Source: a virus (taxonomy: Duplodnaviria > Caudoviricetes). From it: DNA of 64,000 nucleotides. Below, one piece after another: positions 1 to 64,000 of the stretch. Positions within the stretch are counted from its first letter, which is position 1; every line of letters starts with the position of its first letter. The DNA lies in IMG/VR virus record IMGVR_UViG_3300042451_000960; one strand, 5' to 3'. Under the pieces are notes generated by a model. The model was not told where the DNA came from, ran no database searches, and was given only the letters and a program-made list of their open reading frames with translations. A program made the position numbers and the translations under genes.

Positions 1-1
1 C

Positions 2-3000
2 AGAGTTACCACTATCTGATATTAACTTCCAACCACCATATGATGATAATCCACCACCACTACCTCTAATCCAAAGATTGTTATTATCGGTAAATCCTAA
101 TTGACGAGTACCGCCACCAGATGAATCAGGCCATTGTTGGAATGTCATTACACCGTGATATGTACCACCATCACCCAAACCATCGGTTGAGTTTTGAAGG
201 AAATCAAATCTAACCCTTCTATTACCAGTTTGAGGTCCTTGTACTGAACTTCTGGTATCAAATACAGTAACTTGATCTGTTGTACCAGCCGAACCAGCAC
301 TATCAGCGTATCCTACATATGCTCTTGTCCAACCACCCCACGAACTACCTTCTCTAAATCTGAATGAAATGTATGGATTACCACCTGTTGGAGTTCTATT
401 CCATGCAATTTGTGTTGCGTATTGGAATCCGTATTCATTACCCAAACCTAAGGTCATTCCATAGTATTGACCTCCACCAGTACCAGGTCCGTTTCCACTA
501 CCCTGAACATAATATACACCCAAGTTTGCGATACTATTAAAATCAGTATATGCACCATGGTTATTACCCATATTATTGAATATCTGATTTGCGTTGATAT
601 ATCCCGTACCACCACCAGAGTTTGCAACATATGTACCTGCCACCGAACCGGCACTTCCTGCATTTCCGGTTACATTTATACTCCAAGTTCCACTATTTGT
701 TACTATTTGTTGCCATCCAGTTCCACCACTACCATTTGTTGAACGATACCATAATCCTTGTGAGAAGAACGATGCCGCCAACTGCATTGCGTAGTAGTTG
801 CCAGGGTTACTATGTGTTACCGATAATAAATGTTGCCAGCTACTTGCACCAGGATACCAACCAGATGATGGAGCTGATGTTTGCCAGAATCCACTATTTG
901 TTCTAGTTGATATATCTGCTTTATCTGCTGAGTCTTGAGCTGCGTTTAAATATGATGCGTACACTGCGTAATTGGAATTACCAGTAATACTAATTGGCCA
1001 TGTACCACTTGCACCATCACCATCTCTAGCAGGTGCTGAACGTAGTACTACCGTATCAAAGTTTGAATATCCACCTAAACTACTTTCCTGTCTAATTTCC
1101 CAACCACGACCATAACTTTCATCACCACCACTATAACCTAAGAATAGGTCTCTTGCTACTATTTGGCAATAGTTTGAAGAATAGTGAGTTAAAATTATCG
1201 CAGTTTTACCTGTTGAGTTCTGTCTAGCAACTTGCACCTGAGGTCTGATGTATGGGTTTGATGTTGTCATCTCCCATCCAATAAATCCACTATTACTTTC
1301 GGCGTTCCAATAACCACCTAATTGAATTGATGTTTTTGCGTTTGTAGAACCATAGTTTTCAAACCAATCAATGGTGAAACTTCCCATCATATAGGAATCT
1401 TGCGGAACATTGGTTACGATTACAGTGTATGTGTTTGCTCCATAATAGTCAGAGCCAGCAACTAAAGCACCATTCCAAGTTTTGATTGGTGCGTTATCAG
1501 AATTTATATAGTTTTGATATGGAGTGTAATTAGGATTATCTAATCTTACAGAATTCAATCTACTATTTGTTCCGGCAGGATTGACAAGGTATGCTGTATT
1601 TTCTCTATCGGTAAATTGATTAGCTTGAAGTTCTCCAAAGAAATATCCAGTACCACCGGTATCAATTGTGAATCTATCAGTACCCCAACCACCATTTCTA
1701 TGCCCGTGGTTTTGTTTAATACGGAAATTATCATCATTATATCCAAATCCAACAGACCAAGTTGTACCACTATATCCTTGCGAGAATAAAATAGAAGGTC
1801 TATCACCACCAGTTCCATCAATACGGAATTCAGAAACAATACCCCAAGAGTGGTTACCATATGTACTTACAAAAATGAAACCAGCACCATTTGAAGCGTT
1901 AGTATTATTTCTAAATAACGCAGCGTGTGAGTTAAGATGTGTACCTCTAAATTCTAATGGATATGATGGGTCTCCACCACCAATAGCACCCCAGTCACCA
2001 TTTGAACCCAATCCTATTGTTCCATTTTCACGGAATCTCATAAAGGTAGTTCCTAGATAACCAGCTATACCATTATGAGGATTGAAATCACTATTTCCTA
2101 AACTACTATTAGAAAATCCAATATCCATTGAGATACCATCACCAGTTGTACCAACTAACCATTGTCTATTTGATAAACCATTATGTGCAAATTGAATTGT
2201 AGGTCCATGATTCGTATTTGATGTTACAGTATGGTCTAATGTTAATACAGGATAGTTACCTCTTAAATAAACAGTAGGTCTTTGGTTACCATCTTGTAAT
2301 GTGTATGGTGTTGATGTTGCACCAACAATAACTCTATTACCAAATGAACCACCAGTATTACCTTCAACATAAATATCTCTACCCATTCTGGAATTTCCAG
2401 TTGGGTCTACTCTATATGTTGTATTGTCTTGGTCATAAAATATTGGTGCTCTCATTGATTCACCAGCATAATATGTCATTGCTCCTTCCTCTGATAATGA
2501 GGAACAATCATACACCGTTGCTGATGCCAAATAGGTGTAGAATGTTGCCGAACTTCCACCTACTATATAGAAGAAGTGAGTTGATGACCAAGATGCATTT
2601 CCGGAATGCACCATAAATGCGTAATCTTGGTATTGTCCCGTTCCTGCATTACTTGTCAACCACCTAGCAGAACCACCACTACCTATTGAGTTTGATGCCC
2701 ACTCTACACTTCTTCCAGAAGGTATCTTCATACGGAAGATACATAATAATCTTCTATTTGCCGGTCCAGTATAAGTTGCGAAATACCAACCACCATAGCC
2801 CGGTGATGTACCTGCTGATGTTGTTGGTGCGTGCATTATTTCAATTACATATCCACTACTATTTGGAGGTCCACTATGCCCATCTGCGAATGAACTATTT
2901 CTTCTAGTATGAGTTACCGCAGAACCACCATTATTGTTGTATATGTTTATACTATTAGAGCCGTAACGGAATTCCTCATCCCAATATATTTTATATCCCA

Positions 3001-6000
3001 TTGGTTTTTGCATTCCCCAAAGGGCATTGATATTACCAACAGAGTTTGCCGCACCCGGTGTAGAAAGTGTTAATTGTGAATTTATTTGAAGTTCACCTAA
3101 GTTTGATGTAGAAGCAGGGTCAACATAGAAACTAGTATTACTTCTATCATACATTATAGGTGCATCCAAACGTCCAGATGAATATATTATTAATCTTTGA
3201 TTATCTCCACTAAATCCAAATCCAAAATAGTCATTTGTACCATCATCATCCGAAACACTAAAAAACATTCTTGCAGTGTTAGATGATTCATAGTGCCAAA
3301 TATAACCAGGATCATTTGATTGTGCTGCGAAGTTAATATAAGAGTAGTTACCACTCTTTTGTATATTAATATCACCACCATAAACCGTCAAATCACCACC
3401 AACTAAAAGGTCACCATTATTTTGGTCAAATCTATGTTTTACATATGCAGTTCTATTACCACTACTTCTTGATGGTACAGTAATTCCACCACCGATTGCT
3501 CCGGTTGAACCTTCGGATGTAATTAAGAAATAGTTTGAAGGGTTATCGTGATACAATCCCCAACCAGTATATGGTTCGTAATCCACAAAGATACCAGTCC
3601 AACCTTCACCAGTTACTTGCTGAATAGCAAATGCTGCGCCTGATGATGCTGTTCCGGATGAGTTTACTAAAATTGCCGGCTTATTATAAGTTGCTGCATT
3701 TACCGAACCTGCTATGTTAATTGAAGTACCAGTATCTGCAAAGTTTGCAAAATACCCTGTACCATCAGCATCTCTAAATATTGGTGCTCTTACTTCAGTA
3801 TCAGAATATATTGTACCTGCTACATGCAAAGCATAATCAGGAGCCGTTACACCACCCATACCAATTCTTCCTATTCTACCACTTCTACCACTTATGAATA
3901 ATGCGTTATTATAGAATGTAGGACCTGCGTATAATGGGTCAAAACTTAATCCCAAACCATCACCATAATCTACCGATGCTAATCTAGTACCATATGCCCA
4001 ACCAGTACCATCAGAGTTTTGAGAAGAACCAATCATAAATGTTCCACTACCTCTTGCCCACGATGATGGTATAAAGGTATATGAAGTTCTCATTCCTAAG
4101 AAGTTACCAGTTCTGAATGCTCCATTTGTTATACTATCGCCAGCCGGATTAATAAAATACGTTGGGTCATTTCTATCAACAAATCTTTCCGCACTCATAT
4201 CATTTATTGCAGTTACATTTGCACCAAATGTTGCGTTATTATTTGTAAGATTTATTTCTAATGGCCAATAACCATTTACAGTACTCCAGCTACCATGTGC
4301 AGAATCATTACCAGCTCTTAAAACATAGAAAATATTACTATTGACGTGAATGTATGCCGTATTGTGGTTAGTATCTCTAAATGTAATTGTTGGTTCGGTA
4401 TTTCTAATTTGAAAATTGCCGGTCATACTTAAATTGTTGACCGTTGCAGAATCAAGATTAAATGTACCATTTACACTTGCCCCATTAGGGAATGTTGCTG
4501 TTGTACCACTTACGTGATATGGTGCTAAAGGAATACTTGCCGCCGTTGTTGTTGTGAATGAGAATGGACCATGCGTCATATTTAAATTGGCGTATGATAC
4601 CTTTACAGTATAAGCAACCCCAGCACCACAAGTTGGGTTTACTATTAATCTTAATACCCAACCTGCAGCAACGTGGTCACCATTAATACCCAATAAACCA
4701 TTTGCGTTAGTACCATTCCATAAACCAACATTTGATTGAGAACCTGCTGACATTACCAAGTTAGATGATATTCTATCACCTACCCAAACTATCCATTTTT
4801 TATATTCAATATATGAAGTAGTTGTATATCCTCTATGAGAACCCCAAACTTCAATTTCTATTTTACTACTATTACCGCCACCAGCGTTAAGTGTACCAAT
4901 TGTGTAGATTCTAGCTGGCGCCGTACATAATGGCCAGTTATCATCCGTTGACATTGAACCTTTGTATTGAGTATAATCATCACTAAATGTTATTGAACCC
5001 AATGTTCTTAAAGAACGATTCCAAGCCGATGCGGCCGCATTAAGGTCTAAGAAATATGCAACGTTATCATAATCTTCAAATAGTGGCGCTCTCATTGAAC
5101 CCACATTCATTTCCAATCTTGCACCAGTTCCAGAGTTATTACTTATCAACTCCATTGGATAGTTGGATTGGTCACCACTTGCGTACAATCTACCCCATCT
5201 AATTCTTGAACCAGGAGAATCATGTCTGAACACCATTTGTCCAACAATATTACCTAATGCACTTCCGTGAGTTGCTGTAATAGCATGTTCTTCTCCAGCT
5301 GACCAAGAACCTTGTATATCAATATCGCGCCATTGAGTAGTACCACCCGTACCAGCAGAAACATTTAGTTGTGCCCTAGTACCCGCTCCAGCTGAAAATG
5401 AAGTTCCTATTGTTGTTCTACCATCATTATTTCTTATAGAGAATACATTAGTACCTGCGGTATCAGAAGTTGCATATCTGAATATCCAGCCTCTATTTGT
5501 AGTATCCATCAACCAATATTGTGCATATTGGTTAGTTACCGCACCATGTGTACCATATAATTGGTCAGTACGAACAAATTGTGCTCTTGATGTTGTACCA
5601 TTTCCAGTCCAGAATGATAGATAACCAGCAGTTGCCGTAGCTGTGTTAGCATCCCTATTTACAACAACACCTCTAGTTTCTAATATGTTTAAGTTAGAAG
5701 TTGATGCTGGGTCCAATATATAACCCGGTGAATCTCTATCAACAAACCTTTGTGCAACTACATCATAGAATGCAGTTACCGTACCACCAAATTGTGCATT
5801 ATTGTTTGTTAAGTTAATTTCTAATGGCCACCAACCACTGCCTACAGTATTCCAGCTGCCATTACCGACATCAGTATTACCTCTAAGAATATAGAATATA
5901 TTACTATTAACATGTATGAATCCTGTTGCGTGGTCGGTATCTCTAAAGGTAATTGTAGGTGATGTATTCCTAATTTGTATTTGTCCATTCGGATTTAATG

Positions 6001-9000
6001 TACCATTAACCGTTACCTCATTTCTGAATGTTCTATTTGCAGGTACACTTACTTTTATTATCTTCCAACCACTTATATAACAAGTACCACCACCAGTATA
6101 GTTGAATAAGGCTTGTGGTGTCCAATATTTTGCACCAACTTCAAATTGCCCAACTGAACCACCAAATCCACCAATATATCCAGTTACTTTAGTCCAAGAA
6201 GTTCCAGGGTTTGTATTACTCATTACCCAATAACCAAACGAACCAGGGTTACCCTGTCCACCAGCCGGCGAACCAAACGATTCATTATACTCCATAGAAC
6301 CCATATAGTGTCCATTAGTACCAGATACATTTCGTATCCAACACTCCATATAATAAACATCATCTTGGTCAATAGCAATGTAAGGGAAACCACTATTATA
6401 TCCACCACCAACGTTTACAGCACCAACAATTGATATTGCATATCCACCAGGTGCTGTTGAATCAGATACCCAACTTACATTACTACTATTAAAATATGCT
6501 TGTAATTGGTCATTAGTCCAAGTTGGGTCCATTTCAAATACAGCCTCACCAACATCAAAGTGACCAACAGGCCATCTTTGAGAAGAACTTGTTCTTGCGT
6601 TGTTAAGATTAAGTCTTGAAATTCTAGATGCACCCTCATAAACTAATCTATAAGATGTATCACTTCTATCATATATTGCATCATTATAAATGTCACCGAT
6701 TCCAGATACATAAAACCATCTTGTACCATTACCCAATAAAGAATAACCATAAGATGCACCAGCACCAACTCTTACCTCCAAACCATATTCACTAGCCGAA
6801 CCATTATATTTGTTTACAACAACACCCCAATCGTTATTATTGGTTGCCGTTACATAAAGAGTTGCATCATTGGTAGAGTTTATTGTACTACCATCAATAT
6901 TCCAAGAACCTAAAACAGTATTATTTGTTGCTGCTGCGTAAGATAAGTTTACAGCTCCATATGTTGAAAGACCTGTGTTTGGTGTATTTCCTTCACCTTG
7001 TCCCCAACCACCAGGATGTCCTATACCAACTTTATTGTATAGGTGCATATATTCGTTTGTAAACTGACCTCTTATACCATAAACACGAATTGATTCTGCT
7101 CCGTTAAAGTAAACTAATGTAGAAGTTGTTGCACCTCTACCGGTTACGGTTGCTAAAGTTTCAGATGCAGCGGTACCTGTAATATTAATACTCCAAGTTC
7201 CACTTGCCCCACCACCAGTTAATGTTGGTGCATATGAGTTAAAGTTTCCTGAATGTAAGAATGTTCTCCATGTTCCAAATGAACCATTTATAACAGATCT
7301 AAAATAAATACTTTCGTTATCTGTTGCTGCTAATTGATGACCATATGATGCCGTACCACCCGTTGGATGTGAGTATATATTAATCAACCAGTTAGCATTA
7401 TCTACTGAAGCTGGTTTATTTGTTGCGCTATCTGAATATCTATAAACTCTAAATCCATTGCTTATAGATGTGCCAGGCAATGTCCACGCAGCATTAAGAC
7501 CAATACTTGTTACATCACCACTAGCTACGTTTGATGCGTTTGTAGCAGATGTTACACTAAAGTTTGATGGATTCCATACATAGAAGTTTGTACCATCGTT
7601 TGTACCCCAAACATAAGTTGGTTGCCCACTTTGTGCAGAATAAATGAAATCTACGTTTGTACCATCTGAACGTCTTGGGTATGCTCTTATATTCCACTGT
7701 CCACCATTGTTTGTTACCAATGAAGTACCCTGTGCAGTTGGTATTGCTCTTGGGAAGTTTACAGCTCCAGCATTTGTTGCTGTTAAGAATAATTGTGGAC
7801 CTGTACCGTATGAGTCCGTTGTTGCGAATCCCATAGCTGTACCACTACTACTATTATTTGAAACATATATACCAGCTTGCGCTTGAGTTGAAGTATCACC
7901 TTGGAAGGTTATTGCTGCTTGGTTGTTGTTACCAGAAGTACCACCACCATTAGCAATATGAATTGTACCTAATGTTGTTCTTGCAACGTTGAAAGAGTTA
8001 TTTGCTATACCAGTTGCCGTATTACCTACTAAAGTAAATTTACCAGCACTATCTAATGTTGCTATGTTTGTAGTACCACCATACCATCTAAAGAATCTTG
8101 CTGCTCCAGCTACAGGTACCGAATACCACATTGTATTTCCTTCAATACCCAATGCATAATCTACCGAAGATGCTCCTATTTCAGAATAAAGTACCATTTT
8201 TGTACCAGCACTTCTAGTTGTAAATGTAGGAGCTGCTACACCATTTGTATTATATACTATTCTATTAGATGTACCATTTGATAAGAAAAGGTCACCACCA
8301 TTAAGTGTTAAATCATTAAATGTAACATCATCAGTTGTACGAACATTTTGGTTCATTAAATAAACCTCAGTTGCACCCTGTCCAGTATCTATTGTACCAC
8401 CTAAAGTTATATTACCTGCTACAGATAATGCAGGTGTTGTAAATCCATTATTAATTTTTGCTAATGTATATGAAGCAACCGGTGAACCTAATCCTGCTGT
8501 TAAGTTTTCAGTATAAGCTGTCCATTGGTTTGGATTTAAGCCATAGTTTTCAACATATACAATCCAACTACTACTACCGCCCAAATTTATTGAAGTTAAG
8601 AATCCTTCTAAGTATGCGTAATCCGCATCCATTGTTACTCTAAATTGAGTGAAAAGTCCACCTAAATAGTTTTCAACAGTTCCAATTAGCGCAGTAGTTG
8701 TCCAATCTTTATATAATTTAATTACATCCTGTGCAGGTGCTATAAATCCACCATTTGATGTAACCGTTACTTTTGCCGCACCTCTAAGACCATTTCCAGC
8801 AGTTGCCAATCCACTTCTAGCTATTCTATACCAACCACTATAAGCAGTTGCACCCAATGCTGTAACTGCACCATCACTTACACCTTGTACTCGTCTACCA
8901 CCATTTACCGTTGCACCATTTGTAATAGTTGCCTGATTAAACGTTACGTTATCAGTTGTACGAATATTTTGATTCATTAGGTGAACTTCAGTTACACCTT

Positions 9001-12000
9001 GTCCCGTATTAATTGTTGAGAATGTTACAGCATCAGTTGTTCTAACATTTTGGTTCATTAAGTGAACTTCAGTTAAACCTTGTCCAGTATTAACTTGAGC
9101 TGCTACTAAATTACCCAATACATTTAAGTTACCACTTCCATCCAAATTCATTTGTTCGGTGAAAGCAGTTTGGGACGTTGATTTATACCATTTATGAGTA
9201 CCACCAGCATAATATGCTTGTGTATCTGAATGAATACCGATTCCACCTATCCAAGCACTGCCATCATTAAATGTTGTAATTTTGTTAGGTCCTCTTACTA
9301 CATCACTAAAGGAGTTATTGAATACTAATCTTTCATAGTTTCCAAATACAACGGTACTACTAGCACCTTCATCTGCATTTATGAATACACCACCTGTTGT
9401 TGTAATACTACCAGAAGCGTAGAAGTTTGCATCACTTGCCCATCTACTATTTACTTCGTTCCAAAGGAATCTTCTTGTAGGTGAAGCGTTTCTTACAACT
9501 TCAAATCCACTATCAACATTTATAGGTGCACCTGAACCAGTTGCATAACCCGTAAGAGTTATAATATTATCGTTTGTAGATAAGGTTTGTGTATTAATTG
9601 AAGTTGTTGTACCACTTACTGTTAAATTACCAGTAATTACAGTATTACCTGTTACTCTAAGGTTTGTACCATCAAATGTTAAATTACTTTCAACAGTTCC
9701 GTTTGGAGCTGACCCATTTAGTGTAATTACACCATTATCAGTTGTACCAGTTAATGATAGTGCTCCAGATGAACCCGAGCTTCCGCTTGAGCCACTACTT
9801 CCGCTTGAGCCGGATGAGCCTGATGTACCACTACTACCACTACTACCAGATGAGCCAGATGAACCCGAACTGCCGCTTGAGCCGGAAACTCCACTACTAC
9901 CAGATGAACCGCTTGAGCCAGATGAACCGCTTGAGCCACTACTACCACTACTTCCGCTTGAGCCGCTTGAACCTGATGTACCTCTTGTGCCAGAAGAACC
10001 TGATGAGCCGCTTGAACCAGATGAACCACTACTTCCGGAATCTCCACTTCTTGCAAAAGCAACAGTTAATTGAGCTCCATTTGTAGGAAGTGTACCACTT
10101 ATATAAGCAACTGGAATTTTATAATAACCCGTTGCTACTACAACAGCACCATTTACTCTAAATACGTTTACCACAGTACCACTATCTCTACTGATTAAAC
10201 TTATATATCCTCTATTTGTGGATGTAGTTGAGTCATCCCACGTATCATACCACGCAGTTAAAGTATTTCCACCTAAATCAGTATTATCTATAAAAATTGT
10301 TGATACTGAACCTATAACACCATTATTATATTTTACAATACCTGTACCAGGATCAGTATCGGTTATTGTTGTACTAAAATTATATCTTATACCACCACCT
10401 TGTCCGCTTGAACCTGATGAGCCTGATGAACCACTACTACCACTTGAGCCGCTGCTTCCGCTTGAACCCGATGAGCCAGATGACCCGCTCGAACCACTAC
10501 TTCCGCTTGAACCACTTTGTCCGCTTGAACCCGATGAGCCACTACTTCCGCTTGAACCACTTGAGCCGCTTGAACCCGATGTACCACGTGTACCGCTTGA
10601 ACCACTACTACCGCTCGAGCCAGAAGTTCCTGAATCACCACTTCTACTAAATTGAACAATTAGTTGTGCTCCGTTAGCAGGTAATGTACCACTTACATAA
10701 GCTACTGGAATTTTATAATATCCAGTTGCTACTACAACAGCTCCGGTAACTCTGAATATGTTTACTACCGAACCACCATCTCTACTTGCTAAAACTATTT
10801 GACCTCTATTTGTAGATGTTGTACTATCATCCCAACTATCAAACCAAGCTGTCAGTGAATTTGATGAAAGGTCAGTATTATCTATGTAAATAAATCCTAC
10901 TGAAGATATTGTTGCAGTATTATATACCAACGTACCTGTACCAGGATCTGCATCAGTTGTTGATGTGCTAAAATTATATCGGATACCACCACCTTGTCCG
11001 CTTGAACCTGATGAACCACTACTACCACTTGAGCCGCTGCTTCCGCTTGAACCCGATGAGCCGCTACTACCACTTGAGCCTGTTCCACCACTACTACCAG
11101 ACGAACCGCTTGAACCTGATGAACCAGATGAGCCACCACTACCACTACTTCCGCTTGAACCACTTGAGCCGCTTGAACCCGAAGAACCACCTGCTCCACT
11201 TACACCAGAACTTCCTGATGAGCCGCTTGAACCCGATGTACCACGTGTACCGCTTGAGCCACTACTTCCGCTGCTTCCGCTTGACCCAGATGTTCCAGAT
11301 GAGCCACCAGCACCTGTTATACCGCTACTACCAGACGAACCAGAACTTCCTGATGAGCCGCTTGAACCTGATGAACCTGATGAGCCTCCAGTACCACTTA
11401 CACCAGAAGAACCCGATGAACCGCTTGAGCCTGATGAGCCTGCTTGTCCAGAAGAACCTGAGCTTCCGCTTGAGCCTGATGTACCACGTGTACCACTTGA
11501 ACCACCACTACCAGGAGTTCCACTACTTCCGCTTGAGCCGCTTGAGCCACTACTTCCGCTTGAGCCTGATGTACCACGTGTACCACTTGAACCCGATGTG
11601 CCGCTTGAGCCACTACTTCCACTTGTACCAGCAGAACCAGATGCTCCACCTAAACCTGAGCTACCAGAAGAACCTGATGAACCTCCACTTCCGCTTGAGC
11701 CGCTTGAACCGCTACTTCCGCTTGAGCCACTACTTCCACCACTTCCGCTTGAGCCACTACTACCACTTGAGCCGCTTGAACCAGAAGAACCAGAAGAACC
11801 AAATCCAGAAGAACCTGAACTTCCTGATGAGCCGCTTGAACCAGATGAACCCGATGAACCAGATGAGCCACCGCTACCACTACTTCCGCTTGAGCCGCTT
11901 GAACCCGATGTTCCACTATTACCTGTTCTTACAAAATTAATAATTAATTGAGCACCATTTGTAGGAAGTGTACCACTTACATAAGAAACAGGAATTTTAT

Positions 12001-13582
12001 AATATCCAGTTGCTACAACTACTGTACCAATTACGTTGAAAATATTTAATACACTACCACCATCTCTACTTGCTAATGTTAATGTACCTCGTAAAGAAGT
12101 TGTTGTGGAATCATCCCACCCATCAAACCATGCTGTTAAACTATTAGATGATAAATCAGTATTATCAATATACAATGTACTAACCGAACCAATTACTCCA
12201 TTATTATAAGCTATTACACCTGTACCAGGATCTACATCAGTTGTTGATGTTGTAAAATTATATTTTACACCAGATGCTTGTCCGCTCGAACCAGATGAAC
12301 CGCTTGAGCCACTTGAACCTGATGAACCGCTTGAGCCACTTGAACCACTGCTTCCACTGCTTCCGCTCGAGCCCGATGTACCAGCCGAACCAGTTGAGCC
12401 GGATGAACCACTACTGCCGCTTGAACCTGATGTACCTCTTGTGCCAGAAGAACCTGATGAGCCGCTTGAGCCGCTTGAACCACCACTTCCGCTTGTACCA
12501 GAACTTCCACTACTGCCGCTTGAACCGCTTGAGCCACCACTTCCGCTTGAGCCGCTTGAGCCACTACTTCCGCTTGAGCCGCTTGAGCCACTACTTCCGC
12601 TTGAGCCGGATGAGCCGGATGAACCGCTTGAGCCACTACTTCCACTTGTACCAGATGTGCCAGAGCTTCCTGACGTACCTGAGCTTCCACTTGAGCCGCT
12701 TGAGCCGGATGTACCGCTTGTACCGGAAGTACCGGATGATGCTGCAGCGTATTTAAATCCTACTTGTCCACTTGTTGTATTATAAACTAAAACATATTGA
12801 GAGTTTGTATCTACTAAAGATGAACTTTGAATGTTTAAACTACCGGATAAAATAAAACTTCCACTAATAGCAACACTACCAGTGAATTCATGCTTATCAT
12901 TTGTTGCATCACCAAACTTAGTTGAACCTGATGCAAATATTACGGATGATGTTATGAATGTTGTGTATAATTCAGTTGATGTAATTCTACCACCTACCGC
13001 TAAATTACCTAATATTGTTTCATTACCAACAATTCTACTATCTCCACCAACTACAAGGTTTTGTGAAATCCATTCAGAACCTGTTATACCCAATCCACCA
13101 CTAATTTGTGTGTTTACATTTATTTGTAATCCCTGATTTGGTGAAATTTGAGCAATTGCTGAACCTGATTTAATTTTATTAAGGTCACCGAGTGCATCAG
13201 ATGGTATATTAAACAACCCACTACCATCACCTTTGAAAAGTGATGCTGAAATTGAAGATGAAATATTAAGTGAGCCTGTTAATTGTGTATTACCAACTAT
13301 ATTAATTAAATTAGGCGATACATTTATGATATTAGAACCACTATTAATTTGTGAAATATTAGTTATTCCTTTACCATCACCAACAAAAGAACCACTAAAG
13401 GAACCTGTAATTTGAGAACCACTAATTATACTTGCTGTAATTGAATTTCTTACATTCAATGATGTATTAATTACAACCGATGAAGTTGATACTGATAATT
13501 GGTCAATACCATCTACAGTTAGTGCTATTACACTTTGACTTACTTGATTTAATCCATTTGGGTTCTTTCCTAAAAAACTCAT
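2..13582 (-). CDS. Giant modular tail-fibre/adhesin protein, >4500 aa, C-terminus outside the window (absent from ORF track)
   Basis: ATG at 13582 (MSFLGKNPNGLNQVSQSVIALTVDG...). The same frame translates at the left edge into typical fibre sequence (...RFREGSSWGGWTRAYVGY...RQLGFTDNNNLWIRG...) and at every internal point sampled. The track reports no ORF from this start, consistent with no in-frame stop in the window. It has an SGS-type N-terminus, four Gly-Ser-Ser blocks and mosaic receptor-binding-like modules. Confidence 0.9.
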   Translation of the reverse strand, partial: MSFLGKNPNGLNQVSQSVIALTVDGIDQLSVSTSSVVINTSLNVRNSITASIISGSQITGSFSGSFVGDGKGITNISQINSGSNIINVSPNLINIVGNTQLTGSLNISSSISASLFKGDGSGLFNIPSDALGDLNKIKSGSAIAQISPNQGLQINVNTQISGGLGITGSEWISQNLVVGGDSRIVGNETILGNLAVGGRITSTELYTTFITSSVIFASGSTKFGDATNDKHEFTGSVAISGSFILSGSLNIQSSSLVDTNSQYVLVYNTTSGQVGFKYAAASSGTSGTSGTSGSSGSSGSSGTSGSSGTSGTSGSSGSSGSSGSSGSSGSSGSSGSSGSSGSSGSSGSGGSSGSSGSSGSSGTSGSGGSSGSSGSSGSSGTRGTSGSSGSSGSSGSTGSAGTSGSSGSSGSSGSSGSSGSSGSSGSSGSSGSSGQASGVKYNFTTSTTDVDPGTGVIAYNNGVIGSVSTLYIDNTDLSSNSLTAWFDGWDDSTTTSLRGTLTLASRDGGSVLNIFNVIGTVVVATGYYKIPVSYVSGTLPTNGAQLIINFVRTGNSGTSGSSGSSGSSGSGGSSGSSGSSGSSGSSGSSGSSGFGSSGSSGSSGSSGSSGSSGSGGSSGSSGSSGSSGSSGSGGSSGSSGSSGLGGASGSAGTSGSSGSSGTSGSSGTRGTSGSSGSSGSSGSSGSSGTPGSGGSSGTRGTSGSSGSSGSSGQAGSSGSSGSSGSSGVSGTGGSSGSSGSSGSSGSSGSSGSSGITGAGGSSGTSGSSGSSGSSGSSGTRGTSGSSGSSGSSGVSGAGGSSGSSGSSGSSGSSGSGGSSGSSGSSGSSGSSGGTGSSGSSGSSGSSGSSGSSGSSGSSGSSGQGGGIRYNFSTSTTDADPGTGTLVYNTATISSVGFIYIDNTDLSSNSLTAWFDSWDDSTTSTNRGQIVLASRDGGSVVNIFRVTGAVVVATGYYKIPVAYVSGTLPANGAQLIVQFSRSGDSGTSGSSGSSGSSGTRGTSGSSGSSGSSGSSGSSGSSGQSGSSGSSGSSGSSGSSGSSGSSGSSGSSGSSGSSGSSGQGGGIRYNFSTTITDTDPGTGIVKYNNGVIGSVSTIFIDNTDLGGNTLTAWYDTWDDSTTSTNRGYISLISRDSGTVVNVFRVNGAVVVATGYYKIPVAYISGTLPTNGAQLTVAFARSGDSGSSGSSGSSGSSGSSGTRGTSGSSGSSGSSGSSGSSGSSGSSGSSGSSGVSGSSGSSGSSGSSGSSGSSGTSGSSGSSGSSGSSGSSGSSGALSLTGTTDNGVITLNGSAPNGTVESNLTFDGTNLRVTGNTVITGNLTVSGTTTSINTQTLSTNDNIITLTGYATGSGAPINVDSGFEVVRNASPTRRFLWNEVNSRWASDANFYASGSITTTGGVFINADEGASSTVVFGNYERLVFNNSFSDVVRGPNKITTFNDGSAWIGGIGIHSDTQAYYAGGTHKWYKSTSQTAFTEQMNLDGSGNLNVLGNLVAAQVNTGQGLTEVHLMNQNVRTTDAVTFSTINTGQGVTEVHLMNQNIRTTDNVTFNQATITNGATVNGGRRVQGVSDGAVTALGATAYSGWYRIARSGLATAGNGLRGAAKVTVTSNGGFIAPAQDVIKLYKDWTTTALIGTVENYLGGLFTQFRVTMDADYAYLEGFLTSINLGGSSSWIVYVENYGLNPNQWTAYTENLTAGLGSPVASYTLAKINNGFTTPALSVAGNITLGGTIDTGQGATEVYLMNQNVRTTDDVTFNDLTLNGGDLFLSNGTSNRIVYNTNGVAAPTFTTRSAGTKMVLYSEIGASSVDYALGIEGNTMWYSVPVAGAARFFRWYGGTTNIATLDSAGKFTLVGNTATGIANNSFNVARTTLGTIHIANGGGTSGNNNQAAITFQGDTSTQAQAGIYVSNNSSSGTAMGFATTDSYGTGPQLFLTATNAGAVNFPRAIPTAQGTSLVTNNGGQWNIRAYPRRSDGTNVDFIYSAQSGQPTYVWGTNDGTNFYVWNPSNFSVTSATNASNVASGDVTSIGLNAAWTLPGTSISNGFRVYRYSDSATNKPASVDNANWLINIYSHPTGGTASYGHQLAATDNESIYFRSVINGSFGTWRTFLHSGNFNSYAPTLTGGGASGTWSINITGTAASETLATVTGRGATTSTLVYFNGAESIRVYGIRGQFTNEYMHLYNKVGIGHPGGWGQGEGNTPNTGLSTYGAVNLSYAAATNNTVLGSWNIDGSTINSTNDATLYVTATNNNDWGVVVNKYNGSASEYGLEVRVGAGASYGYSLLGNGTRWFYVSGIGDIYNDAIYDRSDTSYRLVYEGASRISRLNLNNARTSSSQRWPVGHFDVGEAVFEMDPTWTNDQLQAYFNSSNVSWVSDSTAPGGYAISIVGAVNVGGGYNSGFPYIAIDQDDVYYMECWIRNVSGTNGHYMGSMEYNESFGSPAGGQGNPGSFGYWVMSNTNPGTSWTKVTGYIGGFGGSVGQFEVGAKYWTPQALFNYTGGGTCYISGWKIIKVSVPANRTFRNEVTVNGTLNPNGQIQIRNTSPTITFRDTDHATGFIHVNSNIFYILRGNTDVGNGSWNTVGSGWWPLEINLTNNNAQFGGTVTAFYDVVAQRFVDRDSPGYILDPASTSNLNILETRGVVVNRDANTATATAGYLSFWTGNGTTSRAQFVRTDQLYGTHGAVTNQYAQYWLMDTTNRGWIFRYATSDTAGTNVFSIRNNDGRTTIGTSFSAGAGTRAQLNVSAGTGGTTQWRDIDIQGSWSAGEEHAITATHGSALGNIVGQMVFRHDSPGSRIRWGRLYASGDQSNYPMELISNNSGTGARLEMNVGSMRAPLFEDYDNVAYFLDLNAAASAWNRSLRTLGSITFSDDYTQYKGSMSTDDNWPLCTAPARIYTIGTLNAGGGNSSKIEIEVWGSHRGYTTTSYIEYKKWIVWVGDRISSNLVMSAGSQSNVGLWNGTNANGLLGINGDHVAAGWVLRLIVNPTCGAGVAYTVKVSYANLNMTHGPFSFTTTTAASIPLAPYHVSGTTATFPNGASVNGTFNLDSATVNNLSMTGNFQIRNTEPTITFRDTNHNTAYIHVNSNIFYVLRAGNDSAHGSWSTVNGYWPLEINLTNNNATFGANVTAINDMSAERFVDRNDPTYFINPAGDSITNGAFRTGNFLGMRTSYTFIPSSWARGSGTFMIGSSQNSDGTGWAYGTRLASVDYGDGLGLSFDPLYAGPTFYNNALFISGRSGRIGRIGMGGVTAPDYALHVAGTIYSDTEVRAPIFRDADGTGYFANFADTGTSINIAGSVNAATYNKPAILVNSSGTASSGAAFAIQQVTGEGWTGIFVDYEPYTGWGLYHDNPSNYFLITSEGSTGAIGGGITVPSRSSGNRTAYVKHRFDQNNGDLLVGGDLTVYGGDINIQKSGNYSYINFAAQSNDPGYIWHYESSNTARMFFSVSDDDGTNDYFGFGFSGDNQRLIIYSSGRLDAPIMYDRSNTSFYVDPASTSNLGELQINSQLTLSTPGAANSVGNINALWGMQKPMGYKIYWDEEFRYGSNSINIYNNNGGSAVTHTRRNSSFADGHSGPPNSSGYVIEIMHAPTTSAGTSPGYGGWYFATYTGPANRRLLCIFRMKIPSGRSVEWASNSIGSGGSARWLTSNAGTGQYQDYAFMVHSGNASWSSTHFFYIVGGSSATFYTYLASATVYDCSSLSEEGAMTYYAGESMRAPIFYDQDNTTYRVDPTGNSRMGRDIYVEGNTGGSFGNRVIVGATSTPYTLQDGNQRPTVYLRGNYPVLTLDHTVTSNTNHGPTIQFAHNGLSNRQWLVGTTGDGISMDIGFSNSSLGNSDFNPHNGIAGYLGTTFMRFRENGTIGLGSNGDWGAIGGGDPSYPLEFRGTHLNSHAALFRNNTNASNGAGFIFVSTYGNHSWGIVSEFRIDGTGGDRPSILFSQGYSGTTWSVGFGYNDDNFRIKQNHGHRNGGWGTDRFTIDTGGTGYFFGELQANQFTDRENTAYLVNPAGTNSRLNSVRLDNPNYTPYQNYINSDNAPIKTWNGALVAGSDYYGANTYTVIVTNVPQDSYMMGSFTIDWFENYGSTNAKTSIQLGGYWNAESNSGFIGWEMTTSNPYIRPQVQVARQNSTGKTAIILTHYSSNYCQIVARDLFLGYSGGDESYGRGWEIRQESSLGGYSNFDTVVLRSAPARDGDGASGTWPISITGNSNYAVYASYLNAAQDSADKADISTRTNSGFWQTSAPSSGWYPGASSWQHLLSVTHSNPGNYYAMQLAASFFSQGLWYRSTNGSGGTGWQQIVTNSGTWSINVTGNAGSAGSVAGTYVANSGGGTGYINANQIFNNMGNNHGAYTDFNSIANLGVYYVQGSGNGPGTGGGQYYGMTLGLGNEYGFQYATQIAWNRTPTGGNPYISFRFREGSSWGGWTRAYVGYADSAGSAGTTDQVTVFDTRSSVQGPQTGNRRVRFDFLQNSTDGLGDGGTYHGVMTFQQWPDSSGGGTRQLGFTDNNNLWIRGSGGGLSSYGGWKLISDSGNS
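9765..12740 (-). repeat. Four (Gly-Ser/Thr-Ser)n coding blocks separated by three copies of a ~120-aa module
   Basis: GC-rich ccgcttgagcc/ccactacttcc repeats at ~9765-10040, 10405-10630, 11000-11925 and 12285-12740. The intervening modules share DPG.G, WDDST and ATGYYKIPV motifs. Confidence 0.9.
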
Positions 13583-13597
13583 CAATTTCTAGTTTAA

Positions 13598-13930
13598 TTA
13601 ACTAATTTCCAATACCGAAACAATTACATCAGCAGATGCTGCTAATGATGATGTTACCGATAAAAAATCTCCGGCTTCCATAACAACTTTTTGCTCACCA
13701 CCAACTAATACCGCAGTACCACCAGGTGTAATTAAAGCATTTCTTACTAAGTGTACAGTTCTATTTGCAGATACATCTCTTAACATAACACTTACATTAA
13801 TATTTGATGTATTAATATTAGCAACACTAACACCAATCACTGTTGCTGTTGTTACTGCCGGTGATGTATAAGCTACTACTCCCGTTGTACCTATTGAACT
13901 TTGTAAGCTATTTTTAAATAAGTTTGCCAT
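13598..13930 (-). CDS. Small conserved virion beta-sandwich protein (fibre adaptor-like)
   Basis: 110 aa, MANLFK...YTSP..TTATVIG...K.VM...D.L.V.S....DVIVSVLEI. This pattern is typical of small proteins next to fibre genes in T4-like phages. Paralogous to the ends of 29374..30297. Confidence 0.7.
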   Translation of the reverse strand: MANLFKNSLQSSIGTTGVVAYTSPAVTTATVIGVSVANINTSNINVSVMLRDVSANRTVHLVRNALITPGGTAVLVGGEQKVVMEAGDFLSVTSSLAASADVIVSVLEIS

Positions 13931-13942
13931 TCAATTTTAATT

Positions 13943-14314
13943 TTATCCTAACGCTATTGCAAATGCTATAGCGGAATCTAATACGTTTGTTCCATCAACC
14001 AAAAAACCACCATTTGTTAAATTAATAGAACCTGTCATTTGCGCAGAACCGCTTAATCTAGTGTTTCCATTAACATTTAACGAACCAGTGATGTTTACTC
14101 CACCATAAATATTTTGAGAACCAGTAACCAACAAAGAACCGCTCAAAGTTGTTAAAGATGTTACTTTAAGAACTTGAAATTCTGCTCTTTGTACATTTAT
14201 ATCTCCAGTAAAAGAACCTGTAAAAGAACCTGTAAACGAACCACTTAGGTCCGCATAAGCGTTATTTTTGTCTTGAATTATTGAACCTGAAAATATGGGA
14301 CTGTGGATAACCAT
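13943..14314 (-). CDS. Short SGS/TGS-rich virion fibre-related protein
   Basis: SGSFTGSFTGSFTG repeats as in the N-terminus of the 4539-aa protein; C-terminus AIAFAIALG. Confidence 0.7.
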   Translation of the reverse strand: MVIHSPIFSGSIIQDKNNAYADLSGSFTGSFTGSFTGDINVQRAEFQVLKVTSLTTLSGSLLVTGSQNIYGGVNITGSLNVNGNTRLSGSAQMTGSINLTNGGFLVDGTNVLDSAIAFAIALG

Positions 14315-14342
14315 CTATATTTACTCTATTTTTTCGTATAGG

Positions 14343-14351
14343 TATAAATAT
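14343..14351 (-). promoter_or_regulatory. ATATTTATA putative late-promoter motif
   Basis: Exact 9-mer ~30 nt upstream of the 14314 start; recurs upstream of many other genes. Confidence 0.6.
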
Positions 14352-14365
14352 AAATTATTTCTCTT

Positions 14366-14809
14366 TTATGGTTTTACAGGCCAAGTTATGGAATATGGAT
14401 TAGATTGGGTTGTAATATCTCTTAATTGTTGTCTATATGTACTCCACAAATCTTTTGTTTCTTGAGGAATATCAGCTAATTGAGTCCAATCACATTCTTG
14501 AAGTAAAGTATTTCTTTGGTCTCTAACCACATCCCACTTATCAGATATTCTTAAATCTATTTCAGATTGTGTTGCATCTGTTTGAATCCAATTTTGATAA
14601 TAAATTCCATCAACTAATATTGGAGTTTCTTCAGAAATATTTTTTGTATAATCGCTTGGCTTTGGTGTTGCTCTTACTTCGTGAATATCCCATTCGTTCA
14701 TTAAGTTTTCTGATATTTCAGATGGAAAGCTAACTCGAATATTATCTTCTCTTAATTTTTGTAAAGAGTAAGGATAATTAATTACATTATTTATAATTCT
14801 TAAATACAT
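14366..14809 (-). CDS. Phage tail-fibre assembly chaperone-like protein
   Basis: C-terminal W..VR.QRN.LL.ECDWTQL.D...W..YRQ.LRDIT.Q....WP.KP motif. Likely start is MYLRII at 14809, because the track start overlaps the upstream stop. Confidence 0.8.
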   Translation of the reverse strand: MYLRIINNVINYPYSLQKLREDNIRVSFPSEISENLMNEWDIHEVRATPKPSDYTKNISEETPILVDGIYYQNWIQTDATQSEIDLRISDKWDVVRDQRNTLLQECDWTQLADIPQETKDLWSTYRQQLRDITTQSNPYSITWPVKP

Positions 14810-14811
14810 AA

Positions 14812-15684
14812 TTATTTCCAATTTGAAGGTATTGATGCGTAATTATCCAATCCGGTACAATTAAAAAATGCCCTAAAACCATATGGTTCTGGACTCCTAG
14901 TCCATAAAGTTGGTGCATTACCATCTAAAGCATTTGTTGTTGTATTCATATAATACAAATTAGCAAATGTTGTAACAGATGTATTAAATGTAAACGATAA
15001 ACAACTTGTTAATGAACGACATGCTCTGAATGTTGATGAAAAGTTTACAACATTTATGTTTGTATCAAATAATGTTGATGGATATGTTGCTAAATTAATA
15101 CAACCATTGAATGCTGATGCAAATGTTGTTGCATTTACATTATTATTAAATAAACCACTTGGTATAGTAGTTAATGCTGTTATTGCTGAAAATACGTCTG
15201 TAAAATTTGTGGCGTTTGTTGAATAATTAAATATATCAGATGGTATAGATGTTAATGCTGTACCTCTCATAAATGTTGCAAAATTTTCTACAAATGCTAA
15301 TCCAGAATATCCAGCAGGCATAGATGTAATCGAAGAACATCCATTAAAATTAATTTCTCTTAAACCAACATCACCCCAATTTATAATTGTTTTAATCATT
15401 GTACGAATTGCCGAATTATTAGCTACTCTAAATGAAGGCATAAATCCTAATATAGAAATTGTATATGTTCCTGCAGTTGCATATGTATGTGTTTTTTCTA
15501 CTTGTGTAGATGATGTTATTGTATCATCATTACCATCACCCCAATCTACAAATAAATTAGGTGTAAAAGAACCGTAATCAAAAATTGGTAAAGTAAAATT
15601 TTGATTTGATGTTGTTGTTTGAATTGTAAATTCAAATGGTTCTTGCTCACCTGCTGATGTTGTTAATCTTCTCCAAATACTCAT
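14812..15684 (-). CDS. PKD-like domain plus BspA-type leucine-rich-repeat protein (putative fibre-tip adhesin)
   Basis: VDWGDG...HTYATAGTYTI PKD-like motif, then ~24-aa LRRs (LT.IPS.LF..N.N...F...F), ending FFNCTGLDNYASIPSNWK. Confidence 0.75.
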   Translation of the reverse strand: MSIWRRLTTSAGEQEPFEFTIQTTTSNQNFTLPIFDYGSFTPNLFVDWGDGNDDTITSSTQVEKTHTYATAGTYTISILGFMPSFRVANNSAIRTMIKTIINWGDVGLREINFNGCSSITSMPAGYSGLAFVENFATFMRGTALTSIPSDIFNYSTNATNFTDVFSAITALTTIPSGLFNNNVNATTFASAFNGCINLATYPSTLFDTNINVVNFSSTFRACRSLTSCLSFTFNTSVTTFANLYYMNTTTNALDGNAPTLWTRSPEPYGFRAFFNCTGLDNYASIPSNWK

Positions 15685-15685
15685 A

Positions 15686-18600
15686 TTAGCTCATATTTGC
15701 TGCTGATAGGAATCCCCAATAGTTACTTCCTGCATCATAAGTATAAAATACTAAAATATCTGTACCAGAAGTTGTTAATGTTGGAGCAACTCCATTAGCC
15801 CAATTTATTGATGCTGGCCATGTTATTGTATATGCTCCGCCATTTACGGATACCAATGTAAATCCAAATGCATTGGATGCTGGTGGATTACTTAATGTAA
15901 TAGTTGCATTTCCATTAAATTGTCTTCTAAAGTTATTTGCTGTTGCTAAATCTATTGTAACACTACCACCCGTTCCTAAATCCGAATATGTTTCACGATA
16001 AGTTGTTGATGTAATATTTGTTGTAGCGTTTATTCCACCAGTTACTGAAAGTGTAGTTCCATCAAATGTTAAATTAGCTTCAACTTGTCCAGCCCCAGTT
16101 GAATTTATGTAAGTTAATACACCATTATCAGTTGTTCCAGTTAATCCTAAGAATCCGCTTGAGCCACTACTTCCGCTTGTACCACTTGAGCCATCAGAAC
16201 CAACAGTACCATTAATTCCACTACTTCCGCTTGTGCCACTTGAACCAGATGAACCTGAGCTTCCAAAGAATGTACCATTAAGACCAGAAGTTCCGCTTGA
16301 GCCGCTTGTACCTGATGTTCCAGCTCCAGAAGTACCGCTTGAGCCGCTTGAGCCACTGCTTCCAAAGAATGTACCATTAAGACCAGAAGTTCCGCTTGAG
16401 CCACTTACGCCGCTTGTGCCCGATGTACCAGCTCCAGAAGTACCACTACTACCCGATGAACCAGATGAACCGAAGAATGTACCATTAAGACCGCTTGTAC
16501 CAGAAGTTCCCGATATGCCACTTGTGCCGCTTGTACCAGAACCACTTGTACCACTTGAGCCGCTTGAACCACTACTTCCAAAGAATGTTCCATTAAGACC
16601 GCTTGAGCCGGATGTACCTGCTGTGCCAGTTTGACCGCTTGTACCGCTTGTACCACTTTCTCCACTTGTACCACTTGAGCCTGATGAACCAAAGAATGTA
16701 CCATTAAGACCCGAACTACCAGAAGAACCGCTAGAGCCGCTTGTACCAGCCGAACCCGATTCTCCAGACGTACCCGATGTTCCCGAACTTCCAAAGAATG
16801 TTCCGTTAAGACCAGAACTACCAGATGTACCAGCTGAGCCCGTAGTACCTGCTGAACCAGTTAAACCGCTTGTACCACTTTCTCCGCTTGTGCCGCTTGT
16901 ACCACTACTTCCAAAGAATGTACCATTAAGACCAGATGTACCTGATGTGCCCGCTGTGCCAGAACTACCATCATCTCCTGATGTTCCATTTAATCCGCTT
17001 GAACCGCTTGTGCCGCTTGTACCACTTGAACCCGAACTTCCAAAGAATGTTCCGTTTAATCCCGAAGTACCAGAAGAACCGCTAGAACCATCTGTGCCCG
17101 TTGAACCGGATGAGCCGCTTAATCCAGAAGTTCCTGAAGAACCAAAATAAGTACCATTTAAGCCGCTTGAGCCGCTTGTACCTGATGTTCCTCCACTACC
17201 ACTTGAGCCTCCACTTCCTGTCGTACCATCCGTGCCATTTTGTCCAGATGTACCGCTTGTACCGCTACTTCCAGATGAGCCCGATGAGCCAAAGAATGTA
17301 CCATTTAAGCCGCTTGTACCAGAAGTTCCTGTTGTACCGGATGAGCCGCTCGAGCCGCTTGAACCACTTGAGCCGCTTGTACCGCTACTTCCAAAGAATG
17401 TACCATTTAAGCCGCTTGTACCAGATGTACCTGCCGTACCACTTGAGCCATCAGAACCAGTTGAGCCGCTTGTTCCATCATTACCCGATGTACCAGAACT
17501 TCCAAAAAATGTACCATTAAGACCAGATGTACCGTTTGAGCCATTTACTCCCGATGTTCCATCTGAACCAGAACTTCCTGATGAACCCGATGTACCGCTT
17601 GAGCCACTTATTCCAGACGTACCACTTGAACCCGATGAACCACTACTTCCAAAGAATGTTCCGTTCACACCGGATGTACCAGATGAGCCGGATGAGCCAT
17701 CCGTTCCGCTTGAACCCGAACTGCCAGATGTTCCTGAAGAACCAAAGAATGTACCGTTTGCACCAGACGTACCAGAAGAACCCGCTGAGCCTGTTGTACC
17801 ACCACTTCCGCTTGAGCCGCTTGAACCACTACTTCCGCTTGAGCCAGAAAAACCTGAACTGCCACTTGTACCATCAGAACCTGAGCTACCACTTGTACCT
17901 GCCGAACCCGTTGTGCCGCTTGAACCCGATGAACCACTACTACCATCTTGTCCGCTTGAGCCGGATGTACCATTACTACCACTAGTACCATCACTACCAG
18001 TTGAGCCACTTGAGCCGCTTGTACCATGCGAGCCATTTGTTCCGCTTGAACCCGATGAACCGCTACTACCATTTTGTCCGCTTGAACCCGATGAACCACC
18101 GCTACCAGATGTACCACCACTACCGCTTGAGCCGCTTGAACCCGAAGTACCTGCACTACCACTACTACCAGATGAACCCGAAGAGCCGCTTGAGCCGGAT
18201 GTACCACCGCTTCCGCTTGTGCCACCAGAACCGCTTGAGCCACTGCTTCCGCTTGTACCATCTGAACCAGTTGTGCCGCTTGAGCCACTGCTTCCGCTTG
18301 TACCACTTGAGCCATCAGAACCCGATGAGCCACTTGTACCCGATGTACCGCTTGAACCTGCTGAGCCTGTTGTGCCAGAAGAACCCGAACTACCGCTTGA
18401 GCCGCTTGTGCCAGAAGAACCCGATGTACCACCACTTCCGCTTGTGCCAGAACTGCCGCTTGAGCCGCTTGTACCAGCAGAACCTGTTGTACCACTCGAG
18501 CCACTTGAACCAGACGAACCCGAACTACCATCCGAGCCGCTTGTACCAGAAGTTCCTGAACTTCCGCTTGTGCCTGCTGAGCCTGTTGTGCCGCTTGAAC

Positions 18601-21600
18601 CGGATGTACCATCTAATCCATCACTACCAGAACTACCTGAACTACCATCTGAGCCCGATGAACCAGATGAACCGCTTGAGCCACTTATACCGCTTGAGCC
18701 GCTTGAACCACCAGTACCAGCTGTACCAGATGTGCCATCTTCTCCCGAAGTGCCAGACGTACCACCACTACCACTACTTCCGCTTGAGCCGCTTGAGCCG
18801 GATGAGCCGGATGAGCCACTACTTCCACTACTTCCGCTTGAGCCATCAGAACCCGATGAGCCTGATGTACCGCTACTTCCACTACTTCCGCTTGAGCCAT
18901 TAGAACCTGTTGTACCGCTTGAACCACTACTTCCAGAAGAACCCGAAGAGCCGCTTGAACCGGATGAGCCGGATGAGCCACTACTTCCGCTTGAGCCGGA
19001 TGAGCCGGATGAACCGCTTGAGCCTCCACTTCCACTACTTCCGCTTGAGCCACTGCTTCCGCTTGAACCACTACTTCCAGAAGAACCCGATGAACCGCTT
19101 GAACCAGATGAACCGCTTGAGCCACTACTTCCAGAAGAACCTGAAGAGCCGCTTGAACCACTACTTCCACTACTACCGCTTGAGCCACTGCTTCCGCTTG
19201 AACCGGATGAACCAGATGTGCCAGCTGAACCTGCAGACCCACTACTACCGCTTGAGCCGCTTGTACCTGCAGTACCACCAGAACCAGCAGTACCAGTAGA
19301 ACCTGATGAGCCACTACTTCCGCTTGAGCCTGATGAACCACCACTACCGCTTGAGCCACTGCTTCCGCTTGAACCGGATGAACCGCTTGTGCCGCTTGTA
19401 CCGCTTGTACCAGCAGAGCCGCTCGTACCGCTTGTACCCGATGTGCCACTTGAACCGCTTGAACCACTACTTCCAGATGAGCCCGAAGAACCAGAACTGC
19501 CGCTTGAACCAGATGAGCCCGATGAGCCGCTTGAGCCACCACTTCCACTTGAACCTGATGAACCGCTTGAGCCGCTTGAACCACTACTTCCACTACTTCC
19601 AGATGAACCCGAAGAACCACTTGAGCCGCTTGAACCACTACTACCACTACTTCCAGATGAACCCGAAGAGCCAGAGCTTCCAGATGAACCTGAAGAGCCG
19701 CTTGAACCACTACTTCCACTACTTCCGCTTGAGCCGCTTGAGCCGGATGTACCTTCCGAACCCGTTGTACCACTTGAGCCGCTTGAGCCACTACTTCCGC
19801 TTGAACCTGATGAACCTGAGCTACCACTTGAGCCGCTTGAACCACTACTTCCACTACTGCCGCTTGTGCCAGCAGAACCAGAAGAGCCGCTCGTACCGCT
19901 TGTGCCAGAAGAGCCCGAACTACCGCTTGAGCCGCTTGTACCGGATGTGCCAGATGTGCCACCACTTCCGCTTGTACCAGAACTGCCGCTTGAGCCGCTT
20001 GTACCACTACTTCCGCTTGAGCCGCTTGAGCCATCAGTTCCAGAAGAACCCGATGTACCACTTGAACCGCTTGAGCCGGATGAGCCGCTTGTGCCAGACG
20101 AACCGGATGAGCCACTTGAGCCGGATGTACCTCCTGTGCCAGCAGTTCCCGAACTACCGCTTGTACCATCTACGCCCGATGTACCCGCTGCCTGTTGTAC
20201 GTTTCTAGCTTCTAATTTTTTTGTTGTTGGATTCCATGTTACAACTAAATCGGATGCCGATGATGTATATGGAGTTCCCCAATATATACTCCCACTAACT
20301 CCTAAGCTTCCACTTATTGTTAAGTTAGCGTTTATTGTAGAATCTTTGTTTACTTGTAAGAAAGATGCCGTATTCACACCTTCCGCATTTAGAGCGTACA
20401 ATGCATATGATGCGGTAAATGCTAATGAAGCAGTACCAACAGTCATTGATGCTGTTTGTGAATTAAGAACAAAGTTTGATGTATCTACATTTGATGCATT
20501 TTGTGCAAATAATGCGTAAGATGATGTTTCTGCAAAATATGAATAAGATGATGTTACTGCAAATGATGCAGTACCAACAGTCATTGATGCAGTTTGTGAG
20601 GCCTGAACAAACAATGATGTATCAACATTTGCCGCATTTGCTGCAAATAAAGCGTAAGATGAAGAAAGTGCGTAAGATGCACTTAACACCGTCATTGATG
20701 ATGTCTGGTCATTCTTTACATAATCTGCTAAATTAAGATTTGTAATAGAAGATGATAAGAATGCTAATGAAGCCGAATCAAATCCTGCAACATTACCAGC
20801 ACTATCAGCAAATATTGCATGAGATGCGGAAAGTACAGTTCCAAATACTCTATCACCATTTATAGTACCACTAATTAGAGAACCACCACTACCAATTACA
20901 ACATGTCCAGAAGTTACTCCAGCAAATTTAATATTTATTGTATTTTTATCAATTGATTTAATTGTACCAGGTAATATTTGGTCTTCAGAACCAGTTGCGT
21001 AAACCTGAACCATTGGATACAAAATATCCAAATTATGTACAATTGTTAAATCACTTACATTACTAAATGCTACAGTTTCAGTTAATGATGATTCAGGTTG
21101 AGGTATAAAATATCCTTGAGTTGTATTATATCTTAAAATATCGTATTCTGCGGATGCGGTAGGCCCTACTCCTTGGAAATTATATGTTCCTAAGAATGAA
21201 CCTGTAAATAAATGTGCTTTTATTGTGTTGGATGCTGTAATCGTATTTCCAACATATAAGTTGCCCCAAATAGATGCCGATGTATTTACTACAAACCCTT
21301 TATCCGGCGAAATTGATGCGGTAAACGAACCACTCTTTAATAAGAATGCATCAAATGCTAAATTAGCAATTGTAATATTATTTAATCCACTACCATCACC
21401 AATGAATATAGAACCTGATTGAGCTATTACATTTCCACCACTAACAAATATACTTCCACTTACAGTTAACGAACCAGAGTGAATTCTAGTATTTGTATTA
21501 ATATCCAATAAAGTTGGAGAAATAACTGCTCTCGCAGAACCTGATTCAATTCTATCTAATTTAAGGTCTTGTAGAGCGTTTGCTGGGATATTAAATAATC

Positions 21601-24600
21601 CACCACCATCACCACGATAAAGTGCTGCTGTAATTGGTGTGTTTACTTCTAATGTATCCGGAGATTGTATTGCTCTACCAGAACCAGATTGAATTCTATC
21701 TAATTGTAAATCTTCTAAAGCTGATAGTGGAATATCAAATAATTGTGCACCACTACCACTAAATACTGAACCAGATGCTACCCTAACATCACCAAAGAAG
21801 AACGAACCACTTTCTATTGAAGTTACTATAAATCCTTGATTTGGTGCTACCGATGCAGTTACCGAACCACTTTGAATTCTTGGTGCTGCTGCAGCTTGTA
21901 CGTTTGTAATTTGAGAACCATCACCAATAAAGGCAAAAGCAGTAACACTACCACTTACGTCTATTGAACCCGTAAACTGAGAACCGATTTGAGAACCTGT
22001 TGCTGTTGTTTGTACTCTAAATCCAAAGTTTGGTGATACAGATGCTGTTACACTACCACTTGAAATTCTTGGTGCCGCTTGTGCCGTTACGTTTGTAATA
22101 AATGTACCATCACCAATAAGGAATTGTGCAGTAACACTACCACTTACGTCTATTGAACCAGTAAATTGAGAACCAATTTGAGAACCCGTTGCTAATGTTT
22201 CTACTCTAAATCCAAAGTTTGGTGAAACGGATGCCGTTACCGAACCACTTTGAATTCTTGGTGCAGCTTGTGCCGTTACGTTTGTTAAGAATGTACCATC
22301 ACCATAAATAAAGTTAGTAACATATAATGAACCGCTAACACCAACACTACCAGTAAATTGAGAACCAATTAATCCACCTGTAAATGGTGTATTTACAATA
22401 AATCCATCAGGACTTACTGAAGCTGTTACAGAACCGCTTGATAATCTTAATGATTCTATTGAAGAACTTGCAAATTGAATGTTTGTTATAAAAGTACCAT
22501 CACCAATAAAAGATGAACCACTTTCAACAACAACATTACCACCAGTTACGAATAAGCTACCACTAAATTGTGCCGGTCCTATGTTTCTAAATGTAGATGA
22601 TGATGAAACTATCAATGAACCAGTTACTCTTAACTCACCATTTATATCTACATTATTTTGGAATTGTGCACCACTTACTAAAAGGTCACCATCAATTCTA
22701 ACATCACCAAAGAAATCAGAACCACTATCTATTGATTCTACTCTAAATCCATATGCAGGACTTACAGATGCGGTTACACTACCACTTGCTATTCTAAATG
22801 CATCTCCTGTTAAATTAGAGAATGGTATTTCAAATAATCCTTTACCACTACCACTAAAGTATGAACCAGTTTCTAATTGAACAACACCACCATATCCACC
22901 ACTAATGAATAATGAACCACTAATCTCTTGCTTATCACTTTCACTATCACCAAATTTATTAGAACCAGATGAATAAATTATTGATGAAGAAATATATTGT
23001 GCAAATAACTCAGTTGTTACTATTTTTCCACCTACATAAAGGTCATTTTGTATATTTGCCGAACCAGTTATACCAACATATCCAATTACATCTAAGTTTG
23101 TTAGTATAGAAGATTGTGATACAAATAATCCACCACTAATTTGTGCATCTGCATTGACTAAAAATCCAAAATTTGGCGATACTGATGCAGTAACACTACC
23201 ACTTGCTATTCTAGATGCATCTCCAGTTAAATTTGAAAAAGGAATATCTCTCAAATCTCTACCACTACCACTAAATGCCGATGCCGAAACTACAGTATTA
23301 ACTTCCAATCCTTTATCAGGAGAAATTGATGCTGTTGCTGAACCACTAGCTATTCTGAATACATCTTGTGCAAGTGCGGAAATTGGAATATCATAAAGTC
23401 CTTTACCGCTACCAGTAAACATTGAAGCAGAAACATAAGATGAAACACTTAGACTTCCTGTTATTTTTGTATTACCTATAAAATCAAGTCTACCTTCATC
23501 AATTACTAAAGCATCGGTTAAATTCATTATTCCACTCATTCCGGAATGGAATTGGCAAATATAATATAATGTAGATGGAGAGCCAGATGGTGGAGTGAAC
23601 GTAATAACACCCACATCATCACCATTATTTATTACCCCATCGTTATATGAATTGGTTGGTCCAGAAACCTGTATAGTTTTTATCCAGAAAGGATGTCCAC
23701 TTGCATTTACATTAAATGTATAAGTTGCCCCTCTTAGTAATGTTAATGTTGGATTTGAACCTGTTGCTGCTCCACTAAATGTATATGCACTAGCACCATT
23801 ATTACTAACATTAAATGTTCTAAATTCTTCACCCAATGCACTTCCACTATAAATTAATGTGTTAGATGCAGATACTAATAAACTTCCTGTAATTTTTGAG
23901 AATGTATTTACTTCAAATCCTTTGGTTGGGGATATTGAGGCAGTTGCACTTCCACTTGCTATTCTAAAGGCATCACCACTTAGTGCAGATTGTGGAATAT
24001 CAAATAGTCCAATACCACTACCAGAATAAAATACTGATGATGAAAGAACAATATTAACATTTACTTCTAAACCTTTATCAGGAGATATTGATGCTGTTGC
24101 TGAACCACTAAATATTTTGGAAAGGTCTAAGTCTTTAATTGCTGTTTTTGGAATATCAAATAATCGTTCACCACTACCACTAAATGAAGAACCAGAAGAT
24201 AATTCAATTCCTTTTGCTCCACTTACAAATAATGAACCTGTAATTTGTGAGCCAAACTCAGATGATTCTACTCTAAAACCTTCGGTTGGTGATACGGATG
24301 CCGTTACACTACCACTTGCTATACGGAATGAATCTCCCGTAAATGCGGAACGAGGTATATCATATAAACCAGCACCACTACCAGTAAACATTGAAGCGGA
24401 TACTGGAAATAAGAATGTTGAAAAAGTATTTACTCTAAATCCTTGAGCCGGCGATATGGATGCAGTTGCTGAACCAGAGAATATTAATGATGTATCTAAA
24501 TCAGATATTGCTGACTTTGGAATTTCTCTTAGGTATCTACCTTCTCCATAATAAGAAGAACCTGTTGCTAATTGTAATGAACCACTATAAGGATTTACAA

Positions 24601-27600
24601 ATAAACTACCACTAATATTAACCGAACCTGTAAATTGCGAACCACTTGCTAATGATTCTACTTTAAATCCAAAATCAGGACTTACAGATGCTGTTACTGA
24701 ACCGGATTTTATTTCCGTTGTAACCAATGCATCTTCGGTAAGTGCTGAACGAGGTATATCTTTTAAGCCAGCACCACTACCACTAAAGAATGAACCTGTT
24801 GCTACTTGAACGATACCACTAACAATTACAGAACCTGTGAATTGAGAGCCACTACCCAAAGATTCCACTCTAAATCCAAATTCAGGTGTAACAGACGCTG
24901 TTACAGAACCCGTTGCTATTGATGTTAATTCGAATGATAATGCTGAACGAGGTATATCTTTTAAGCCAGCACCACTACCACTAAAGAATGAACCAGTTGC
25001 AGCTTGTATATTTCCGCTTACAATTAATGAACCTGTAAATTGCGAACCACTTGCTAATGATTCTACTTTAAATCCAAAATCAGGAGATACCGATGCAGTT
25101 GCACTACCACTAGCAATTCTAAATACTTCTTGAGAAAATGCTGATATAGGAATATTAAATAAATCTCTACCACTACCACTAAATGCTGATGCGGATACTA
25201 CGGTATTTACTTCTAAACCAAAATCAGGAGAAATAGATGCGGTTGCTGAACCACTTGCTATTCTATTAATTTCGAAAGCTAATGCAGATTGTGGTATATC
25301 AAATAATTGTGCACCACTACCACTAAATGAAGAACCAGATGCTACTCTAATATCACCTTTAACTTCCAAACTTCCAGTTACTTCTTGCTTATCGGTAGCG
25401 CTGTCACCAAATTTGTTTGAACCAGAAGAGTAAATTATTGAAGATGAAATATATTCTGCAATTAATTCAGTTGTTACTATTTTTCCATCAACATATAAAT
25501 CATTAGTTATACGTTGACTACCTTTAACCCCAACAGAACCAGTAACTTCCAATCCTTGCAATTTAGAAGAAGCAGATACATATAATCCACCCTCAATTGT
25601 TGCATTTGAATTAACATAAAATCCAACATTAGGACTTACGGATGCTGTTACTGAACCAGAAACTAATTTAGATGCTTGCTCAATTTGTAAATTGAATAAT
25701 CCACTACCATCACCTCTAAATAATGAAGCGGTCATTATACCAAGTGCTTTAACATCTTCTATTGTTGTAATAGAATTTGTTACAAACAAATATCCATTTA
25801 TTGTAGTAAATGTAGTTACTTCAAATCCTTTTTGCGGTGATATTGAAGCAGTTGCCGAGCCACTTGCTATTCTAAATGCTTCAGTTGCTAATGCTGATAA
25901 TGGAATATCAAATAATCCAGCACCACTACCACTAAATTTAGAAGCAGATACTAAAGTGTTTACAACTAAACCAGTTCCTAATATAAACGATGCTGAAAAA
26001 CTTGCACTTTCTAATAAGTAAGATTTCCCGGCTAATTCACTTAACTGAATATTATTGATATATCTACCATCGCCAATAAAGTAAGAACCACTTATTATAC
26101 TCACACTACCACTTACGTCTATTGAACCAGTAAATTCAGAACCACTAAGTGCTGAAATTACTTTAAATCCAACTTCAGGTGATACGGATGCTGTCACACT
26201 TCCACTAGCAATTCTTGGAACATCTCCAGTAAATGCTGAGAATGGAATATTAAATAATCCACCACCATCACCTCTAAACAATGATGCACTTAACGAACCA
26301 CTTATTTCAACTGAACCAGTAAATTCAGAACCACTCAATGCGGAATCAACTACAAATCCTTTATCCAATGAAACAGAAGCTGTAATACTTCCTGTTGCTA
26401 TTCTAAATGCCTCATTTGCTAATGCATTTAATGGTATATTAAATAACCCAGCACCACTACCAGAATAAAATACAGATGCCGATAATACTACATTTGTATT
26501 TATTTCCAATCCTCTTTCCGAAGATATAGAAGCTGTTGCGCTTCCACTTGCTATTAAATTAGAAACTAATGCATCCGGTGCTAATGCTGAACGAGGAATA
26601 TCTAATAATCCTCTACCACTACCACTAAAAAATGAACCAGTTGCTACCTGTATGTTTCCGCTTACAATTAACGAACCCGTAAATTGAGAACCGCTCTCTA
26701 ATGATTCTACTTTAAAACCAAAATCAGGAGAAACCGAAGCAGTTACACTACCACTTGATATTTTAGTGATTTCAAAAGCTAATGCAGATTGTGGAATATC
26801 AAATAATCCAATACCACTACCAGAGAAAAATCCAGCACCTTTTGGTATGAATATACTACCACTTACATCAATTGAACCTGTAAATTCCGAACCACTTGCT
26901 AAAGATTCAACTTTAAATCCAAATTCAGGTGATACAGATGCTGTTACACTTCCTGTTGAAATTTTAGTAATTTCAAAAGATAAAGCAGATTGTGGAATAT
27001 CAAATAAATCTCTACCACTACCACTAAAGAATGATGCTGATACTTTGTTTAATATAGATGAGCCTGTTACAATTAGAAAATCTCTTATCGTAACACCAGT
27101 ATTTACCAACAAACCAGTATTAGGTGCTATTGAAGCAGTTGCAGAACCACTTGCTATTCTATTAATTTCAAATGAAAGAGCCGCTTGTGGGATATTAAAC
27201 AATCCTTCACCACTACCAGAGAAAAATCCACTACCAGAAGGGATTGAAATACTACCACTTACATTTATTGAACCTGTAAATTGAGAACCACTTTCTAATG
27301 ATTCCACTCTAAATCCAAAGTTTGGTGATACAGATGCTGTTACACTACCACTAGCTATTCTAGGTGCTACTGTTGATGGTACATTTGTTAATTGTGAACC
27401 ATCTCCAACAAAAAATCTTGCAAATATCGATTCTGATACAAATAAGCTACCTGTTATTCTACTATCTACATTTACAACAAATCCGTTATCAGGTGCTATT
27501 GATGCTGTTGCTGAACCACTAAATATTTTTGTAGAATCTATGGATAAATTTGCTAATGAAATGTTTGTCAATCCACTACCGTCACCATAAAAGAATGAAC

Positions 27601-29305
27601 CACTTTCTACATAAAGGCTACCAGTTATTCTTACCGAACCAGTTATTTGAGAACCACTATCCTGTGATATTACTCTAAATCCAAAATCAGGAGAAACTGA
27701 AGCTGTAACTGAACCTGATTTAATTTCAGTTGATAATAAAGCATCTTCAGTAAGTGCTGAACGAGGTATGTTTCTTAAGTATGTACCTTCTCCATAGTAT
27801 GCGGAGCCAGATGCTAATTGTAATGAACCACTTTCAGCATTTACAAATAAGCTACCACTTATAGAAACACTTCCCGTAAATTGAGAACCACTATCCAAAG
27901 ATTGCACTCTAAATCCTTCATCAGGACTTACCGAAGCAGTTACACTACCACTTGCTATTCTAAATACTTCTTGAGTAAATGCAGCTAATGGTATATTAAA
28001 AAGACCTTCACCACTACCACTAAAAACGGATGCAGAAACAGATCCTGAAAAATTTGATGTTGCTGAAATTACTTCAAATCCTCTATTTGGGGAAACCGAA
28101 GCAGTTACACTACCACTTGCTATTCTAAATGCTTCTTGAGCTAATGCGTTTAATGGAATATCAAATAAACCAGCACCACTACCAGTAAACATAGATGCCG
28201 ATACAGTTGATTTGAATTCAGCTGAACCAGTTACTATTAAAAAATCTTTTATTGTTACACCCGTATTAACTAATAAACCCGTATTAGGTGCTATTGAAGC
28301 TGTTGCCGAACCACTAGCTATTCTAGGTGCTACTGTTGATGGTACATTTGTTAATTGAGAACCATCTCCACTAAAAGAACCAGTAAATGAACCGGATGCA
28401 GATGATACTGTTAAACTATCTATTGTGGCAGTTCTACTAATAATAGAACCAGATTCTACTATAACAGAACCAGTTGTTAAACGTAAACTACCTGTAATTT
28501 GTACTCCACCTAAAAAAGATGCACTTTGTGCATTAATTATAAGAAGGTCTCCAACTACAGAAGCGGTTACCGAACCACTTGCTAATATTGCAGATTCTAT
28601 TGCAGATTGTACATTTATTAAATCTCTACCATCACCAAAAAATGAACCTGTAAATGAACCTATCGCAGAAGATGCTGTAAGTTGATTAGTACTCAATCTA
28701 TCTCTTACTTCAACAGAACCAGTAAATTCTTGCTTATCCGTTTCTTCATCACCAAATTTATTAGAACCCGATGAATATATTACCGAAGATGATATATATG
28801 AAACTATTAATTGTTCAGCATATATTGAATTTTCAACAATTAAATCTTCAGTAATTCTAGCCGAACCAGTAACTGTTAAATTACCATTAATAGTTGTAAA
28901 TGTATTTACTGCTAATCCTTTATCAGGAGAAATAGATGCGGTTGCTGAACCACTTGCTATCTTTGGTGCTACAACTGCTGGTATATTTGTTAATAGAGAA
29001 CCATCTCCACTAAAAGAACCAGTGAAAGATCCTGTGAACAGGCCACTTAATAACGCACTTCCACTAAAAGATCCTGTAAAATTACCCTGAGCGGTGTCAA
29101 TTTTAATATCTTTAATAAATCGTCTATTACCATCACTATCTGATGCTAATATACCTACAGAACCACTATCAAACGAAGCTGGGAAATCAGGAACCCCAAG
29201 ATTGGGCTCGACTTGTGATAAATCCACAAATTCGTACCTATCTGCGGTAACATTTTTTGGACCTTTTAACCTGACCCTTCCTGATAATAGATTACTAATT
29301 GCCAT
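15686..29305 (-). CDS. Giant 4539-aa Ser/Gly-rich virion fibre protein
   Basis: About 35 RIASGS(A/V)TAS(I/V)SP repeats, one cupredoxin-like domain, ~1350 aa of Gly-Ser-Ser repeat, and a fibre-type C-terminal domain (TIDLATANNF...ITWP.S..W..G.APTLT..G.DI..F). Confidence 0.9.
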   Translation of the reverse strand: MAISNLLSGRVRLKGPKNVTADRYEFVDLSQVEPNLGVPDFPASFDSGSVGILASDSDGNRRFIKDIKIDTAQGNFTGSFSGSALLSGLFTGSFTGSFSGDGSLLTNIPAVVAPKIASGSATASISPDKGLAVNTFTTINGNLTVTGSARITEDLIVENSIYAEQLIVSYISSSVIYSSGSNKFGDEETDKQEFTGSVEVRDRLSTNQLTASSAIGSFTGSFFGDGRDLINVQSAIESAILASGSVTASVVGDLLIINAQSASFLGGVQITGSLRLTTGSVIVESGSIISRTATIDSLTVSSASGSFTGSFSGDGSQLTNVPSTVAPRIASGSATASIAPNTGLLVNTGVTIKDFLIVTGSAEFKSTVSASMFTGSGAGLFDIPLNALAQEAFRIASGSVTASVSPNRGFEVISATSNFSGSVSASVFSGSGEGLFNIPLAAFTQEVFRIASGSVTASVSPDEGFRVQSLDSGSQFTGSVSISGSLFVNAESGSLQLASGSAYYGEGTYLRNIPRSALTEDALLSTEIKSGSVTASVSPDFGFRVISQDSGSQITGSVRITGSLYVESGSFFYGDGSGLTNISLANLSIDSTKIFSGSATASIAPDNGFVVNVDSRITGSLFVSESIFARFFVGDGSQLTNVPSTVAPRIASGSVTASVSPNFGFRVESLESGSQFTGSINVSGSISIPSGSGFFSGSGEGLFNIPQAALSFEINRIASGSATASIAPNTGLLVNTGVTIRDFLIVTGSSILNKVSASFFSGSGRDLFDIPQSALSFEITKISTGSVTASVSPEFGFKVESLASGSEFTGSIDVSGSIFIPKGAGFFSGSGIGLFDIPQSALAFEITKISSGSVTASVSPDFGFKVESLESGSQFTGSLIVSGNIQVATGSFFSGSGRGLLDIPRSALAPDALVSNLIASGSATASISSERGLEINTNVVLSASVFYSGSGAGLFNIPLNALANEAFRIATGSITASVSLDKGFVVDSALSGSEFTGSVEISGSLSASLFRGDGGGLFNIPFSAFTGDVPRIASGSVTASVSPEVGFKVISALSGSEFTGSIDVSGSVSIISGSYFIGDGRYINNIQLSELAGKSYLLESASFSASFILGTGLVVNTLVSASKFSGSGAGLFDIPLSALATEAFRIASGSATASISPQKGFEVTTFTTINGYLFVTNSITTIEDVKALGIMTASLFRGDGSGLFNLQIEQASKLVSGSVTASVSPNVGFYVNSNATIEGGLYVSASSKLQGLEVTGSVGVKGSQRITNDLYVDGKIVTTELIAEYISSSIIYSSGSNKFGDSATDKQEVTGSLEVKGDIRVASGSSFSGSGAQLFDIPQSALAFEINRIASGSATASISPDFGLEVNTVVSASAFSGSGRDLFNIPISAFSQEVFRIASGSATASVSPDFGFKVESLASGSQFTGSLIVSGNIQAATGSFFSGSGAGLKDIPRSALSFELTSIATGSVTASVTPEFGFRVESLGSGSQFTGSVIVSGIVQVATGSFFSGSGAGLKDIPRSALTEDALVTTEIKSGSVTASVSPDFGFKVESLASGSQFTGSVNISGSLFVNPYSGSLQLATGSSYYGEGRYLREIPKSAISDLDTSLIFSGSATASISPAQGFRVNTFSTFLFPVSASMFTGSGAGLYDIPRSAFTGDSFRIASGSVTASVSPTEGFRVESSEFGSQITGSLFVSGAKGIELSSGSSFSGSGERLFDIPKTAIKDLDLSKIFSGSATASISPDKGLEVNVNIVLSSSVFYSGSGIGLFDIPQSALSGDAFRIASGSATASISPTKGFEVNTFSKITGSLLVSASNTLIYSGSALGEEFRTFNVSNNGASAYTFSGAATGSNPTLTLLRGATYTFNVNASGHPFWIKTIQVSGPTNSYNDGVINNGDDVGVITFTPPSGSPSTLYYICQFHSGMSGIMNLTDALVIDEGRLDFIGNTKITGSLSVSSYVSASMFTGSGKGLYDIPISALAQDVFRIASGSATASISPDKGLEVNTVVSASAFSGSGRDLRDIPFSNLTGDASRIASGSVTASVSPNFGFLVNADAQISGGLFVSQSSILTNLDVIGYVGITGSANIQNDLYVGGKIVTTELFAQYISSSIIYSSGSNKFGDSESDKQEISGSLFISGGYGGVVQLETGSYFSGSGKGLFEIPFSNLTGDAFRIASGSVTASVSPAYGFRVESIDSGSDFFGDVRIDGDLLVSGAQFQNNVDINGELRVTGSLIVSSSSTFRNIGPAQFSGSLFVTGGNVVVESGSSFIGDGTFITNIQFASSSIESLRLSSGSVTASVSPDGFIVNTPFTGGLIGSQFTGSVGVSGSLYVTNFIYGDGTFLTNVTAQAAPRIQSGSVTASVSPNFGFRVETLATGSQIGSQFTGSIDVSGSVTAQFLIGDGTFITNVTAQAAPRISSGSVTASVSPNFGFRVQTTATGSQIGSQFTGSIDVSGSVTAFAFIGDGSQITNVQAAAAPRIQSGSVTASVAPNQGFIVTSIESGSFFFGDVRVASGSVFSGSGAQLFDIPLSALEDLQLDRIQSGSGRAIQSPDTLEVNTPITAALYRGDGGGLFNIPANALQDLKLDRIESGSARAVISPTLLDINTNTRIHSGSLTVSGSIFVSGGNVIAQSGSIFIGDGSGLNNITIANLAFDAFLLKSGSFTASISPDKGFVVNTSASIWGNLYVGNTITASNTIKAHLFTGSFLGTYNFQGVGPTASAEYDILRYNTTQGYFIPQPESSLTETVAFSNVSDLTIVHNLDILYPMVQVYATGSEDQILPGTIKSIDKNTINIKFAGVTSGHVVIGSGGSLISGTINGDRVFGTVLSASHAIFADSAGNVAGFDSASLAFLSSSITNLNLADYVKNDQTSSMTVLSASYALSSSYALFAANAANVDTSLFVQASQTASMTVGTASFAVTSSYSYFAETSSYALFAQNASNVDTSNFVLNSQTASMTVGTASLAFTASYALYALNAEGVNTASFLQVNKDSTINANLTISGSLGVSGSIYWGTPYTSSASDLVVTWNPTTKKLEARNVQQAAGTSGVDGTSGSSGTAGTGGTSGSSGSSGSSGTSGSSGSSGSSGTSGSSGTDGSSGSSGSSGTSGSSGSSGTSGSGGTSGTSGTSGSSGSSGSSGTSGTSGSSGSAGTSGSSGSSGSSGSSGSSGSSGSSGSSGSSGSSGTTGSEGTSGSSGSSGSSGSSGSSGSSGSSGSSGSSGSSGSSGSSGSSGSSGSSGSSGSSGSSGSSGSSGSSGSSGSGGSSGSSGSSGSSGSSGSSGSSGSSGSSGSSGTSGTSGTSGSAGTSGTSGTSGSSGSSGSSGSSGSGGSSGSSGSSGSSGSTGTAGSGGTAGTSGSSGSSGSAGSAGTSGSSGSSGSSGSSGSSGSSGSSGSSGSSGSSGSSGSSGSSGSSGSSGSSGSSGSSGSSGSSGSGGSSGSSGSSGSSGSSGSSGSSGSSGSSGSSGSSGSSGTTGSNGSSGSSGSSGTSGSSGSDGSSGSSGSSGSSGSSGSSGSSGSSGSGGTSGTSGEDGTSGTAGTGGSSGSSGISGSSGSSGSSGSDGSSGSSGSDGLDGTSGSSGTTGSAGTSGSSGTSGTSGSDGSSGSSGSSGSSGTTGSAGTSGSSGSSGTSGSGGTSGSSGTSGSSGSSGSSGTTGSAGSSGTSGTSGSSGSDGSSGTSGSSGSSGTTGSDGTSGSSGSSGSGGTSGSGGTSGSSGSSGSSGSSGSAGTSGSSGSSGSGGTSGSGGSSGSSGQNGSSGSSGSSGTNGSHGTSGSSGSTGSDGTSGSNGTSGSSGQDGSSGSSGSSGTTGSAGTSGSSGSDGTSGSSGFSGSSGSSGSSGSSGSGGTTGSAGSSGTSGANGTFFGSSGTSGSSGSSGTDGSSGSSGTSGVNGTFFGSSGSSGSSGTSGISGSSGTSGSSGSSGSDGTSGVNGSNGTSGLNGTFFGSSGTSGNDGTSGSTGSDGSSGTAGTSGTSGLNGTFFGSSGTSGSSGSSGSSGSSGTTGTSGTSGLNGTFFGSSGSSGSSGTSGTSGQNGTDGTTGSGGSSGSGGTSGTSGSSGLNGTYFGSSGTSGLSGSSGSTGTDGSSGSSGTSGLNGTFFGSSGSSGTSGTSGSSGLNGTSGDDGSSGTAGTSGTSGLNGTFFGSSGTSGTSGESGTSGLTGSAGTTGSAGTSGSSGLNGTFFGSSGTSGTSGESGSAGTSGSSGSSGSSGLNGTFFGSSGSSGTSGESGTSGTSGQTGTAGTSGSSGLNGTFFGSSGSSGSSGTSGSGTSGTSGISGTSGTSGLNGTFFGSSGSSGSSGTSGAGTSGTSGVSGSSGTSGLNGTFFGSSGSSGSSGTSGAGTSGTSGSSGTSGLNGTFFGSSGSSGSSGTSGSSGINGTVGSDGSSGTSGSSGSSGFLGLTGTTDNGVLTYINSTGAGQVEANLTFDGTTLSVTGGINATTNITSTTYRETYSDLGTGGSVTIDLATANNFRRQFNGNATITLSNPPASNAFGFTLVSVNGGAYTITWPASINWANGVAPTLTTSGTDILVFYTYDAGSNYWGFLSAANMS
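16150..20190 (-). repeat. ~4-kb (Gly-Ser/Thr-Ser)n coding repeat with 14 NGT(F/Y)FG interruptions in its distal part
   Basis: Read directly from the translation. On the + strand, ccaaagaatgtaccatt-type units recur between ~16260 and ~17765. Confidence 0.95.
21290..28990 (-). repeat. About 35 imperfect ~55-100-aa repeats (RIASGS.TAS.SP...FTGS...F.G.G.GL..IP.SAL)
   Basis: Counted by eye in the 4539-aa translation. Confidence 0.9.
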
Positions 29306-29325
29306 CCGTAGTTTTTCAGCTTTTT

Positions 29326-29354
29326 TATAAATATGATGAATCCTCTATAAATAT
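29326..29354 (-). promoter_or_regulatory. Tandem ATATTTATA motifs upstream of the 4539-aa gene
   Basis: + strand tataaatat at 29326..29334 and 29346..29354. Confidence 0.6.
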
Positions 29355-29373
29355 TACGCAAAGATAATATCCC

Positions 29374-30297
29374 TTATTCGTTAGCACTTTCAAGCAGTGA
29401 GAGGATTACAGTCAAATCAGTTGAGCCTGAAACTACAAATCCATACGTTTCTTCCAATACTAATTTACCGGCCACAACAGGCGATAAAGAATCTGCAGGC
29501 GGTACTATAACATTAGTTACCAATTGTATTGGATTTTGTGCAACAAGAGTTGGTTCTTCAATTGTTGCTTTTGTAACATTAATTAATTCATTTATTACAT
29601 ATAAAGATGATGAATAATTTTGACCAGATAAAGCATAATCTGAATTAAATGATTGAGTAAAAGTTGTTTGATATAATCTTTGTACTGAAGTTGAGCCTGT
29701 TACTGATTGGTTTTTTATAATTTGTCCAGCTAAAGTTTTTACATAATCTAAAGTAAATAAAGATGAAGAATATTCTTCGGGATATATTGATTTAATTATA
29801 TTTACACCATTTTTTGTATAAAAAGATTTTGTATTTTTTGTAGTTCTTATTATTGTTTTATTTTTCATATCATATGCAGATGCATCTGTTGCATCTAAAG
29901 CATATCCTTCAAATCTAGAAGATGTAAATGAAAATGGTGTTTCAGTTTCATTATTTAAGAAACTAATGTATGCTGCGGTTTCTTTTCTTATGAATTGTCT
30001 ATTCAAAGTTAATAAAGATGATGCACTTGCAAAACTACCAGAATAATTTGATAAAGAAACAGATGCACTTATAAAATTAGAGCCATTCCAAATATTTTCA
30101 AAATTTGGTACAGGTAATTCTGCATTTGATGTTACAAATATAGTTACAGGTTGATTTACTAAACTATTATTAGTTATTTGAGCAGACAACACAATAGTTG
30201 AAACTCCTTGCGGTGTTGTATAAATTTGGTCTTCTTCACCAGTCAGATTTGTTACTACTGACTGAAATCGGTTTAACGGTACAAATACATTTGCCAT
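29374..30297 (-). CDS. Fibre adaptor-like protein with an inserted degenerate helical repeat
   Basis: N- and C-termini match the 13598..13930 family (IYT.P...TIVL...ITN; KLVLEE...V.S...L.V.LS.LE). The middle resembles the helical repeat of the 3058-aa protein. Confidence 0.7.
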   Translation of the reverse strand: MANVFVPLNRFQSVVTNLTGEEDQIYTTPQGVSTIVLSAQITNNSLVNQPVTIFVTSNAELPVPNFENIWNGSNFISASVSLSNYSGSFASASSLLTLNRQFIRKETAAYISFLNNETETPFSFTSSRFEGYALDATDASAYDMKNKTIIRTTKNTKSFYTKNGVNIIKSIYPEEYSSSLFTLDYVKTLAGQIIKNQSVTGSTSVQRLYQTTFTQSFNSDYALSGQNYSSSLYVINELINVTKATIEEPTLVAQNPIQLVTNVIVPPADSLSPVVAGKLVLEETYGFVVSGSTDLTVILSLLESANE

Positions 30298-30313
30298 TTT
30301 CTTTTATTTCATT

Positions 30314-33300
30314 TTATATTTGAAGTGCCAATGAGAACGGAGTTACAAGTGAGAATAGAGATTTACTAAATGTTCTACCCACAAGAGTACCAGTTGCCTG
30401 ATTAATACTCAAACCTGTACCAATTCTAAAGTCACCATCTTGGTTACCAGAGGTAAAGAATATTCTACCACCACCCAATTCGGTAATTTCAAATGCCGGA
30501 TTAGCTGCACCACTACCACCTTGGTTTGGTGGAAGTGCTTTAAACGTAACACCACTACCATTGTAAGAGTAGTCAATACCAGTTGCCACAATCAACGAAC
30601 CAAATGGTTCTAATGATGCACCAGCTGCTATAAATTCAGCTCTTGTTCTAAGATAACGGTTAGTTTCTAACGTTTCCAGTCTTTGTTTAAATATAACCTC
30701 ACCAGCATTTCCAAATTGGCCGTTAAAATAAGATGATGCTGCCGCAACACTTCTTTCATTTCCACCATATAATAAGTCAGTTGCTACTGCATCTACAATC
30801 AGTCCGGTATCACGAGAACAACTAGCCTCATTATATATTAAATATGGAAATGCTCCATTTGTATAACTAATTGCTCTTTGTTTTAATTCATCTTTAGCCC
30901 CTCTTAGTCTTTCAACAGATTGTCTTCTTCGTTGTGTTGCGAATGTTAATTGTGTTTGAAGAACAATTTTTTCACTTACACCTTTTGCGTAATTAATTCC
31001 ATCTACAGTTTGATTCTTTTGACCAATTGTTCCATTATCAGTATAAGATGGTTTAATAGCTACTGATGGTATTTTGTAATAATAAGACCCTGCTTCAATA
31101 CTTCTTTCGTTTCCACCATATACTAAATCCGTTTTTATCGCATCAATGATAAATCCTATATCACGAGAACAACTTACTTCGTTATATTTTAATGTACTCC
31201 AAGAAGAACTTAAGAATGTAATTGTTTCTTTTTGTATAAAGTTTTTATTTAAACTTAATAATTCTCTTCCATTTAAATAAGATGAAGTTGGTGAAGTAAA
31301 TGTTGGATTAGTTATAATCTTTGTTGATAATCTTCCAGCATATTTTACACCAGTTATAGTTGGGTCTAATTGATTTGATTCGGATGGAACACCAGCTACC
31401 GTTGCTTTTGATGGGAAGTAATAATAATATAATCCCGCAGTCACACTTCTTTCTTTTCCACCATATAATAAATCAGTTGCTGCTGCATCTATTAGGTATC
31501 CAACATCACGAGAACAACTTGCTTCATTATAATAAACAGTACTCCAAGAAGAAGATACATAAGCAATAGTTTCTGCCTGTATTAATGGTTTATTTTTTCT
31601 TAATAAATCAAATGATGCAGATACTTCTAATGATGCAGTTTGGAATACAATATTTTGAATAATCTTTTGTGAAATTCTACTTGCGAAATCTATTGCTTCA
31701 TTTGTTTGTCTAAGTTGTGTAGTTGTTGCTTGAGATGGATATTTGTAATAAAACTCACCACTCTCAATACTTCTTTCATTACCACCATATAATAGGTCAG
31801 TTGCTACACCATCAACAATGTGTCCAACATCACGTCTACATTTTTCTTTATTGTAATCAAATGTACTCCAACTAGCAGTTAAATACTGCATTGTTTCTTC
31901 TTGAATAAATTCTCTATTTCTTCTAAGTAATTCTACCGATGCTGAAACTGATTGAGAAGCGGTTGTAAATTGTATATTTTGAATTACATTTACAGCTAAT
32001 CCTTTTGCAAAATCAATCGCAGATACAGTTTGCTCTAATTGAGAACCAGTTGCTGCTGATGCTGTTAGGAAATAAACAATACCAGCATTAGCACTACTTT
32101 CATTACCACTATAAAGTATATCAGTTGCTACTGCATCTATTATAAACCCAACATCTCTGCTACAACTTGCTTCGTTATATTGGAAACCAACCCAAGATGA
32201 TGAAACGTATGCTATTGTTTCAGCTTGTATGAATGGTTTGTTATTAATCAATAAATCATAAGTTGCTAAAACATTAGGGTCAGTTGATGCTGAACCATTT
32301 GGTATTACTTGCGGTGTTGATATTAAATTACTATTTATTATTTCACCTGTTAATCTTCTAGCATAATCAATTGCTTGCGTTGTTTCACTCTTTTGTTCAG
32401 ATGTAATTGCCAATGATGGATATAAATAATAGAACTCACCAGCTTTATTACTTCTTTCGTTTCCACCATATAATAGGTCAGTTGCTACCGCATCTACGAT
32501 ATATCCTACATCTCTCTTACACTTAGATTCAATATAATCCAAATCAGGCCACTTAGCGTTTACAAATGCTACAGTTTCTTCCTGTATAAATGTTTTATTA
32601 TTTTTAACTAAGTTGTAAGCGTATTGGTTATTAGAATCTGGTGATACGAATGATGAACCACTCACAATCATTCTTGATAATCCTTTAGCGTATCTTACAC
32701 CAGTTAATGTTGGTTCTAGTTGAGAATCGGTAGCTTGTGACGGATAATCATAATAATATCTACCAGCTACCAAACTTCTTTCATTACCACCATATAATAG
32801 GTCAGTTGCTACCGCATCAACAATGTATCCAATATCTCTCTTACAAGTTGTTTCATTGTAATCAAAACCTTGCCATGAAGAACTTAGGTATGCAATAGAT
32901 TCACTTTGTATGAAATGTTTATTTGCTCTTAATGCTGACCAAGACGATGATGCCGGTTGTAGTAGTGAAGATGATATATGTTGTAATACAATATTTTGTA
33001 CAACTTTTTCAGATATACCGCTTGCATATTTAATAGCTGTGATTGTTTGGTCTAATTGAGAACCTGTTGCTGCTGAAGCCGATTCGAAATAGTATTTACC
33101 ATTTACCAATGATGCTGAGTTACTTCCGTAAATCAAATCAAAAGCTGCTCCACTAATAATTAATCCCAAATCTCTTTCACACTTACTTTGGTCATAAACA
33201 AACGTACTCCAAGATGAACTCATATAAGAAATTGTTTCATCTATAATCATTTGCTTATTATCTAATAATAAGTTATAAGCTGATGTTACTTTTGAATTTG

Positions 33301-36300
33301 TATTTGCTGATGAGGTTGGTATGTATTCAATTGAACTCGTACCATTGTTTTGTAATAAATCAACAACTAACGCAAAAGATGATGAAATTAATTTAGCTTG
33401 CAATCTTTGTGCCCCACTTCCACTTATAATTTGCGGTGTGGTAGTTACTTTAATTGAAGCCGAAGTATTTGATATTAATGTTGGAATTTTTGTAATACCA
33501 TCTTCAATTATATCCAATACAATATTATATAAATTAACAATTCTATTTACTTCATTAGTACTTCCACTACCCAATTGGTTATAAACTGCTGATGTTGTTT
33601 TTATAGAACTACTTGCGTTTGCTACTAAAGTTTGTAAAGATGCTGTTCCATTATTAACAATATTAATTATATTTGCATAAGATGAACTTACATTTGAAAC
33701 TTGTGTGTTATATGTTCCACTTCCCAAACTTTGAGTTATAGAAGATATATGCCACAATGTTGGTGGGATTAATTCAAATCCATAATTAAAGTTGCTTACC
33801 AATGAATCAGGTAATGATGCACTTCCGTTATAAATTATATCTCTTATTAAATTAAATGAAGATGTTGTTTTACCAACTTCTAAATTACTAGCAGATATTG
33901 ATGAAGATACAATTATCTCTGATGTTACTTTGATAGCCGCATTTGTATTTGTTACTTTTGTTGGTATTACATCTAACCCACCTTCAATTATTTGAGTAAC
34001 CAAAGAGAATGATGAACTAACATTTGATATTTGTGATTGTGAAGCACTATACGAAGATGTATATTGTGCAACATTTCCAACTTTAATATTATTTGTTGTA
34101 TTTGTTTCAAAAGTTACGGTATCCAAAACATCGTTAGTAACAACACGCTTAGCTACTTCTTTTACATAGTTTATAGCATCAATAGTTTCTTTCTTTTGTG
34201 CAGATGTTGTTGCTAATGATGGGAATTTATAATAATACAATCCAGAAGCTGCGCTTCTTTCGTTTCCACCATAGAGAATATCAGTACCAACCGAATCTAA
34301 AATAAATCCAACATCACGAGAACAACTTGCTTCATTATAAAGTAAATAAGGATAGAATGCTCTTATGTATTCAATAGTTTCGGTTCTTATTAAACTTCTA
34401 TTTTGTTTTAATAAGTTATTTACATTTTTAGCTTCATTTGATGCGGTAACAAATACATCACCCAAAACAATTTTTTGTGATAACCCACTTCCATAATGTA
34501 TTCCAGTTATAGTTGGGTCTAATTGATTTGTTGCAGATGGTACTCCACCAATTGTTGCTGATGATGGGTATATATAGTAAAACTTACCCGCAGTTATACT
34601 TCTTTCATTACCGCCATAAACTAAGTCAGTTCTTACAGCATCTATAATATATTTAACATCTCTCTTACACTTTGCTTCATTGTAATATACCGTACTCCAA
34701 GAAGATGATACATAAGCAACAACCTCATTTGCTATAAAGTTTTTATTCTTTTCTAATAAGAACGAAGCGTTTCTTTTATTAATACTTGCTGTTTCAAAAA
34801 TAATATTTTTTACAACTTTTTGAGATACTTTACTTGCGTAATTTATACCATCTAAAGTTTGTATTAATTGTGAACCGGTTGCGGCAGAAGGATATAAGAA
34901 ATAATACTTTCCAGCAGTTATTGCTCTTTCGTTACCACCATAAATTAAATCGGTTCTTGCTGCATCAATTATATGCCCTATATCTCTCTTACAAGTTTGG
35001 TCATTATATTCAAACTCTCCCCAAGAAGATGATAGATATGCAATAGATTCACTTTGCACAAAGTGTCTATTTTCAAATAATAAATTAGATGCGTTTAATA
35101 CATCAAATGTTGGTAAACTTAATTGAGTATTTTTAATTACTTTTTGTGCTAATTTACTTGCAAACTTAATACCATCAATTGTTTGATTTAATTGAGAACC
35201 AGTTGCTGCAGATGGGTATTCTAAATAGAATCTACCATTTACTAACGATGCTGATAATGAGCCGAACAATAAATCTTCCGCAGCACCACTAACAATTAAT
35301 CCAACATCTCTTTTACATTTTTCTTGGTCATAACTAAACCCATACCAAGATGCTGATAAATAAGCTATTGTTTCATCTTTGATGAAGTTGATATTTTGTT
35401 TTAATAAATTATATGCATAATAAACATTAATATCATTTGAAGCTACTACATAAGATGATGTTGGTAATGATAATGAATTAGTATATTGATTTACGCCAGA
35501 AATAATATCACATACTAAAGATATAGATTGGGAAACCAATAAAGCTTCTACATTTGAACCTGAGAATGATGATGAAATATATTGTGGTGTTGAAGTTACT
35601 TTTACGTTTCCTGCTGAATTTAGGACCATAGTTGGTACTACACCCAATCCACCTTCAATTATTTTTGTTACAATTGAGAATGAAGAACTTACTAAACTAG
35701 ATTGAGTATCAGTTGCACCACTTCCACTATATTGAGTGGCATTTGTAACTTTAATACTTGCTGATGTGTTAAGAACAATAGATGGTAAAGAGCCCGTTCC
35801 ATTTGATATTATTCTTGATACTAATGCAAATGATGAACTTATAGCAGTTGCTTCAACTGAAGTTGCTACTGAACCTGTGTATTGTCCGTTATTCGTAACT
35901 TTTATTGATGAACTATAAGAAGAACTTATAGCTGGATAGTATGAACTCCCACTATTAATTATTGTTGTTACTATACCAAACTTGCTTTCTAAACTTGAAG
36001 TTAAATTAGCACTTGATGTAGTTGATGTTATTTGAGTTCCACCACTTATATTAATTGGATTTGTTAAGCTCCAATTTTGATTATTGTGTTGAGCTAATAC
36101 TGAATTTACATTATTAGGTCCTCTTTTTATAACACCTTCAATAATAGAAAAAGAACTACTAATTGAATTTTGTTCAGTTATTGAACCAGAGAATGATGAT
36201 GAATAATGTATTTGATTTGTTATTTTTATTCCCTTTTCAACATTTGTTATTATACGTGGAGTATCTAATAAAATATTTTGAGCTATATAATCACCAATTA

Positions 36301-39300
36301 TTTTTGCATATTTTATACCACCAATTGTTTCTCTTTTTTGTATTGATGTTGCAACAGATGGATAATCATAATAATATCTACCAGCTGTAATACTTCTTTC
36401 ATTACCACCATATAAAAGGTCAGTTGCTACCGCATCTACAATATATCCAACATCCCTACGGCACTTACTTTCATTATATGTTAATTGTGGATATGCAACA
36501 TTAATAAATTGAATTGTTTCGTTTTGAATTAATTCTTTATTTTGCTTTAATAAATTGTATGCAGCTTTACTTGATGTACTTGGTAATACTAAAGTATTTT
36601 TCTTTATTATATTATCAACTAAACCATAAGCATATTTTATAGCAGTTGTTGTTTGGTCTAATTGATAACCAGTTGCTTGTGATGGATATAAATAATAAAA
36701 TGTTCCCGCCTCAATACTTCTTTCGTTTCCACCATATAAAAGGTCAGTTGTCACCGCATCTAAAATATATCCCACATCTCTACTACAACTTGCTTCATTA
36801 TAATCAAAGTTTGACCAAGATGAGGAAAGGAATGTTATTACTTCATCTTTAATAAATTGCTTACTACCCGTAATCGCTTCAACAGAATCTAATACAGCTA
36901 TGGAAGGTTCTACAAATGTTTTATTTTTTAATAAATTTTCCGATAATCTTGCTGCGTATTTTACACCATCTAATGTTTGTGATTTTTGAGTATTTGTTGC
37001 TTGAGATGGTATTTCATAATAAAATCTTCCAGCAGTTATACTTCTATCGTTACCACCATATAATAAATCTAAAGCTACGGCATCAATAATATATCCAACG
37101 TCTCTTTTACAAGTTTCTTGATTATAATAAAACTCACTCCAAGATGAACTAATATAATTTATTACTTCATTTTGTATAAAAGATTTACTTCCCGTTAAAA
37201 TTTCATATGCATTTATTATATCGGTATTTTCGCTTGGTGTTAAACTTCCCGATATTGTTTCTGGATATGTTAGAGTATTTTCAATTAAATATCTTGGTGT
37301 TGTTGATGAATTTACAACACTAAATGCTCCACCTAAAGTATCATTGGTGGATGCCACATAATACAAATCATTTGGAGCATCATATGGAACTGTAAATGTA
37401 ATAGTTCCAACACTATCTCCATTATTTATTACTCCTTTATTATAATCGTATCTACTATCAATACCATCAACCTTTGCTGTTCTTATCCAAAACGGATAAT
37501 CAATACCACCAACTGCCGCCGATGCACTTATGTAAAATTTATAAGTTAAACCTCTAAATAATTTTATTGTAGGATTTTCACCAATAGTGCTATCTTCCGA
37601 ATCAATAAATTTATAAGAAGAACTATTAGTATTTGTAACAGTAAATTCTTGTTGATGATTATTTGGTATAGTTTCTATATTACTACCAGTACCTCTTGCT
37701 ATTATATTATATATTGTACTAAAACTAGCACTTACTTCGTTTATCGTAGATAGTGAAGAAGAAATACCAGTACTAAATGGTGCTGCTGTTCTGTAAATGT
37801 ATGAATTAGTATTTGTTACTAAAGTTGGTATTTGTGTTAAACCTGTTTTTAATATAGAAATTACCGTACTAAAAGATGATGATACACTTCCAGTTATTGC
37901 GTTACTTGCTACTAAAGTTGGATACTCAGGATTATTATCACTTATTTTAATCTTATACTCATTTGAAGAAGTATAGATGTAAGAACCAGTACCATCACTA
38001 AAAATACTTAATAAAGCCGCATAAGATGCACTTATATGATTTAAATTTTCTAAAGATGCAGATTGTGATGATGTAATTTGGGTTGCTCCTAAAATATTGT
38101 ACGGAGATGTAAACCCATATCCTTTTATTGATGATTTTGCCAAAAGTGTAGGATAATTATCTACACCATTTTGAACAATTTCGCTCACCAAATTATAATC
38201 AGCAACAACTTCAGCTGCTACATCAGCAGATGCTGCATTACTTCCACTTAAATAATATTGCGTAGCTACAGAAGTAGGTACAACTCTAATTCCTTCTACC
38301 GTATTAAGTGTTGTTACATCTGGTAATCCATCTAATCCTTTATTTAATACATCTACAACAACACTCCATCCCTGTCTTACTTTATCTCTACCTTCGATAA
38401 AACCACCACTACCACTAATTAAACGAGAACCAGATGCGTACATACCATATAAACCAAACGAAATGTTTGAGTTGTTTAGGGTAGCATGTCCACCATTGTT
38501 TACTCTAATTGCATAATATGAGAAGTTATTAAAGAAAGATACCAACTGAATGAATCCTCTACCATTTACCAAACACCCTACACCGTTTGGAGAAATCTGC
38601 GTATAAGCATCCAATACCATTGAAGCCAACGGAGAATCAGAATTTATCACATCACCATTAACATACAAACCACCACCACCCGGCGGAATATCTTCGTAAA
38701 GTTCGGTAAATGAATTTTCTTGGTTAGAAATCTGCGAGCAGTTTTGAATGTATGGTGAAGTTGTAATAAATGCACCAGGTTGGAAAGCAAATCCAAACCC
38801 CTTTTCAGGGTTTATTTGATCTGGATATAATCTCAATCCACCAACAGTTACCTCAGCCACATAACATCCAGAGTTTACCCAAAAAAGGTCTTCTGTGGGA
38901 TTCTTAGCATTAATTTTCGTAATACGCAAACCAGCACCCCATATTGTAGTATTCTTAGGAAGTATCACAGGATTGTCCTCTAAATACGTTCCCGCTTGAA
39001 CTTTAATTACATATCCATTATAGATAGAACCAGTATCAAAACCATATCTACCATCGTAGCCAGGTTGCGATAATGCAGCCGCTCTTTTAATTGTACGAAG
39101 TGGATATTGAATACTTCTACCATCATTATTATCATCACCATCGGTAGAAGAAACATAAAGTGTAGGTAGGTTGGCACCAAAATCTTTTGCAAGGATACCA
39201 GCATATCTTTCGGTATCAATTGCTAATTGCGATTTGGAAGCAGTTACATTTAAAGTATTATCACCAACTATTGAAAAATTACCATCAATAGTCATTGAAC

Positions 39301-39490
39301 CTGTTACAAATACTGAACCTGTAATTTCTCCTTTATCATTCAACGAATCGCCTAAAAAGAAATCATTATCTATTTGTATAGAACCACTAGAAAAAATACT
39401 TCCACCAACAATTAAATCTTGTCTAACCGTCAGCGAACCACTTATATCCTGTTGTTCTTCAATCTGTTTACGAGGTATCAGTCTTGCCAT
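30314..39490 (-). CDS. 3058-aa tailspike-like protein: pectin-lyase-like beta-helix ends enclosing 15 phycobiliprotein/globin-like repeats
   Basis: N-terminal LYVS..GDD.NDG...RTIKRA and SPYIQNC...SMV.DAYTQ...QLVS.F...SN.SFG.YG motifs. C-terminal GGRIFFTS..QDGDFRIG...INQ.TG...F.KSL...VTP motif. 15 copies of C.RD.G.I.D....DL.(Y/F)GG. Confidence 0.85.
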   Translation of the reverse strand: MARLIPRKQIEEQQDISGSLTVRQDLIVGGSIFSSGSIQIDNDFFLGDSLNDKGEITGSVFVTGSMTIDGNFSIVGDNTLNVTASKSQLAIDTERYAGILAKDFGANLPTLYVSSTDGDDNNDGRSIQYPLRTIKRAAALSQPGYDGRYGFDTGSIYNGYVIKVQAGTYLEDNPVILPKNTTIWGAGLRITKINAKNPTEDLFWVNSGCYVAEVTVGGLRLYPDQINPEKGFGFAFQPGAFITTSPYIQNCSQISNQENSFTELYEDIPPGGGGLYVNGDVINSDSPLASMVLDAYTQISPNGVGCLVNGRGFIQLVSFFNNFSYYAIRVNNGGHATLNNSNISFGLYGMYASGSRLISGSGGFIEGRDKVRQGWSVVVDVLNKGLDGLPDVTTLNTVEGIRVVPTSVATQYYLSGSNAASADVAAEVVADYNLVSEIVQNGVDNYPTLLAKSSIKGYGFTSPYNILGATQITSSQSASLENLNHISASYAALLSIFSDGTGSYIYTSSNEYKIKISDNNPEYPTLVASNAITGSVSSSFSTVISILKTGLTQIPTLVTNTNSYIYRTAAPFSTGISSSLSTINEVSASFSTIYNIIARGTGSNIETIPNNHQQEFTVTNTNSSSYKFIDSEDSTIGENPTIKLFRGLTYKFYISASAAVGGIDYPFWIRTAKVDGIDSRYDYNKGVINNGDSVGTITFTVPYDAPNDLYYVASTNDTLGGAFSVVNSSTTPRYLIENTLTYPETISGSLTPSENTDIINAYEILTGSKSFIQNEVINYISSSWSEFYYNQETCKRDVGYIIDAVALDLLYGGNDRSITAGRFYYEIPSQATNTQKSQTLDGVKYAARLSENLLKNKTFVEPSIAVLDSVEAITGSKQFIKDEVITFLSSSWSNFDYNEASCSRDVGYILDAVTTDLLYGGNERSIEAGTFYYLYPSQATGYQLDQTTTAIKYAYGLVDNIIKKNTLVLPSTSSKAAYNLLKQNKELIQNETIQFINVAYPQLTYNESKCRRDVGYIVDAVATDLLYGGNERSITAGRYYYDYPSVATSIQKRETIGGIKYAKIIGDYIAQNILLDTPRIITNVEKGIKITNQIHYSSSFSGSITEQNSISSSFSIIEGVIKRGPNNVNSVLAQHNNQNWSLTNPINISGGTQITSTTSSANLTSSLESKFGIVTTIINSGSSYYPAISSSYSSSIKVTNNGQYTGSVATSVEATAISSSFALVSRIISNGTGSLPSIVLNTSASIKVTNATQYSGSGATDTQSSLVSSSFSIVTKIIEGGLGVVPTMVLNSAGNVKVTSTPQYISSSFSGSNVEALLVSQSISLVCDIISGVNQYTNSLSLPTSSYVVASNDINVYYAYNLLKQNINFIKDETIAYLSASWYGFSYDQEKCKRDVGLIVSGAAEDLLFGSLSASLVNGRFYLEYPSAATGSQLNQTIDGIKFASKLAQKVIKNTQLSLPTFDVLNASNLLFENRHFVQSESIAYLSSSWGEFEYNDQTCKRDIGHIIDAARTDLIYGGNERAITAGKYYFLYPSAATGSQLIQTLDGINYASKVSQKVVKNIIFETASINKRNASFLLEKNKNFIANEVVAYVSSSWSTVYYNEAKCKRDVKYIIDAVRTDLVYGGNERSITAGKFYYIYPSSATIGGVPSATNQLDPTITGIHYGSGLSQKIVLGDVFVTASNEAKNVNNLLKQNRSLIRTETIEYIRAFYPYLLYNEASCSRDVGFILDSVGTDILYGGNERSAASGLYYYKFPSLATTSAQKKETIDAINYVKEVAKRVVTNDVLDTVTFETNTTNNIKVGNVAQYTSSYSASQSQISNVSSSFSLVTQIIEGGLDVIPTKVTNTNAAIKVTSEIIVSSSISASNLEVGKTTSSFNLIRDIIYNGSASLPDSLVSNFNYGFELIPPTLWHISSITQSLGSGTYNTQVSNVSSSYANIINIVNNGTASLQTLVANASSSIKTTSAVYNQLGSGSTNEVNRIVNLYNIVLDIIEDGITKIPTLISNTSASIKVTTTPQIISGSGAQRLQAKLISSSFALVVDLLQNNGTSSIEYIPTSSANTNSKVTSAYNLLLDNKQMIIDETISYMSSSWSTFVYDQSKCERDLGLIISGAAFDLIYGSNSASLVNGKYYFESASAATGSQLDQTITAIKYASGISEKVVQNIVLQHISSSLLQPASSSWSALRANKHFIQSESIAYLSSSWQGFDYNETTCKRDIGYIVDAVATDLLYGGNERSLVAGRYYYDYPSQATDSQLEPTLTGVRYAKGLSRMIVSGSSFVSPDSNNQYAYNLVKNNKTFIQEETVAFVNAKWPDLDYIESKCKRDVGYIVDAVATDLLYGGNERSNKAGEFYYLYPSLAITSEQKSETTQAIDYARRLTGEIINSNLISTPQVIPNGSASTDPNVLATYDLLINNKPFIQAETIAYVSSSWVGFQYNEASCSRDVGFIIDAVATDILYSGNESSANAGIVYFLTASAATGSQLEQTVSAIDFAKGLAVNVIQNIQFTTASQSVSASVELLRRNREFIQEETMQYLTASWSTFDYNKEKCRRDVGHIVDGVATDLLYGGNERSIESGEFYYKYPSQATTTQLRQTNEAIDFASRISQKIIQNIVFQTASLEVSASFDLLRKNKPLIQAETIAYVSSSWSTVYYNEASCSRDVGYLIDAAATDLLYGGKERSVTAGLYYYYFPSKATVAGVPSESNQLDPTITGVKYAGRLSTKIITNPTFTSPTSSYLNGRELLSLNKNFIQKETITFLSSSWSTLKYNEVSCSRDIGFIIDAIKTDLVYGGNERSIEAGSYYYKIPSVAIKPSYTDNGTIGQKNQTVDGINYAKGVSEKIVLQTQLTFATQRRRQSVERLRGAKDELKQRAISYTNGAFPYLIYNEASCSRDTGLIVDAVATDLLYGGNERSVAAASSYFNGQFGNAGEVIFKQRLETLETNRYLRTRAEFIAAGASLEPFGSLIVATGIDYSYNGSGVTFKALPPNQGGSGAANPAFEITELGGGRIFFTSGNQDGDFRIGTGLSINQATGTLVGRTFSKSLFSLVTPFSLALQI
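30620..37211 (-). repeat. 15 ~110-aa helical repeats with invariant C-x-R-D, in clusters of 3, 4 and 8 separated by Ser-rich spacer repeats
   Basis: Motif instances in order: TCKRD, SCSRD, KCRRD, KCKRD, TCKRD, KCKRD, SCSRD, KCERD, TCKRD, KCKRD, SCSRD, KCRRD, SCSRD, SCSRD, SCSRD. Confidence 0.92.
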
Positions 39491-39876
39491 TATACTACTT
39501 CTGCTATTTTACCTTTTATTTCAAAATTGCTAACTAATACATCGGCCGGAACTCTTGTAATAGCTTGATTAAATGTAACAATTATATTATTATTCCCAAA
39601 ACTGACATCATATCGGTTTTGTGGCTGTTTAACTCCAAATAAATATACATCAATATAATCCTTCACTTTATCTACTTGTAAATTATCTACTATAAATCTC
39701 TTATTAAATAAAGAAAGTGTAAATAATTCTCCAGTTTCATCTAAACTAATTGCATTTGGATTAAATTGATAAATAAATGTATCAGTAACTACACCAGTTA
39801 CAAATGATTTAAAATCCATTCTATCTCTTTTTTTAAGAGTAGTTCCTAATTCTATATTTGGTGTTGTTCTATTCAT
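39490..39876 (-). CDS. Hypothetical virion protein (small beta module)
   Basis: Coupled by overlaps to both neighbours. Shares D.Y..G...Y....I...F...I.GK with the next two genes. Confidence 0.7.
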   Translation of the reverse strand: MNRTTPNIELGTTLKKRDRMDFKSFVTGVVTDTFIYQFNPNAISLDETGELFTLSLFNKRFIVDNLQVDKVKDYIDVYLFGVKQPQNRYDVSFGNNNIIVTFNQAITRVPADVLVSNFEIKGKIAEVV

Positions 39877-40241
39877 AAATCAGTATTATCTATATTTTCA
39901 ACATCTCCATTTATTTTAACCTCATCGGTTTCATCAATTATATATGGGTTTCCAAAACGGTCAAATTCAGGAAATTTTTCTCTCTTAAATTTTATATAAA
40001 AATCATTATTTATATTTTGAAAATAATAATCTTCTTCTCTTATAAATAATCCATTTACAAATACATCAAATCTTGCAATTGGTTTTCTAAATTCTTCTAA
40101 TTTTGAAAATAAAGTTTTTATTCTTACATTTTCTATTTTGAAAATCCAAAAATTAGGATGTTGCAAATCAAATGGTTCTGCAACGAACTCATTTGGTGCA
40201 TTAACCTCTTTCATAATATTTTTTAATTGTCTTATATTCAT
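39873..40241 (-). CDS. Hypothetical virion protein (small beta module)
   Basis: RFDVFVNG...Y...F.I.F...DEVKINGD motif; ATGA overlap with the downstream gene. Confidence 0.7.
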   Translation of the reverse strand: MNIRQLKNIMKEVNAPNEFVAEPFDLQHPNFWIFKIENVRIKTLFSKLEEFRKPIARFDVFVNGLFIREEDYYFQNINNDFYIKFKREKFPEFDRFGNPYIIDETDEVKINGDVENIDNTDL

Positions 40242-40242
40242 A

Positions 40243-41304
40243 TTATAATTGTTGGAATTTTCCTGTTATTGCAATTTCATCATTATCATCTAATACAAAT
40301 GCTAATCCAGTAAAAGTAAATAATAATTGATTAGCTACTCCATCAAAAGTATATGTGTATTTATCAGGAGAAATAAAATCTCCATTTATATAAATTCTAA
40401 ACCAATTTAAAACATCAAAAGATTCTGCTAAAACAGGTGGTAGAATTGGTATTCTAACATTTGTTAATCTAGCAGTATTTGCTGTTACAAATTCTGCTAA
40501 TTGAGAACCTCTGATTGCAACAAAATCAATTATATCTGCATATTCATTATAAAGAGATGGTTGTGTAAATAAGTTTCCTGTTAAATCAGTTTCAACACCA
40601 AACACAACTCTTTTTGGACTATATGATTTTTTAATTGTAGGTTTTTCATTATATCTTTCAGGCAATAAGTAAGCGTTTACAACCATAGTAAACGTTGTAC
40701 GAATTACTCTTTCAGAACCCTGTCCAACTTCTTGCTGATTTTCAAATGAATCAATTTGTGCTTTAAATTTGAATCCATCTTCTTTACCCCAATATCTTCC
40801 TGTTGCAAATTGGAATGCTTCAACTATTTTATTCATATGTTCGGTAAAAGAAGTCCAAATCATTACTTCATATGTAATTGTTACATAATCAGGTACAGTT
40901 ATACTATACAATTCATAAGCAGGTGTTACTCCATTTTGTAAACTAAATCTTTCGTATCTATTTTTTGGAGAATATTTTTTATAAGTACCAATTGTATTTA
41001 CTTCTCTAAAGTTTGCAAGAGACTCATTTCTTTCAATTGAATTTCTTTTGAACATTACCAAAGGAATTTGTATTTTACCTCTTTGGTCTCTTAAGTATCC
41101 TTCTTTTCTAGCACCTGCCCATCGTTCAGCATTACCATACACAAGAGGAACTCTTACAACCTTTTCATTTTCTTCCAAATCAGGTATTACCACATCCCCC
41201 ATATATTCGGCAATAGCAGTATCAACATCAATAAGTTTTACACCTTTTATGAACTCCTTTTGTATTGGTAGTTGTTTGGCTCTATTTGTTTGTTTTTTAT
41301 CCAT
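40243..41304 (-). CDS. Tail completion / sheath-stabiliser protein (T4 gp15-like) with C-terminal extension
   Basis: VPLVYG..ERW...RD..GKIQIP.VMF.R and VPDYVTITYE..IWT motifs; lies after the neck genes. Confidence 0.7.
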   Translation of the reverse strand: MDKKQTNRAKQLPIQKEFIKGVKLIDVDTAIAEYMGDVVIPDLEENEKVVRVPLVYGNAERWAGARKEGYLRDQRGKIQIPLVMFKRNSIERNESLANFREVNTIGTYKKYSPKNRYERFSLQNGVTPAYELYSITVPDYVTITYEVMIWTSFTEHMNKIVEAFQFATGRYWGKEDGFKFKAQIDSFENQQEVGQGSERVIRTTFTMVVNAYLLPERYNEKPTIKKSYSPKRVVFGVETDLTGNLFTQPSLYNEYADIIDFVAIRGSQLAEFVTANTARLTNVRIPILPPVLAESFDVLNWFRIYINGDFISPDKYTYTFDGVANQLLFTFTGLAFVLDDNDEIAITGKFQQL

Positions 41305-41771
41305 TATACCACTCTCATTTCAGTTTGAATACTACTTCTTCTAGTCATAAATGTAGAACATGTGATAGAGAACTTTTCACCATCTCCTGTTTCAACCCTA
41401 CCACCAATTAAAAAATCTTCAGTTACATTATCAATTTCAAAATACGCCTCATTATGAAAAATAATATCACCAACTTCCGGATAGAATCCCTTATCTTTTA
41501 ATGTAAATCTATTAAAACGAAATTCTACATTTTGATTAGCATCAACACCAAATCCTTCGTAGTTTGCTGTTGTATCATCTCTTTGAATAATTGCTGTGCA
41601 CTCTACACCTTGATAATATGTTTTATTTAGGGATTCTCCATAAAGATTTGTCTTGCTATCTTCAATAACAAGTTTATAGAGAACTACCGCAGTTTCAATT
41701 ACCGCATCTACTAACTCTCTAGAAATTCCCTCAAAAAATTTTATATCTCTCGCTAATGCAAACCTTGCCAT
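41304..41771 (-). CDS. Neck / head-closure protein (gp14-like)
   Basis: TNLYGES...F.F.R..L......PEVGDII.....YFEI pattern; lies between neck and tail-completion genes. Confidence 0.65.
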   Translation of the reverse strand: MARFALARDIKFFEGISRELVDAVIETAVVLYKLVIEDSKTNLYGESLNKTYYQGVECTAIIQRDDTTANYEGFGVDANQNVEFRFNRFTLKDKGFYPEVGDIIFHNEAYFEIDNVTEDFLIGGRVETGDGEKFSITCSTFMTRRSSIQTEMRVV

Positions 41772-41775
41772 AATA

Positions 41776-42942
41776 TTATCCTATATAGATTGGAAGTGGA
41801 ACTTTTCGTAACATTTCTTGATGAGCATTCGTTTCGGTATTTCGATTTTCAAACTGCTTTGTTCTACTTAATTCTTCTAGTGTTTCTCTAAGCTGAGTCA
41901 TTAAGGATTCTTTTTCAGTTTGTGCTTCAGCTCTCAATGCAGCTCCATCCAAACTAACTTCGGAACCAGGTATAGGAATATTAGAGTATTTTTCTCTAAC
42001 AGCTCCTAGCAATTCTTTTACCAATGCTAAACAATATTTTCTAATCCATTGTTTACCCACATCATTAATACCACCATATTCCATAAAATCATAAGGTATA
42101 TCAGAATAATCAGAAATTACGTTTGGAGTAATGTTAGTTGAATTAGCTACAAATTCATCTCTTACAAAATAATCAAAATATAATTTTCCATAAAGATTTA
42201 CATGTTGCGAGGTTGGTCTTGGAAATACTCTAATTTTACCATTAACAATATTAAATGTAAATGCCGATTTTCTGAATTGGTCATTAAATTCAATAGCTTG
42301 TATTCTTAACATATCTTCAAATATCGGCATCAATATAAATTGTGCTGCCGGTGAATATGAACCAAATCCAAATTCATCAATCAAATTTAAAGTACCTTGT
42401 CCACTTACCGAATAAGGGTCAAAGAATCTATTAATTGCTGGTACTGGTTCGTGAAATACTTTTACAATTTCTATACGTTTTCCACTTTCAGAAACCGCTG
42501 CCCACAATGTATCTAAATCATATTCTTGTTGACCAGGAACTAATTCAACAAATCCTTTCTTAATATCAGTATTACCACCAACTCCGGCTAATGTACCATA
42601 CGCATCGGAAATACCTATTAGTGTTGGTAAATTTGAACCTTGTACTAATTTACTTGATAAATTTGTAGATTTAGATTTTCCTCTAAGAGTATCTAAATTA
42701 TTACGAATGTTAAATTGATTTACTTGTGCTCCGTATTCAGATACCGATTCTTCAAGACACGCATAAAAATTTTCATCAATTAATTCTATGTTTTGAATAG
42801 GATAACCCAATCTTCTAGCGCACCAAAGTGCCACTTTTGGGGCTTCCTCTTGAAACTCATAATCGTTATCATATATTCCAAAGGGGGTTTGCCCTGGGAA
42901 AAACGAAGATGAACCAGGATATATTAATGTTTCTAATGCCAT
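41776..42942 (-). CDS. Neck / head-tail connector protein (gp13-like)
   Basis: RRLGYPI..IEL...; WIRKY.LAL.KE.LG..R.KY..IP.PG.EVSLDG..L..EA motif. Confidence 0.8.
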   Translation of the reverse strand: MALETLIYPGSSSFFPGQTPFGIYDNDYEFQEEAPKVALWCARRLGYPIQNIELIDENFYACLEESVSEYGAQVNQFNIRNNLDTLRGKSKSTNLSSKLVQGSNLPTLIGISDAYGTLAGVGGNTDIKKGFVELVPGQQEYDLDTLWAAVSESGKRIEIVKVFHEPVPAINRFFDPYSVSGQGTLNLIDEFGFGSYSPAAQFILMPIFEDMLRIQAIEFNDQFRKSAFTFNIVNGKIRVFPRPTSQHVNLYGKLYFDYFVRDEFVANSTNITPNVISDYSDIPYDFMEYGGINDVGKQWIRKYCLALVKELLGAVREKYSNIPIPGSEVSLDGAALRAEAQTEKESLMTQLRETLEELSRTKQFENRNTETNAHQEMLRKVPLPIYIG

Positions 42943-42968
42943 TATAAGTACTTATTTTAAACGTTACC

Positions 42969-42977
42969 TATAAATAT
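42969..42977 (-). promoter_or_regulatory. ATATTTATA putative late-promoter motif
   Basis: Exact 9-mer ~27 nt upstream of the neck gene start. Confidence 0.6.
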
Positions 42978-43009
42978 TAGAAATAGTAAGATTAGTAATT
43001 TAATGAGGA

Positions 43010-43405
43010 TTAATTATCCAATTGTGTCCACTGTCCACCATTCCATCCGTAGAAATGAAAATCGGTAGTATTAAAATAAAGTGCTCCAGACGTTGGTGAA
43101 GTTGGTGCAGTTGAGTGATTTGGTAATACTACAATTGAGTTACTACCACTAATATTTAACGAACCTGTTATAGTTTGATTTCCATTAAATTGATTTGAAC
43201 CAGTTGTTGTAAACGAAGAACTATCTATTGAAAACCCAGAAGTACCAGATGTTCCATCTCTACCACTAACTCCCGCTTGTGATATTGTTAATTGTGGTTG
43301 AGAAATTTGGACATTAATATTAGTTATAGCATTTTCTACCGCTACATTAGTCTTTGGGACTTCAACTTGGACAGTTGTTATATCTTTTTTTATTTCTACG
43401 GACAT
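43010..43405 (-). CDS. Short fibre-like virion protein
   Basis: Short GTSG stretch, then P..G.LYFNTT...FYGWNG..W fibre motif. Confidence 0.7.
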   Translation of the reverse strand: MSVEIKKDITTVQVEVPKTNVAVENAITNINVQISQPQLTISQAGVSGRDGTSGTSGFSIDSSSFTTTGSNQFNGNQTITGSLNISGSNSIVVLPNHSTAPTSPTSGALYFNTTDFHFYGWNGGQWTQLDN

Positions 43406-43408
43406 TTC

Positions 43409-43786
43409 TTACTTAGTTACGTTTTTAGATAACTTAACTTTACCTTCTAATAATCTCGTAACTTCATTTCCTTTTACCATTTCCAAATCGTAAAGTGCTT
43501 CACCAAAATCTAAAAGCGATGAAGATACTGCAGATATATACACTGCTATTGAACCAGAAGATAATGGTGTTGTTCCATTAGAGCCACTTAAATTAATACC
43601 AGTACCATCCGCTTTTAGGGATGATGATAATGAAATTAGCGGTGCTGAATTATAATCAGTTCTTAACTGCATTCTTGCATTGTAGCCCGATAGATTAACT
43701 GCCGAGCCACTTTCATCTGCCCAATTTATTTGAAAATTAGTAGTTGCACCTTGTTCTATAATAAAAGAATATTTACCTGCTGCCAT
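43409..43786 (-). CDS. Conserved phage Ig/BppU-like virion protein
   Basis: IEQGAT.......VNLSGY.ARMQLR...YDLEM.....VTRLLEGKV.LS..VT pattern. Confidence 0.7.
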   Translation of the reverse strand: MAAGKYSFIIEQGATTNFQINWADESGSAVNLSGYNARMQLRTDYNSAPLISLSSSLKADGTGINLSGSNGTTPLSSGSIAVYISAVSSSLLDFGEALYDLEMVKGNEVTRLLEGKVKLSKNVTK

Positions 43787-43806
43787 ATATTTAGTGTGTT
43801 TACCAC

Positions 43807-43815
43807 TATAAATAT
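43807..43815 (-). promoter_or_regulatory. ATATTTATA putative late-promoter motif
   Basis: Exact 9-mer just downstream of a terminator and ~20 nt before the 43786 start. Confidence 0.6.
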
Positions 43816-43840
43816 AATGAATGGTGAAAGGGATAAAAAT

Positions 43841-43866
43841 AAAAAAAGGAGATAATTCTCCCTTTA
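43841..43866 (-). terminator. Intrinsic terminator
   Basis: Minus strand GGAGA-ATTA-TCTCC followed by a T-run, right after the 43875 stop. Confidence 0.65.
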
Positions 43867-43874
43867 ATCATTTT

Positions 43875-44105
43875 TTAGTTTCTAGCATTTCTATTTAGAG
43901 AACCGCTTGGATATGCTAATTCGTATGCTTTATTTGAAGATGAACCAGCATTCATAGCGCTCATATAAATTGCTTTAGATGCTGATGCTTGAAATGCTTG
44001 TTGTATAGTTGGTGCTGTTACCAATGATGATGTAACTTTACCAAAAATCATTGCTTTTATTTCAATTTCTGATATTGTACCATCATTATTATAAAATAAT
44101 GCCAT
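43875..44105 (-). CDS. Small hypothetical protein (possible capsid decoration)
   Basis: 76 aa, Ser/Ala-rich, downstream of the capsid gene. Confidence 0.6.
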   Translation of the reverse strand: MALFYNNDGTISEIEIKAMIFGKVTSSLVTAPTIQQAFQASASKAIYMSAMNAGSSSNKAYELAYPSGSLNRNARN

Positions 44106-44124
44106 ATCTTAATTCATTTAATAA

Positions 44125-44445
44125 TTAAACTAATCTTACTTTAATAGTTCCGCTTGTATGATATAAACCACCAACAGGTACACCAGCACTTGCAGCTGCT
44201 CCATCATTTGCACAACTTCCTGTTATTGATGCAAATGGTGATAATGCATTTAATTTTGCGTTTGTAGTATTTTTATCTTCATCAGTAGCAAATGTTGCAT
44301 CTACAACTGTATTTAAATTTGTATCTCCTGCAATCATTACAGGTTTTGAACCAGGATTTCTTCCAAATGGATTTGATGCTCCGTATTTGTCAATGTAAGC
44401 TTGTTGTTGAGCTGTGTAAGTTGGTGTCCCCTTTACTTGTCCCAT
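44125..44445 (-). CDS. Small head-fibre/decoration-like protein
   Basis: C-terminal A.D.AAA.AGVPVGGLY.T....KVR motif; has its own ATATTTATA motif upstream. Confidence 0.65.
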   Translation of the reverse strand: MGQVKGTPTYTAQQQAYIDKYGASNPFGRNPGSKPVMIAGDTNLNTVVDATFATDEDKNTTNAKLNALSPFASITGSCANDGAAASAGVPVGGLYHTSGTIKVRLV

Positions 44446-44485
44446 TTTAATTTTATTTTTATAATTTAAAATGTAACAATTCTCT

Positions 44486-44494
44486 TATAAATAT
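44486..44494 (-). promoter_or_regulatory. ATATTTATA putative late-promoter motif
   Basis: Exact 9-mer just downstream of the capsid terminator. Confidence 0.6.
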
Positions 44495-44502
44495 TATCAA
44501 AT

Positions 44503-44533
44503 AAAAAAGGGAGTGATTTCTCACCCCCTTTTT
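44503..44533 (-). terminator. Intrinsic terminator after the major capsid gene
   Basis: Minus strand GGGGGTGA-GAAA-TCACTCCC-TTTTTT: 8-bp stem with one G.U pair, GNRA loop, U-tract. Confidence 0.85.
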
Positions 44534-44566
44534 ATTATTGAATCATTACGTTAGATTCGATAAAGA

Positions 44567-46252
44567 TTAGATATTAGCTAAATCTTTAATCAAGATCTTA
44601 CCATAGAATTCTGGTCTTACCATCTTCTTAGCGTAACGAGTCATAACTCCTCTACGTGGAGTGAAGTTTTGTGGGTCGTACACTAATGGAGTCATAATCA
44701 ATGGTACATATGGAGCGTAAACAGCACCAGTCTCAAGGAAGTTATTTCCTCTGAAGCCCATTAAGATTTCGTTAGAAGTCATATATGGGTTTTTGTACAC
44801 AGTGAATCTGTTACTCATAGAACCTACTGCAGTTACACCAGCTGCAAATTGCATTGCATCTTTATCAGCGTTAACTGTGAATCCAGGAATTGATTCTAAG
44901 ATAGTACATACATCAGGAGATGCTACTACAAAGTTAGCACCACCACGAAGTGTTAATTGATGAATTTTGTTAGAAACTTTGTTCAACTTAACACCTAAAG
45001 TCTGATACCAAGAATTCTTAGTATAGTAAGTGTTTGCACCAGAAGGTACTGAAGAACCCCATGCAGCTTGTCCAGTTGCACCGTTGTTCAAATATTCTTC
45101 ACCAATTGTTGCTGACCAGTACTCAGTTGTTAAAGCGTTTGATTTTAACATATCTAAGATTTCTAAATCAATCTCTAAAGAGATATAATCAGATAACATA
45201 GAAGTTAATTCAGCTTCAGCATCTATTGAGTGGTAAGCGTTAAGGTCTTGTGCTAACTCTGGAGTCCACACAGCCTTTAATTTACGAGTTTTAGCAACGA
45301 TTGCTTCACTCTTTAATTCTAAGTCAATTTCAGGAATATCCAATGCAGTAGTTGTGTTACCAGCGCTATTTGCAGTTGCATCTTCGAAATCACCTCTATC
45401 GTAAGCAACTGGTTGCTCAGAATATCTTACAGTTACTGTTTCACCAGCAGTTGTAAAGAAATCTGTAGCTGCAGATGCAGATACGAATAAAGTTACGTTA
45501 TCACCAGATACAAAGTTGAACTGATGAACGTTAGAGTAAACAGCTGCGTTTCCAGCAACAACAAAAGAACGTACTGCTTCTAAATCTGCAGTTGAAGAAA
45601 TACTAGCTTTGTTAGTGGTTAATTTAATAATTTGTCCAGCTGCTGCAGATGCAGAAAGTGCTGCATCAAACCCAAGATCAGCCCATGTTGCAGATGCTGA
45701 TGTAAATCCAGCATTAACAGATGTAGCAGTTAATCTACCAGTGATTGCAGAAGATACTGCATCGTTTACAGAATATCCATAACGAGCTTCACCATAAAGA
45801 CCGTTTTGAGCTGCGTTAGTTCTACCAAAGTTAGCTGCAGAACCAGTAGCGTTAGTACCACCAAAAAGTGATTTACCACCGAATTGTGCTTCAGAACCTT
45901 GTGCAGAACCATATTTGAAGTCTAAGAAGAATACAAGACCAGAAGGAAGGTTCATTGGTTGAACACTAACGAATTCTTTCGCAGCGATTTCACCAAAGAT
46001 TCTTCTTACTAATGGTAATGCAACACCAGACCATTCTTCAGAACCTGCTGAAGTACCAGTTTGAGTAGCCTCGTCAAGCAATTGCTTAGCTTGGTTCTCT
46101 AACAACACTGCCATAGAGTGTTGCTCTCTTTCTTTTAAACCTTCAAGAAGACCAGTTTTTTCCCATTTGTTTCTCAATTGACGAGTTTCAGCAAGCATTA
46201 CTGCTTGTGGGTTTTTGCCTTCCATAAGTTTTCCTAAATCAAAATTTGCCAT
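44567..46252 (-). CDS. gp23: Major capsid protein (T4 gp23-like)
   Basis: VSVQPM..PSGLVF.LDF.Y; KTRKLKA.WT.ELAQDL.A.H.IDAEAEL; YAPYVPL...F.PR.G.MTRY. Confidence 0.97.
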   Translation of the reverse strand: MANFDLGKLMEGKNPQAVMLAETRQLRNKWEKTGLLEGLKEREQHSMAVLLENQAKQLLDEATQTGTSAGSEEWSGVALPLVRRIFGEIAAKEFVSVQPMNLPSGLVFFLDFKYGSAQGSEAQFGGKSLFGGTNATGSAANFGRTNAAQNGLYGEARYGYSVNDAVSSAITGRLTATSVNAGFTSASATWADLGFDAALSASAAAGQIIKLTTNKASISSTADLEAVRSFVVAGNAAVYSNVHQFNFVSGDNVTLFVSASAATDFFTTAGETVTVRYSEQPVAYDRGDFEDATANSAGNTTTALDIPEIDLELKSEAIVAKTRKLKAVWTPELAQDLNAYHSIDAEAELTSMLSDYISLEIDLEILDMLKSNALTTEYWSATIGEEYLNNGATGQAAWGSSVPSGANTYYTKNSWYQTLGVKLNKVSNKIHQLTLRGGANFVVASPDVCTILESIPGFTVNADKDAMQFAAGVTAVGSMSNRFTVYKNPYMTSNEILMGFRGNNFLETGAVYAPYVPLIMTPLVYDPQNFTPRRGVMTRYAKKMVRPEFYGKILIKDLANI

Positions 46253-46276
46253 TTTATTTTATTTTTTTATGGATTG

Positions 46277-47431
46277 TTATTTTACGATACCAGCTAATTG
46301 CTTAAAGCGGTTAGCTAATTCGTTTGAGCTTTCAGCGATGATTTCTTTTGCTGGAGCTGTTGTAGCTTGTGGCTTAGAAGCAAACCCTTCGGTCATTGTC
46401 TTCTTAGCTGCTACTTTTCTTTCAGTACCAGTAAACTTCATGCTTTCTGCTAAAGTTGCGTAAACCAATTTAACTTCTCTTACAGAAGAAGTTCTGTCCA
46501 AATTCTCAACAACTTTAACTTTTTGTTCGTTAGTTAAATTGTAAGAACGGAACAATTTGTTTGCGTAAAGTAATTTTGCATTTAACAAATTTACTTCGTT
46601 GATAGTGCCTTTCAAAGATTTGATAGTAGAATAAGCTTCTTTTAATTCTTCAGCCATTTTCTCTTTTTCTTCGTCATGAGCTGGTTCTTCAGCTTCTTTA
46701 ACTTCTTCTTCGTCATCACCATATCCCATTTCACGTAAGATTTCATCTAAGTCGATTTCCTCATCATCGTGAGCTGGTTCTTCAGTTGGAACTTCTTCAG
46801 CTTCAACTGCAGGTTCAGCTACTGGTTCAGCTGCTACTGGTTCTTCAACCGGTGCTTCTTCACCTTCTGCTGCTACTGGCTCATCTTCATGTGCCATTTC
46901 TTCTTCGCCTTCTTCAGCGATTTGTGCTTCTAGTTCTTTGATGATAGCTTCAAGATCCAATTCATCTTCATCAGAATCATCAGACATGTCATCCATATCC
47001 ATTTCATCTTCTTCTTTTATTGGTTCTTCTTCTTTTTCATCTTCACCTTCAGCTTCTTTCATGTCAGCTTTTTCTTCGTCATCAGACTCTTCTTCGTTAA
47101 GGCCTTTTACCTTATCGTAGTCTTCAACTTCAGAGCCAACTTCACCTGATTGCTTAGCGATTCCACTAAGGTCGGTGTCAGCATCGTTAGCTTTTGCTGC
47201 TGGTTGTTTGTTATCACCACCACCAATTTCGCTAGATACATCATTATTCTCTTCAACTTTATCTTCCACTTCTTCTTCATCAGCCATTTCTGCCTGAAGT
47301 TTCTTAGAAAGGATAGATTGTAATCTTGGAGTAAATGCTTCTTCTAGAGCGATTTTAGCATTAGCAATAGCAGTTTCACGCACAGCTTTAGCATCAGCGA
47401 TAGCTTCTTTCAAAAGTTTTGAACTTGCCAT
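46277..47431 (-). CDS. Prohead core scaffolding protein
   Basis: Highly acidic disordered centre with helical termini (LNEVNLLNAKLLY type); directly upstream of the capsid gene. Confidence 0.85.
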   Translation of the reverse strand: MASSKLLKEAIADAKAVRETAIANAKIALEEAFTPRLQSILSKKLQAEMADEEEVEDKVEENNDVSSEIGGGDNKQPAAKANDADTDLSGIAKQSGEVGSEVEDYDKVKGLNEEESDDEEKADMKEAEGEDEKEEEPIKEEDEMDMDDMSDDSDEDELDLEAIIKELEAQIAEEGEEEMAHEDEPVAAEGEEAPVEEPVAAEPVAEPAVEAEEVPTEEPAHDDEEIDLDEILREMGYGDDEEEVKEAEEPAHDEEKEKMAEELKEAYSTIKSLKGTINEVNLLNAKLLYANKLFRSYNLTNEQKVKVVENLDRTSSVREVKLVYATLAESMKFTGTERKVAAKKTMTEGFASKPQATTAPAKEIIAESSNELANRFKQLAGIVK

Positions 47432-47628
47432 TATTTTCCTTATTATTAGGATTTCTTAAGCTATTAGAATTGAAGCTTAAATAGAATTGTTTGATTGGCG
47501 TTTTGGTCACTACTCATAAAACGAGAGTATTCATTTACCAATAAAAAACGCATATAGAAATGCGTTATTGTAAGAATAAATATATAAAATTTAATGAAAA
47601 CGTAATTTTCTAAAGAAATTTTTAGAAA
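47432..47628 (-). promoter_or_regulatory. ~200-nt structured leader upstream of scaffold/capsid genes
   Basis: ATATTTATT promoter variant at 47575..47583. Hairpins AACGCAT/ATGCGTT (47547..47566, with U-run), TACTC/GAGTA and TTAAGCT/AGCTTAA. Confidence 0.5.
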
Positions 47629-48468
47629 TTATTTACAACCACAGCCTTCTTCTAATTCAGCATCAGCGTAAATGTTACTAACTACATAGTCCATTTCTGA
47701 TTCTAATTTTTCTTTTGCTGCGTTAAGTTTTTTAAGATTAACAACGTATTGTTTTGCTTTTGGTGTACCTTTTACTGATTTGTATTTTTCTAATTCAGAT
47801 GCAATTGCTGCAATTACTTTTGTAAAATCTTTTTGTATAGCTCCTACACTTCTTGCTTCGCTCATTACCGATTCGGGTACACAATTTGGAACTTCTTTAC
47901 CATTTTTGTTTTTCATTCCAACTTGCTTATATCCTTTCCAACAAGGTGATGCTTCATTTACTTCTCTTATTTTATCACCCACCATTCTACCTTTCCAAAA
48001 ATTAAGAATACCCATATTAACCGCAATACCTTTTTTAATTGCTTCTCTTTGTTTTGAATCTTTTGTTACATTCAATCTAGCCATTAAATCTTTAATGGTT
48101 TTTTCCATATTTTTAACTAAATCCATATCACTTGCTTCAGTTACTACACTTTCATTTGAATCACCATATTCGTGGTAATTAGAAGCAGCTTGAGAAATAT
48201 AGTTTTCAGAATTAGTGATGTGGTCTTGAATCCAAGCAGGAATTTGCTTTTCTTCTTCACCCATTTTTTGTTTTAATTCAGTTGCATGTTTGATAATAGA
48301 ACCTAACTGATTTTGTGCCATAGAAACTTCGTGGTCTTCTGATTCTTCCCCTTCATTTACAGGTTTAAATGCAGATGCAAATGGATTAGAATAAACCTTT
48401 CCATATTCAAATTTCTTACCACCCATAGTGAAAGAACCATTTCCAGCTAAATCAGTTAAACGAATCAT
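47629..48468 (-). CDS. Modular putative internal head protein
   Basis: MIRLTDL start. Short modules (HEVSMA..QL..I...A.EL; CWKGY....KNGKEVPNCVP) separated by VNE/VTE/MSE linkers. Confidence 0.7.
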   Translation of the reverse strand: MIRLTDLAGNGSFTMGGKKFEYGKVYSNPFASAFKPVNEGEESEDHEVSMAQNQLGSIIKHATELKQKMGEEEKQIPAWIQDHITNSENYISQAASNYHEYGDSNESVVTEASDMDLVKNMEKTIKDLMARLNVTKDSKQREAIKKGIAVNMGILNFWKGRMVGDKIREVNEASPCWKGYKQVGMKNKNGKEVPNCVPESVMSEARSVGAIQKDFTKVIAAIASELEKYKSVKGTPKAKQYVVNLKKLNAAKEKLESEMDYVVSNIYADAELEEGCGCK

Positions 48469-48470
48469 TC

Positions 48471-49028
48471 TTATTTCTTTTTCATTGCAAGTCTTTCTCT
48501 CATTACATCAGTTGGGATGTCAGAGATTTCATAGTAACGATTTAGGATGTGACCCATATCTTCATATAAAGCATGTAATCTTTCATCCATTGCTTTTGCT
48601 TCTACTGAGAATTTATCAAATTGCTTACCCAATTTATCCAACTCACTCATATTTCTTTTTACAGTTTGAGCATCGAACCAATCGTTAGCTTCTCTTAATG
48701 ATAATTCTTTTGCAGCCTCTACAATAGCACCCAATGTTTCAGAAACTTCAGTCATATCTGAGTTACGTTTCATTTGGTCTTGGAAAGTATTGTAAGTAGA
48801 GATAATTTCTAAGAAGTGCTTTTTTACTTCTAAAGAAAGTTTTCTATCAGGTGATTCCAAATTCTCTTTAATAGAAAATTTACCATCCTTAATCTTTACT
48901 TCAGTTAAAGCAGTTTTACGAATATCGTTGTATCCTTTAGCTACTTTAGTTACGTGCTTTGGTTCTTCAACTTTCAATTTGAATTTGTTGTTGTGAACGT
49001 AGCTGTATATATCAAAATTCTTGCTCAT
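48471..49028 (-). CDS. Hypothetical prohead/core protein
   Basis: Helical, Lys/Glu-rich; between protease and scaffold; LTE and IKE motifs. Confidence 0.7.
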   Translation of the reverse strand: MSKNFDIYSYVHNNKFKLKVEEPKHVTKVAKGYNDIRKTALTEVKIKDGKFSIKENLESPDRKLSLEVKKHFLEIISTYNTFQDQMKRNSDMTEVSETLGAIVEAAKELSLREANDWFDAQTVKRNMSELDKLGKQFDKFSVEAKAMDERLHALYEDMGHILNRYYEISDIPTDVMRERLAMKKK

Positions 49029-49029
49029 T

Positions 49030-49623
49030 TTATGCTATTTCAGTTATTATTTCTCTCATTAAATCCTGTGCCTTGCAGTATTCACCACACACATCAGTAC
49101 CAATTTGTTTTAGTGGATTTACGGACTCATTCATTGGGACCATAAATGCACCATGTGTAGATGGATTGGATACAAAATCCCAACCAATCAATTCAAAATC
49201 TTCTTGTACTTCTACTTTGTTTCCACTCATAGGTCTAGTTGAACCCATTCCTCTTGATGAAATACCCAATAGAATACCAGCTTTTAGTAACTCTTTAAGA
49301 ATGTTACCGGATGGTGTTGATAGAATCTCAACCGTTCCACATAAGTCATCACCTTCCCACCAAATTTCTTTGATATTGTGAGAAACATTTTTTAAATTGA
49401 TAACAGTTGAATCTGGATGGTCTAATTCACCTAAAGCTCTACGCTCTTTAATAAATGTTAAATATTTCTTAGCTTCTCTTTCTAAGATTGGTTTCGGATA
49501 TATTCTGCCATTTTGATTTTCCGCACCAGCTCTTTGTAAGACACCTTTTACTAAGGTTCTACCCCCCTCATCTTCTTTTACTTTACCTTCAAATAAATGT
49601 GTTTCTATTAAAAGTGCTTTCAT
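49030..49623 (-). CDS. gp21: Prohead protease (T4 gp21-like)
   Basis: NQNGRIYP, ALGELDHP (catalytic His), LGISSRGMG (catalytic Ser), D.VS.PST.GA. Likely start MKALLIE at 49623. Confidence 0.95.
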   Translation of the reverse strand: MKALLIETHLFEGKVKEDEGGRTLVKGVLQRAGAENQNGRIYPKPILEREAKKYLTFIKERRALGELDHPDSTVINLKNVSHNIKEIWWEGDDLCGTVEILSTPSGNILKELLKAGILLGISSRGMGSTRPMSGNKVEVQEDFELIGWDFVSNPSTHGAFMVPMNESVNPLKQIGTDVCGEYCKAQDLMREIITEIA

Positions 49624-49624
49624 A

Positions 49625-49993
49625 TTACTTTTTTTCTCCTTTTGAATTCCAAGCTGTATCAATTTTGTTGAAGAATGCTTTTTTCTCATCATCACTCATT
49701 GAGGTGATAGATTTGCCAGCTTTTTCTAATGCTTTTTTAAAGAAAGCTTGATATTCAGATTCTTCCTTTAAAACTTCTTTAACTATTTCTTTTAATCTAC
49801 TTTTTGAGATTTTCATATTTTCTTTTTTATTAGGTAATCCTTTATGTGATGTTGAAGCAAAATCTTTAGCAGATTTTTTACTCATTGAGTCTGCTGCTTT
49901 TTCAACTTCTTTAGATGGTGCTTCCATGTCTCCTTTTTGTACTGCATGTACCATACCCATAAATCGTTGTTGTGCTTTAGATTGTGCTGGCAT
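49625..49993 (-). CDS. Two-module small head-region protein (N-terminus DUF3008-like)
   Basis: MPAQSKAQQRFMGMV...AK.FAST.HKGLP module fused to MKISKSRLKEIVKEVLKEE module. Confidence 0.7.
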   Translation of the reverse strand: MPAQSKAQQRFMGMVHAVQKGDMEAPSKEVEKAADSMSKKSAKDFASTSHKGLPNKKENMKISKSRLKEIVKEVLKEESEYQAFFKKALEKAGKSITSMSDDEKKAFFNKIDTAWNSKGEKK

Positions 49994-49994
49994 A

Positions 49995-50660
49995 TTATAA
50001 AGTTCTTAATTTTTCAGTTATTCCCATTAACCTTTCTCTGATTTTATAAAGAGATGCGTTTGTTCTTTTCCAGTAATCTTCTTTCTTAAGTCCATTTTCA
50101 GTCTTAATTTTAGAATACCAATTAACAAACTTCTCTATTTCAGAAAGTTGTTTGTGTATATTAGAAACACCTCTACCAACTTTTGATTTTGGTGAAGATT
50201 CTTCTCTTTTTAATTCTAACCATCTATTTTCCGCAACAATCATACCGCTAATATCTGCAACTTTAGCTTTATCAACTTCTTTTGCAGCTGTTGGTTTCAT
50301 TGGAAGTGCTTCATCTTTACTAGCCGGCACATCACCTAATGCCCAATCTTTTTCACCTTCACCAACAATAGTAGCTCCGGATAATTTAGCTAATTTTGCG
50401 TTTTTACCAGCAACTTCAGATGGTTTTGAAAATGGTGCACCAGCACTACTTGTCAAACCTTCTTCCAAATCATCAACAACAGTACCACCTGCAATTGCAG
50501 CTAATCTTTTATTTTTCTTTGCAGTTTGACCAGGCTTTGAAAATGCCGCTGGGGTATTATATCCAGCCACATTACCTGTTACTGACATTTCATCCAAAGT
50601 TTTTTGAATGTTTCTTTCTCTAACGTATTTACGAATAGCCTCTTTTAATCTTGCTTCCAT
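49995..50660 (-). CDS. Hypothetical prohead protein
   Basis: RLKE..R..V.E start; internal PAAFSKP..LAAIAGGTVV / APFSKP..LAKLSGATIV duplication; helical C-terminus. Confidence 0.75.
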   Translation of the reverse strand: MEARLKEAIRKYVRERNIQKTLDEMSVTGNVAGYNTPAAFSKPGQTAKKNKRLAAIAGGTVVDDLEEGLTSSAGAPFSKPSEVAGKNAKLAKLSGATIVGEGEKDWALGDVPASKDEALPMKPTAAKEVDKAKVADISGMIVAENRWLELKREESSPKSKVGRGVSNIHKQLSEIEKFVNWYSKIKTENGLKKEDYWKRTNASLYKIRERLMGITEKLRTL

Positions 50661-51529
50661 TATTTTACTTTAGATTTAAGTTCCTTAATTAGCTCATAAG
50701 AAAGCATAATTGATGAAACTTGAGAATCAGATACAGTCTTTCCAATTTTCATTTTTTCTAAAACGGAAATAGTTTCTGATAGTTTGATTTGCGTAACTTT
50801 ATCTTTTAATTTTGATTTAATACCATTTAATTCAGAAATAATATTTGGCAATTCTTGTCCAACGTAATCTTTAAATTTCGTAGTATTAGTGATATTGTTT
50901 ATATATTCTTTCAACAAATTCTTTTGAGAATCATCTAAATTTGTATATTTTTTGTTGAAAGTTTCTACTAAAATCTTATAAGTAAGTAATCTAAGGTCTT
51001 TGTCTTGTTGTTTATAGGATTCAATCAACTTTTTATCTTCAGCTGGTTGGATTTGTTGAGCGGGCTTTGATGTAATGTTTTCGATTAGGGTAATCTTAGA
51101 ATTAAAAATATCTTTAATATCATATACATCTGCTCTCTTAGATTCAAATACTTTATATATAGATGCTAGAACTTTATAGTTAGAAATAGGGGATGATAAA
51201 AATTGTTCAATTTCAAATTTTGCTGAAATTTCTTTAATAAGGTTAAATTTCTCTTTAGAAAGTATCGATTGATTTAATTTAGCGTGTGCATCACATACTG
51301 TTTCTACCAATCTATCTGCTTTTGTTTCGGAATTATATTTTTCCTTTAACAATATGTCATATAGACGTAATTCTTTGTTTAATTCCGTATTTGGAGCAAA
51401 GAACTCTGCTACAATTCTTTTTGCGTTTTCAGATTTATCGCCATTAAGAATTTCAAGCGTTATTTGTCTTACTAAAAGCTCAAATAACACTCCAGTATTC
51501 TTAAACTTTGAGTGTTTAATTTTTTTCAT
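50660..51529 (-). CDS. Conserved hypothetical protein downstream of portal
   Basis: MKKIKHSK.KNTG.LFELLVRQIT start; all-helical; ATATTTATA upstream at 51570..51578. Confidence 0.8.
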   Translation of the reverse strand: MKKIKHSKFKNTGVLFELLVRQITLEILNGDKSENAKRIVAEFFAPNTELNKELRLYDILLKEKYNSETKADRLVETVCDAHAKLNQSILSKEKFNLIKEISAKFEIEQFLSSPISNYKVLASIYKVFESKRADVYDIKDIFNSKITLIENITSKPAQQIQPAEDKKLIESYKQQDKDLRLLTYKILVETFNKKYTNLDDSQKNLLKEYINNITNTTKFKDYVGQELPNIISELNGIKSKLKDKVTQIKLSETISVLEKMKIGKTVSDSQVSSIMLSYELIKELKSKVK

Positions 51530-51595
51530 TTACTTACCCTATATTTATTCTACCCTATAAACTAACACATATAAATATAAACAAATTTTTCTTTA

Positions 51596-53380
51596 TTAAA
51601 TTTTAGTTTCATCTAACAGGTTTTTTTCATCTAACATACCCGATTTTTGGGATTTTTCGTTTAAAACCTTCTTTTTTGATGAAATTCCGTTTATATATTC
51701 ACGTGCAAGCTTTTTAGCGTTTGTGTTTAATGTTCTATCATCTCTCTTTCGTTCCTTATGATTTTCCTTATCTCCCAATGGGTCTCTACCATATGGGTGC
51801 TTATCTTTACCATAAGTGTTTCCTTCTTTAGGTCTACCAACTCCCCTATTTAATTCAATTTCAGTTTTTAATTTACTGATTTCTTCTTCCACATTTTGTT
51901 GTTGTGGTGGGTTTGCTGGGTCTTGTCCTTGTTGTTCTATTGATGTATGTCTGAATCTATCTTTTAGGTCTAAGATTACTTTTGCTCTTTCAATATCTAT
52001 TTCATCTTGCGATAACCCAAATATATTATGATAAGACCAATCAGATGATAACATATTAAGTGCTTTTGCATCAGATGCTAATCTTACTTTTTCAGACCAT
52101 AAATTAACCTTTTCTTGCTCATAGATTGTAGAAGCGTTTGTGAGTGTTAATTCAAAATTTGTCATTTCTGAATCATCAATACCATTTGCTGCTAAGTGAA
52201 CTACTGCAATTTTTGCCAATTCACTAACAACTGTACGTTGGATTCTTTCAATAGTTCTTGCAAAACGAACATCTTCTGCAGCCAATGTAGCTTTACCATT
52301 AACATTTTCATCATAAGATAAGTAAGCCTTTGGTACTCTTAGAGCTGCAAATAATTTATTCTTTAAGTAATCAATATCTTCAATTGCTGCATATTCTAAA
52401 CCTTGCAGATTATCAATAGTTGTACCACTATCACTACCACGAACAGGTAGGAAAAAATCTTCAGTAAGGTTTTGGATATTGTATTTTAAGTTATAATCGC
52501 CAGTATTTTTATCAACAAATGGAGTTTTCTTCATTTTGTTAATAATCTTTTGCATATAGTTATCTACCTCTTGCGGTGGAATGTTACCAATATCAATTTT
52601 GAATACTCTCTTTTCAGGTGCTCTCATAATACGATGAATTAACATCGCATCTTCCATAAGAGATAATTGTTTCCAAATTCTTCTTGCACCTTCAACCATT
52701 GATTTGCCATAAGGTAAAAAGTTAGTGTCTGATAGCATTCTGAAGTGAGCCATTTCGTATTGCTCATATTCCTTTTTACCAAATCTGTCCAATTCCACCT
52801 TATACTTAACATAATCAGGATTATTTGGGTCAGTACCTTCTAATCTCTCTACGTTATAAGTTGAGTGTGGTGCTACGTTGATAATACCTTTACCAGGCAT
52901 AATTTCTAATGCTAAGAAAGCATCACCATATTTTACTAAGTTTCTAATCCAAGGCCATAAGTTAAATTCCACATTCATTATATCATAGAATAGATTGTGA
53001 AGCATTTCTCTTACGTTCTCATTCGTTGATTTAATTTGAAGAACATCACCATATTCATTCTTGGTTGTGGATTCATCTGCATATATGTCTAATGCTGAAC
53101 CTATAATCGGGTCCATATCCATAGCATCATAATCTCTAAAAAGTTCTCTACGAACTTGGTGATATGCCATTGATTGAGCACCTTGATGTGTTTCGAAGTA
53201 AGACCTTTGAAGTTTTGTGTACCTATCTCTTAGGTTTACAAAGTTTGTATTCAGCTGTCTATCTTCAACGTCAACTACTCTACGTTTACCTTCTTTATCA
53301 ACGGTTACGATTGCATTAGTTGAGAATAGTTTTTTAAGTCTCCCAAAGAAACTCCTATCGTCTTGGAATTGTTCTGCCAT
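51596..53380 (-). CDS. gp20: Portal protein (T4 gp20-like)
   Basis: W.QL.LMEDAMLI.RI.RAPE.RVF.ID.GN.P; EDFFLP.RG...GT.I..L.G; DI.Y.K.KL..AL.VP. Confidence 0.97.
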   Translation of the reverse strand: MAEQFQDDRSFFGRLKKLFSTNAIVTVDKEGKRRVVDVEDRQLNTNFVNLRDRYTKLQRSYFETHQGAQSMAYHQVRRELFRDYDAMDMDPIIGSALDIYADESTTKNEYGDVLQIKSTNENVREMLHNLFYDIMNVEFNLWPWIRNLVKYGDAFLALEIMPGKGIINVAPHSTYNVERLEGTDPNNPDYVKYKVELDRFGKKEYEQYEMAHFRMLSDTNFLPYGKSMVEGARRIWKQLSLMEDAMLIHRIMRAPEKRVFKIDIGNIPPQEVDNYMQKIINKMKKTPFVDKNTGDYNLKYNIQNLTEDFFLPVRGSDSGTTIDNLQGLEYAAIEDIDYLKNKLFAALRVPKAYLSYDENVNGKATLAAEDVRFARTIERIQRTVVSELAKIAVVHLAANGIDDSEMTNFELTLTNASTIYEQEKVNLWSEKVRLASDAKALNMLSSDWSYHNIFGLSQDEIDIERAKVILDLKDRFRHTSIEQQGQDPANPPQQQNVEEEISKLKTEIELNRGVGRPKEGNTYGKDKHPYGRDPLGDKENHKERKRDDRTLNTNAKKLAREYINGISSKKKVLNEKSQKSGMLDEKNLLDETKI

Positions 53381-53388
53381 AATTTATT

Positions 53389-53826
53389 TTACCATTTTCT
53401 ACAAGACCAATATCTTGCTTTTGTTCTTGGACCAGGATTATCACAATTGTGTCTTGCTCTGAAGGATTTTCTTCTATCAGGATTAGACTTCTTAATTCTC
53501 ATTGTTTTATCTCCAAAGTTTACCTTAACTACTTTACCTGTTTTAGGATTCTTAACATAAACTTTAAACTTTTTAACATCACCTTGCATTGGTTTACCTA
53601 ACTTTACTTCTCTACCCTGATATTCTGCCTCGTAAACACAATTACAATTAGCTTCATCTAACGATTGTGAGTAAGATTTAAGATAATTTATAAAATCATC
53701 CATATCTTCTTGCTCAACATCCAATTCATCATAATCATCAATTGGGTTATCGGCTGGTTGGTCTCCCTTAGAATATGCTTTATTTACATATTCATCTTCT
53801 TTTAGGATATTTGTTAATTTAATCAT
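53389..53826 (-). CDS. Conserved T4-like phage protein, putative internal head protein
   Basis: MIKLTNILKE start; AEYQGR.V.L.KP...KKFKVYV...VNFG...RRKSFRARHNC...ARYWSC motif. Confidence 0.8.
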   Translation of the reverse strand: MIKLTNILKEDEYVNKAYSKGDQPADNPIDDYDELDVEQEDMDDFINYLKSYSQSLDEANCNCVYEAEYQGREVKLGKPMQGDVKKFKVYVKNPKTGKVVKVNFGDKTMRIKKSNPDRRKSFRARHNCDNPGPRTKARYWSCRKW

Positions 53827-53887
53827 TTTAGTCTCCTTTTATTTTGACATATACCATAAATATCGGAAAATATCAAAACACTATAAT

Positions 53888-55489
53888 TTACAACCACTGT
53901 GTTAAGTCCTCAAAATTATCACCAATTCTCATTTTCCAAGGGTTATCATCCCTATCGGATGGTCCATAAACACCTTCGTATTGTTGATTTGATGAAATAC
54001 CACCCAAAGTTCTTTTTGTAAGGTCTATTCCTTCTTGTCTTAATCTAAGTGCCGTATCTCTTACCCACAACCCAATACAAAATGCCATCACCAAATCATC
54101 ATTATAACTTTTCATAGCCTCTGCTCTACCATTAATGAATATGAAAGTAAACAATTCATCTATCAAACGATTTGAACGAACTGTTACTGCTTTTTCCCTA
54201 AAGTATTCATCTAATTTAGATACAATCAAAGGTCTAGTTTTAGAAGTTGTTGAGAATCCAGCAACCATTTGTTTTTCGTCAGCTCTATATTTGTTTCTCA
54301 TTTGGTGTTCAACATCTACATACTTTAAATCCTTACTCATATAGAATAAGTTTTTATATTGTCTATCTATACATTGTTGAATACAAGCCCATCCAATATT
54401 TGCATTTTCTATTACTAATAATGCATCATTATATTCTGTTGAGAGATTGACTAAGAAGTTTCCAAAGTCTTTTGTATCAATTTTTCCTTTATATTCAGCA
54501 ACTTGTGTACAAGTTGTAATATCCATAACATGTGCGGCTGAATAGTCACTTCCATCTCCTCTCGCCACATCGGCTATCACCATATATGAACCATTTGCCA
54601 TTGGATATTCCCATCTCCAAAGGTTTCCATCAAATCCAGTCTTTTCAATTGGGTCTTGGCAAAATGTTTCTTTGTAAAACATCAATAGTTCAGGATCAAT
54701 AACAGTATCACCAGAAGATACGAAATCACAATCACATTCTTGAGCTGCTTTCTTTTGTCCTAATAGTTTTTCTTGTTCATCTCTCCATTGTTGTCCTCTT
54801 TCAGGATGAACTGTCCAATGCAATCTAATTGTATTGAATGGATTTTGTCCTTCCTCTGCACCTAACCAAGTTTTGTGAAACCAGTTACCCACACCATTAG
54901 GAGTAGAAAGTGCAATACAACTACCACCCGTTGATAAGGTAGATTGAGCTGCCACCCAAATCTCATCAATATCATCAATAAAAGCAGCCTCATCAAATAT
55001 AAGAAGTGATAGGGCTTCGGAACGTCCTGCATCCGGAGAACTAGCAATAGCCTTAATTTGAGAACCATTGTGTAAACGAAGGGAAAGTTTATTATCTTCC
55101 AAAGAACCACCCTTCAACCAAGAAGGAAGTAATTCATGCATCACCCTTACTTTAGTTACTAAGTTTTTTGCTACATCTTGCTTTGTTGCAATAACCAATA
55201 CATTGAAATCCGAATTGAATAACATTTTCCAAAGTGCATAACCAGCTGATAGCGTTGAGATACCAGTTTGACGTGATTTCAATACTATATTAAAACGATT
55301 ATTTGCAAATTGAGTTAATGTTTTTTCCTGAAATGGGAAAAGGTGAAAAGGTATTTTACCTCTCACCGGATGCTGAATCATACAATATTTTTTCATAAAG
55401 TGTATAGGGTCACTAGCACACTTTTTGTATTCTTCTGCAATAATCTCTTTTAAAGATTTCTTTTGTGTTATACCTAAATTTTGAGCCAT
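53888..55489 (-). CDS. terL: Terminase large subunit
   Basis: KSRQTGIST Walker A, LIFDEAAF Walker B, STPNG, IADVARGDG.DYS and NDDLVMA nuclease motifs. Confidence 0.97.
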   Translation of the reverse strand: MAQNLGITQKKSLKEIIAEEYKKCASDPIHFMKKYCMIQHPVRGKIPFHLFPFQEKTLTQFANNRFNIVLKSRQTGISTLSAGYALWKMLFNSDFNVLVIATKQDVAKNLVTKVRVMHELLPSWLKGGSLEDNKLSLRLHNGSQIKAIASSPDAGRSEALSLLIFDEAAFIDDIDEIWVAAQSTLSTGGSCIALSTPNGVGNWFHKTWLGAEEGQNPFNTIRLHWTVHPERGQQWRDEQEKLLGQKKAAQECDCDFVSSGDTVIDPELLMFYKETFCQDPIEKTGFDGNLWRWEYPMANGSYMVIADVARGDGSDYSAAHVMDITTCTQVAEYKGKIDTKDFGNFLVNLSTEYNDALLVIENANIGWACIQQCIDRQYKNLFYMSKDLKYVDVEHQMRNKYRADEKQMVAGFSTTSKTRPLIVSKLDEYFREKAVTVRSNRLIDELFTFIFINGRAEAMKSYNDDLVMAFCIGLWVRDTALRLRQEGIDLTKRTLGGISSNQQYEGVYGPSDRDDNPWKMRIGDNFEDLTQWL

Positions 55490-56172
55490 TAATCAATTGG
55501 TGGTTTAACTAAATCGTAATTTTTATCTTTAAGTTTTTCCCAAGCCTCATTTCTTAGTTTTTTTGCCTGTTGTATTTCTTCTTCAAATCGTGTAATATCA
55601 GCAAGTATTTCTGCCTTTAATTCATTTACATCTCTTTCCATACTCCACTTTTCAAGCGTACCATCTTCTTGCACAACTTCATAATCTTGCTTAGCATCAT
55701 TGTACGCTTGTTGAAATTGTGATACTACATCTTTACCATACGAAATCATATTATTGTATATTTTATAATCTTCATATGCTTCCCACAACCCATCTAATTT
55801 AATTGTTAATTCTTTTTTTGCTAAACAAGTTGCACAATATCCAGTTTTTGAGATGAGTTTTTTATCAGCTCTACTTAATTTAATTGTATTACAAGCATCA
55901 CCCTTGCAACTATTTAATGCAGCTAGGTAAGCTCGTGTCTCAGCCATTATATCACCCAATTCGGATACTTCTACTTTACCAGCAGCATGTTGCTCCCAAG
56001 ACTTTCCGTTTTCATCAGTCCATCTTTCACCAACCTCACGTTTTACATTTTGTTTATCTGCCCCGGCGAATGATATTTGTGTATTTTTTTCATAATCACC
56101 GCCTGTTAAAACCATATTTACCAACTTTCGGCGGGTTGGATGCATGTACTTTTTTTGAAATTCCTTTGCCAT
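55489..56172 (-). CDS. Hypothetical protein with Cys cluster, coupled to terL
   Basis: C-x4-C...C-x2-C plus coiled-coil C-terminus; TAATG overlap with terminase. Confidence 0.75.
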   Translation of the reverse strand: MAKEFQKKYMHPTRRKLVNMVLTGGDYEKNTQISFAGADKQNVKREVGERWTDENGKSWEQHAAGKVEVSELGDIMAETRAYLAALNSCKGDACNTIKLSRADKKLISKTGYCATCLAKKELTIKLDGLWEAYEDYKIYNNMISYGKDVVSQFQQAYNDAKQDYEVVQEDGTLEKWSMERDVNELKAEILADITRFEEEIQQAKKLRNEAWEKLKDKNYDLVKPPID

Positions 56173-56190
56173 ATTAGTTTTGATATATTC

Positions 56191-56206
56191 GTATATATAA
56201 GTATAT
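56191..56206 (-). promoter_or_regulatory. ATATACTTATATATAC promoter-like 16-mer
   Basis: Identical 16-mer also at 59038..59053; both lie ~20 nt upstream of a start codon. Confidence 0.55.
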
Positions 56207-56224
56207 CAAAATTAAATAAAACGA

Positions 56225-58573
56225 TTATCTTCCGTACTTAAAGATACCCAATATTTGATTTAATGGTGCAAATGCTCCAGTCAATTTATAGGTATTTCCC
56301 CCATAAACGAAAACAATACCCTCATTTGGAACAATTTTATCAAATCCACCTAAAGAATTTAAGCGGCTTAATTCAATTTTTAATTTATCAATTTGTTGTG
56401 GATTTCCAGAAGCTTTTATTTGCTTAATTGCAGTTCCCAATTCTTTTCTTAATTGTTTGGTTGCATCCGAAGGATTGGCGGTAAGTACAGATTCCATAAA
56501 TGATAATACATCAGCACCAACACCTAAAAAGATTTGTTCAAACTTCATTATGTTTTCTTTCATAATCTTTTGCTGGTCTTGCTTATCAGTTTTATCCGCC
56601 CATGCTTTTATCTTCTGGTCTTGTATTTGATTTATACGCATTGATTTATCACCAAAAGCCCATCTTTTAACCAACCCTATTTTTGAATTTATGTCTAATT
56701 TTTTTGCATTCTTTTCAACATAATTTTGCCACCAAGCCTGATGGTAATCTGCTACTCCAGCTGAATCAGAAAGTTTAAATTCGTTTTGCAATTTATTAAC
56801 CATTGATATATACTTTCCTTGTAATTTAGAAAGTTCTTGAGATTTTGGTAATGATTGTATTGGGGGTCCCTGAATTGTGTATGTATTTTGTACATGCTTA
56901 TTAACTTGCTTAATCATACCAGCTAAGATAGATGCCGCCTGTTGGTTCTCTCCGATTACTTCACCTTCTTTATTATATTCAAAAGTTCCGTGAAATACTA
57001 AAATGTTTTGTCCATATGGTATTACGTTTGAATTCTTTGGATATATTACTTCCAAATTCATAAAACATGCACCATCTTTAAATATCTTCTTACGTTGTGG
57101 TTCAGTTAATCCTGCTATTGCTTTTGAAAGGTCATTCATAGCAAATGTATAAGCATCTGTAAGAGCACCTCTACCAGCAAATTGTTTTGCAACCTGCCCT
57201 ATAGTCATTGCACCTTCACCTTTATTTTTTGTATGAGATTTATTTCTTGCGGCAACCAATCTACCATTTACCCAACTAATTGCCAATGCCTGTCCATCAG
57301 TTTTTTCTCTTGCTAATTCCAAATCACCATTAAGAGCTTTAGTTACAATATTTTTAAGGTCACCAAATGTAAGATTCATCTGAATGTCAAATGGGTGATT
57401 CATATGTCCATATGCTCCACCTTCTAAAAGTAAACCTTCACTTAGTGGGGTTTCAATCTTTGATAATTTACTATAATAATTTGGGTCTTCGTATAAATGG
57501 TCTAATGCTATTTCTTTTGCAACATTTACATCGGTTGTATGCTCTCTTTCTACTGCATATCCTTTTATAAATTCGTTCTTTAAAGTCTGCTGACTAACTT
57601 TATGGTGTTTAGCTATATCCGATAGTGTCATACCTTCGGCTTTTCCACCTGGTATTTTATCTTCTTTTACTTTAGTGTATTCCTCACTACCATCTTTATC
57701 CAATTTAGATTTTAATTTCTTAACATCTTTTGGATTTGGTGCTCCATTAATATATCCACCAGTCAAAGATAATCCAACACCAGCACCACCACCTAGTCCT
57801 TCTTTAATATCTTTCTTAGGAATTCTAAATGTTACGGCTTTCTTACCATTGATTGTTGGCATTCCCCATTCATCTTTTCCGATAGATTTAACAAAAACTT
57901 TTTTGTTTTTAAATTTACCCATTAAGATTTGGTCACCAATCTTAACATTTAATTTAATTTCTTCGTTAATATATTCTTTAAGAGATTTAAGTTTGAGAGT
58001 AATCATTTTGAATATTTGCTCATCAAACTTTGGATATGCTTTCATAAAACCTTTCTTTCTATCCGCTTCACTACCAGCACTTAACCAATAACGAACATCA
58101 GTTCCACTTATAGGATTTGATTGAGCAGGTGCTATATAAACGTACCCCCTATCCAAATATCCAGTATCTACTTTACCTTTATATGGTTTGAAGTATTTAC
58201 CACTTAGACGTGAAGAATCTTTTTCACCAACTGCTGTTATAAATGCAGTAGTATCTGAATCAAATTTATTGAGTATTTCTTGTGGAGCGTATGGGTTTTT
58301 AATACTGACTATTTTGTTTGATGGAATACCAAACATCTTTGTCATTATTACTTTCTTTTCCTTAAACCCGAATGGAGATTTCTTTGAATCGGTTACATCG
58401 GAAGTTCCTACATAAACATTATCCCTTCCAAACTTCTTAACCAAATGGTCATACGTTGCGTAGTGACCCTTATGAAAAGGTTGAAAGCGGCCCGAATAGA
58501 CAACTATTGTTTTGTCTATCTGAGCCGCTTCACCTAATATGCTTTCTATTAAAAATTGTGCTAATCTGTTCAT
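56225..58573 (-). CDS. 782-aa multidomain protein: HIGH-family nucleotidyltransferase, small SH3/KOW-like module, DUF5661-like module and ligase-like KxDG domain
   Basis: YSGRFQPFHKGH (HIGH-type). VEREHT...A.EIALDHL.E.P.YY.KL. EKTDG, RN, LE, EGIVF and YKL motifs of covalent nucleotidyltransferases. Confidence 0.8.
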   Translation of the reverse strand: MNRLAQFLIESILGEAAQIDKTIVVYSGRFQPFHKGHYATYDHLVKKFGRDNVYVGTSDVTDSKKSPFGFKEKKVIMTKMFGIPSNKIVSIKNPYAPQEILNKFDSDTTAFITAVGEKDSSRLSGKYFKPYKGKVDTGYLDRGYVYIAPAQSNPISGTDVRYWLSAGSEADRKKGFMKAYPKFDEQIFKMITLKLKSLKEYINEEIKLNVKIGDQILMGKFKNKKVFVKSIGKDEWGMPTINGKKAVTFRIPKKDIKEGLGGGAGVGLSLTGGYINGAPNPKDVKKLKSKLDKDGSEEYTKVKEDKIPGGKAEGMTLSDIAKHHKVSQQTLKNEFIKGYAVEREHTTDVNVAKEIALDHLYEDPNYYSKLSKIETPLSEGLLLEGGAYGHMNHPFDIQMNLTFGDLKNIVTKALNGDLELAREKTDGQALAISWVNGRLVAARNKSHTKNKGEGAMTIGQVAKQFAGRGALTDAYTFAMNDLSKAIAGLTEPQRKKIFKDGACFMNLEVIYPKNSNVIPYGQNILVFHGTFEYNKEGEVIGENQQAASILAGMIKQVNKHVQNTYTIQGPPIQSLPKSQELSKLQGKYISMVNKLQNEFKLSDSAGVADYHQAWWQNYVEKNAKKLDINSKIGLVKRWAFGDKSMRINQIQDQKIKAWADKTDKQDQQKIMKENIMKFEQIFLGVGADVLSFMESVLTANPSDATKQLRKELGTAIKQIKASGNPQQIDKLKIELSRLNSLGGFDKIVPNEGIVFVYGGNTYKLTGAFAPLNQILGIFKYGR

Positions 58574-58588
58574 ATAGTTATTATACTA

Positions 58589-58597
58589 TATAAATAT
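58589..58597 (-). promoter_or_regulatory. ATATTTATA putative late-promoter motif
   Basis: Exact 9-mer 16 nt upstream of the 58573 start. Confidence 0.6.
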
Positions 58598-58613
58598 TGA
58601 AGATTAACATTTA

Positions 58614-59018
58614 TTAATTTCCATCAATTTTTACTTCACCTTCAGATGGTGCTTGTGGAGCTAATTGTTGTTTTTGCATTTCTGCAATTTGTTTTCTTGA
58701 AAGAGTTCCAGGTTGATATTGGATAGTTCCTTCCATAAGGTTCAAACGTCCTCCAGGATACCTATCATCCAAATCATCCATCATTTTTTTGAATTCATCA
58801 TTTTTTTGTTTGAATTCTTCTTCAATTCTTATAACAGTTTCATCAAGTTTTCTCGATTCTTCCATTAAATCTTTTCTTCTTAAATAAAGATTTCCAAAAT
58901 CAGTTACATAATTACCCAACATAGTGTTAAGGTTTTTAACTGAATTTAAAGTTTCTTCATCAAGTTTTACTGTTTCGATTTCAATTGTTGTTTTTGTAGG
59001 AATGTTATCTAATGACAT
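58614..59018 (-). CDS. Coiled-coil hypothetical protein (paralogue of 62813..63070)
   Basis: Long heptad helix, then LDDRYPGGRLNLMEGTI. Confidence 0.75.
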   Translation of the reverse strand: MSLDNIPTKTTIEIETVKLDEETLNSVKNLNTMLGNYVTDFGNLYLRRKDLMEESRKLDETVIRIEEEFKQKNDEFKKMMDDLDDRYPGGRLNLMEGTIQYQPGTLSRKQIAEMQKQQLAPQAPSEGEVKIDGN

Positions 59019-59052
59019 AATTTATGTTTTTTTGTTTGTATATATAAGTATA

Positions 59053-59442
59053 TTACTTTTTATTTTTTAAAATCTTAGATGTACTAAAGCCTGGTATTTT
59101 GTTGAAATATTCAATTTTTGGTACAAATTCTGCGCCTATTATTTGTTCATAACTATAATCGTTTCCAATTACCATAATATCAGGTCCCCATTCTTTTATT
59201 CTTTCGATTAATTCATCATCAGAATCAAAAGAGACCACAGAGTCAACACCATTGATAGCGGATAGAAACTCCATACGGTCAGCCAACGTATTGAACGGCC
59301 TTCCCACTCCTTTTTTTGAACGAACTCTTTCATCCGTATCAATCCCCATTCGTAAGGTGCCCAATGATGCACCATGTAACATAAGTCTGATGTGGCCAAT
59401 GTGCAAAACATCAAAAGTTCCATTTATCCAAATTTTTTTCAT
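59053..59442 (-). CDS. hldC: Heptose-1-phosphate adenylyltransferase-like (RfaE domain II / HldC family)
   Basis: GTFDVLHIGH, G.D.DE.V...KG..RP.N...R...L, PD..V.G.DY and GFSTS.I motifs. Glycerol-3-P cytidylyltransferase is the related alternative. Confidence 0.75.
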   Translation of the reverse strand: MKKIWINGTFDVLHIGHIRLMLHGASLGTLRMGIDTDERVRSKKGVGRPFNTLADRMEFLSAINGVDSVVSFDSDDELIERIKEWGPDIMVIGNDYSYEQIIGAEFVPKIEYFNKIPGFSTSKILKNKK

Positions 59443-60599
59443 TATAAGAATTTCTCTAATTCTTTAATTACCATATCAGATGTAATTAATTTAGTACATT
59501 CAAATTGTCTTTCAGTACCTTTGTGGTCTGGGCACCAATTCCAATCACCAGCATCTAAACGTATTCTATTGAAACATCCTTCACATTTCCCTTCCGGAGA
59601 ACCTATTCTAACACAATCTTTCATTTCTGCCCATTTATAAGAAAAACCACTAATTAAGACTGTAGGTACATCTAATGCCCAACTTAACCAACTTAACCCA
59701 CTACCAATTCCAATAAATGCTTTTGATTTTAATAATTCATCCATAACTAATTCAATTGGACCATCGGGGTGTTTGATAACTCCATTTGGAATTTTATTTC
59801 CCATATAATCATCACCTTCTTTGGATATAATTCTAACAACATACCCTCTTTCGTTTAACCAATCAACAACTTCTTGCCAACCTGTTGGATTATTCCAAAA
59901 CTTAGATTGTGCAGTACCAAACATACCAATACAAACTTGTTTTAAATTATAATCTTTTGTTATGTATCTTTCTTTTATTTTAGGTTTAATTTCTTCATAT
60001 TCTAATCCTAATATATCAGAACACATTTTTTGTAAAGTTGAACTTTTTGGGTCATTTGGATTTTTAAAAATGTTATGTGAATTATCTTCATTATAAAATA
60101 ACCCAACACAATACATAGCGTATAAATTTTCAACATTTGTACCCGGCTGTACGAATTCAATATGTGGATACCCATTTTCAAACATATCATTCATAAAAGT
60201 TGAAACAACAACTTTACATTTATGTTTTTTTCTGAATTCCTCTACATAAGCAAACCAAGCTAAAGAATCCCCAAGAGCTTTTGAATCTAATGCTATATAA
60301 ACTCTTTTTTCTTCTGCATTAAAATAATGTGTATGGAAATGATTATCGTTTTCATATATTTCTATACGCCAATCAATAAAATATTCTATACTACATCTAG
60401 ACCACATATTGTTTTCTATTTCAGAAGAAAATACAATTTTATCAGAATTATTATCAATAAAATTAATTTTATATTTTGCTTTTTTTGGTCCTTTTATTTC
60501 AACAAAAGGTCCTTTAACAAAATGAATTAATACTTTGTTTTTTATTTCAACAATATTATTGTGATTCTTTTTTAAATTATCGTAAATCATTAATCCCAA
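59442..60599 (-). CDS. tibC: Aah/TibC-type protein O-heptosyltransferase
   Basis: N-terminal beta domain; ALGDSLAW (catalytic Asp position); QSKFWNNPTGW..V..WL; FIGIGSGLSWL.WA; four-Cys C-x2-C...WCP...RQFEC.K.IT iron-site pattern. Confidence 0.88.
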   Translation of the reverse strand: MGLMIYDNLKKNHNNIVEIKNKVLIHFVKGPFVEIKGPKKAKYKINFIDNNSDKIVFSSEIENNMWSRCSIEYFIDWRIEIYENDNHFHTHYFNAEEKRVYIALDSKALGDSLAWFAYVEEFRKKHKCKVVVSTFMNDMFENGYPHIEFVQPGTNVENLYAMYCVGLFYNEDNSHNIFKNPNDPKSSTLQKMCSDILGLEYEEIKPKIKERYITKDYNLKQVCIGMFGTAQSKFWNNPTGWQEVVDWLNERGYVVRIISKEGDDYMGNKIPNGVIKHPDGPIELVMDELLKSKAFIGIGSGLSWLSWALDVPTVLISGFSYKWAEMKDCVRIGSPEGKCEGCFNRIRLDAGDWNWCPDHKGTERQFECTKLITSDMVIKELEKFL

Positions 60600-62770
60600 G
60601 TTTTTATAGTTTCATCCAATAAAGAATATCCTTCTGCTTGTTTGGAGTACATTTTATTAGTAGTATATCTAGGTTTTGGATGGTGATAAAATATATGATT
60701 AAACCAAAGGTCGCCCACATCCCATTCACAATCTTTTATTCTATCCATCCACCAGCTTTTGTTTCTATTTGGAATTAAATAAGCGTGTGCAAGGTCTTGA
60801 TTGTGTCCTGTTTTTGTAAACAAATCATCAATTCTATATTTTTCTCGTGATGGGTTATCTGCCAATCCTATAAAATATACATCATCTCTTTCTGAAATAA
60901 AACAGGCTTTATGAACTATGTTTACAAATTCTTCTAACCCTGTGTAAATAAATGCATCGGCTTCAAATATTAAAGTATAATCGTAATTCGTATCATCTAT
61001 TGTTTCTATAGCGTTTCTATGTGCTAAATAACAACCATAATGTCTACCAGTTATCCAACCCAAACCAGCACCAGGATATAATTCACCAGGTTTATTATCT
61101 TTACTTAAATGCTCAGGTCTTCTACAATGTTCTGCCGGCGGTAACCCTTCATAAACCTTATTAACAATTGGTTGATAATCAATTCCATATTGACGTAATT
61201 GTTTTAAAGATTGAATAGATACTCTTTCACGCATATCATCCGGTCTTGTCAACATATGTTTTATTTGAATACGTGGTTTTTTACGAACAAAAGATAAAAA
61301 ATCTTTTTGAATCTGTCCATAAAAAAAGTGATTAGCTGCATCTGTTACTCCACTAAAAACTCCAAAATCATCTCCACTAATAATTCCACCAGGTTTTACT
61401 TTATGATACCATCTATCTAACTCACCTAATACAAAATCTCTACTATGCCCACCATCAATCATTATATAATCAATAGAATTATTTTGAAATAGTTTAGAAG
61501 CATTTTCTGATGTATCTTTTATAGTATTAAACGCTTCATAATTATTTGAAATAACTGTGTTATCAACGAATTCATAAAATATATCTCCATTGAAAGACCC
61601 TACAATATCTATGTGTAATTCTTCATCTCCAGTTCCTTTAAATGTATCTATTGTTGTAAATGAAATATTCTTTTTAGAATCTCTAATTTTTTTTGCTAAA
61701 TAATTTGTAGATTTTCCAAACCAAGAACCAACCTCAACAAATGTAGAATTAAAAGGTGCAGTTTCTACCATTCTATCATATAAATTTTCATATGAAAACC
61801 AACCAGGTATTTCGTAAAATTCAGGTTTTAATTTTTGAAGTAATAATTGTTTTGTTTTTTTAGTATCATCATCAATATATGTTACTAAATTATTGTTATC
61901 ATATGTATCCAAAAAAGTATGCAATCTTCTAAATAAGCATGGGAGCTTGTAAGAAAGAGCTTCCTTTACCGATAATGGATTTAACTCTAATATTGATGAA
62001 AAATAAAACAAATCAGATGCTGCATAAAATGTATCAACATCATTTCGCTCTCCCCATATAACACAATTATCAGGTTTATGTTTCATTAGTGGCAACCAGT
62101 AATTTTCAAAGTTCATAGCTTGGTTTCCAACAAAATGAAATTTAATTTTATATTTTTCCAATTGCCTTGCTACTGAAAATATTTCTTTTTGATTTTTGCC
62201 CGGTGAAAATAATCCAACATTTAAAATATGCTTCCAAGTTGGGTCAAATCCTAATTTTTTTTGCGCTTCTTCTTTATCAAAATTATATTCTTCAATGGGA
62301 TATTCCCAAAGTTGAGTTTCAACTCCTAAATTAGCATCATCAAATTTTTGTTTACTCCACTCAGATACCAAAACATATCTATCTGGATGATGTGTAATAT
62401 CTAATGGATTTGTAAATGAACCATGTGTTGTTGCTACGATAAAATATTTTCTTTTGTTATCAAATATTTTATCTAATATTTCATTTGATAAATCAAATTG
62501 TGGGATTTCTTGAAAATGAATTATATCAGGTTTGTAGTCTTTAATTATATCAAGTATTTTAGATTTATCCTCACCTAAAGTATGTACAATAGCTAAAGAT
62601 TTAATTCTATTTTTTTGAACTACAAACGCATCACCACCACTATTGTTTATTTCAACAACTTCAATATTAAAATCATTTAAAAAATGCTTTACTTGCTTAT
62701 ATGTATATTGTGGTTGTCCGCCTGTTGAAAGGTGTGGACATACATAAAGTAACTTTTTTCTATTTTTCAT
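60590..62770 (-). CDS. Trifunctional GT4 glycosyltransferase / class I SAM methyltransferase / GT25-like protein
   Basis: PHLSTGG..., NVGLF.P.KNQ and ELNPLSVKEAL (GT-B). FVEVGSWFGKS...IDGGH...KPGG.ISGDDF (Methyltransf_24-like). GCYLAH...LIFEADA (GT25-like). Confidence 0.85.
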   Translation of the reverse strand: MKNRKKLLYVCPHLSTGGQPQYTYKQVKHFLNDFNIEVVEINNSGGDAFVVQKNRIKSLAIVHTLGEDKSKILDIIKDYKPDIIHFQEIPQFDLSNEILDKIFDNKRKYFIVATTHGSFTNPLDITHHPDRYVLVSEWSKQKFDDANLGVETQLWEYPIEEYNFDKEEAQKKLGFDPTWKHILNVGLFSPGKNQKEIFSVARQLEKYKIKFHFVGNQAMNFENYWLPLMKHKPDNCVIWGERNDVDTFYAASDLFYFSSILELNPLSVKEALSYKLPCLFRRLHTFLDTYDNNNLVTYIDDDTKKTKQLLLQKLKPEFYEIPGWFSYENLYDRMVETAPFNSTFVEVGSWFGKSTNYLAKKIRDSKKNISFTTIDTFKGTGDEELHIDIVGSFNGDIFYEFVDNTVISNNYEAFNTIKDTSENASKLFQNNSIDYIMIDGGHSRDFVLGELDRWYHKVKPGGIISGDDFGVFSGVTDAANHFFYGQIQKDFLSFVRKKPRIQIKHMLTRPDDMRERVSIQSLKQLRQYGIDYQPIVNKVYEGLPPAEHCRRPEHLSKDNKPGELYPGAGLGWITGRHYGCYLAHRNAIETIDDTNYDYTLIFEADAFIYTGLEEFVNIVHKACFISERDDVYFIGLADNPSREKYRIDDLFTKTGHNQDLAHAYLIPNRNKSWWMDRIKDCEWDVGDLWFNHIFYHHPKPRYTTNKMYSKQAEGYSLLDETIKTWD

Positions 62771-62780
62771 AACTTATTTA

Positions 62781-62812
62781 CAAATATACGATTTTTTTTT
62801 GGAATTTCCAAA
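62781..62812 (-). promoter_or_regulatory. Bacteroidota-type primary-sigma promoter for the glycosylation cassette
   Basis: Minus strand TTTG (62809..62812), 20-nt spacer, TATATTTG (62781..62788); matches the TTTG-N19-21-TAnnTTTG consensus. Confidence 0.75.
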
Positions 62813-63070
62813 TTATTTTTGAAACGTTACACTACCTTCATTCAGGTCTATTTCTCCATTTGGATATTTTTGATTCAAATCATTTAATAAAGTATCCAAT
62901 TCAACGGAAACTTGCTTATATTCAGTTTCCGCTCCCAATATGATTTTTTTAAGCTCTGATAATTCTAAATACAACTCCCCTATATTATATATAAGTTCGG
63001 TTTTTTTGGTTGAAAGGTTTTTTAAGTTAATTAGTTGATATTCTTCTAATTTTTCAGTTTGTAACTCCAT
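62813..63070 (-). CDS. Coiled-coil hypothetical protein (paralogue of 58614..59018)
   Basis: Heptad helix, then LNQKYPNGEIDLNEGSV. Confidence 0.75.
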   Translation of the reverse strand: MELQTEKLEEYQLINLKNLSTKKTELIYNIGELYLELSELKKIILGAETEYKQVSVELDTLLNDLNQKYPNGEIDLNEGSVTFQK

Positions 63071-63098
63071 ATGTTTTTATTTTAAATATATTTTAAAT

Positions 63099-64000
63099 TT
63101 ATAAAGAACCACTTATAAATGCTTCTAAACTAGAAACTTTTTGTGAAAGTTCTTGTATTGCTTTTACCATAGGTGATATAAATTCATTGTATGTAACAGA
63201 CCATCCAGCATTTTGTTGTTCTTCATCATACCATTGTTGATTGTAAAGAGTACCATCAGAACCTGTTATAGAACCACTTGCTATAATTTCTTCAATAGGT
63301 CTTTTATATTCTCTTTCTAATGATTTGATAAAAGAAGAACCCGTATTCAATCCTTTAAAATCATCAGATGTTTTTCCAAGCGATTCTAAAGCAGTTAATA
63401 CCTCTTGTGCAATAAATCCATATCTCGGTCTTTTTTTAGTACTTGATATGAAATTATATTTTACCGGTCTTAATTGTTTAATAAAATCCAAACCTAAATC
63501 GGAAGTGTAAATATTTTCTTTTAATTTTAAATCAGATAAATTATTAAAATTATCGGCATATATTTCATCCCAAAAAACTCCAGTACCCGAGTTACTACCC
63601 ATATCTTGAGTTCCATTATGTGGTCCACCAGCAGTTCCCCAGCGTGTATCGGCGGGGTGTACATCATCTATAAAATGCGCTTGATATATACTTCCGTATT
63701 TTGGTCTATACGCTAAATCCAATCTTCCATAGCCCGGACTTGCATCATTTCCAGAAATGAATATATTTCCTGCTAAATAAAGGCTTCCACGTGAATCTAT
63801 TGCATAGTTCGAAAATGCACCACCAGCGGCACCAAATGCCCAAAATTTAGATTGAGCTCCTTTTGCTTCAAAAATTATATCACTCGAACCAACTGATGTA
63901 GAAAGACGTGGAATTTGAACAAACGTTGATGTATCATTTGCTATCTGAATACCTCCAGTTGTAACTTCTACTATGTTTGTTGGTATTATAATAGTAAAAC
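63099..64000 (-). CDS. C-terminal part of a tail fibre/spike protein with peptidase-S74 intramolecular chaperone (5' end outside window)
   Basis: The frame stays open from the track's TTG at 63722 to the right edge. SDLKLKENI...LGLDFIKQLRPVKY...GFIAQEV...Y.E.I..MVKAIQEL motif. Confidence 0.88.
   Translation of the reverse strand, partial: FTIIIPTNIVEVTTGGIQIANDTSTFVQIPRLSTSVGSSDIIFEAKGAQSKFWAFGAAGGAFSNYAIDSRGSLYLAGNIFISGNDASPGYGRLDLAYRPKYGSIYQAHFIDDVHPADTRWGTAGGPHNGTQDMGSNSGTGVFWDEIYADNFNNLSDLKLKENIYTSDLGLDFIKQLRPVKYNFISSTKKRPRYGFIAQEVLTALESLGKTSDDFKGLNTGSSFIKSLEREYKRPIEEIIASGSITGSDGTLYNQQWYDEEQQNAGWSVTYNEFISPMVKAIQELSQKVSSLEAFISGSL

Follow-up and report, generated by a model that had tools for sequence, protein, structure and literature searches.

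What do phages do with genes for bilin synthesis? Cassettes combining haem oxygenase with PcyX, PcyA or PebS are regarded as AMGs of 'enigmatic' purpose, and the use of phage ho1, pebS, pcyA, pcyX and cpeT has been called 'a mystery', 'unresolved' and 'still enigmatic' (PMC11480375; Sullivan et al. 2010, PMC3037559). As described in the literature, these cassettes come with no proposed phage-encoded acceptor protein. The locus analysed here, from an uncultured aquatic phage, may encode such an acceptor. On the minus strand of the window (the whole stretch of DNA analysed, 64,000 nucleotides), a single open frame at 30314-39490 specifies a 3058-aa protein in which a helical domain with a Cys-x-Arg-Asp motif is repeated many times over. 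We would give roughly even chances to the view that this is a giant fibre protein with bilin-binding repeat arrays, the bilin being supplied by phage-encoded synthesis or, in cyanophages, by host, phage or both.

Architecture of the giant protein

The gene and its surroundings can be divided as follows (all on the minus strand).

30314..39490: gene P0001, putative giant fibre-like virion protein (open frame, PHROGs matches, structural-module position)
38291..39490: N-terminal conserved domain, aa 1-400, with a predicted right-handed beta-helix core at aa ~110-355
37238..38290: Ser/Thr-rich linker, aa 401-751 (composition, short motifs)
36263..37237: phycobiliprotein-like repeats 1-3, aa 752-1076 (profile domains; C-x-R-D Cys at aa 794, 902, 1010)
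35444..36262: spacer 1, aa 1077-1349, Ser/Thr-rich with its own ~45-50 aa repeats
34124..35443: phycobiliprotein-like repeats 4-7, aa 1350-1789 (profile domains; C-x-R-D Cys at aa 1392, 1500, 1608, 1723)
33308..34123: spacer 2, aa 1790-2061, with short Ser-rich repeats as in spacer 1
30629..33307: phycobiliprotein-like repeats 8-15, aa 2062-2954 (profile domains; C-x-R-D Cys at aa 2104, 2216, 2324, 2443, 2551, 2659, 2774, 2891; repeats 9-10 modelled)
30317..30628: C-terminal conserved domain, aa 2955-3058 (homologues, PHROGs matches)
29374..30297: downstream ORF P0002, 307 aa, with one degenerate repeat (profile match)

The original prediction of 15 repeats of ~108 aa, all with C-x-R-D, is borne out both by the motif count, which is exactly 15, and by a profile built from the protein's own copies, which finds 15 domains (E 7e-30 to 8.5e-51). 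The repeats span aa 752-2954, or 30629-37237 in the window, essentially the 30620-37211 first proposed, and the four additional Cys residues that had been counted are indeed the only ones, at aa 209, 251, 306 and 1327. Inside the three blocks the motif Cys residues are 108-119 aa apart, and copy numbers of 3, 4 and 8 per block speak against disulfide pairing. A 16th copy, without Cys or Asp, occupies aa 89-199 of P0002 (window 29701-30033; hmmsearch E 1.5e-5), and in another record with the same repeat protein (G019) the repeat gene is likewise followed closely by a 292-aa ORF that matches the repeat weakly (E 2.2e-8). The linker (Ser+Thr 26%) contains short 'SSSFS..I...G...P' motifs and gave no match in a search for known families; spacer 1 (Ser+Thr 33%) has 'IKVT...SSSFS..II..G' motifs at 1097, 1111, 1218, 1268 and 1306.

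Several lines of evidence support the assignment of the product as a giant fibre or baseplate-associated virion protein, as far as profile matches and models can tell. Among the PHROGs families that the protein matches are 4527 'short tail fiber' (E 4e-148) and 5342 'tail fiber'. Its C-terminal domain, which forms the extreme C-terminus in 129 of 150 homologues, matches phrog_3442 and phrog_17885 'tail fiber protein' at their own C-terminal ends. Within a structural module, the gene follows those for terminase, portal and major head; its other neighbours are a head-tail adaptor and collagen-repeat giants. The N-terminal domain, common to 107 of the 150 homologues, gave an AlphaFold2 model with pLDDT 71 overall and 80-94 in the core, and the Foldseek list for it consists uniformly of beta-helix proteins (phage tail fibres, tailspikes and pectin enzymes; best E 1.1e-3). 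The likeness to right-handed parallel beta-helix tailspikes and fibres such as the phage 7-7-1 fibre, CBA120 TSP1, phi29 gp12 and Depo32 agrees with the tailspike first proposed, all of these matches being weak (E >= 1e-3). Several homologues have the repeat array placed within the beta-helix domain. The host is probably a member of the Bacteroidota rather than a cyanobacterium, in keeping with the non-cyanobacterial host that had been suspected.

A distant relative of the bilin-binding globins

Alignment of the 15 copies shows Y38, C43, R45, D46, D57 and Y73 to be invariant against a mean column identity of 52%, and a 15-fold conservation of C-x-R-D is far beyond chance. The predicted fold was examined with an AlphaFold2 model of two repeats, 9-10 (aa 2172-2394; pLDDT 83.6, pTM 0.75). 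Superimposed on phycobiliprotein residues ~29-148, the modelled repeat reaches VIA-align Z 12-12.8, with 104-108 of its 111 residues aligned at rmsd 1.7-2.3 A (1.7 A over 105 in the best case), and it shows the globin-like core of helices A/B, E, F', F and G around the predicted bilin site. Structural comparison of the two-repeat model returned 204 chains at Z>=8, of which the top ~200 are all biliproteins. When 48,161 chains were scanned without Foldseek pre-selection, allophycocyanin, the bilin domain of a photocobilin (second best, Z 11.9), phycoerythrin and ApcE led the ranking, and haem globins, including sensors, followed only at Z 8-9 with rmsd ~4 A. Model and ranking thus agree with the globin-like fold originally claimed.

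AlphaFold2 may lean on memorised phycobiliprotein structures, and one can imagine an unrelated four-helix unit with a C-x-R-D motif that was drawn to phycobiliprotein geometry during modelling. Every Foldseek E-value for the repeat model exceeds 0.2, a Z of ~13 is often reached by chance in helical models, and the only PDB matches of the repeat profile, to phycocyanin alpha at K-C-A-R-D, have E 0.7-1.1. We nevertheless regard such convergence or artefact as very improbable, given how far the biliproteins fill the top of the structural ranking and given a profile-profile comparison that uses no structure. HHalign of 351 repeats against 9 phycobiliproteins gave a probability of 89.9% and P 1.7e-6 over 90 of 107 columns, versus 0.2% and 0.27 for the reversed control. 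It places the repeat Cys on Cys82/84 and Tyr38 on Tyr74, in the same register as the superposition, so the Cys falls at the bilin-attachment position as had been claimed, and C43-x-R45-D46 aligns to the C-x-R-D of CpcA/CpcB by both HMM and HHalign. The propionate-binding Arg77/78 of phycobiliproteins lies in a gap of this alignment. Sequence and model together support the repeat as a distant homologue of bilin-binding globins with a phycobiliprotein-type globin fold.

The distance is considerable. PF00502, the Pfam model against which the repeat was to be compared, gives no hit to the whole protein at E<=1 or, at E<=10, to the 15 repeats taken singly, which makes the repeat a distant relative rather than a phycobiliprotein proper. 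With the phycobiliproteins of that family (CpcA/B, ApcA/B, CpeA/B and the ApcE bilin domain) it shares core helices A/B-E-F-G, a C-x-R-D on helix E in equal register and the equivalent of Tyr74, at ~14% identity. The X-Y helix hairpin and helix H are absent from the model, the next repeat beginning directly after the equivalent of residue ~148, so that no alpha-beta monomer or trimer ring could form as in phycobiliproteins. The phage domain differs further in occurring as 15-36 tandem copies in giant structural proteins, in its own conserved D57, Y73 and T88, and in its presence in psbA-less phages that probably infect Bacteroidota.

Behaviour of the Cys-Arg-Asp triad

The same repeat was found in 1,303 cluster representatives, and conservation was followed in 1,607 copies from 150 other giant proteins. 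The motif Cys, whose loss from homologous repeats had been named as evidence against a bilin site, is kept in 95% of these copies despite 30-50% overall identity; Arg is kept in 95% and Asp in 98%, and all three are present in 1,469 of 1,574 copies. Arg or Asp is missing from 33 of 1,502 Cys-bearing copies versus 43 of 72 Cys-less ones (OR 66, uncorrected), while the structural D57 persists in 71 of the latter 72. Across 151 proteins, 1,481 of 2,819 Cys residues fall within C-x-R-D. Because its members are 95-98% conserved and are lost together, the triad looks like one functional site.

A different reading is that a bilin-binding globin, captured in the distant past, was multiplied as a rigid helical spacer that makes the fibre longer and carries no chromophore, its Cys, Arg and Asp having been put to new use in contacts between repeats or in a buried polar network. 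The missing hairpin and helix H and the failure of PF00502 to match are what this reading would lead one to see, as is the fact that the strongest conservation in the repeat lies in features foreign to phycobiliproteins (D57 99%, Y73 98%, T88 91%). A buried small residue, however, would be expected to give way to Ala, Ser or Val, yet Cys is retained almost throughout, and when it is replaced the substitute is a bulky Phe, Tyr or Trp in 39 of 82 cases; the joint loss of the triad with D57 left in place also speaks against a spacer. We consider this reading possible but less probable than a bilin-bearing fibre.

Among the closest parallels to the repeat are the BBAGs and the photoglobins/photocobilins of heterotrophic bacteria (PDB 8j2y), which are bilin-binding globins outside photosynthesis. 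What defines BBAGs is that their genes are associated in the genome with those for haem oxygenase and FDBR; BBAG-1 and BBAG-3 have CXRD and attach bilin without a lyase, and CXRD is missing from BBAG-2 and photocobilins, which bind biliverdin (Rockwell et al. 2023, PMC10151467). BBAGs are single-domain, soluble, cellular proteins encoded beside the biosynthesis genes, unlike the phage domain, which is repeated, part of a putative virion protein and >100 kb from the cassette. The CXRD-less binders also bear on the idea that the pocket was kept for a ligand other than a phage-made bilin, the Cys serving as nucleophile or ligand; candidates would be haem or a porphyrin, biliverdin from the host, a metal or a ligand on the host surface. 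Haem binding is known in the globin superfamily, and after the biliproteins the best-fitting folds are haem globin sensors. Against this, the triad is specifically a bilin site, no conserved proximal His occurs in the 1,607 copies, and the fit to haem globins (~4 A) is far looser than that to biliproteins (1.7-2.3 A); another ligand therefore seems to us quite unlikely.

Bilin-synthesis genes in repeat-bearing genomes

The original prediction also called for the genome to be searched for genes of bilin synthesis and for lyases. None of haem oxygenase, bilin reductase or CpeT was found on the phage's own incomplete 136-kb contig; the first two were found in its complete relatives. Of the repeat-bearing, psbA-less records, 7 are at least 90% complete, and every one of these 7 has a haem oxygenase gene (PF01126) next to a bilin reductase gene (PF05996); psbA was absent from all 42 records searched. 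By TerL these seven represent at least three deep lineages, with identities to our phage of 74-90% for G002-G004, 30-32% for G040, G043 and G050, and none detectable for G001. Since the contig is incomplete and a 274-kb relative with 90% TerL identity (G002) has the cassette, we infer that the phage's own cassette lies off the contig. The cassette is not adjacent to the repeat gene in these genomes. CpeT lyase occurs in three records, and a search for S/U- and E/F-type lyases found none.

The three repeat-free outgroups used for comparison, immuto, Mel-JY01 and LR756508, have neither oxygenase nor reductase. Two repeat-bearing records that are 71% complete lack the cassette. The link between repeat and cassette is one-way: G025 (453 kb, complete), G027, G020, pelagiphage Mosig and P-SSM2 have a reductase, and a search with a broader profile also failed to detect the repeat in them, so the cassette serves a different or an additional purpose. 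Those reductases and the bare contig would suit a purely structural repeat, with oxygenase and reductase serving other ends such as iron release or host physiology. The presence of bilin synthesis in all seven of these near-complete or complete psbA-less carriers points instead to the bilin-bearing fibre.

The repeat in cyanophages and light-dependent adsorption

Among isolates, 82 records contain the repeat; apart from a marine SAG virus, all of them are cyanophages. The same K-C-x-R-D...GGN repeat occurs in P-HM2 gp7 (baseplate wedge; 4458-aa ORF) and in S-PM2 ORFs of 3792 and 3340 aa; it is also present in P-HM1, and absent from P-SSM2 and P-SSP7. These baseplate and 'short tail fiber' giants of T4-like cyanomyoviruses belong to a different phage family, have fewer and more diverged copies (2-5 detected per protein) and, unlike those of our phage, serve phages whose cyanobacterial hosts make bilins themselves. 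We found no biliprotein-like annotation of the repeat. S-PM2 has repeats and no reductase of its own, a combination that another ligand would also accommodate.

Adsorption of S-PM2 and P-HM2 needs light, and P-SSM2 and P-SSP7 adsorb in the dark. Prochlorococcus lacks phycobilisomes. As for what a pigment would do, our favoured guess is light sensing that gates adsorption: bilin-loaded arrays in fibre or baseplate proteins would be virion-borne photoreceptors in which light alters conformation or stiffness. This is a tentative and rather doubtful proposal. It would explain why haem oxygenase, PcyX/PebS/PcyA and CpeT are encoded by phages whose hosts are non-photosynthetic and by those of Prochlorococcus, as well as the adsorption of cyanomyoviruses that depends on light and is independent of host photosynthesis (PMC6628666).

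A model for a pigmented fibre

In the bilin-bearing model, three arrays (3+4+8) would lie between the N-terminal beta-helix and the conserved C-terminal domain, each domain representing helices A/B-E-F-G of a phycobiliprotein with the chromophore site kept. A linear tetrapyrrole would be joined by a thioether to each motif Cys, probably without a dedicated lyase, as in BBAGs. Phages of non-photosynthetic hosts would make the bilin in the course of infection, with their own haem oxygenase and ferredoxin-dependent bilin reductase; cyanophages could draw on host, phage or both. The outcome would be a virion fibre with tens to hundreds of chromophores. None of the refuting conditions set out with the original prediction, so far as they could be examined by computation, went against this reading. 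That bilin is bound at all, which bilin it might be and what the pigment would do are matters of inference. Given the intact attachment residues and the matching pigment synthesis of related complete phages, these virions may be pigmented and possibly light-sensitive.

Two questions that have stood for 15-20 years are touched by these results, namely the use of phage bilin genes and the light-only adsorption of cyanophages, and a virion-borne, phage-encoded candidate acceptor with an intact bilin site makes both cheaply testable. New here are the adjacent haem oxygenase and bilin reductase in all seven psbA-less genomes with the repeat that are at least 90% complete, their absence together with the repeat from three outgroup phages, and the repeat in S-PM2 and P-HM2. 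Without a bound bilin, the repeat would still clearly exemplify how a globin of light-harvesting or BBAG type can become a structural module. Should bilins be bound, no pigmented phage virion would have been known before this one; the repeats would then form a new lineage of bilin-binding globins, with more than 1,300 sequence clusters, that bears on the origin of the phycobiliproteins, and they could supply small fluorescent tags that need no lyase.

Organization of the repeat protein

The window corresponds to bases 39599-103598, minus strand, of an IMG/VR viral contig of 136,291 bp that CheckV rates as 67% complete, and all of its genes are transcribed in one direction. The features that concern us here are:

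30314-39490, minus strand: ORF of the giant repeat protein, 3058 aa
29374-30297, minus strand: ORF of 307 aa directly downstream of the repeat gene, with a profile match to a 16th, degenerate repeat (aa 89-199)
33308-34123, 35444-36262 and 37238-38290, minus strand: Ser/Thr-rich spacers between repeat blocks (26-33% Ser/Thr)
15686-29305, minus strand: first collagen-repeat giant, 4539 aa, with collagen triple-helix tracts, downstream of the repeat gene
2-13585, minus strand: second collagen-repeat giant, at least 4528 aa, with collagen triple-helix tracts, downstream of the repeat gene

The 3058-aa protein contains exactly 15 C-x-R-D motifs, arranged in blocks of 3, 4 and 8 with a spacing of 108-119 aa, and only 4 Cys residues lie outside these motifs. 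A profile built from the protein's own copies recovered all 15 repeats (E 7e-30 to 8.5e-51). The original prediction had described 15 motif-bearing repeats and 4 other Cys, and because the motif, Cys and profile counts agree, that description is correct in every countable detail. The spacers have repeats of their own, of about 45-50 aa (IKVT..QY...SSSFS.V..II..G....P..V.N), which match no family. In the degenerate 16th repeat the C-x-R-D motif has become S-S-R-F, with loss of both Cys and Asp; the product of this 307-aa ORF might serve as a fibre tip, chaperone or assembly factor. In G019, another record with the repeat protein, the repeat gene is likewise followed by an ORF, of 292 aa, that matches the repeat weakly.

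Relationship to bilin-binding globins

The tandem repeats at aa 2172-2394 were modelled from an alignment of 35 rows of tandem pairs, giving an all-helical two-repeat model (pLDDT 83.6, pTM 0.75). A Foldseek search of this model against the PDB gave nothing below E 0.2, although phycobiliproteins dominate the list, and since no match reached E<1e-3 despite that dominance, VIA-align runs were needed. Foldseek against AlphaFold DB clusters returned only noise for the two-domain model, and a feature search of the ESM Atlas yielded nothing usable. With VIA-align, model residues 1-111 (one repeat) superimpose on residues ~29-148 of phycobiliproteins with Z 12-12.8 and rmsd 1.7-2.3 A over 104-108 residues; in this re-alignment Z>=8 was obtained for 204 chains. 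A further VIA-align run, independent of Foldseek and covering 48,161 representative chains, was led by allophycocyanin (Z 12.1), the photocobilin bilin domain (11.9), further phycobilisome core and phycoerythrin chains (11.8 and 11.5) and the ApcE bilin domain (11.2). After the biliproteins came a colicin (rmsd 3.7 A) and haem globin sensors (Z 8-9, rmsd ~4 A). The globin-like fold claimed originally is thus borne out by both the phycobiliprotein superposition and the unbiased ranking; because the biliproteins outrank the haem globins in both Z and rmsd, the modelled domain has the biliprotein variety of the globin fold in particular, differing from phycobiliproteins by the absence of the X-Y hairpin and of helix H. 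Chain A of PDB entry 9k3a, from the pre-ejectosome of cyanophage A4, matched the repeat model weakly (Z 6.8), which is probably generic helical resemblance only.

At the sequence level, the only PDB matches of the repeat profile are five phycocyanin alpha chains, aligned in the register K-C-A-R-D, with E values (0.7-1.1) that are not significant alone. A 351-copy repeat profile was also compared by HHalign with nine phycobiliproteins from cyanobacterial plasmids, and the two aligned over 90 columns (repeat 6-95 on biliprotein 37-135) with a probability of 89.9% and P 1.7e-6, as against 0.2% and P 0.27 for a column-reversed control. In this alignment Cys43 of the repeat falls on Cys82/84 of the biliproteins and Tyr38 on Tyr74. 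Neither the whole protein nor any single repeat matched PF00502 or another relevant family in Pfam scans. Judged by sequence, the repeat is a distant relative rather than a phycobiliprotein proper, because the PF00502 model has no match to it. We consider the fold and the homology to bilin-binding globins very probable; within this known superfamily the repeat forms a new branch, tandem and probably virion-borne.

Conservation of the C-x-R-D site

An exhaustive profile search yielded 1,303 cluster representatives, of which 947 had E<=1e-10. Almost all of the 1,303 are giant proteins, with up to 36 copies of the repeat. Conservation was counted in the 1,607 copies from the best 150 of the repeat-bearing proteins. 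The motif Cys, said at the outset to be invariant in the window's protein, is kept by these homologous repeats in 95% of copies, and the Arg and the Asp in 95% and 98%; the invariant residues peculiar to the repeat are D57 (99%), Y73 (98%) and T88 (91%). All three motif residues are present together in 1,469 of 1,574 copies, and they behave as a unit: the Arg or Asp is missing from 33 of 1,502 Cys-bearing copies versus 43 of 72 Cys-less copies (odds ratio 66, Fisher p 8e-44, uncorrected for relatedness), while D57 is kept in 71 of the 72. Where the Cys is lost, Phe, Tyr or Trp takes its place in 39 of 82 cases, which is what one expects of a side chain facing a cavity rather than a tight core.

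The motif Cys makes up over half of all Cys in 151 proteins (1,481 of 2,819). Pairing of these residues in disulfides was set aside as unlikely, because the block sizes are odd (3 repeats in one block and 15 in total, with one Cys per domain). Whether the repeats actually bind a bilin we regard as an evenly balanced question.

Virion context and host

Genes for terminase, portal, major head and head-tail adaptor proteins lie upstream of the repeat gene. The collagen tracts of the two downstream giants match Pfam (E 1.5e-135 and 2.8e-60) and explain why the GC content, ~32% in the rest of the window, jumps to 0.46-0.55 in the 10-12 kb and 16-20 kb regions; the biliprotein-like repeat profile matches neither giant. 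The 3058-aa protein itself has PHROG matches to short tail fibre, tail fibre and virion structural proteins. An N-terminal core of ~250 aa is common to 107 of 150 homologues, and the last ~95 aa to 129 of 150. An AF2 model of aa 1-400 (pLDDT 71 overall, 80-94 in the core) has beta-structure, and its Foldseek matches are uniformly right-handed beta-helices, none better than E 1e-3, including the phage 7-7-1 tail fibre, CBA120 TSP1, phi29 gp12, Depo32 and pectin enzymes. A phmmer search of the PDB with the N-terminal 750 aa and the C-terminal domain found nothing significant, and Megablast of the repeat gene against isolate phages found no match. In six giant homologues (P0092, P0066, P0071, P0024, P0020 and P0021) the beta-helix domain is split, with the first half near the N-terminus and the halves 1,000-3,000 residues apart; in several homologues, therefore, the whole globin-repeat array is an insertion within this domain. 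A role for the repeat protein in a virion fibre or baseplate seems likely.

By terminase and capsid the phage is a distant T4-like myovirus. Its nearest relatives are Flavobacterium phage immuto, 57% identical in terminase and 49% in capsid, and "Microcystis phage Mel-JY01", at 54% and 53%. One gene outside the window also bears on the host:

G000:C1:1333-2412 (locus L001 of the window's own contig): OMP_b-brl_3 outer-membrane beta-barrel gene, E 3.8e-27

The 80 cellular homologues of this protein retained by the search were all from Bacteroidota (27-44% identity). A member of the Bacteroidota is the likely host, given that a Flavobacterium phage comes closest among the isolates and that the OMP homologues are exclusively from that phylum. 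A cyanobacterial host was set aside on the same two grounds and because the relatives lack psbA, although the Microcystis phage is almost equally close. The window's contig also encodes a CHAP-domain protein (10445-11632 of the contig).

Bilin-synthesis genes in repeat-bearing phages

The genome search for haem oxygenase, reductase and lyase genes called for originally was negative on the window's own incomplete contig, whose 136,291 bp lack PF00502 as well as haem oxygenase, bilin reductase and CpeT, and positive in complete repeat-bearing relatives. The contig is probably about half a genome. In the complete 274-kb relative G002, whose terminase and capsid are 90% and 89% identical to those of the window's phage, an adjacent haem oxygenase (HO) and ferredoxin-dependent bilin reductase (FDBR) lie ~145 kb from the terminase. 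This cassette was found in 6 of a first sample of 17 IMG/VR repeat records, including all 4 complete ones; CpeT was found in 3 of the 17 and psbA in none. A second sample of 25 more large records, obtained with two divergent repeat profiles (4-row alignment subsets), had the cassette in all 3 records at least 90% complete and in one 51% complete, again with psbA in none. Compared with the terminase of the window's phage, that of the first clade is 74-90% identical and that of a 345-400 kb group 30-32%, while in G001 the identity is undetectable, so at least three deep lineages are involved.

In two of the cassettes (L085, G004:C1:242482-246033, and L088 in G005) the HO and reductase ORFs overlap by 13-68 bases and the haem oxygenases are short (171-187 aa). 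In one lineage the cassette sits beside thymidylate synthase and a GroES/GroEL pair, in another beside SAM decarboxylase and a PAP2-like protein, with no lyase or ferredoxin among the neighbours; a CpeS-type lyase is absent from 11 records.

The link between repeat and cassette runs one way. The converse, that every reductase-bearing phage has the repeat, was rejected, as the repeat occurs in only 1 of 18 further reductase-bearing records. Even a broader profile found no repeat in the reductase-bearing G025, G027, G020, pelagiphage Mosig and P-SSM2. G025 (IMGVR_UViG_3300032315_001715, 453 kb) and Mosig (MT647606.1) are complete genomes; should the bilin in these two require an acceptor encoded by the phage, it is something other than the repeat. 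A one-way pattern would be expected if the repeat needs a bilin supply and bilins also have other uses. A cassette that is merely widespread among large aquatic myoviruses would produce the same pattern; the check on this base rate covered the three complete outgroups nearest to the phage, which have no repeat, haem oxygenase or bilin reductase.

Cyanophages and light-dependent adsorption

Among the isolates, 82 records have the repeat, namely 81 Synechococcus/Prochlorococcus phages and one marine SAG virus, and the proteins that carry it there go under the names short tail fibre, baseplate wedge gp7 or virion structural protein. The K-C-x-R-D...GGN signature is kept in P-HM2 gp7 (a 4458-aa ORF) and in a 3792-aa ORF of S-PM2. 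Liu et al. reported adsorption in the dark for P-SSM2 and P-SSP7 but none for P-HM1 and P-HM2, and found the light-dependent adsorption of S-PM2 to be independent of host photosynthesis. The repeat has 5 matches in P-HM2, 9 in S-PM2 and none in P-SSM2 or P-SSP7, so that its presence agrees with a light requirement in 4 of 4 phages, which is an anecdote and not a test. We think it improbable that the array functions as a photoreceptor.

In S-PM2 (locus L136, NC_006820.1 163102-175389) cpeT (S-PM2p217) lies ~1.4 kb upstream of the 3792-aa repeat ORF. The RefSeq record places some 16 tRNAs within this ORF, apparently through an error in its coordinates.

Implications

The roles of phage bilin genes have long been puzzling. 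In the words of Sullivan et al., pcyA and pebS of cyanophages "remain a mystery" and cpeT is "unresolved" (PMC3037559). For phages of non-photosynthetic hosts, a 2024 study of phage tetrapyrrole genes describes the hemO-FDBR cassettes as "still enigmatic", with bilin biosynthesis-associated globins (BBAGs) appearing only as speculation (PMC11480375). Rockwell et al. showed BBAGs to be phycobiliprotein paralogues of heterotrophs that often bear CXRD, are associated with HO and FDBR genes and attach their bilins themselves (PMC10151467). We found no phycobiliprotein-like domains in phage structural proteins in the literature. If the repeats are chromophorylated, the result would be a pigmented, perhaps light-gated virion, which would have no precedent.

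Follow-up and report, generated by a model that had tools for sequence, protein, structure and literature searches.

A candidate protein O-glycosylation cassette in a jumbo phage of Bacteroidota and its possible collagen-like fibre targets

A three-gene cassette between tail-fibre and terminase genes

The window analysed here is a 64,000-nt stretch from the 136-kb record of a lake-water jumbo phage of Bacteroidota. Three tightly packed genes on its minus strand, here called the cassette, lie between the gene for a 2704-aa tail fibre and the terminase gene, all in the same orientation, and the initial annotation had rightly placed them beside morphogenesis genes. The genes are intact and conserved, and public gene calls on other contigs give identical gene models. 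The features of the locus are as follows.

63099..64000, minus strand: 3' end of the tail-fibre gene (2704 aa), whose product ends in a Peptidase_S74 chaperone domain (Pfam); the gene runs beyond the window
62813..63070, minus strand: conserved ORF of 85 aa that separates the cassette from the fibre gene; annotated as a gene on public contigs
62781..62812, minus strand: promoter-like motif of the Bacteroidota type, TTTG-N20-TATATTTG, separated by 10 nt from the first cassette gene downstream of it
60590..62770, minus strand: 726-aa protein with a GT4-type glycosyltransferase, a SAM-dependent (TylF-like) methyltransferase and a GT25-like GT-A glycosyltransferase (Pfam, fold search)
59442..60590, minus strand: 382-aa homologue of the Aah/TibC-family protein O-heptosyltransferases, from a phage collagen-linked clade (TIGR04414, 4RAP, residues, tree)
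59053..59442, minus strand: 129-aa HldC-like nucleotidyltransferase (NCBIfam rfaE_dom_II as best match, below its cut-off)
58614..59018, minus strand: conserved 134-aa ORF after the cassette, kept downstream of the HldC-like gene or of a kinase gene in relatives

The cassette had been described as three overlapping genes under one promoter. The genes do overlap, but by a single nucleotide (TAATG) at both junctions when read from ATG; a 10-nt overlap arises only with an upstream TTG start for the middle gene, which would lengthen its product from 382 to 385 aa. A promoter-like motif does precede the first gene. A pattern scan of the window found nine copies of TTTG-N20-TATATTTG where 3.2 were expected; the copy before the cassette was alone in lying between genes, on the coding strand and ahead of a gene. 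A generic sigma-70 scan gave matches no more often than chance, and a terminator scan found none.

The S74 fibre gene adjoins the cassette on its upstream side and has the same gene call on public contigs. Counterparts of the 85-aa ORF occupy the same place in relatives at 27–60% identity, with no family match in Pfam and NCBIfam profile searches. The 134-aa ORF is known in phages only, its matches in the ESM Atlas being viral hypothetical clusters.

In the 726-aa protein, residues 165–285 match Glycos_transf_1 (GT4-type; PF00534, 48.7 bits, cut-off 26.4) and residues 345–469 match Methyltransf_24 (PF13578, 58.8 bits, cut-off 26.3); the homologue in G001, a complete 266-kb relative, also matches TylF sugar O-methyltransferase. 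The C-terminal 237 aa (residues 490–726) scored 16.9 bits against the GT25 family (PF01755), below the cut-off of 24. A fold search with an AlphaFold model of this part (pLDDT 78.8) returned GT25 enzymes at the top, with TM scores by query of 0.59–0.65: human COLGALT1 (E 2.7e-8) and Mimivirus R655 (E 1.3e-7), represented by PDB entries 9EVK and 9CRZ at 14–18% identity, and LgtB. The proposed GT4–methyltransferase–GT25 fusion holds with two domains above cut-off and a third that is GT25-like by fold. COLGALT1, the best structural match, glycosylates collagen, but it acts on hydroxylysine, which the Lys-free triplets of the phage cannot offer; the phage domain more likely extends an already attached sugar. 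A gene of this 726-aa type always accompanies the TibC-like gene in relatives.

The TibC-like enzyme and its likely sugar donor

Sequence places the middle enzyme in the TibC/Aah family (BAHT; TIGR04414; PDB 4RAP/4RB4). It scored 291.7 bits against TIGR04414 (cut-off 200) over profile positions 14–373 of 374, matched the TibC structure 4RAP at E 5e-53, with a match to the same N-terminal barrel, and is 35–36% identical to plasmid-borne copies. Alignment to TibC indicated that the catalytic Asp110, the residues Thr226, Lys230 and Trp305, and all four iron-finger cysteines (339, 342, 358 and 370) are kept; the initial annotation had already read the catalytic-Asp and four-Cys patterns as intact. 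In TibC, Asp110 is the catalytic base and the other three residues bind the donor, Thr226 and Lys230 through phosphate and Trp305 through heptose (PMC4358343). Among 63 phage clusters, Asp110, Lys230, Trp305, Cys342 and Cys370 are invariant, Cys339 and Cys358 are kept in 62, and position 226 is Thr or Ser.

The phage enzymes also differ from TibC. The family is marked by a dodecameric ring and by a beta-hairpin thumb with two hydrophobic residues at its tip; at this tip the middle enzyme carries Tyr-Met instead of Phe-Val. The TibC-like domain is fused to other glycan enzymes in 49 of the 63 clusters. Arg286, which in TibC contacts adenine and gives ADP specificity and whose loss cripples the enzyme (PMC4358343), is Val in the middle enzyme and Leu in G001; the position is non-Arg in 60 of the 63 phage clusters and Arg in three bacterial references. 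Nucleotide specificity may therefore differ. The family is rare among deposited phages, with only 4 of 50,697 records carrying the enzyme.

The gene for the 129-aa protein overlaps the stop codon of the transferase gene. The protein has the HxGH nucleotidyltransferase motif, and its best family was rfaE_dom_II (TIGR02199) at 90.4 bits, against 51.5 bits for glycerol-3-phosphate cytidylyltransferase. The HldC-like assignment made initially thus stands, with a score below the cut-off of 181.5; bona fide HldC of Flavobacteriales score 180–214 bits. The best match among solved structures, 5X9Q, was deposited as a putative cytidylyltransferase. Similar genes are present in cyanophages without any TibC homologue. 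On these matches, the protein is probably a heptose-1-phosphate adenylyltransferase.

Its neighbourhood in relatives points to heptose as the likely sugar, because an HldA-like kinase gene follows the HldC-like gene there. The two stand in this order, which resembles a split HldE, in G001, where the kinase gene comes directly after, in 14 related loci and in a strain variant, L470, that is 98.7% identical across the cassette. The relatives' kinases are 248–250 aa long, and that of G001 scored 104 bits as a heptose-7-phosphate kinase (rfaE_dom_I, cut-off 345) and 45 bits as a ribokinase. HldC/HldE domain II and HldA/HldE domain I are the best profile matches for the two proteins, yet both score far below the cut-offs (90 against 181.5 and 104 against 345 bits), and the phage studied here lacks the kinase.

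The remaining steps appear to lie outside the phage. We searched the 136-kb record for gmhA, heptose kinase, gmhB and hldD, a search proposed with the initial annotation, and found none; gmhA and gmhB were not found in the complete G001 genome either. The heptose pathway is therefore incomplete in the phage and the host must supply precursors, which it plausibly can, since 40 of the 101 Flavobacteriales genomes sampled encode a bona fide HldC. Of the earlier claim that the phage makes an NDP-heptose donor, the link to heptose survives through the relatives' kinase, but only the last step is encoded. Seven relatives keep the transferase without the HldC-like gene. The remark that ADP-heptose is an innate-immune agonist is irrelevant to a lake phage of Bacteroidota.

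An unlikely though still serious reading is that the fibres are glycosylated with a sugar other than heptose, the transferase taking a different nucleotide sugar as donor and the nucleotidyltransferase activating, for example, glycerol phosphate or another sugar phosphate. The loss of the adenine-contacting Arg286 would fit this, as would the sub-cut-off nucleotidyltransferase score with its glycerol-3-phosphate cytidylyltransferase match, the failure to find gmhA or gmhB, and the distribution of the donor genes: most transferase-bearing phage lineages have neither an HldC-like nor a kinase gene. Heptose is favoured by residues that the enzyme keeps, namely Trp305 as the contact to heptose, Thr226 and Lys230 as phosphate binders and the catalytic Asp, by the better match of the neighbouring kinase to heptose-7-phosphate kinase than to ribokinase, and by linkage of the transferase to an HldC-like gene in 5 and to the kinase in 6 of the 63 diverse viral clusters. 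Six bacterial genomes or MAGs with a homologue were checked, and in each of them an HldC or HldE scored at least 176 bits, in five above the family cut-off.

Collagen-like fibres as candidate acceptors

Some 36 kb of extremely Ser-rich fibre genes had been reported for this DNA. Three giant ORFs do span about 36 kb, and two are strongly Ser-rich (25% and 17%); the third, at 12.6% Ser and with no Gly-X-Y runs, makes the description an overstatement. The two rich ORFs contain collagen-like regions.

16130..20185, minus strand: proline-free collagen-like region of the 4539-aa fibre (ORF 15686–29305), proposed main acceptor (Pfam Collagen PF01391, 441 bits)
9758..12733, minus strand: proline-free collagen-like region of the 4717-aa fibre, proposed acceptor (Pfam Collagen PF01391, 200 bits)

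The region in the 4539-aa fibre has 28 Gly-X-Y runs totalling 1239 aa, with 555 Ser, 151 Thr and no Pro. That in the 4717-aa fibre, whose ORF extends from 13585 off the start of the window, has 16 runs totalling 588 aa, with 339 Ser, 29 Thr and a single Pro. Together the two fibres offer 44 runs, 1,827 aa and about 890 Ser, with one proline. These genes are not neighbours of the cassette: some 30 kb separate the two.

Collagen-like proteins with sugars on hydroxy amino acids have a precedent in BclA, a glycosylated collagen-like exosporium protein that forms surface filaments on Bacillus anthracis. Its microbial Gly-X-Thr repeat carries O-linked glycans; unlike the phage regions, however, its triplets contain proline, its sugars are rhamnose-based and its enzymes are unrelated.

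We compared the neighbours of the transferase across genomes. A Ser/Thr-rich collagen-like ORF lay within 10 kb of it in 46 of 63 independent viral clusters, and within 3 kb in 30 clusters, compared with 3 of 37 control windows (p 5e-5). Windows centred on the TibC-like gene were positive in 15 of 22 cases, those placed 50 kb away on the same contigs in 4 of 25 (p 4e-4); transferase and collagen-like genes both belong to structural modules, which inflates such co-location. Reciprocally, 10 of 11 viral contigs of at least 78 kb, chosen solely by the presence of such a collagen-like stretch, carried the enzyme. One huge phage has the enzyme and no Collagen match at all.

A tree of 147 domains split the family into two clades, each with support of 99. 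The autotransporter-linked clade is bacterial, with 27 rows beside autotransporters and one beside a collagen-like gene. The collagen-linked clade holds all phage copies, including the gene studied here, and has 50 rows beside collagen-like genes and none beside autotransporters. About half of its members lie within 5 kb of a collagen-like gene; for 45 of the 96 rows in this clade, no such gene falls inside that distance. The collagen-like neighbours in the phage clade are Ser/Thr-rich and proline-free. The same pair of enzyme and collagen-like gene occurs among housekeeping genes on a Methylococcales chromosome.

Like the classical TibC/Aah enzymes, the phage enzyme is genetically linked to a highly repetitive Ser-rich structural protein. 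It differs in being phage-encoded, in its separate and well-supported clade and in its partner, a proline-free collagen-like repeat rather than an autotransporter. The classical arrangement of enzyme and autotransporter was present on a Salmonella plasmid used for comparison. A domain search found no autotransporter in the 136-kb record or in G001, in agreement with the initial annotation, and the AIDA-type target repeat (TIGR04415) had no match in the record. TibC itself glycosylates Ser but not Thr, and a synthetic peptide rich in Ser and Gly also serves as its substrate (PMC4358343). The coupling of the phage clade to Ser/Thr-rich collagen-like genes, seen in both directions of the comparison, supports the earlier proposal that the phage's own Ser-rich fibres are the acceptors.

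Virion proteins might instead be modified on Ser-rich surfaces other than the collagen-like triplets, a reading to which we give little weight. The candidates are the N-terminal 2,700 aa of the 4539-aa fibre, a beta-rich part with 22 copies of the motif SGS-x-TAS-x-SP, small Ser/Thr-rich virion proteins, and the adjacent S74 fibre, whose gene lies directly upstream of the cassette and has almost no Gly-X-Y runs (one, of 15 aa). The classical TibC/Aah enzymes modify Ser within beta-helical repeats (PMC4358343), and 17 of the 63 viral clusters lack a collagen-like ORF within 10 kb. Against this, the Ser/Thr collagen-like repeat is the only feature that recurs beside the enzyme in distant phages and bacteria, large contigs chosen by a collagen-like stretch nearly all carry the enzyme, and the record has no AIDA-type repeat; the model of the repeat region has a pLDDT of 37.7, and its resemblance to a beta-helix is hypothetical.

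It is improbable that the target is a host surface protein or envelope glycan, for instance in a superinfection block or a change of the cell surface. In favour of such a target, many phages are known to remodel the surface glycans of their hosts with glycosyltransferases, HldC-like genes of cyanophages and pelagiphages are usually read as LPS-related, and the cassette has its own host-type promoter-like motif. Against it, the substrates of the TibC/Aah family are cytoplasmic proteins (PMC4358343), the cassette lies co-oriented between tail-fibre and terminase genes, the gene that stays with the enzyme from lineage to lineage is of the phage fibre type, and bacteria too have the two-gene unit of enzyme and collagen-like protein.

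A proposed fibre glycosylation system

We consider it somewhat probable, from the gene content and its conservation, that the cassette is a phage-encoded protein O-glycosylation system directed at the phage's own fibres, with heptose on Ser of the collagen-like regions. In the cytoplasm of the infected cell, the TibC-like enzyme would place heptose on Ser of the proline-free Gly-Ser-Ser stretches of the two giant fibres. The donor would be ADP-heptose made from host heptose phosphates, the HldC-like enzyme adding capacity at the last step and, in some strains, a phage kinase also contributing to the supply. The 726-aa enzyme, judging from its domain content alone, would then lengthen the glycan with its GT4 and GT25-like domains and O-methylate it. 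The outcome would be a glycan-coated fibre.

A literature search found no paper on such a phage fibre heptosylation cassette. A related case is that of mycobacteriophage virions, whose structural proteins are reported to receive O-linked glycans from glycosyltransferases of the phage itself (Freeman et al. 2023, PMC10527164; cited in PMC12619734). Both cases involve phage-encoded enzymes and, in the phage studied here as a proposal, the phage's own structural proteins. As described there, the mycobacteriophages use unrelated enzymes, which modify capsid and tail-tube subunits at their C-termini, and experiments demonstrated the glycans, whereas here a TibC-type enzyme and a collagen-like fibre target are proposed from genes.

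Speculatively, the sugar could stabilize a triple helix that has no proline. A bolder and doubtful extension is that heptosyl-Ser takes the place of hydroxyproline, dense, extended and methylated O-heptosylation letting proline-free Gly-Ser-Ser form a stable triple-helical fibre, with the ring-shaped enzyme moving processively along the chain before assembly, and with the same two-gene unit serving free-living bacteria such as Methylococcales. If true, the TibC-like enzymes of the phage clade would produce a glyco-collagen of a new type.

Cassette genes and enzyme families

The window is the structural region of a large phage; every gene lies on the minus strand, and genes for the terminase, portal, prohead protease and major head protein can be identified. 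The 136-kb IMG/VR record containing it is estimated to be 67% complete (CheckV), and an identical copy of the 382-aa transferase protein occurs on contigs of up to 278 kb. Among cultured phages, the terminase is closest to those of Flavobacterium phage immuto (57%) and Microcystis phage Mel-JY01 (54%); a search for near-identical DNA gave no match in the deposited phage collection. Cassette DNA occurs in many metagenome runs on lake water, dated 2020 to 2024. One metatranscriptome contained 6% of the sampled sequence words.

The cassette lies between the terminase module and a 2704-aa fibre gene whose product ends in a Peptidase_S74 chaperone domain. Gene calls, together with domain and profile matches, confirmed the three-gene arrangement described in the initial annotation, and public gene calls give the identical gene set on other contigs.

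Genes of the cassette and of the cassette-to-terminase interval in the window
60590-62770, minus strand: tri-domain enzyme, 726 aa
59442-60590, minus strand: TibC/Aah-like transferase, 382 aa from ATG
59053-59442, minus strand: HldC-like nucleotidyltransferase, 129 aa
56225-58573, minus strand: 782-aa protein between cassette and terminase, with a nucleotidyltransferase domain resembling NMN adenylyltransferase at its N-terminus and a DUF5661 domain

TAATG occurs at both cassette gene junctions, and the first cassette gene (60590-62770) is preceded, at a distance of 10 nt, by a TTTG-N20-TATATTTG motif. A generic sigma-70 promoter scan was uninformative on operon limits (29 sites versus 31.7 expected), and the generic sigma-70/terminator scan returned no terminators. 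A 134-aa ORF downstream of the cassette matched no Pfam or NCBIfam family, and its Atlas matches were all viral hypothetical clusters; an 85-aa ORF by the cassette had no family match. The 782-aa protein at 56225-58573 probably serves NAD salvage, outside the cassette; its homologues in the same place are annotated as 'cytidylyltransferase like protein' in Mel-JY01 and as 'NadR' in immuto. In G001, a complete 266-kb relative, the same interval (L105:1366-7905) holds two GIY-YIG/NUMOD homing-endonuclease genes and a 1627-aa protein with a poly(A)-polymerase/CCA-adding head plus HD and AAA_33 kinase domains, possibly an RNA-repair enzyme; all are absent from the window.

The profile search bore out the proposed Aah/TibC identity of the 382-aa transferase, which scored 291.7 bits on TIGR04414 (cut-off 200), the bacterial autotransporter heptosyltransferase (BAHT) family, and aligned with the TibC structure 4RAP (E 5e-53). 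Three IMG/VR scans with distant members yielded 237 loci, which fall into 63 clusters at 70% identity. We aligned the transferase with these 63 clusters and three bacterial members, assigning residue roles as in the published TibC structure (PMC4358343). The enzyme retains the catalytic Asp110, Thr226, Lys230, Trp305 and the four iron-finger Cys, and these residues are invariant or near-invariant over the viral clusters (position 226 holds Thr or Ser, and 62 of 63 clusters keep Cys339 and Cys358). Because catalytic, donor-binding and iron-finger residues are kept, the transferase looks active. Its nucleotide contact is unlike that of the studied BAHT members: at the position of Arg286, which contacts adenine in TibC (PMC4358343), the window protein has Val, and 60 of the 63 phage clusters have a residue other than Arg. 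The stereoselectivity position is Gly, compared with Pro300 in TibC and Ser in Aah, and the thumb tip is Tyr-Met where TibC has Phe-Val. The phage enzyme is a BAHT member by profile but misses two functional hallmarks of the family, the autotransporter partner and the adenine-contacting Arg.

The 726-aa protein carries a GT4-type domain and a Methyltransf_24 domain, and its C-terminal domain had only a sub-threshold Pfam match to GT25. An AlphaFold model of that domain (pLDDT 78.8) best matched the GT25 enzymes COLGALT1 (the human collagen galactosyltransferase), Mimivirus R655 and LgtB. The reading put forward earlier, a GT4-methyltransferase-GT25 fusion, therefore holds with the last domain as GT25-like, given the Pfam domains and the GT25-like fold of the predicted C-terminal structure.

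Two other readings of the cassette were rejected. A prophage-borne virulence cassette does not fit the lack of an autotransporter, the lake-water source or the T4-like structural module setting. DNA modification by the glycosyltransferase was dismissed as well, since the family modifies proteins and the gene sits within a fibre/head module.

Donor supply

The best family for the 129-aa protein was HldC (rfaE domain II), at 90 bits versus 51 bits for glycerol-3-P cytidylyltransferase, and its best solved relative was 5X9Q. The RfaE-II assignment of the initial annotation thus kept its family, but at half of the cut-off. Taken alone, the profile match is weak evidence for HldC; the HldC-like reading is strengthened by gene context, because relatives carry kinase and transferase neighbours. 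In G001, the fibre gene is followed by a small ORF, then the tri-domain enzyme, the transferase and the HldC-like gene, and last a 248-aa PfkB kinase whose best family is heptose-7-phosphate kinase (104 bits versus 45 bits for ribokinase), and the HldC-like gene is followed by the kinase in 14 related loci.

The cassette's gene content and its conservation, like the residue conservation in the transferase, were observed directly. All relatives with enough sequence have the tri-domain enzyme and the transferase; in these same relatives the HldC-like gene is absent from 7, alone in about 7 and accompanied by the kinase in about 14. Of the 63 diverse viral clusters, 5 have an HldC-like gene next to the transferase and 6 have a kinase there. 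Comparable HldC-like genes are found in cyanophages that have no TibC homologue.

A near-identical strain, L470, shares 98.7% DNA identity with the window from the fibre gene into the HldC-like gene (64000-59068). Similarity breaks at about codon 45 of the HldC-like gene (window 59068-59310 versus L470:11149-12946), beyond which L470 has a different HldC-like 3' part, then a PfkB kinase of 250 aa and downstream sequence with only 67% identity. The break is a recombination breakpoint within the HldC-like gene, at which near-identical phages exchange their donor-supply module. An HldC-like gene without a kinase and with an internal recombination breakpoint is particular to this window.

Searches for gmhA, the kinase (hldA), gmhB and hldD found none in the 136-kb record, and neither gmhA nor gmhB was found in the complete G001. 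On this gene content, heptose precursors would have to be host-derived. The earlier proposal that the phage makes its own heptose donor accordingly stands for the HldC-like last step but not for gmhA, the kinase, gmhB and hldD, which are absent from the 136-kb record. Host supply is plausible, since a bona fide HldC is encoded in 40 of 101 sampled Flavobacteriales genomes.

Collagen-like fibres as candidate acceptors

We found no autotransporter domain or AIDA-type repeat in the 136-kb record or in G001. Three giant ORFs follow the head genes in the window (3058, 4539 and more than 4528 aa, the last being 4717 aa in full), and the Ser-rich stretches of giant ORFs consist of collagen-type Gly-X-Y repeats (Pfam Collagen, 441 and 200 bits). 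No Gly-X-Y runs were found in the 3058-aa ORF.

Gly-X-Y content of the two collagen-rich fibre proteins
4539-aa fibre protein, Gly-Ser-Ser stretches encoded within window 16130-20185: 28 runs, 1239 residues; Ser 555, Thr 151, Pro 0
4717-aa fibre protein: 16 runs, 588 residues; Ser 339, Thr 29, Pro 1

TibC modifies Ser and not Thr, and accepts a free Ser/Gly-rich peptide (PMC4358343). The collagen-rich fibre genes lie about 30 kb away from the cassette, a distance particular to this window; the cassette-adjacent fibre has one 15-aa Gly-X-Y run in the window phage and 63 aa of runs in G001. The beta-rich N-terminal 3,040 aa of the 4539-aa fibre (window 20186-29305, minus strand) contain 22 irregularly spaced copies of the motif SGS-[VA]-TAS-[VI]-SP; a single-sequence AlphaFold model of this fibre's beta-rich repeat region was unusable (pLDDT 37.7).

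The giant ORFs (window 1-39490) sit between neck/head-completion genes and a pair of 782- and 162-aa ORFs (G000:104726-107616 of the 136-kb record) found downstream, at the expected place of the sheath and tube genes. Since this is roughly the position of the T4 whisker (fibritin) gene, the giant ORFs may encode fibres of the collar or neck and not distal tail fibres. Beyond the window, downstream of the tail/baseplate region, short overlapping ORFs form a run at G000:118201-125926.

To survey the pairing of enzyme and repeat, we compared neighbourhoods across the transferase family, for which clustering at 50% gives 1,523 representatives. Most of the nearest ones are fusions of 600-2000 aa, a separate, unfused transferase being particular to this window, and the first three representatives examined adjoin giant fibre genes on phage-like contigs. 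In 46 of the 63 viral clusters, the transferase has a Ser/Thr-rich collagen-like ORF no more than 10 kb away (on its strand in 37 of these 46); such an ORF is within 3 kb in 30 clusters and within 1 kb in 16. For pseudo-genes placed in control windows, a neighbour within 3 kb was found in 3 of 37, against the 30 of 63 (p 5e-5). On the same contigs, 15 of 22 TibC-centred windows were collagen-positive versus 4 of 25 at 50 kb distance (p 4e-4).

A quick FastTree tree of 147 family domains, rooted arbitrarily at the midpoint, separated two clades with support of 99 each. The first holds 51 bacterial rows, 27 beside AIDA-like autotransporters and 1 beside a collagen-like gene. The second holds 96 rows, comprising every viral cluster, the window gene and some environmental bacteria; 50 are beside collagen-like ORFs and 0 beside an autotransporter. 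About half of the phage-clade rows lack a collagen-like neighbour at up to 5 kb, which is partly due to short loci.

The sole autotransporter-clade member with a collagen-like neighbour is from Bordetella sputigena (L456:9839-12411), where the transferase gene has a convergent neighbour encoding a 425-aa protein that joins a Ser/Thr Gly-X-Y run to a fucose-binding lectin domain of the PA-IIL type. In Mel-JY01 (L002:1-8430, PP395634.1), a 1226-aa 'methyltransferase FkbM' is a GT4 to TibC-like fusion adjoined by a collagen-like gene; Collagen-repeat matches fall on the plus strand at positions 29-2170, where two minus-strand hypothetical genes are annotated, and the fibre gene was probably mis-called and split by the record's linear start.

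On a 2.67-Mb Methylococcales contig (L402:10058-12125), a TibC-like enzyme and a 293-aa Collagen-repeat protein form a two-gene unit surrounded by the housekeeping genes lgt, thyA, ppa and phoA (alkaline phosphatase). This pair is not in a phage, so the pairing is not a mere by-product of phage structural modules. A counter-example is the 636-kb uncultured phage LR756504.1 (L096), whose TibC-like gene (34% identity) adjoins a sigma-factor-like gene and a methyltransferase; no Collagen-repeat match was found genome-wide.

The initial annotation had held that relatives with the same Ser-rich fibres but routinely without the cassette would speak against its reading. Of 42 viral contigs picked only for a window-like collagen stretch, 21 carried the enzyme, as did 10 of the 11 that are at least 78 kb long; the enzyme is present in only 4 of 50,697 deposited phage records. 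The evidence joining enzyme and repeat is an association in sequence data.

Proposed role and significance

We consider it moderately likely that the cassette glycosylates Ser of the phage's own collagen-like fibres, probably with heptose, followed by sugar extension and methylation. Following this logic, the transferase would O-glycosylate Ser of unassembled collagen-like chains in the cytoplasm, using a sugar that is probably heptose from ADP-heptose, with the phage reinforcing the final one or two steps in making the donor. We infer heptose as the sugar and the collagen-like fibres as the acceptor from enzyme family and gene neighbourhood. The tri-domain enzyme, judged by its domains alone, would then add two further sugars and a methyl group. 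More speculatively, the glycan might shield the fibre or stabilize its proline-free helix. The initial interpretation is supported in part: the enzyme families hold up and the idea of Ser-rich fibres as acceptor gains support, but the full donor pathway does not hold.

To our knowledge, the sole described role of the TibC/Aah family is the virulence-linked modification of autotransporters in proteobacteria. Our results put the window gene in a second, larger branch, mostly of big aquatic phages with some bacteria, that seems tied to another substrate class, proline-free Ser/Thr collagen-like fibres; the phage enzyme would act in a BAHT-like manner on this new class, in a virus. A full-text literature search found no paper joining heptosyltransferases, collagen-like repeats and phages. 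Glycosylation of mycobacteriophage virions is known, but its enzymes and targets are unrelated to those considered here (Freeman et al. 2023).

If confirmed, these findings would extend phage virion glycosylation past mycobacteriophages to widespread lake phages and offer a biochemical explanation for giant Gly-Ser-Ser fibres. The automatic label 'autotransporter O-heptosyltransferase' on thousands of metagenomic proteins would then be misleading, and the cassette would provide a simple enzyme-substrate pair for densely glycosylated collagen-like materials. Gain and loss of the heptose kinase and adenylyltransferase among strains also illustrates how phages adjust their reliance on host sugar-nucleotide pools.
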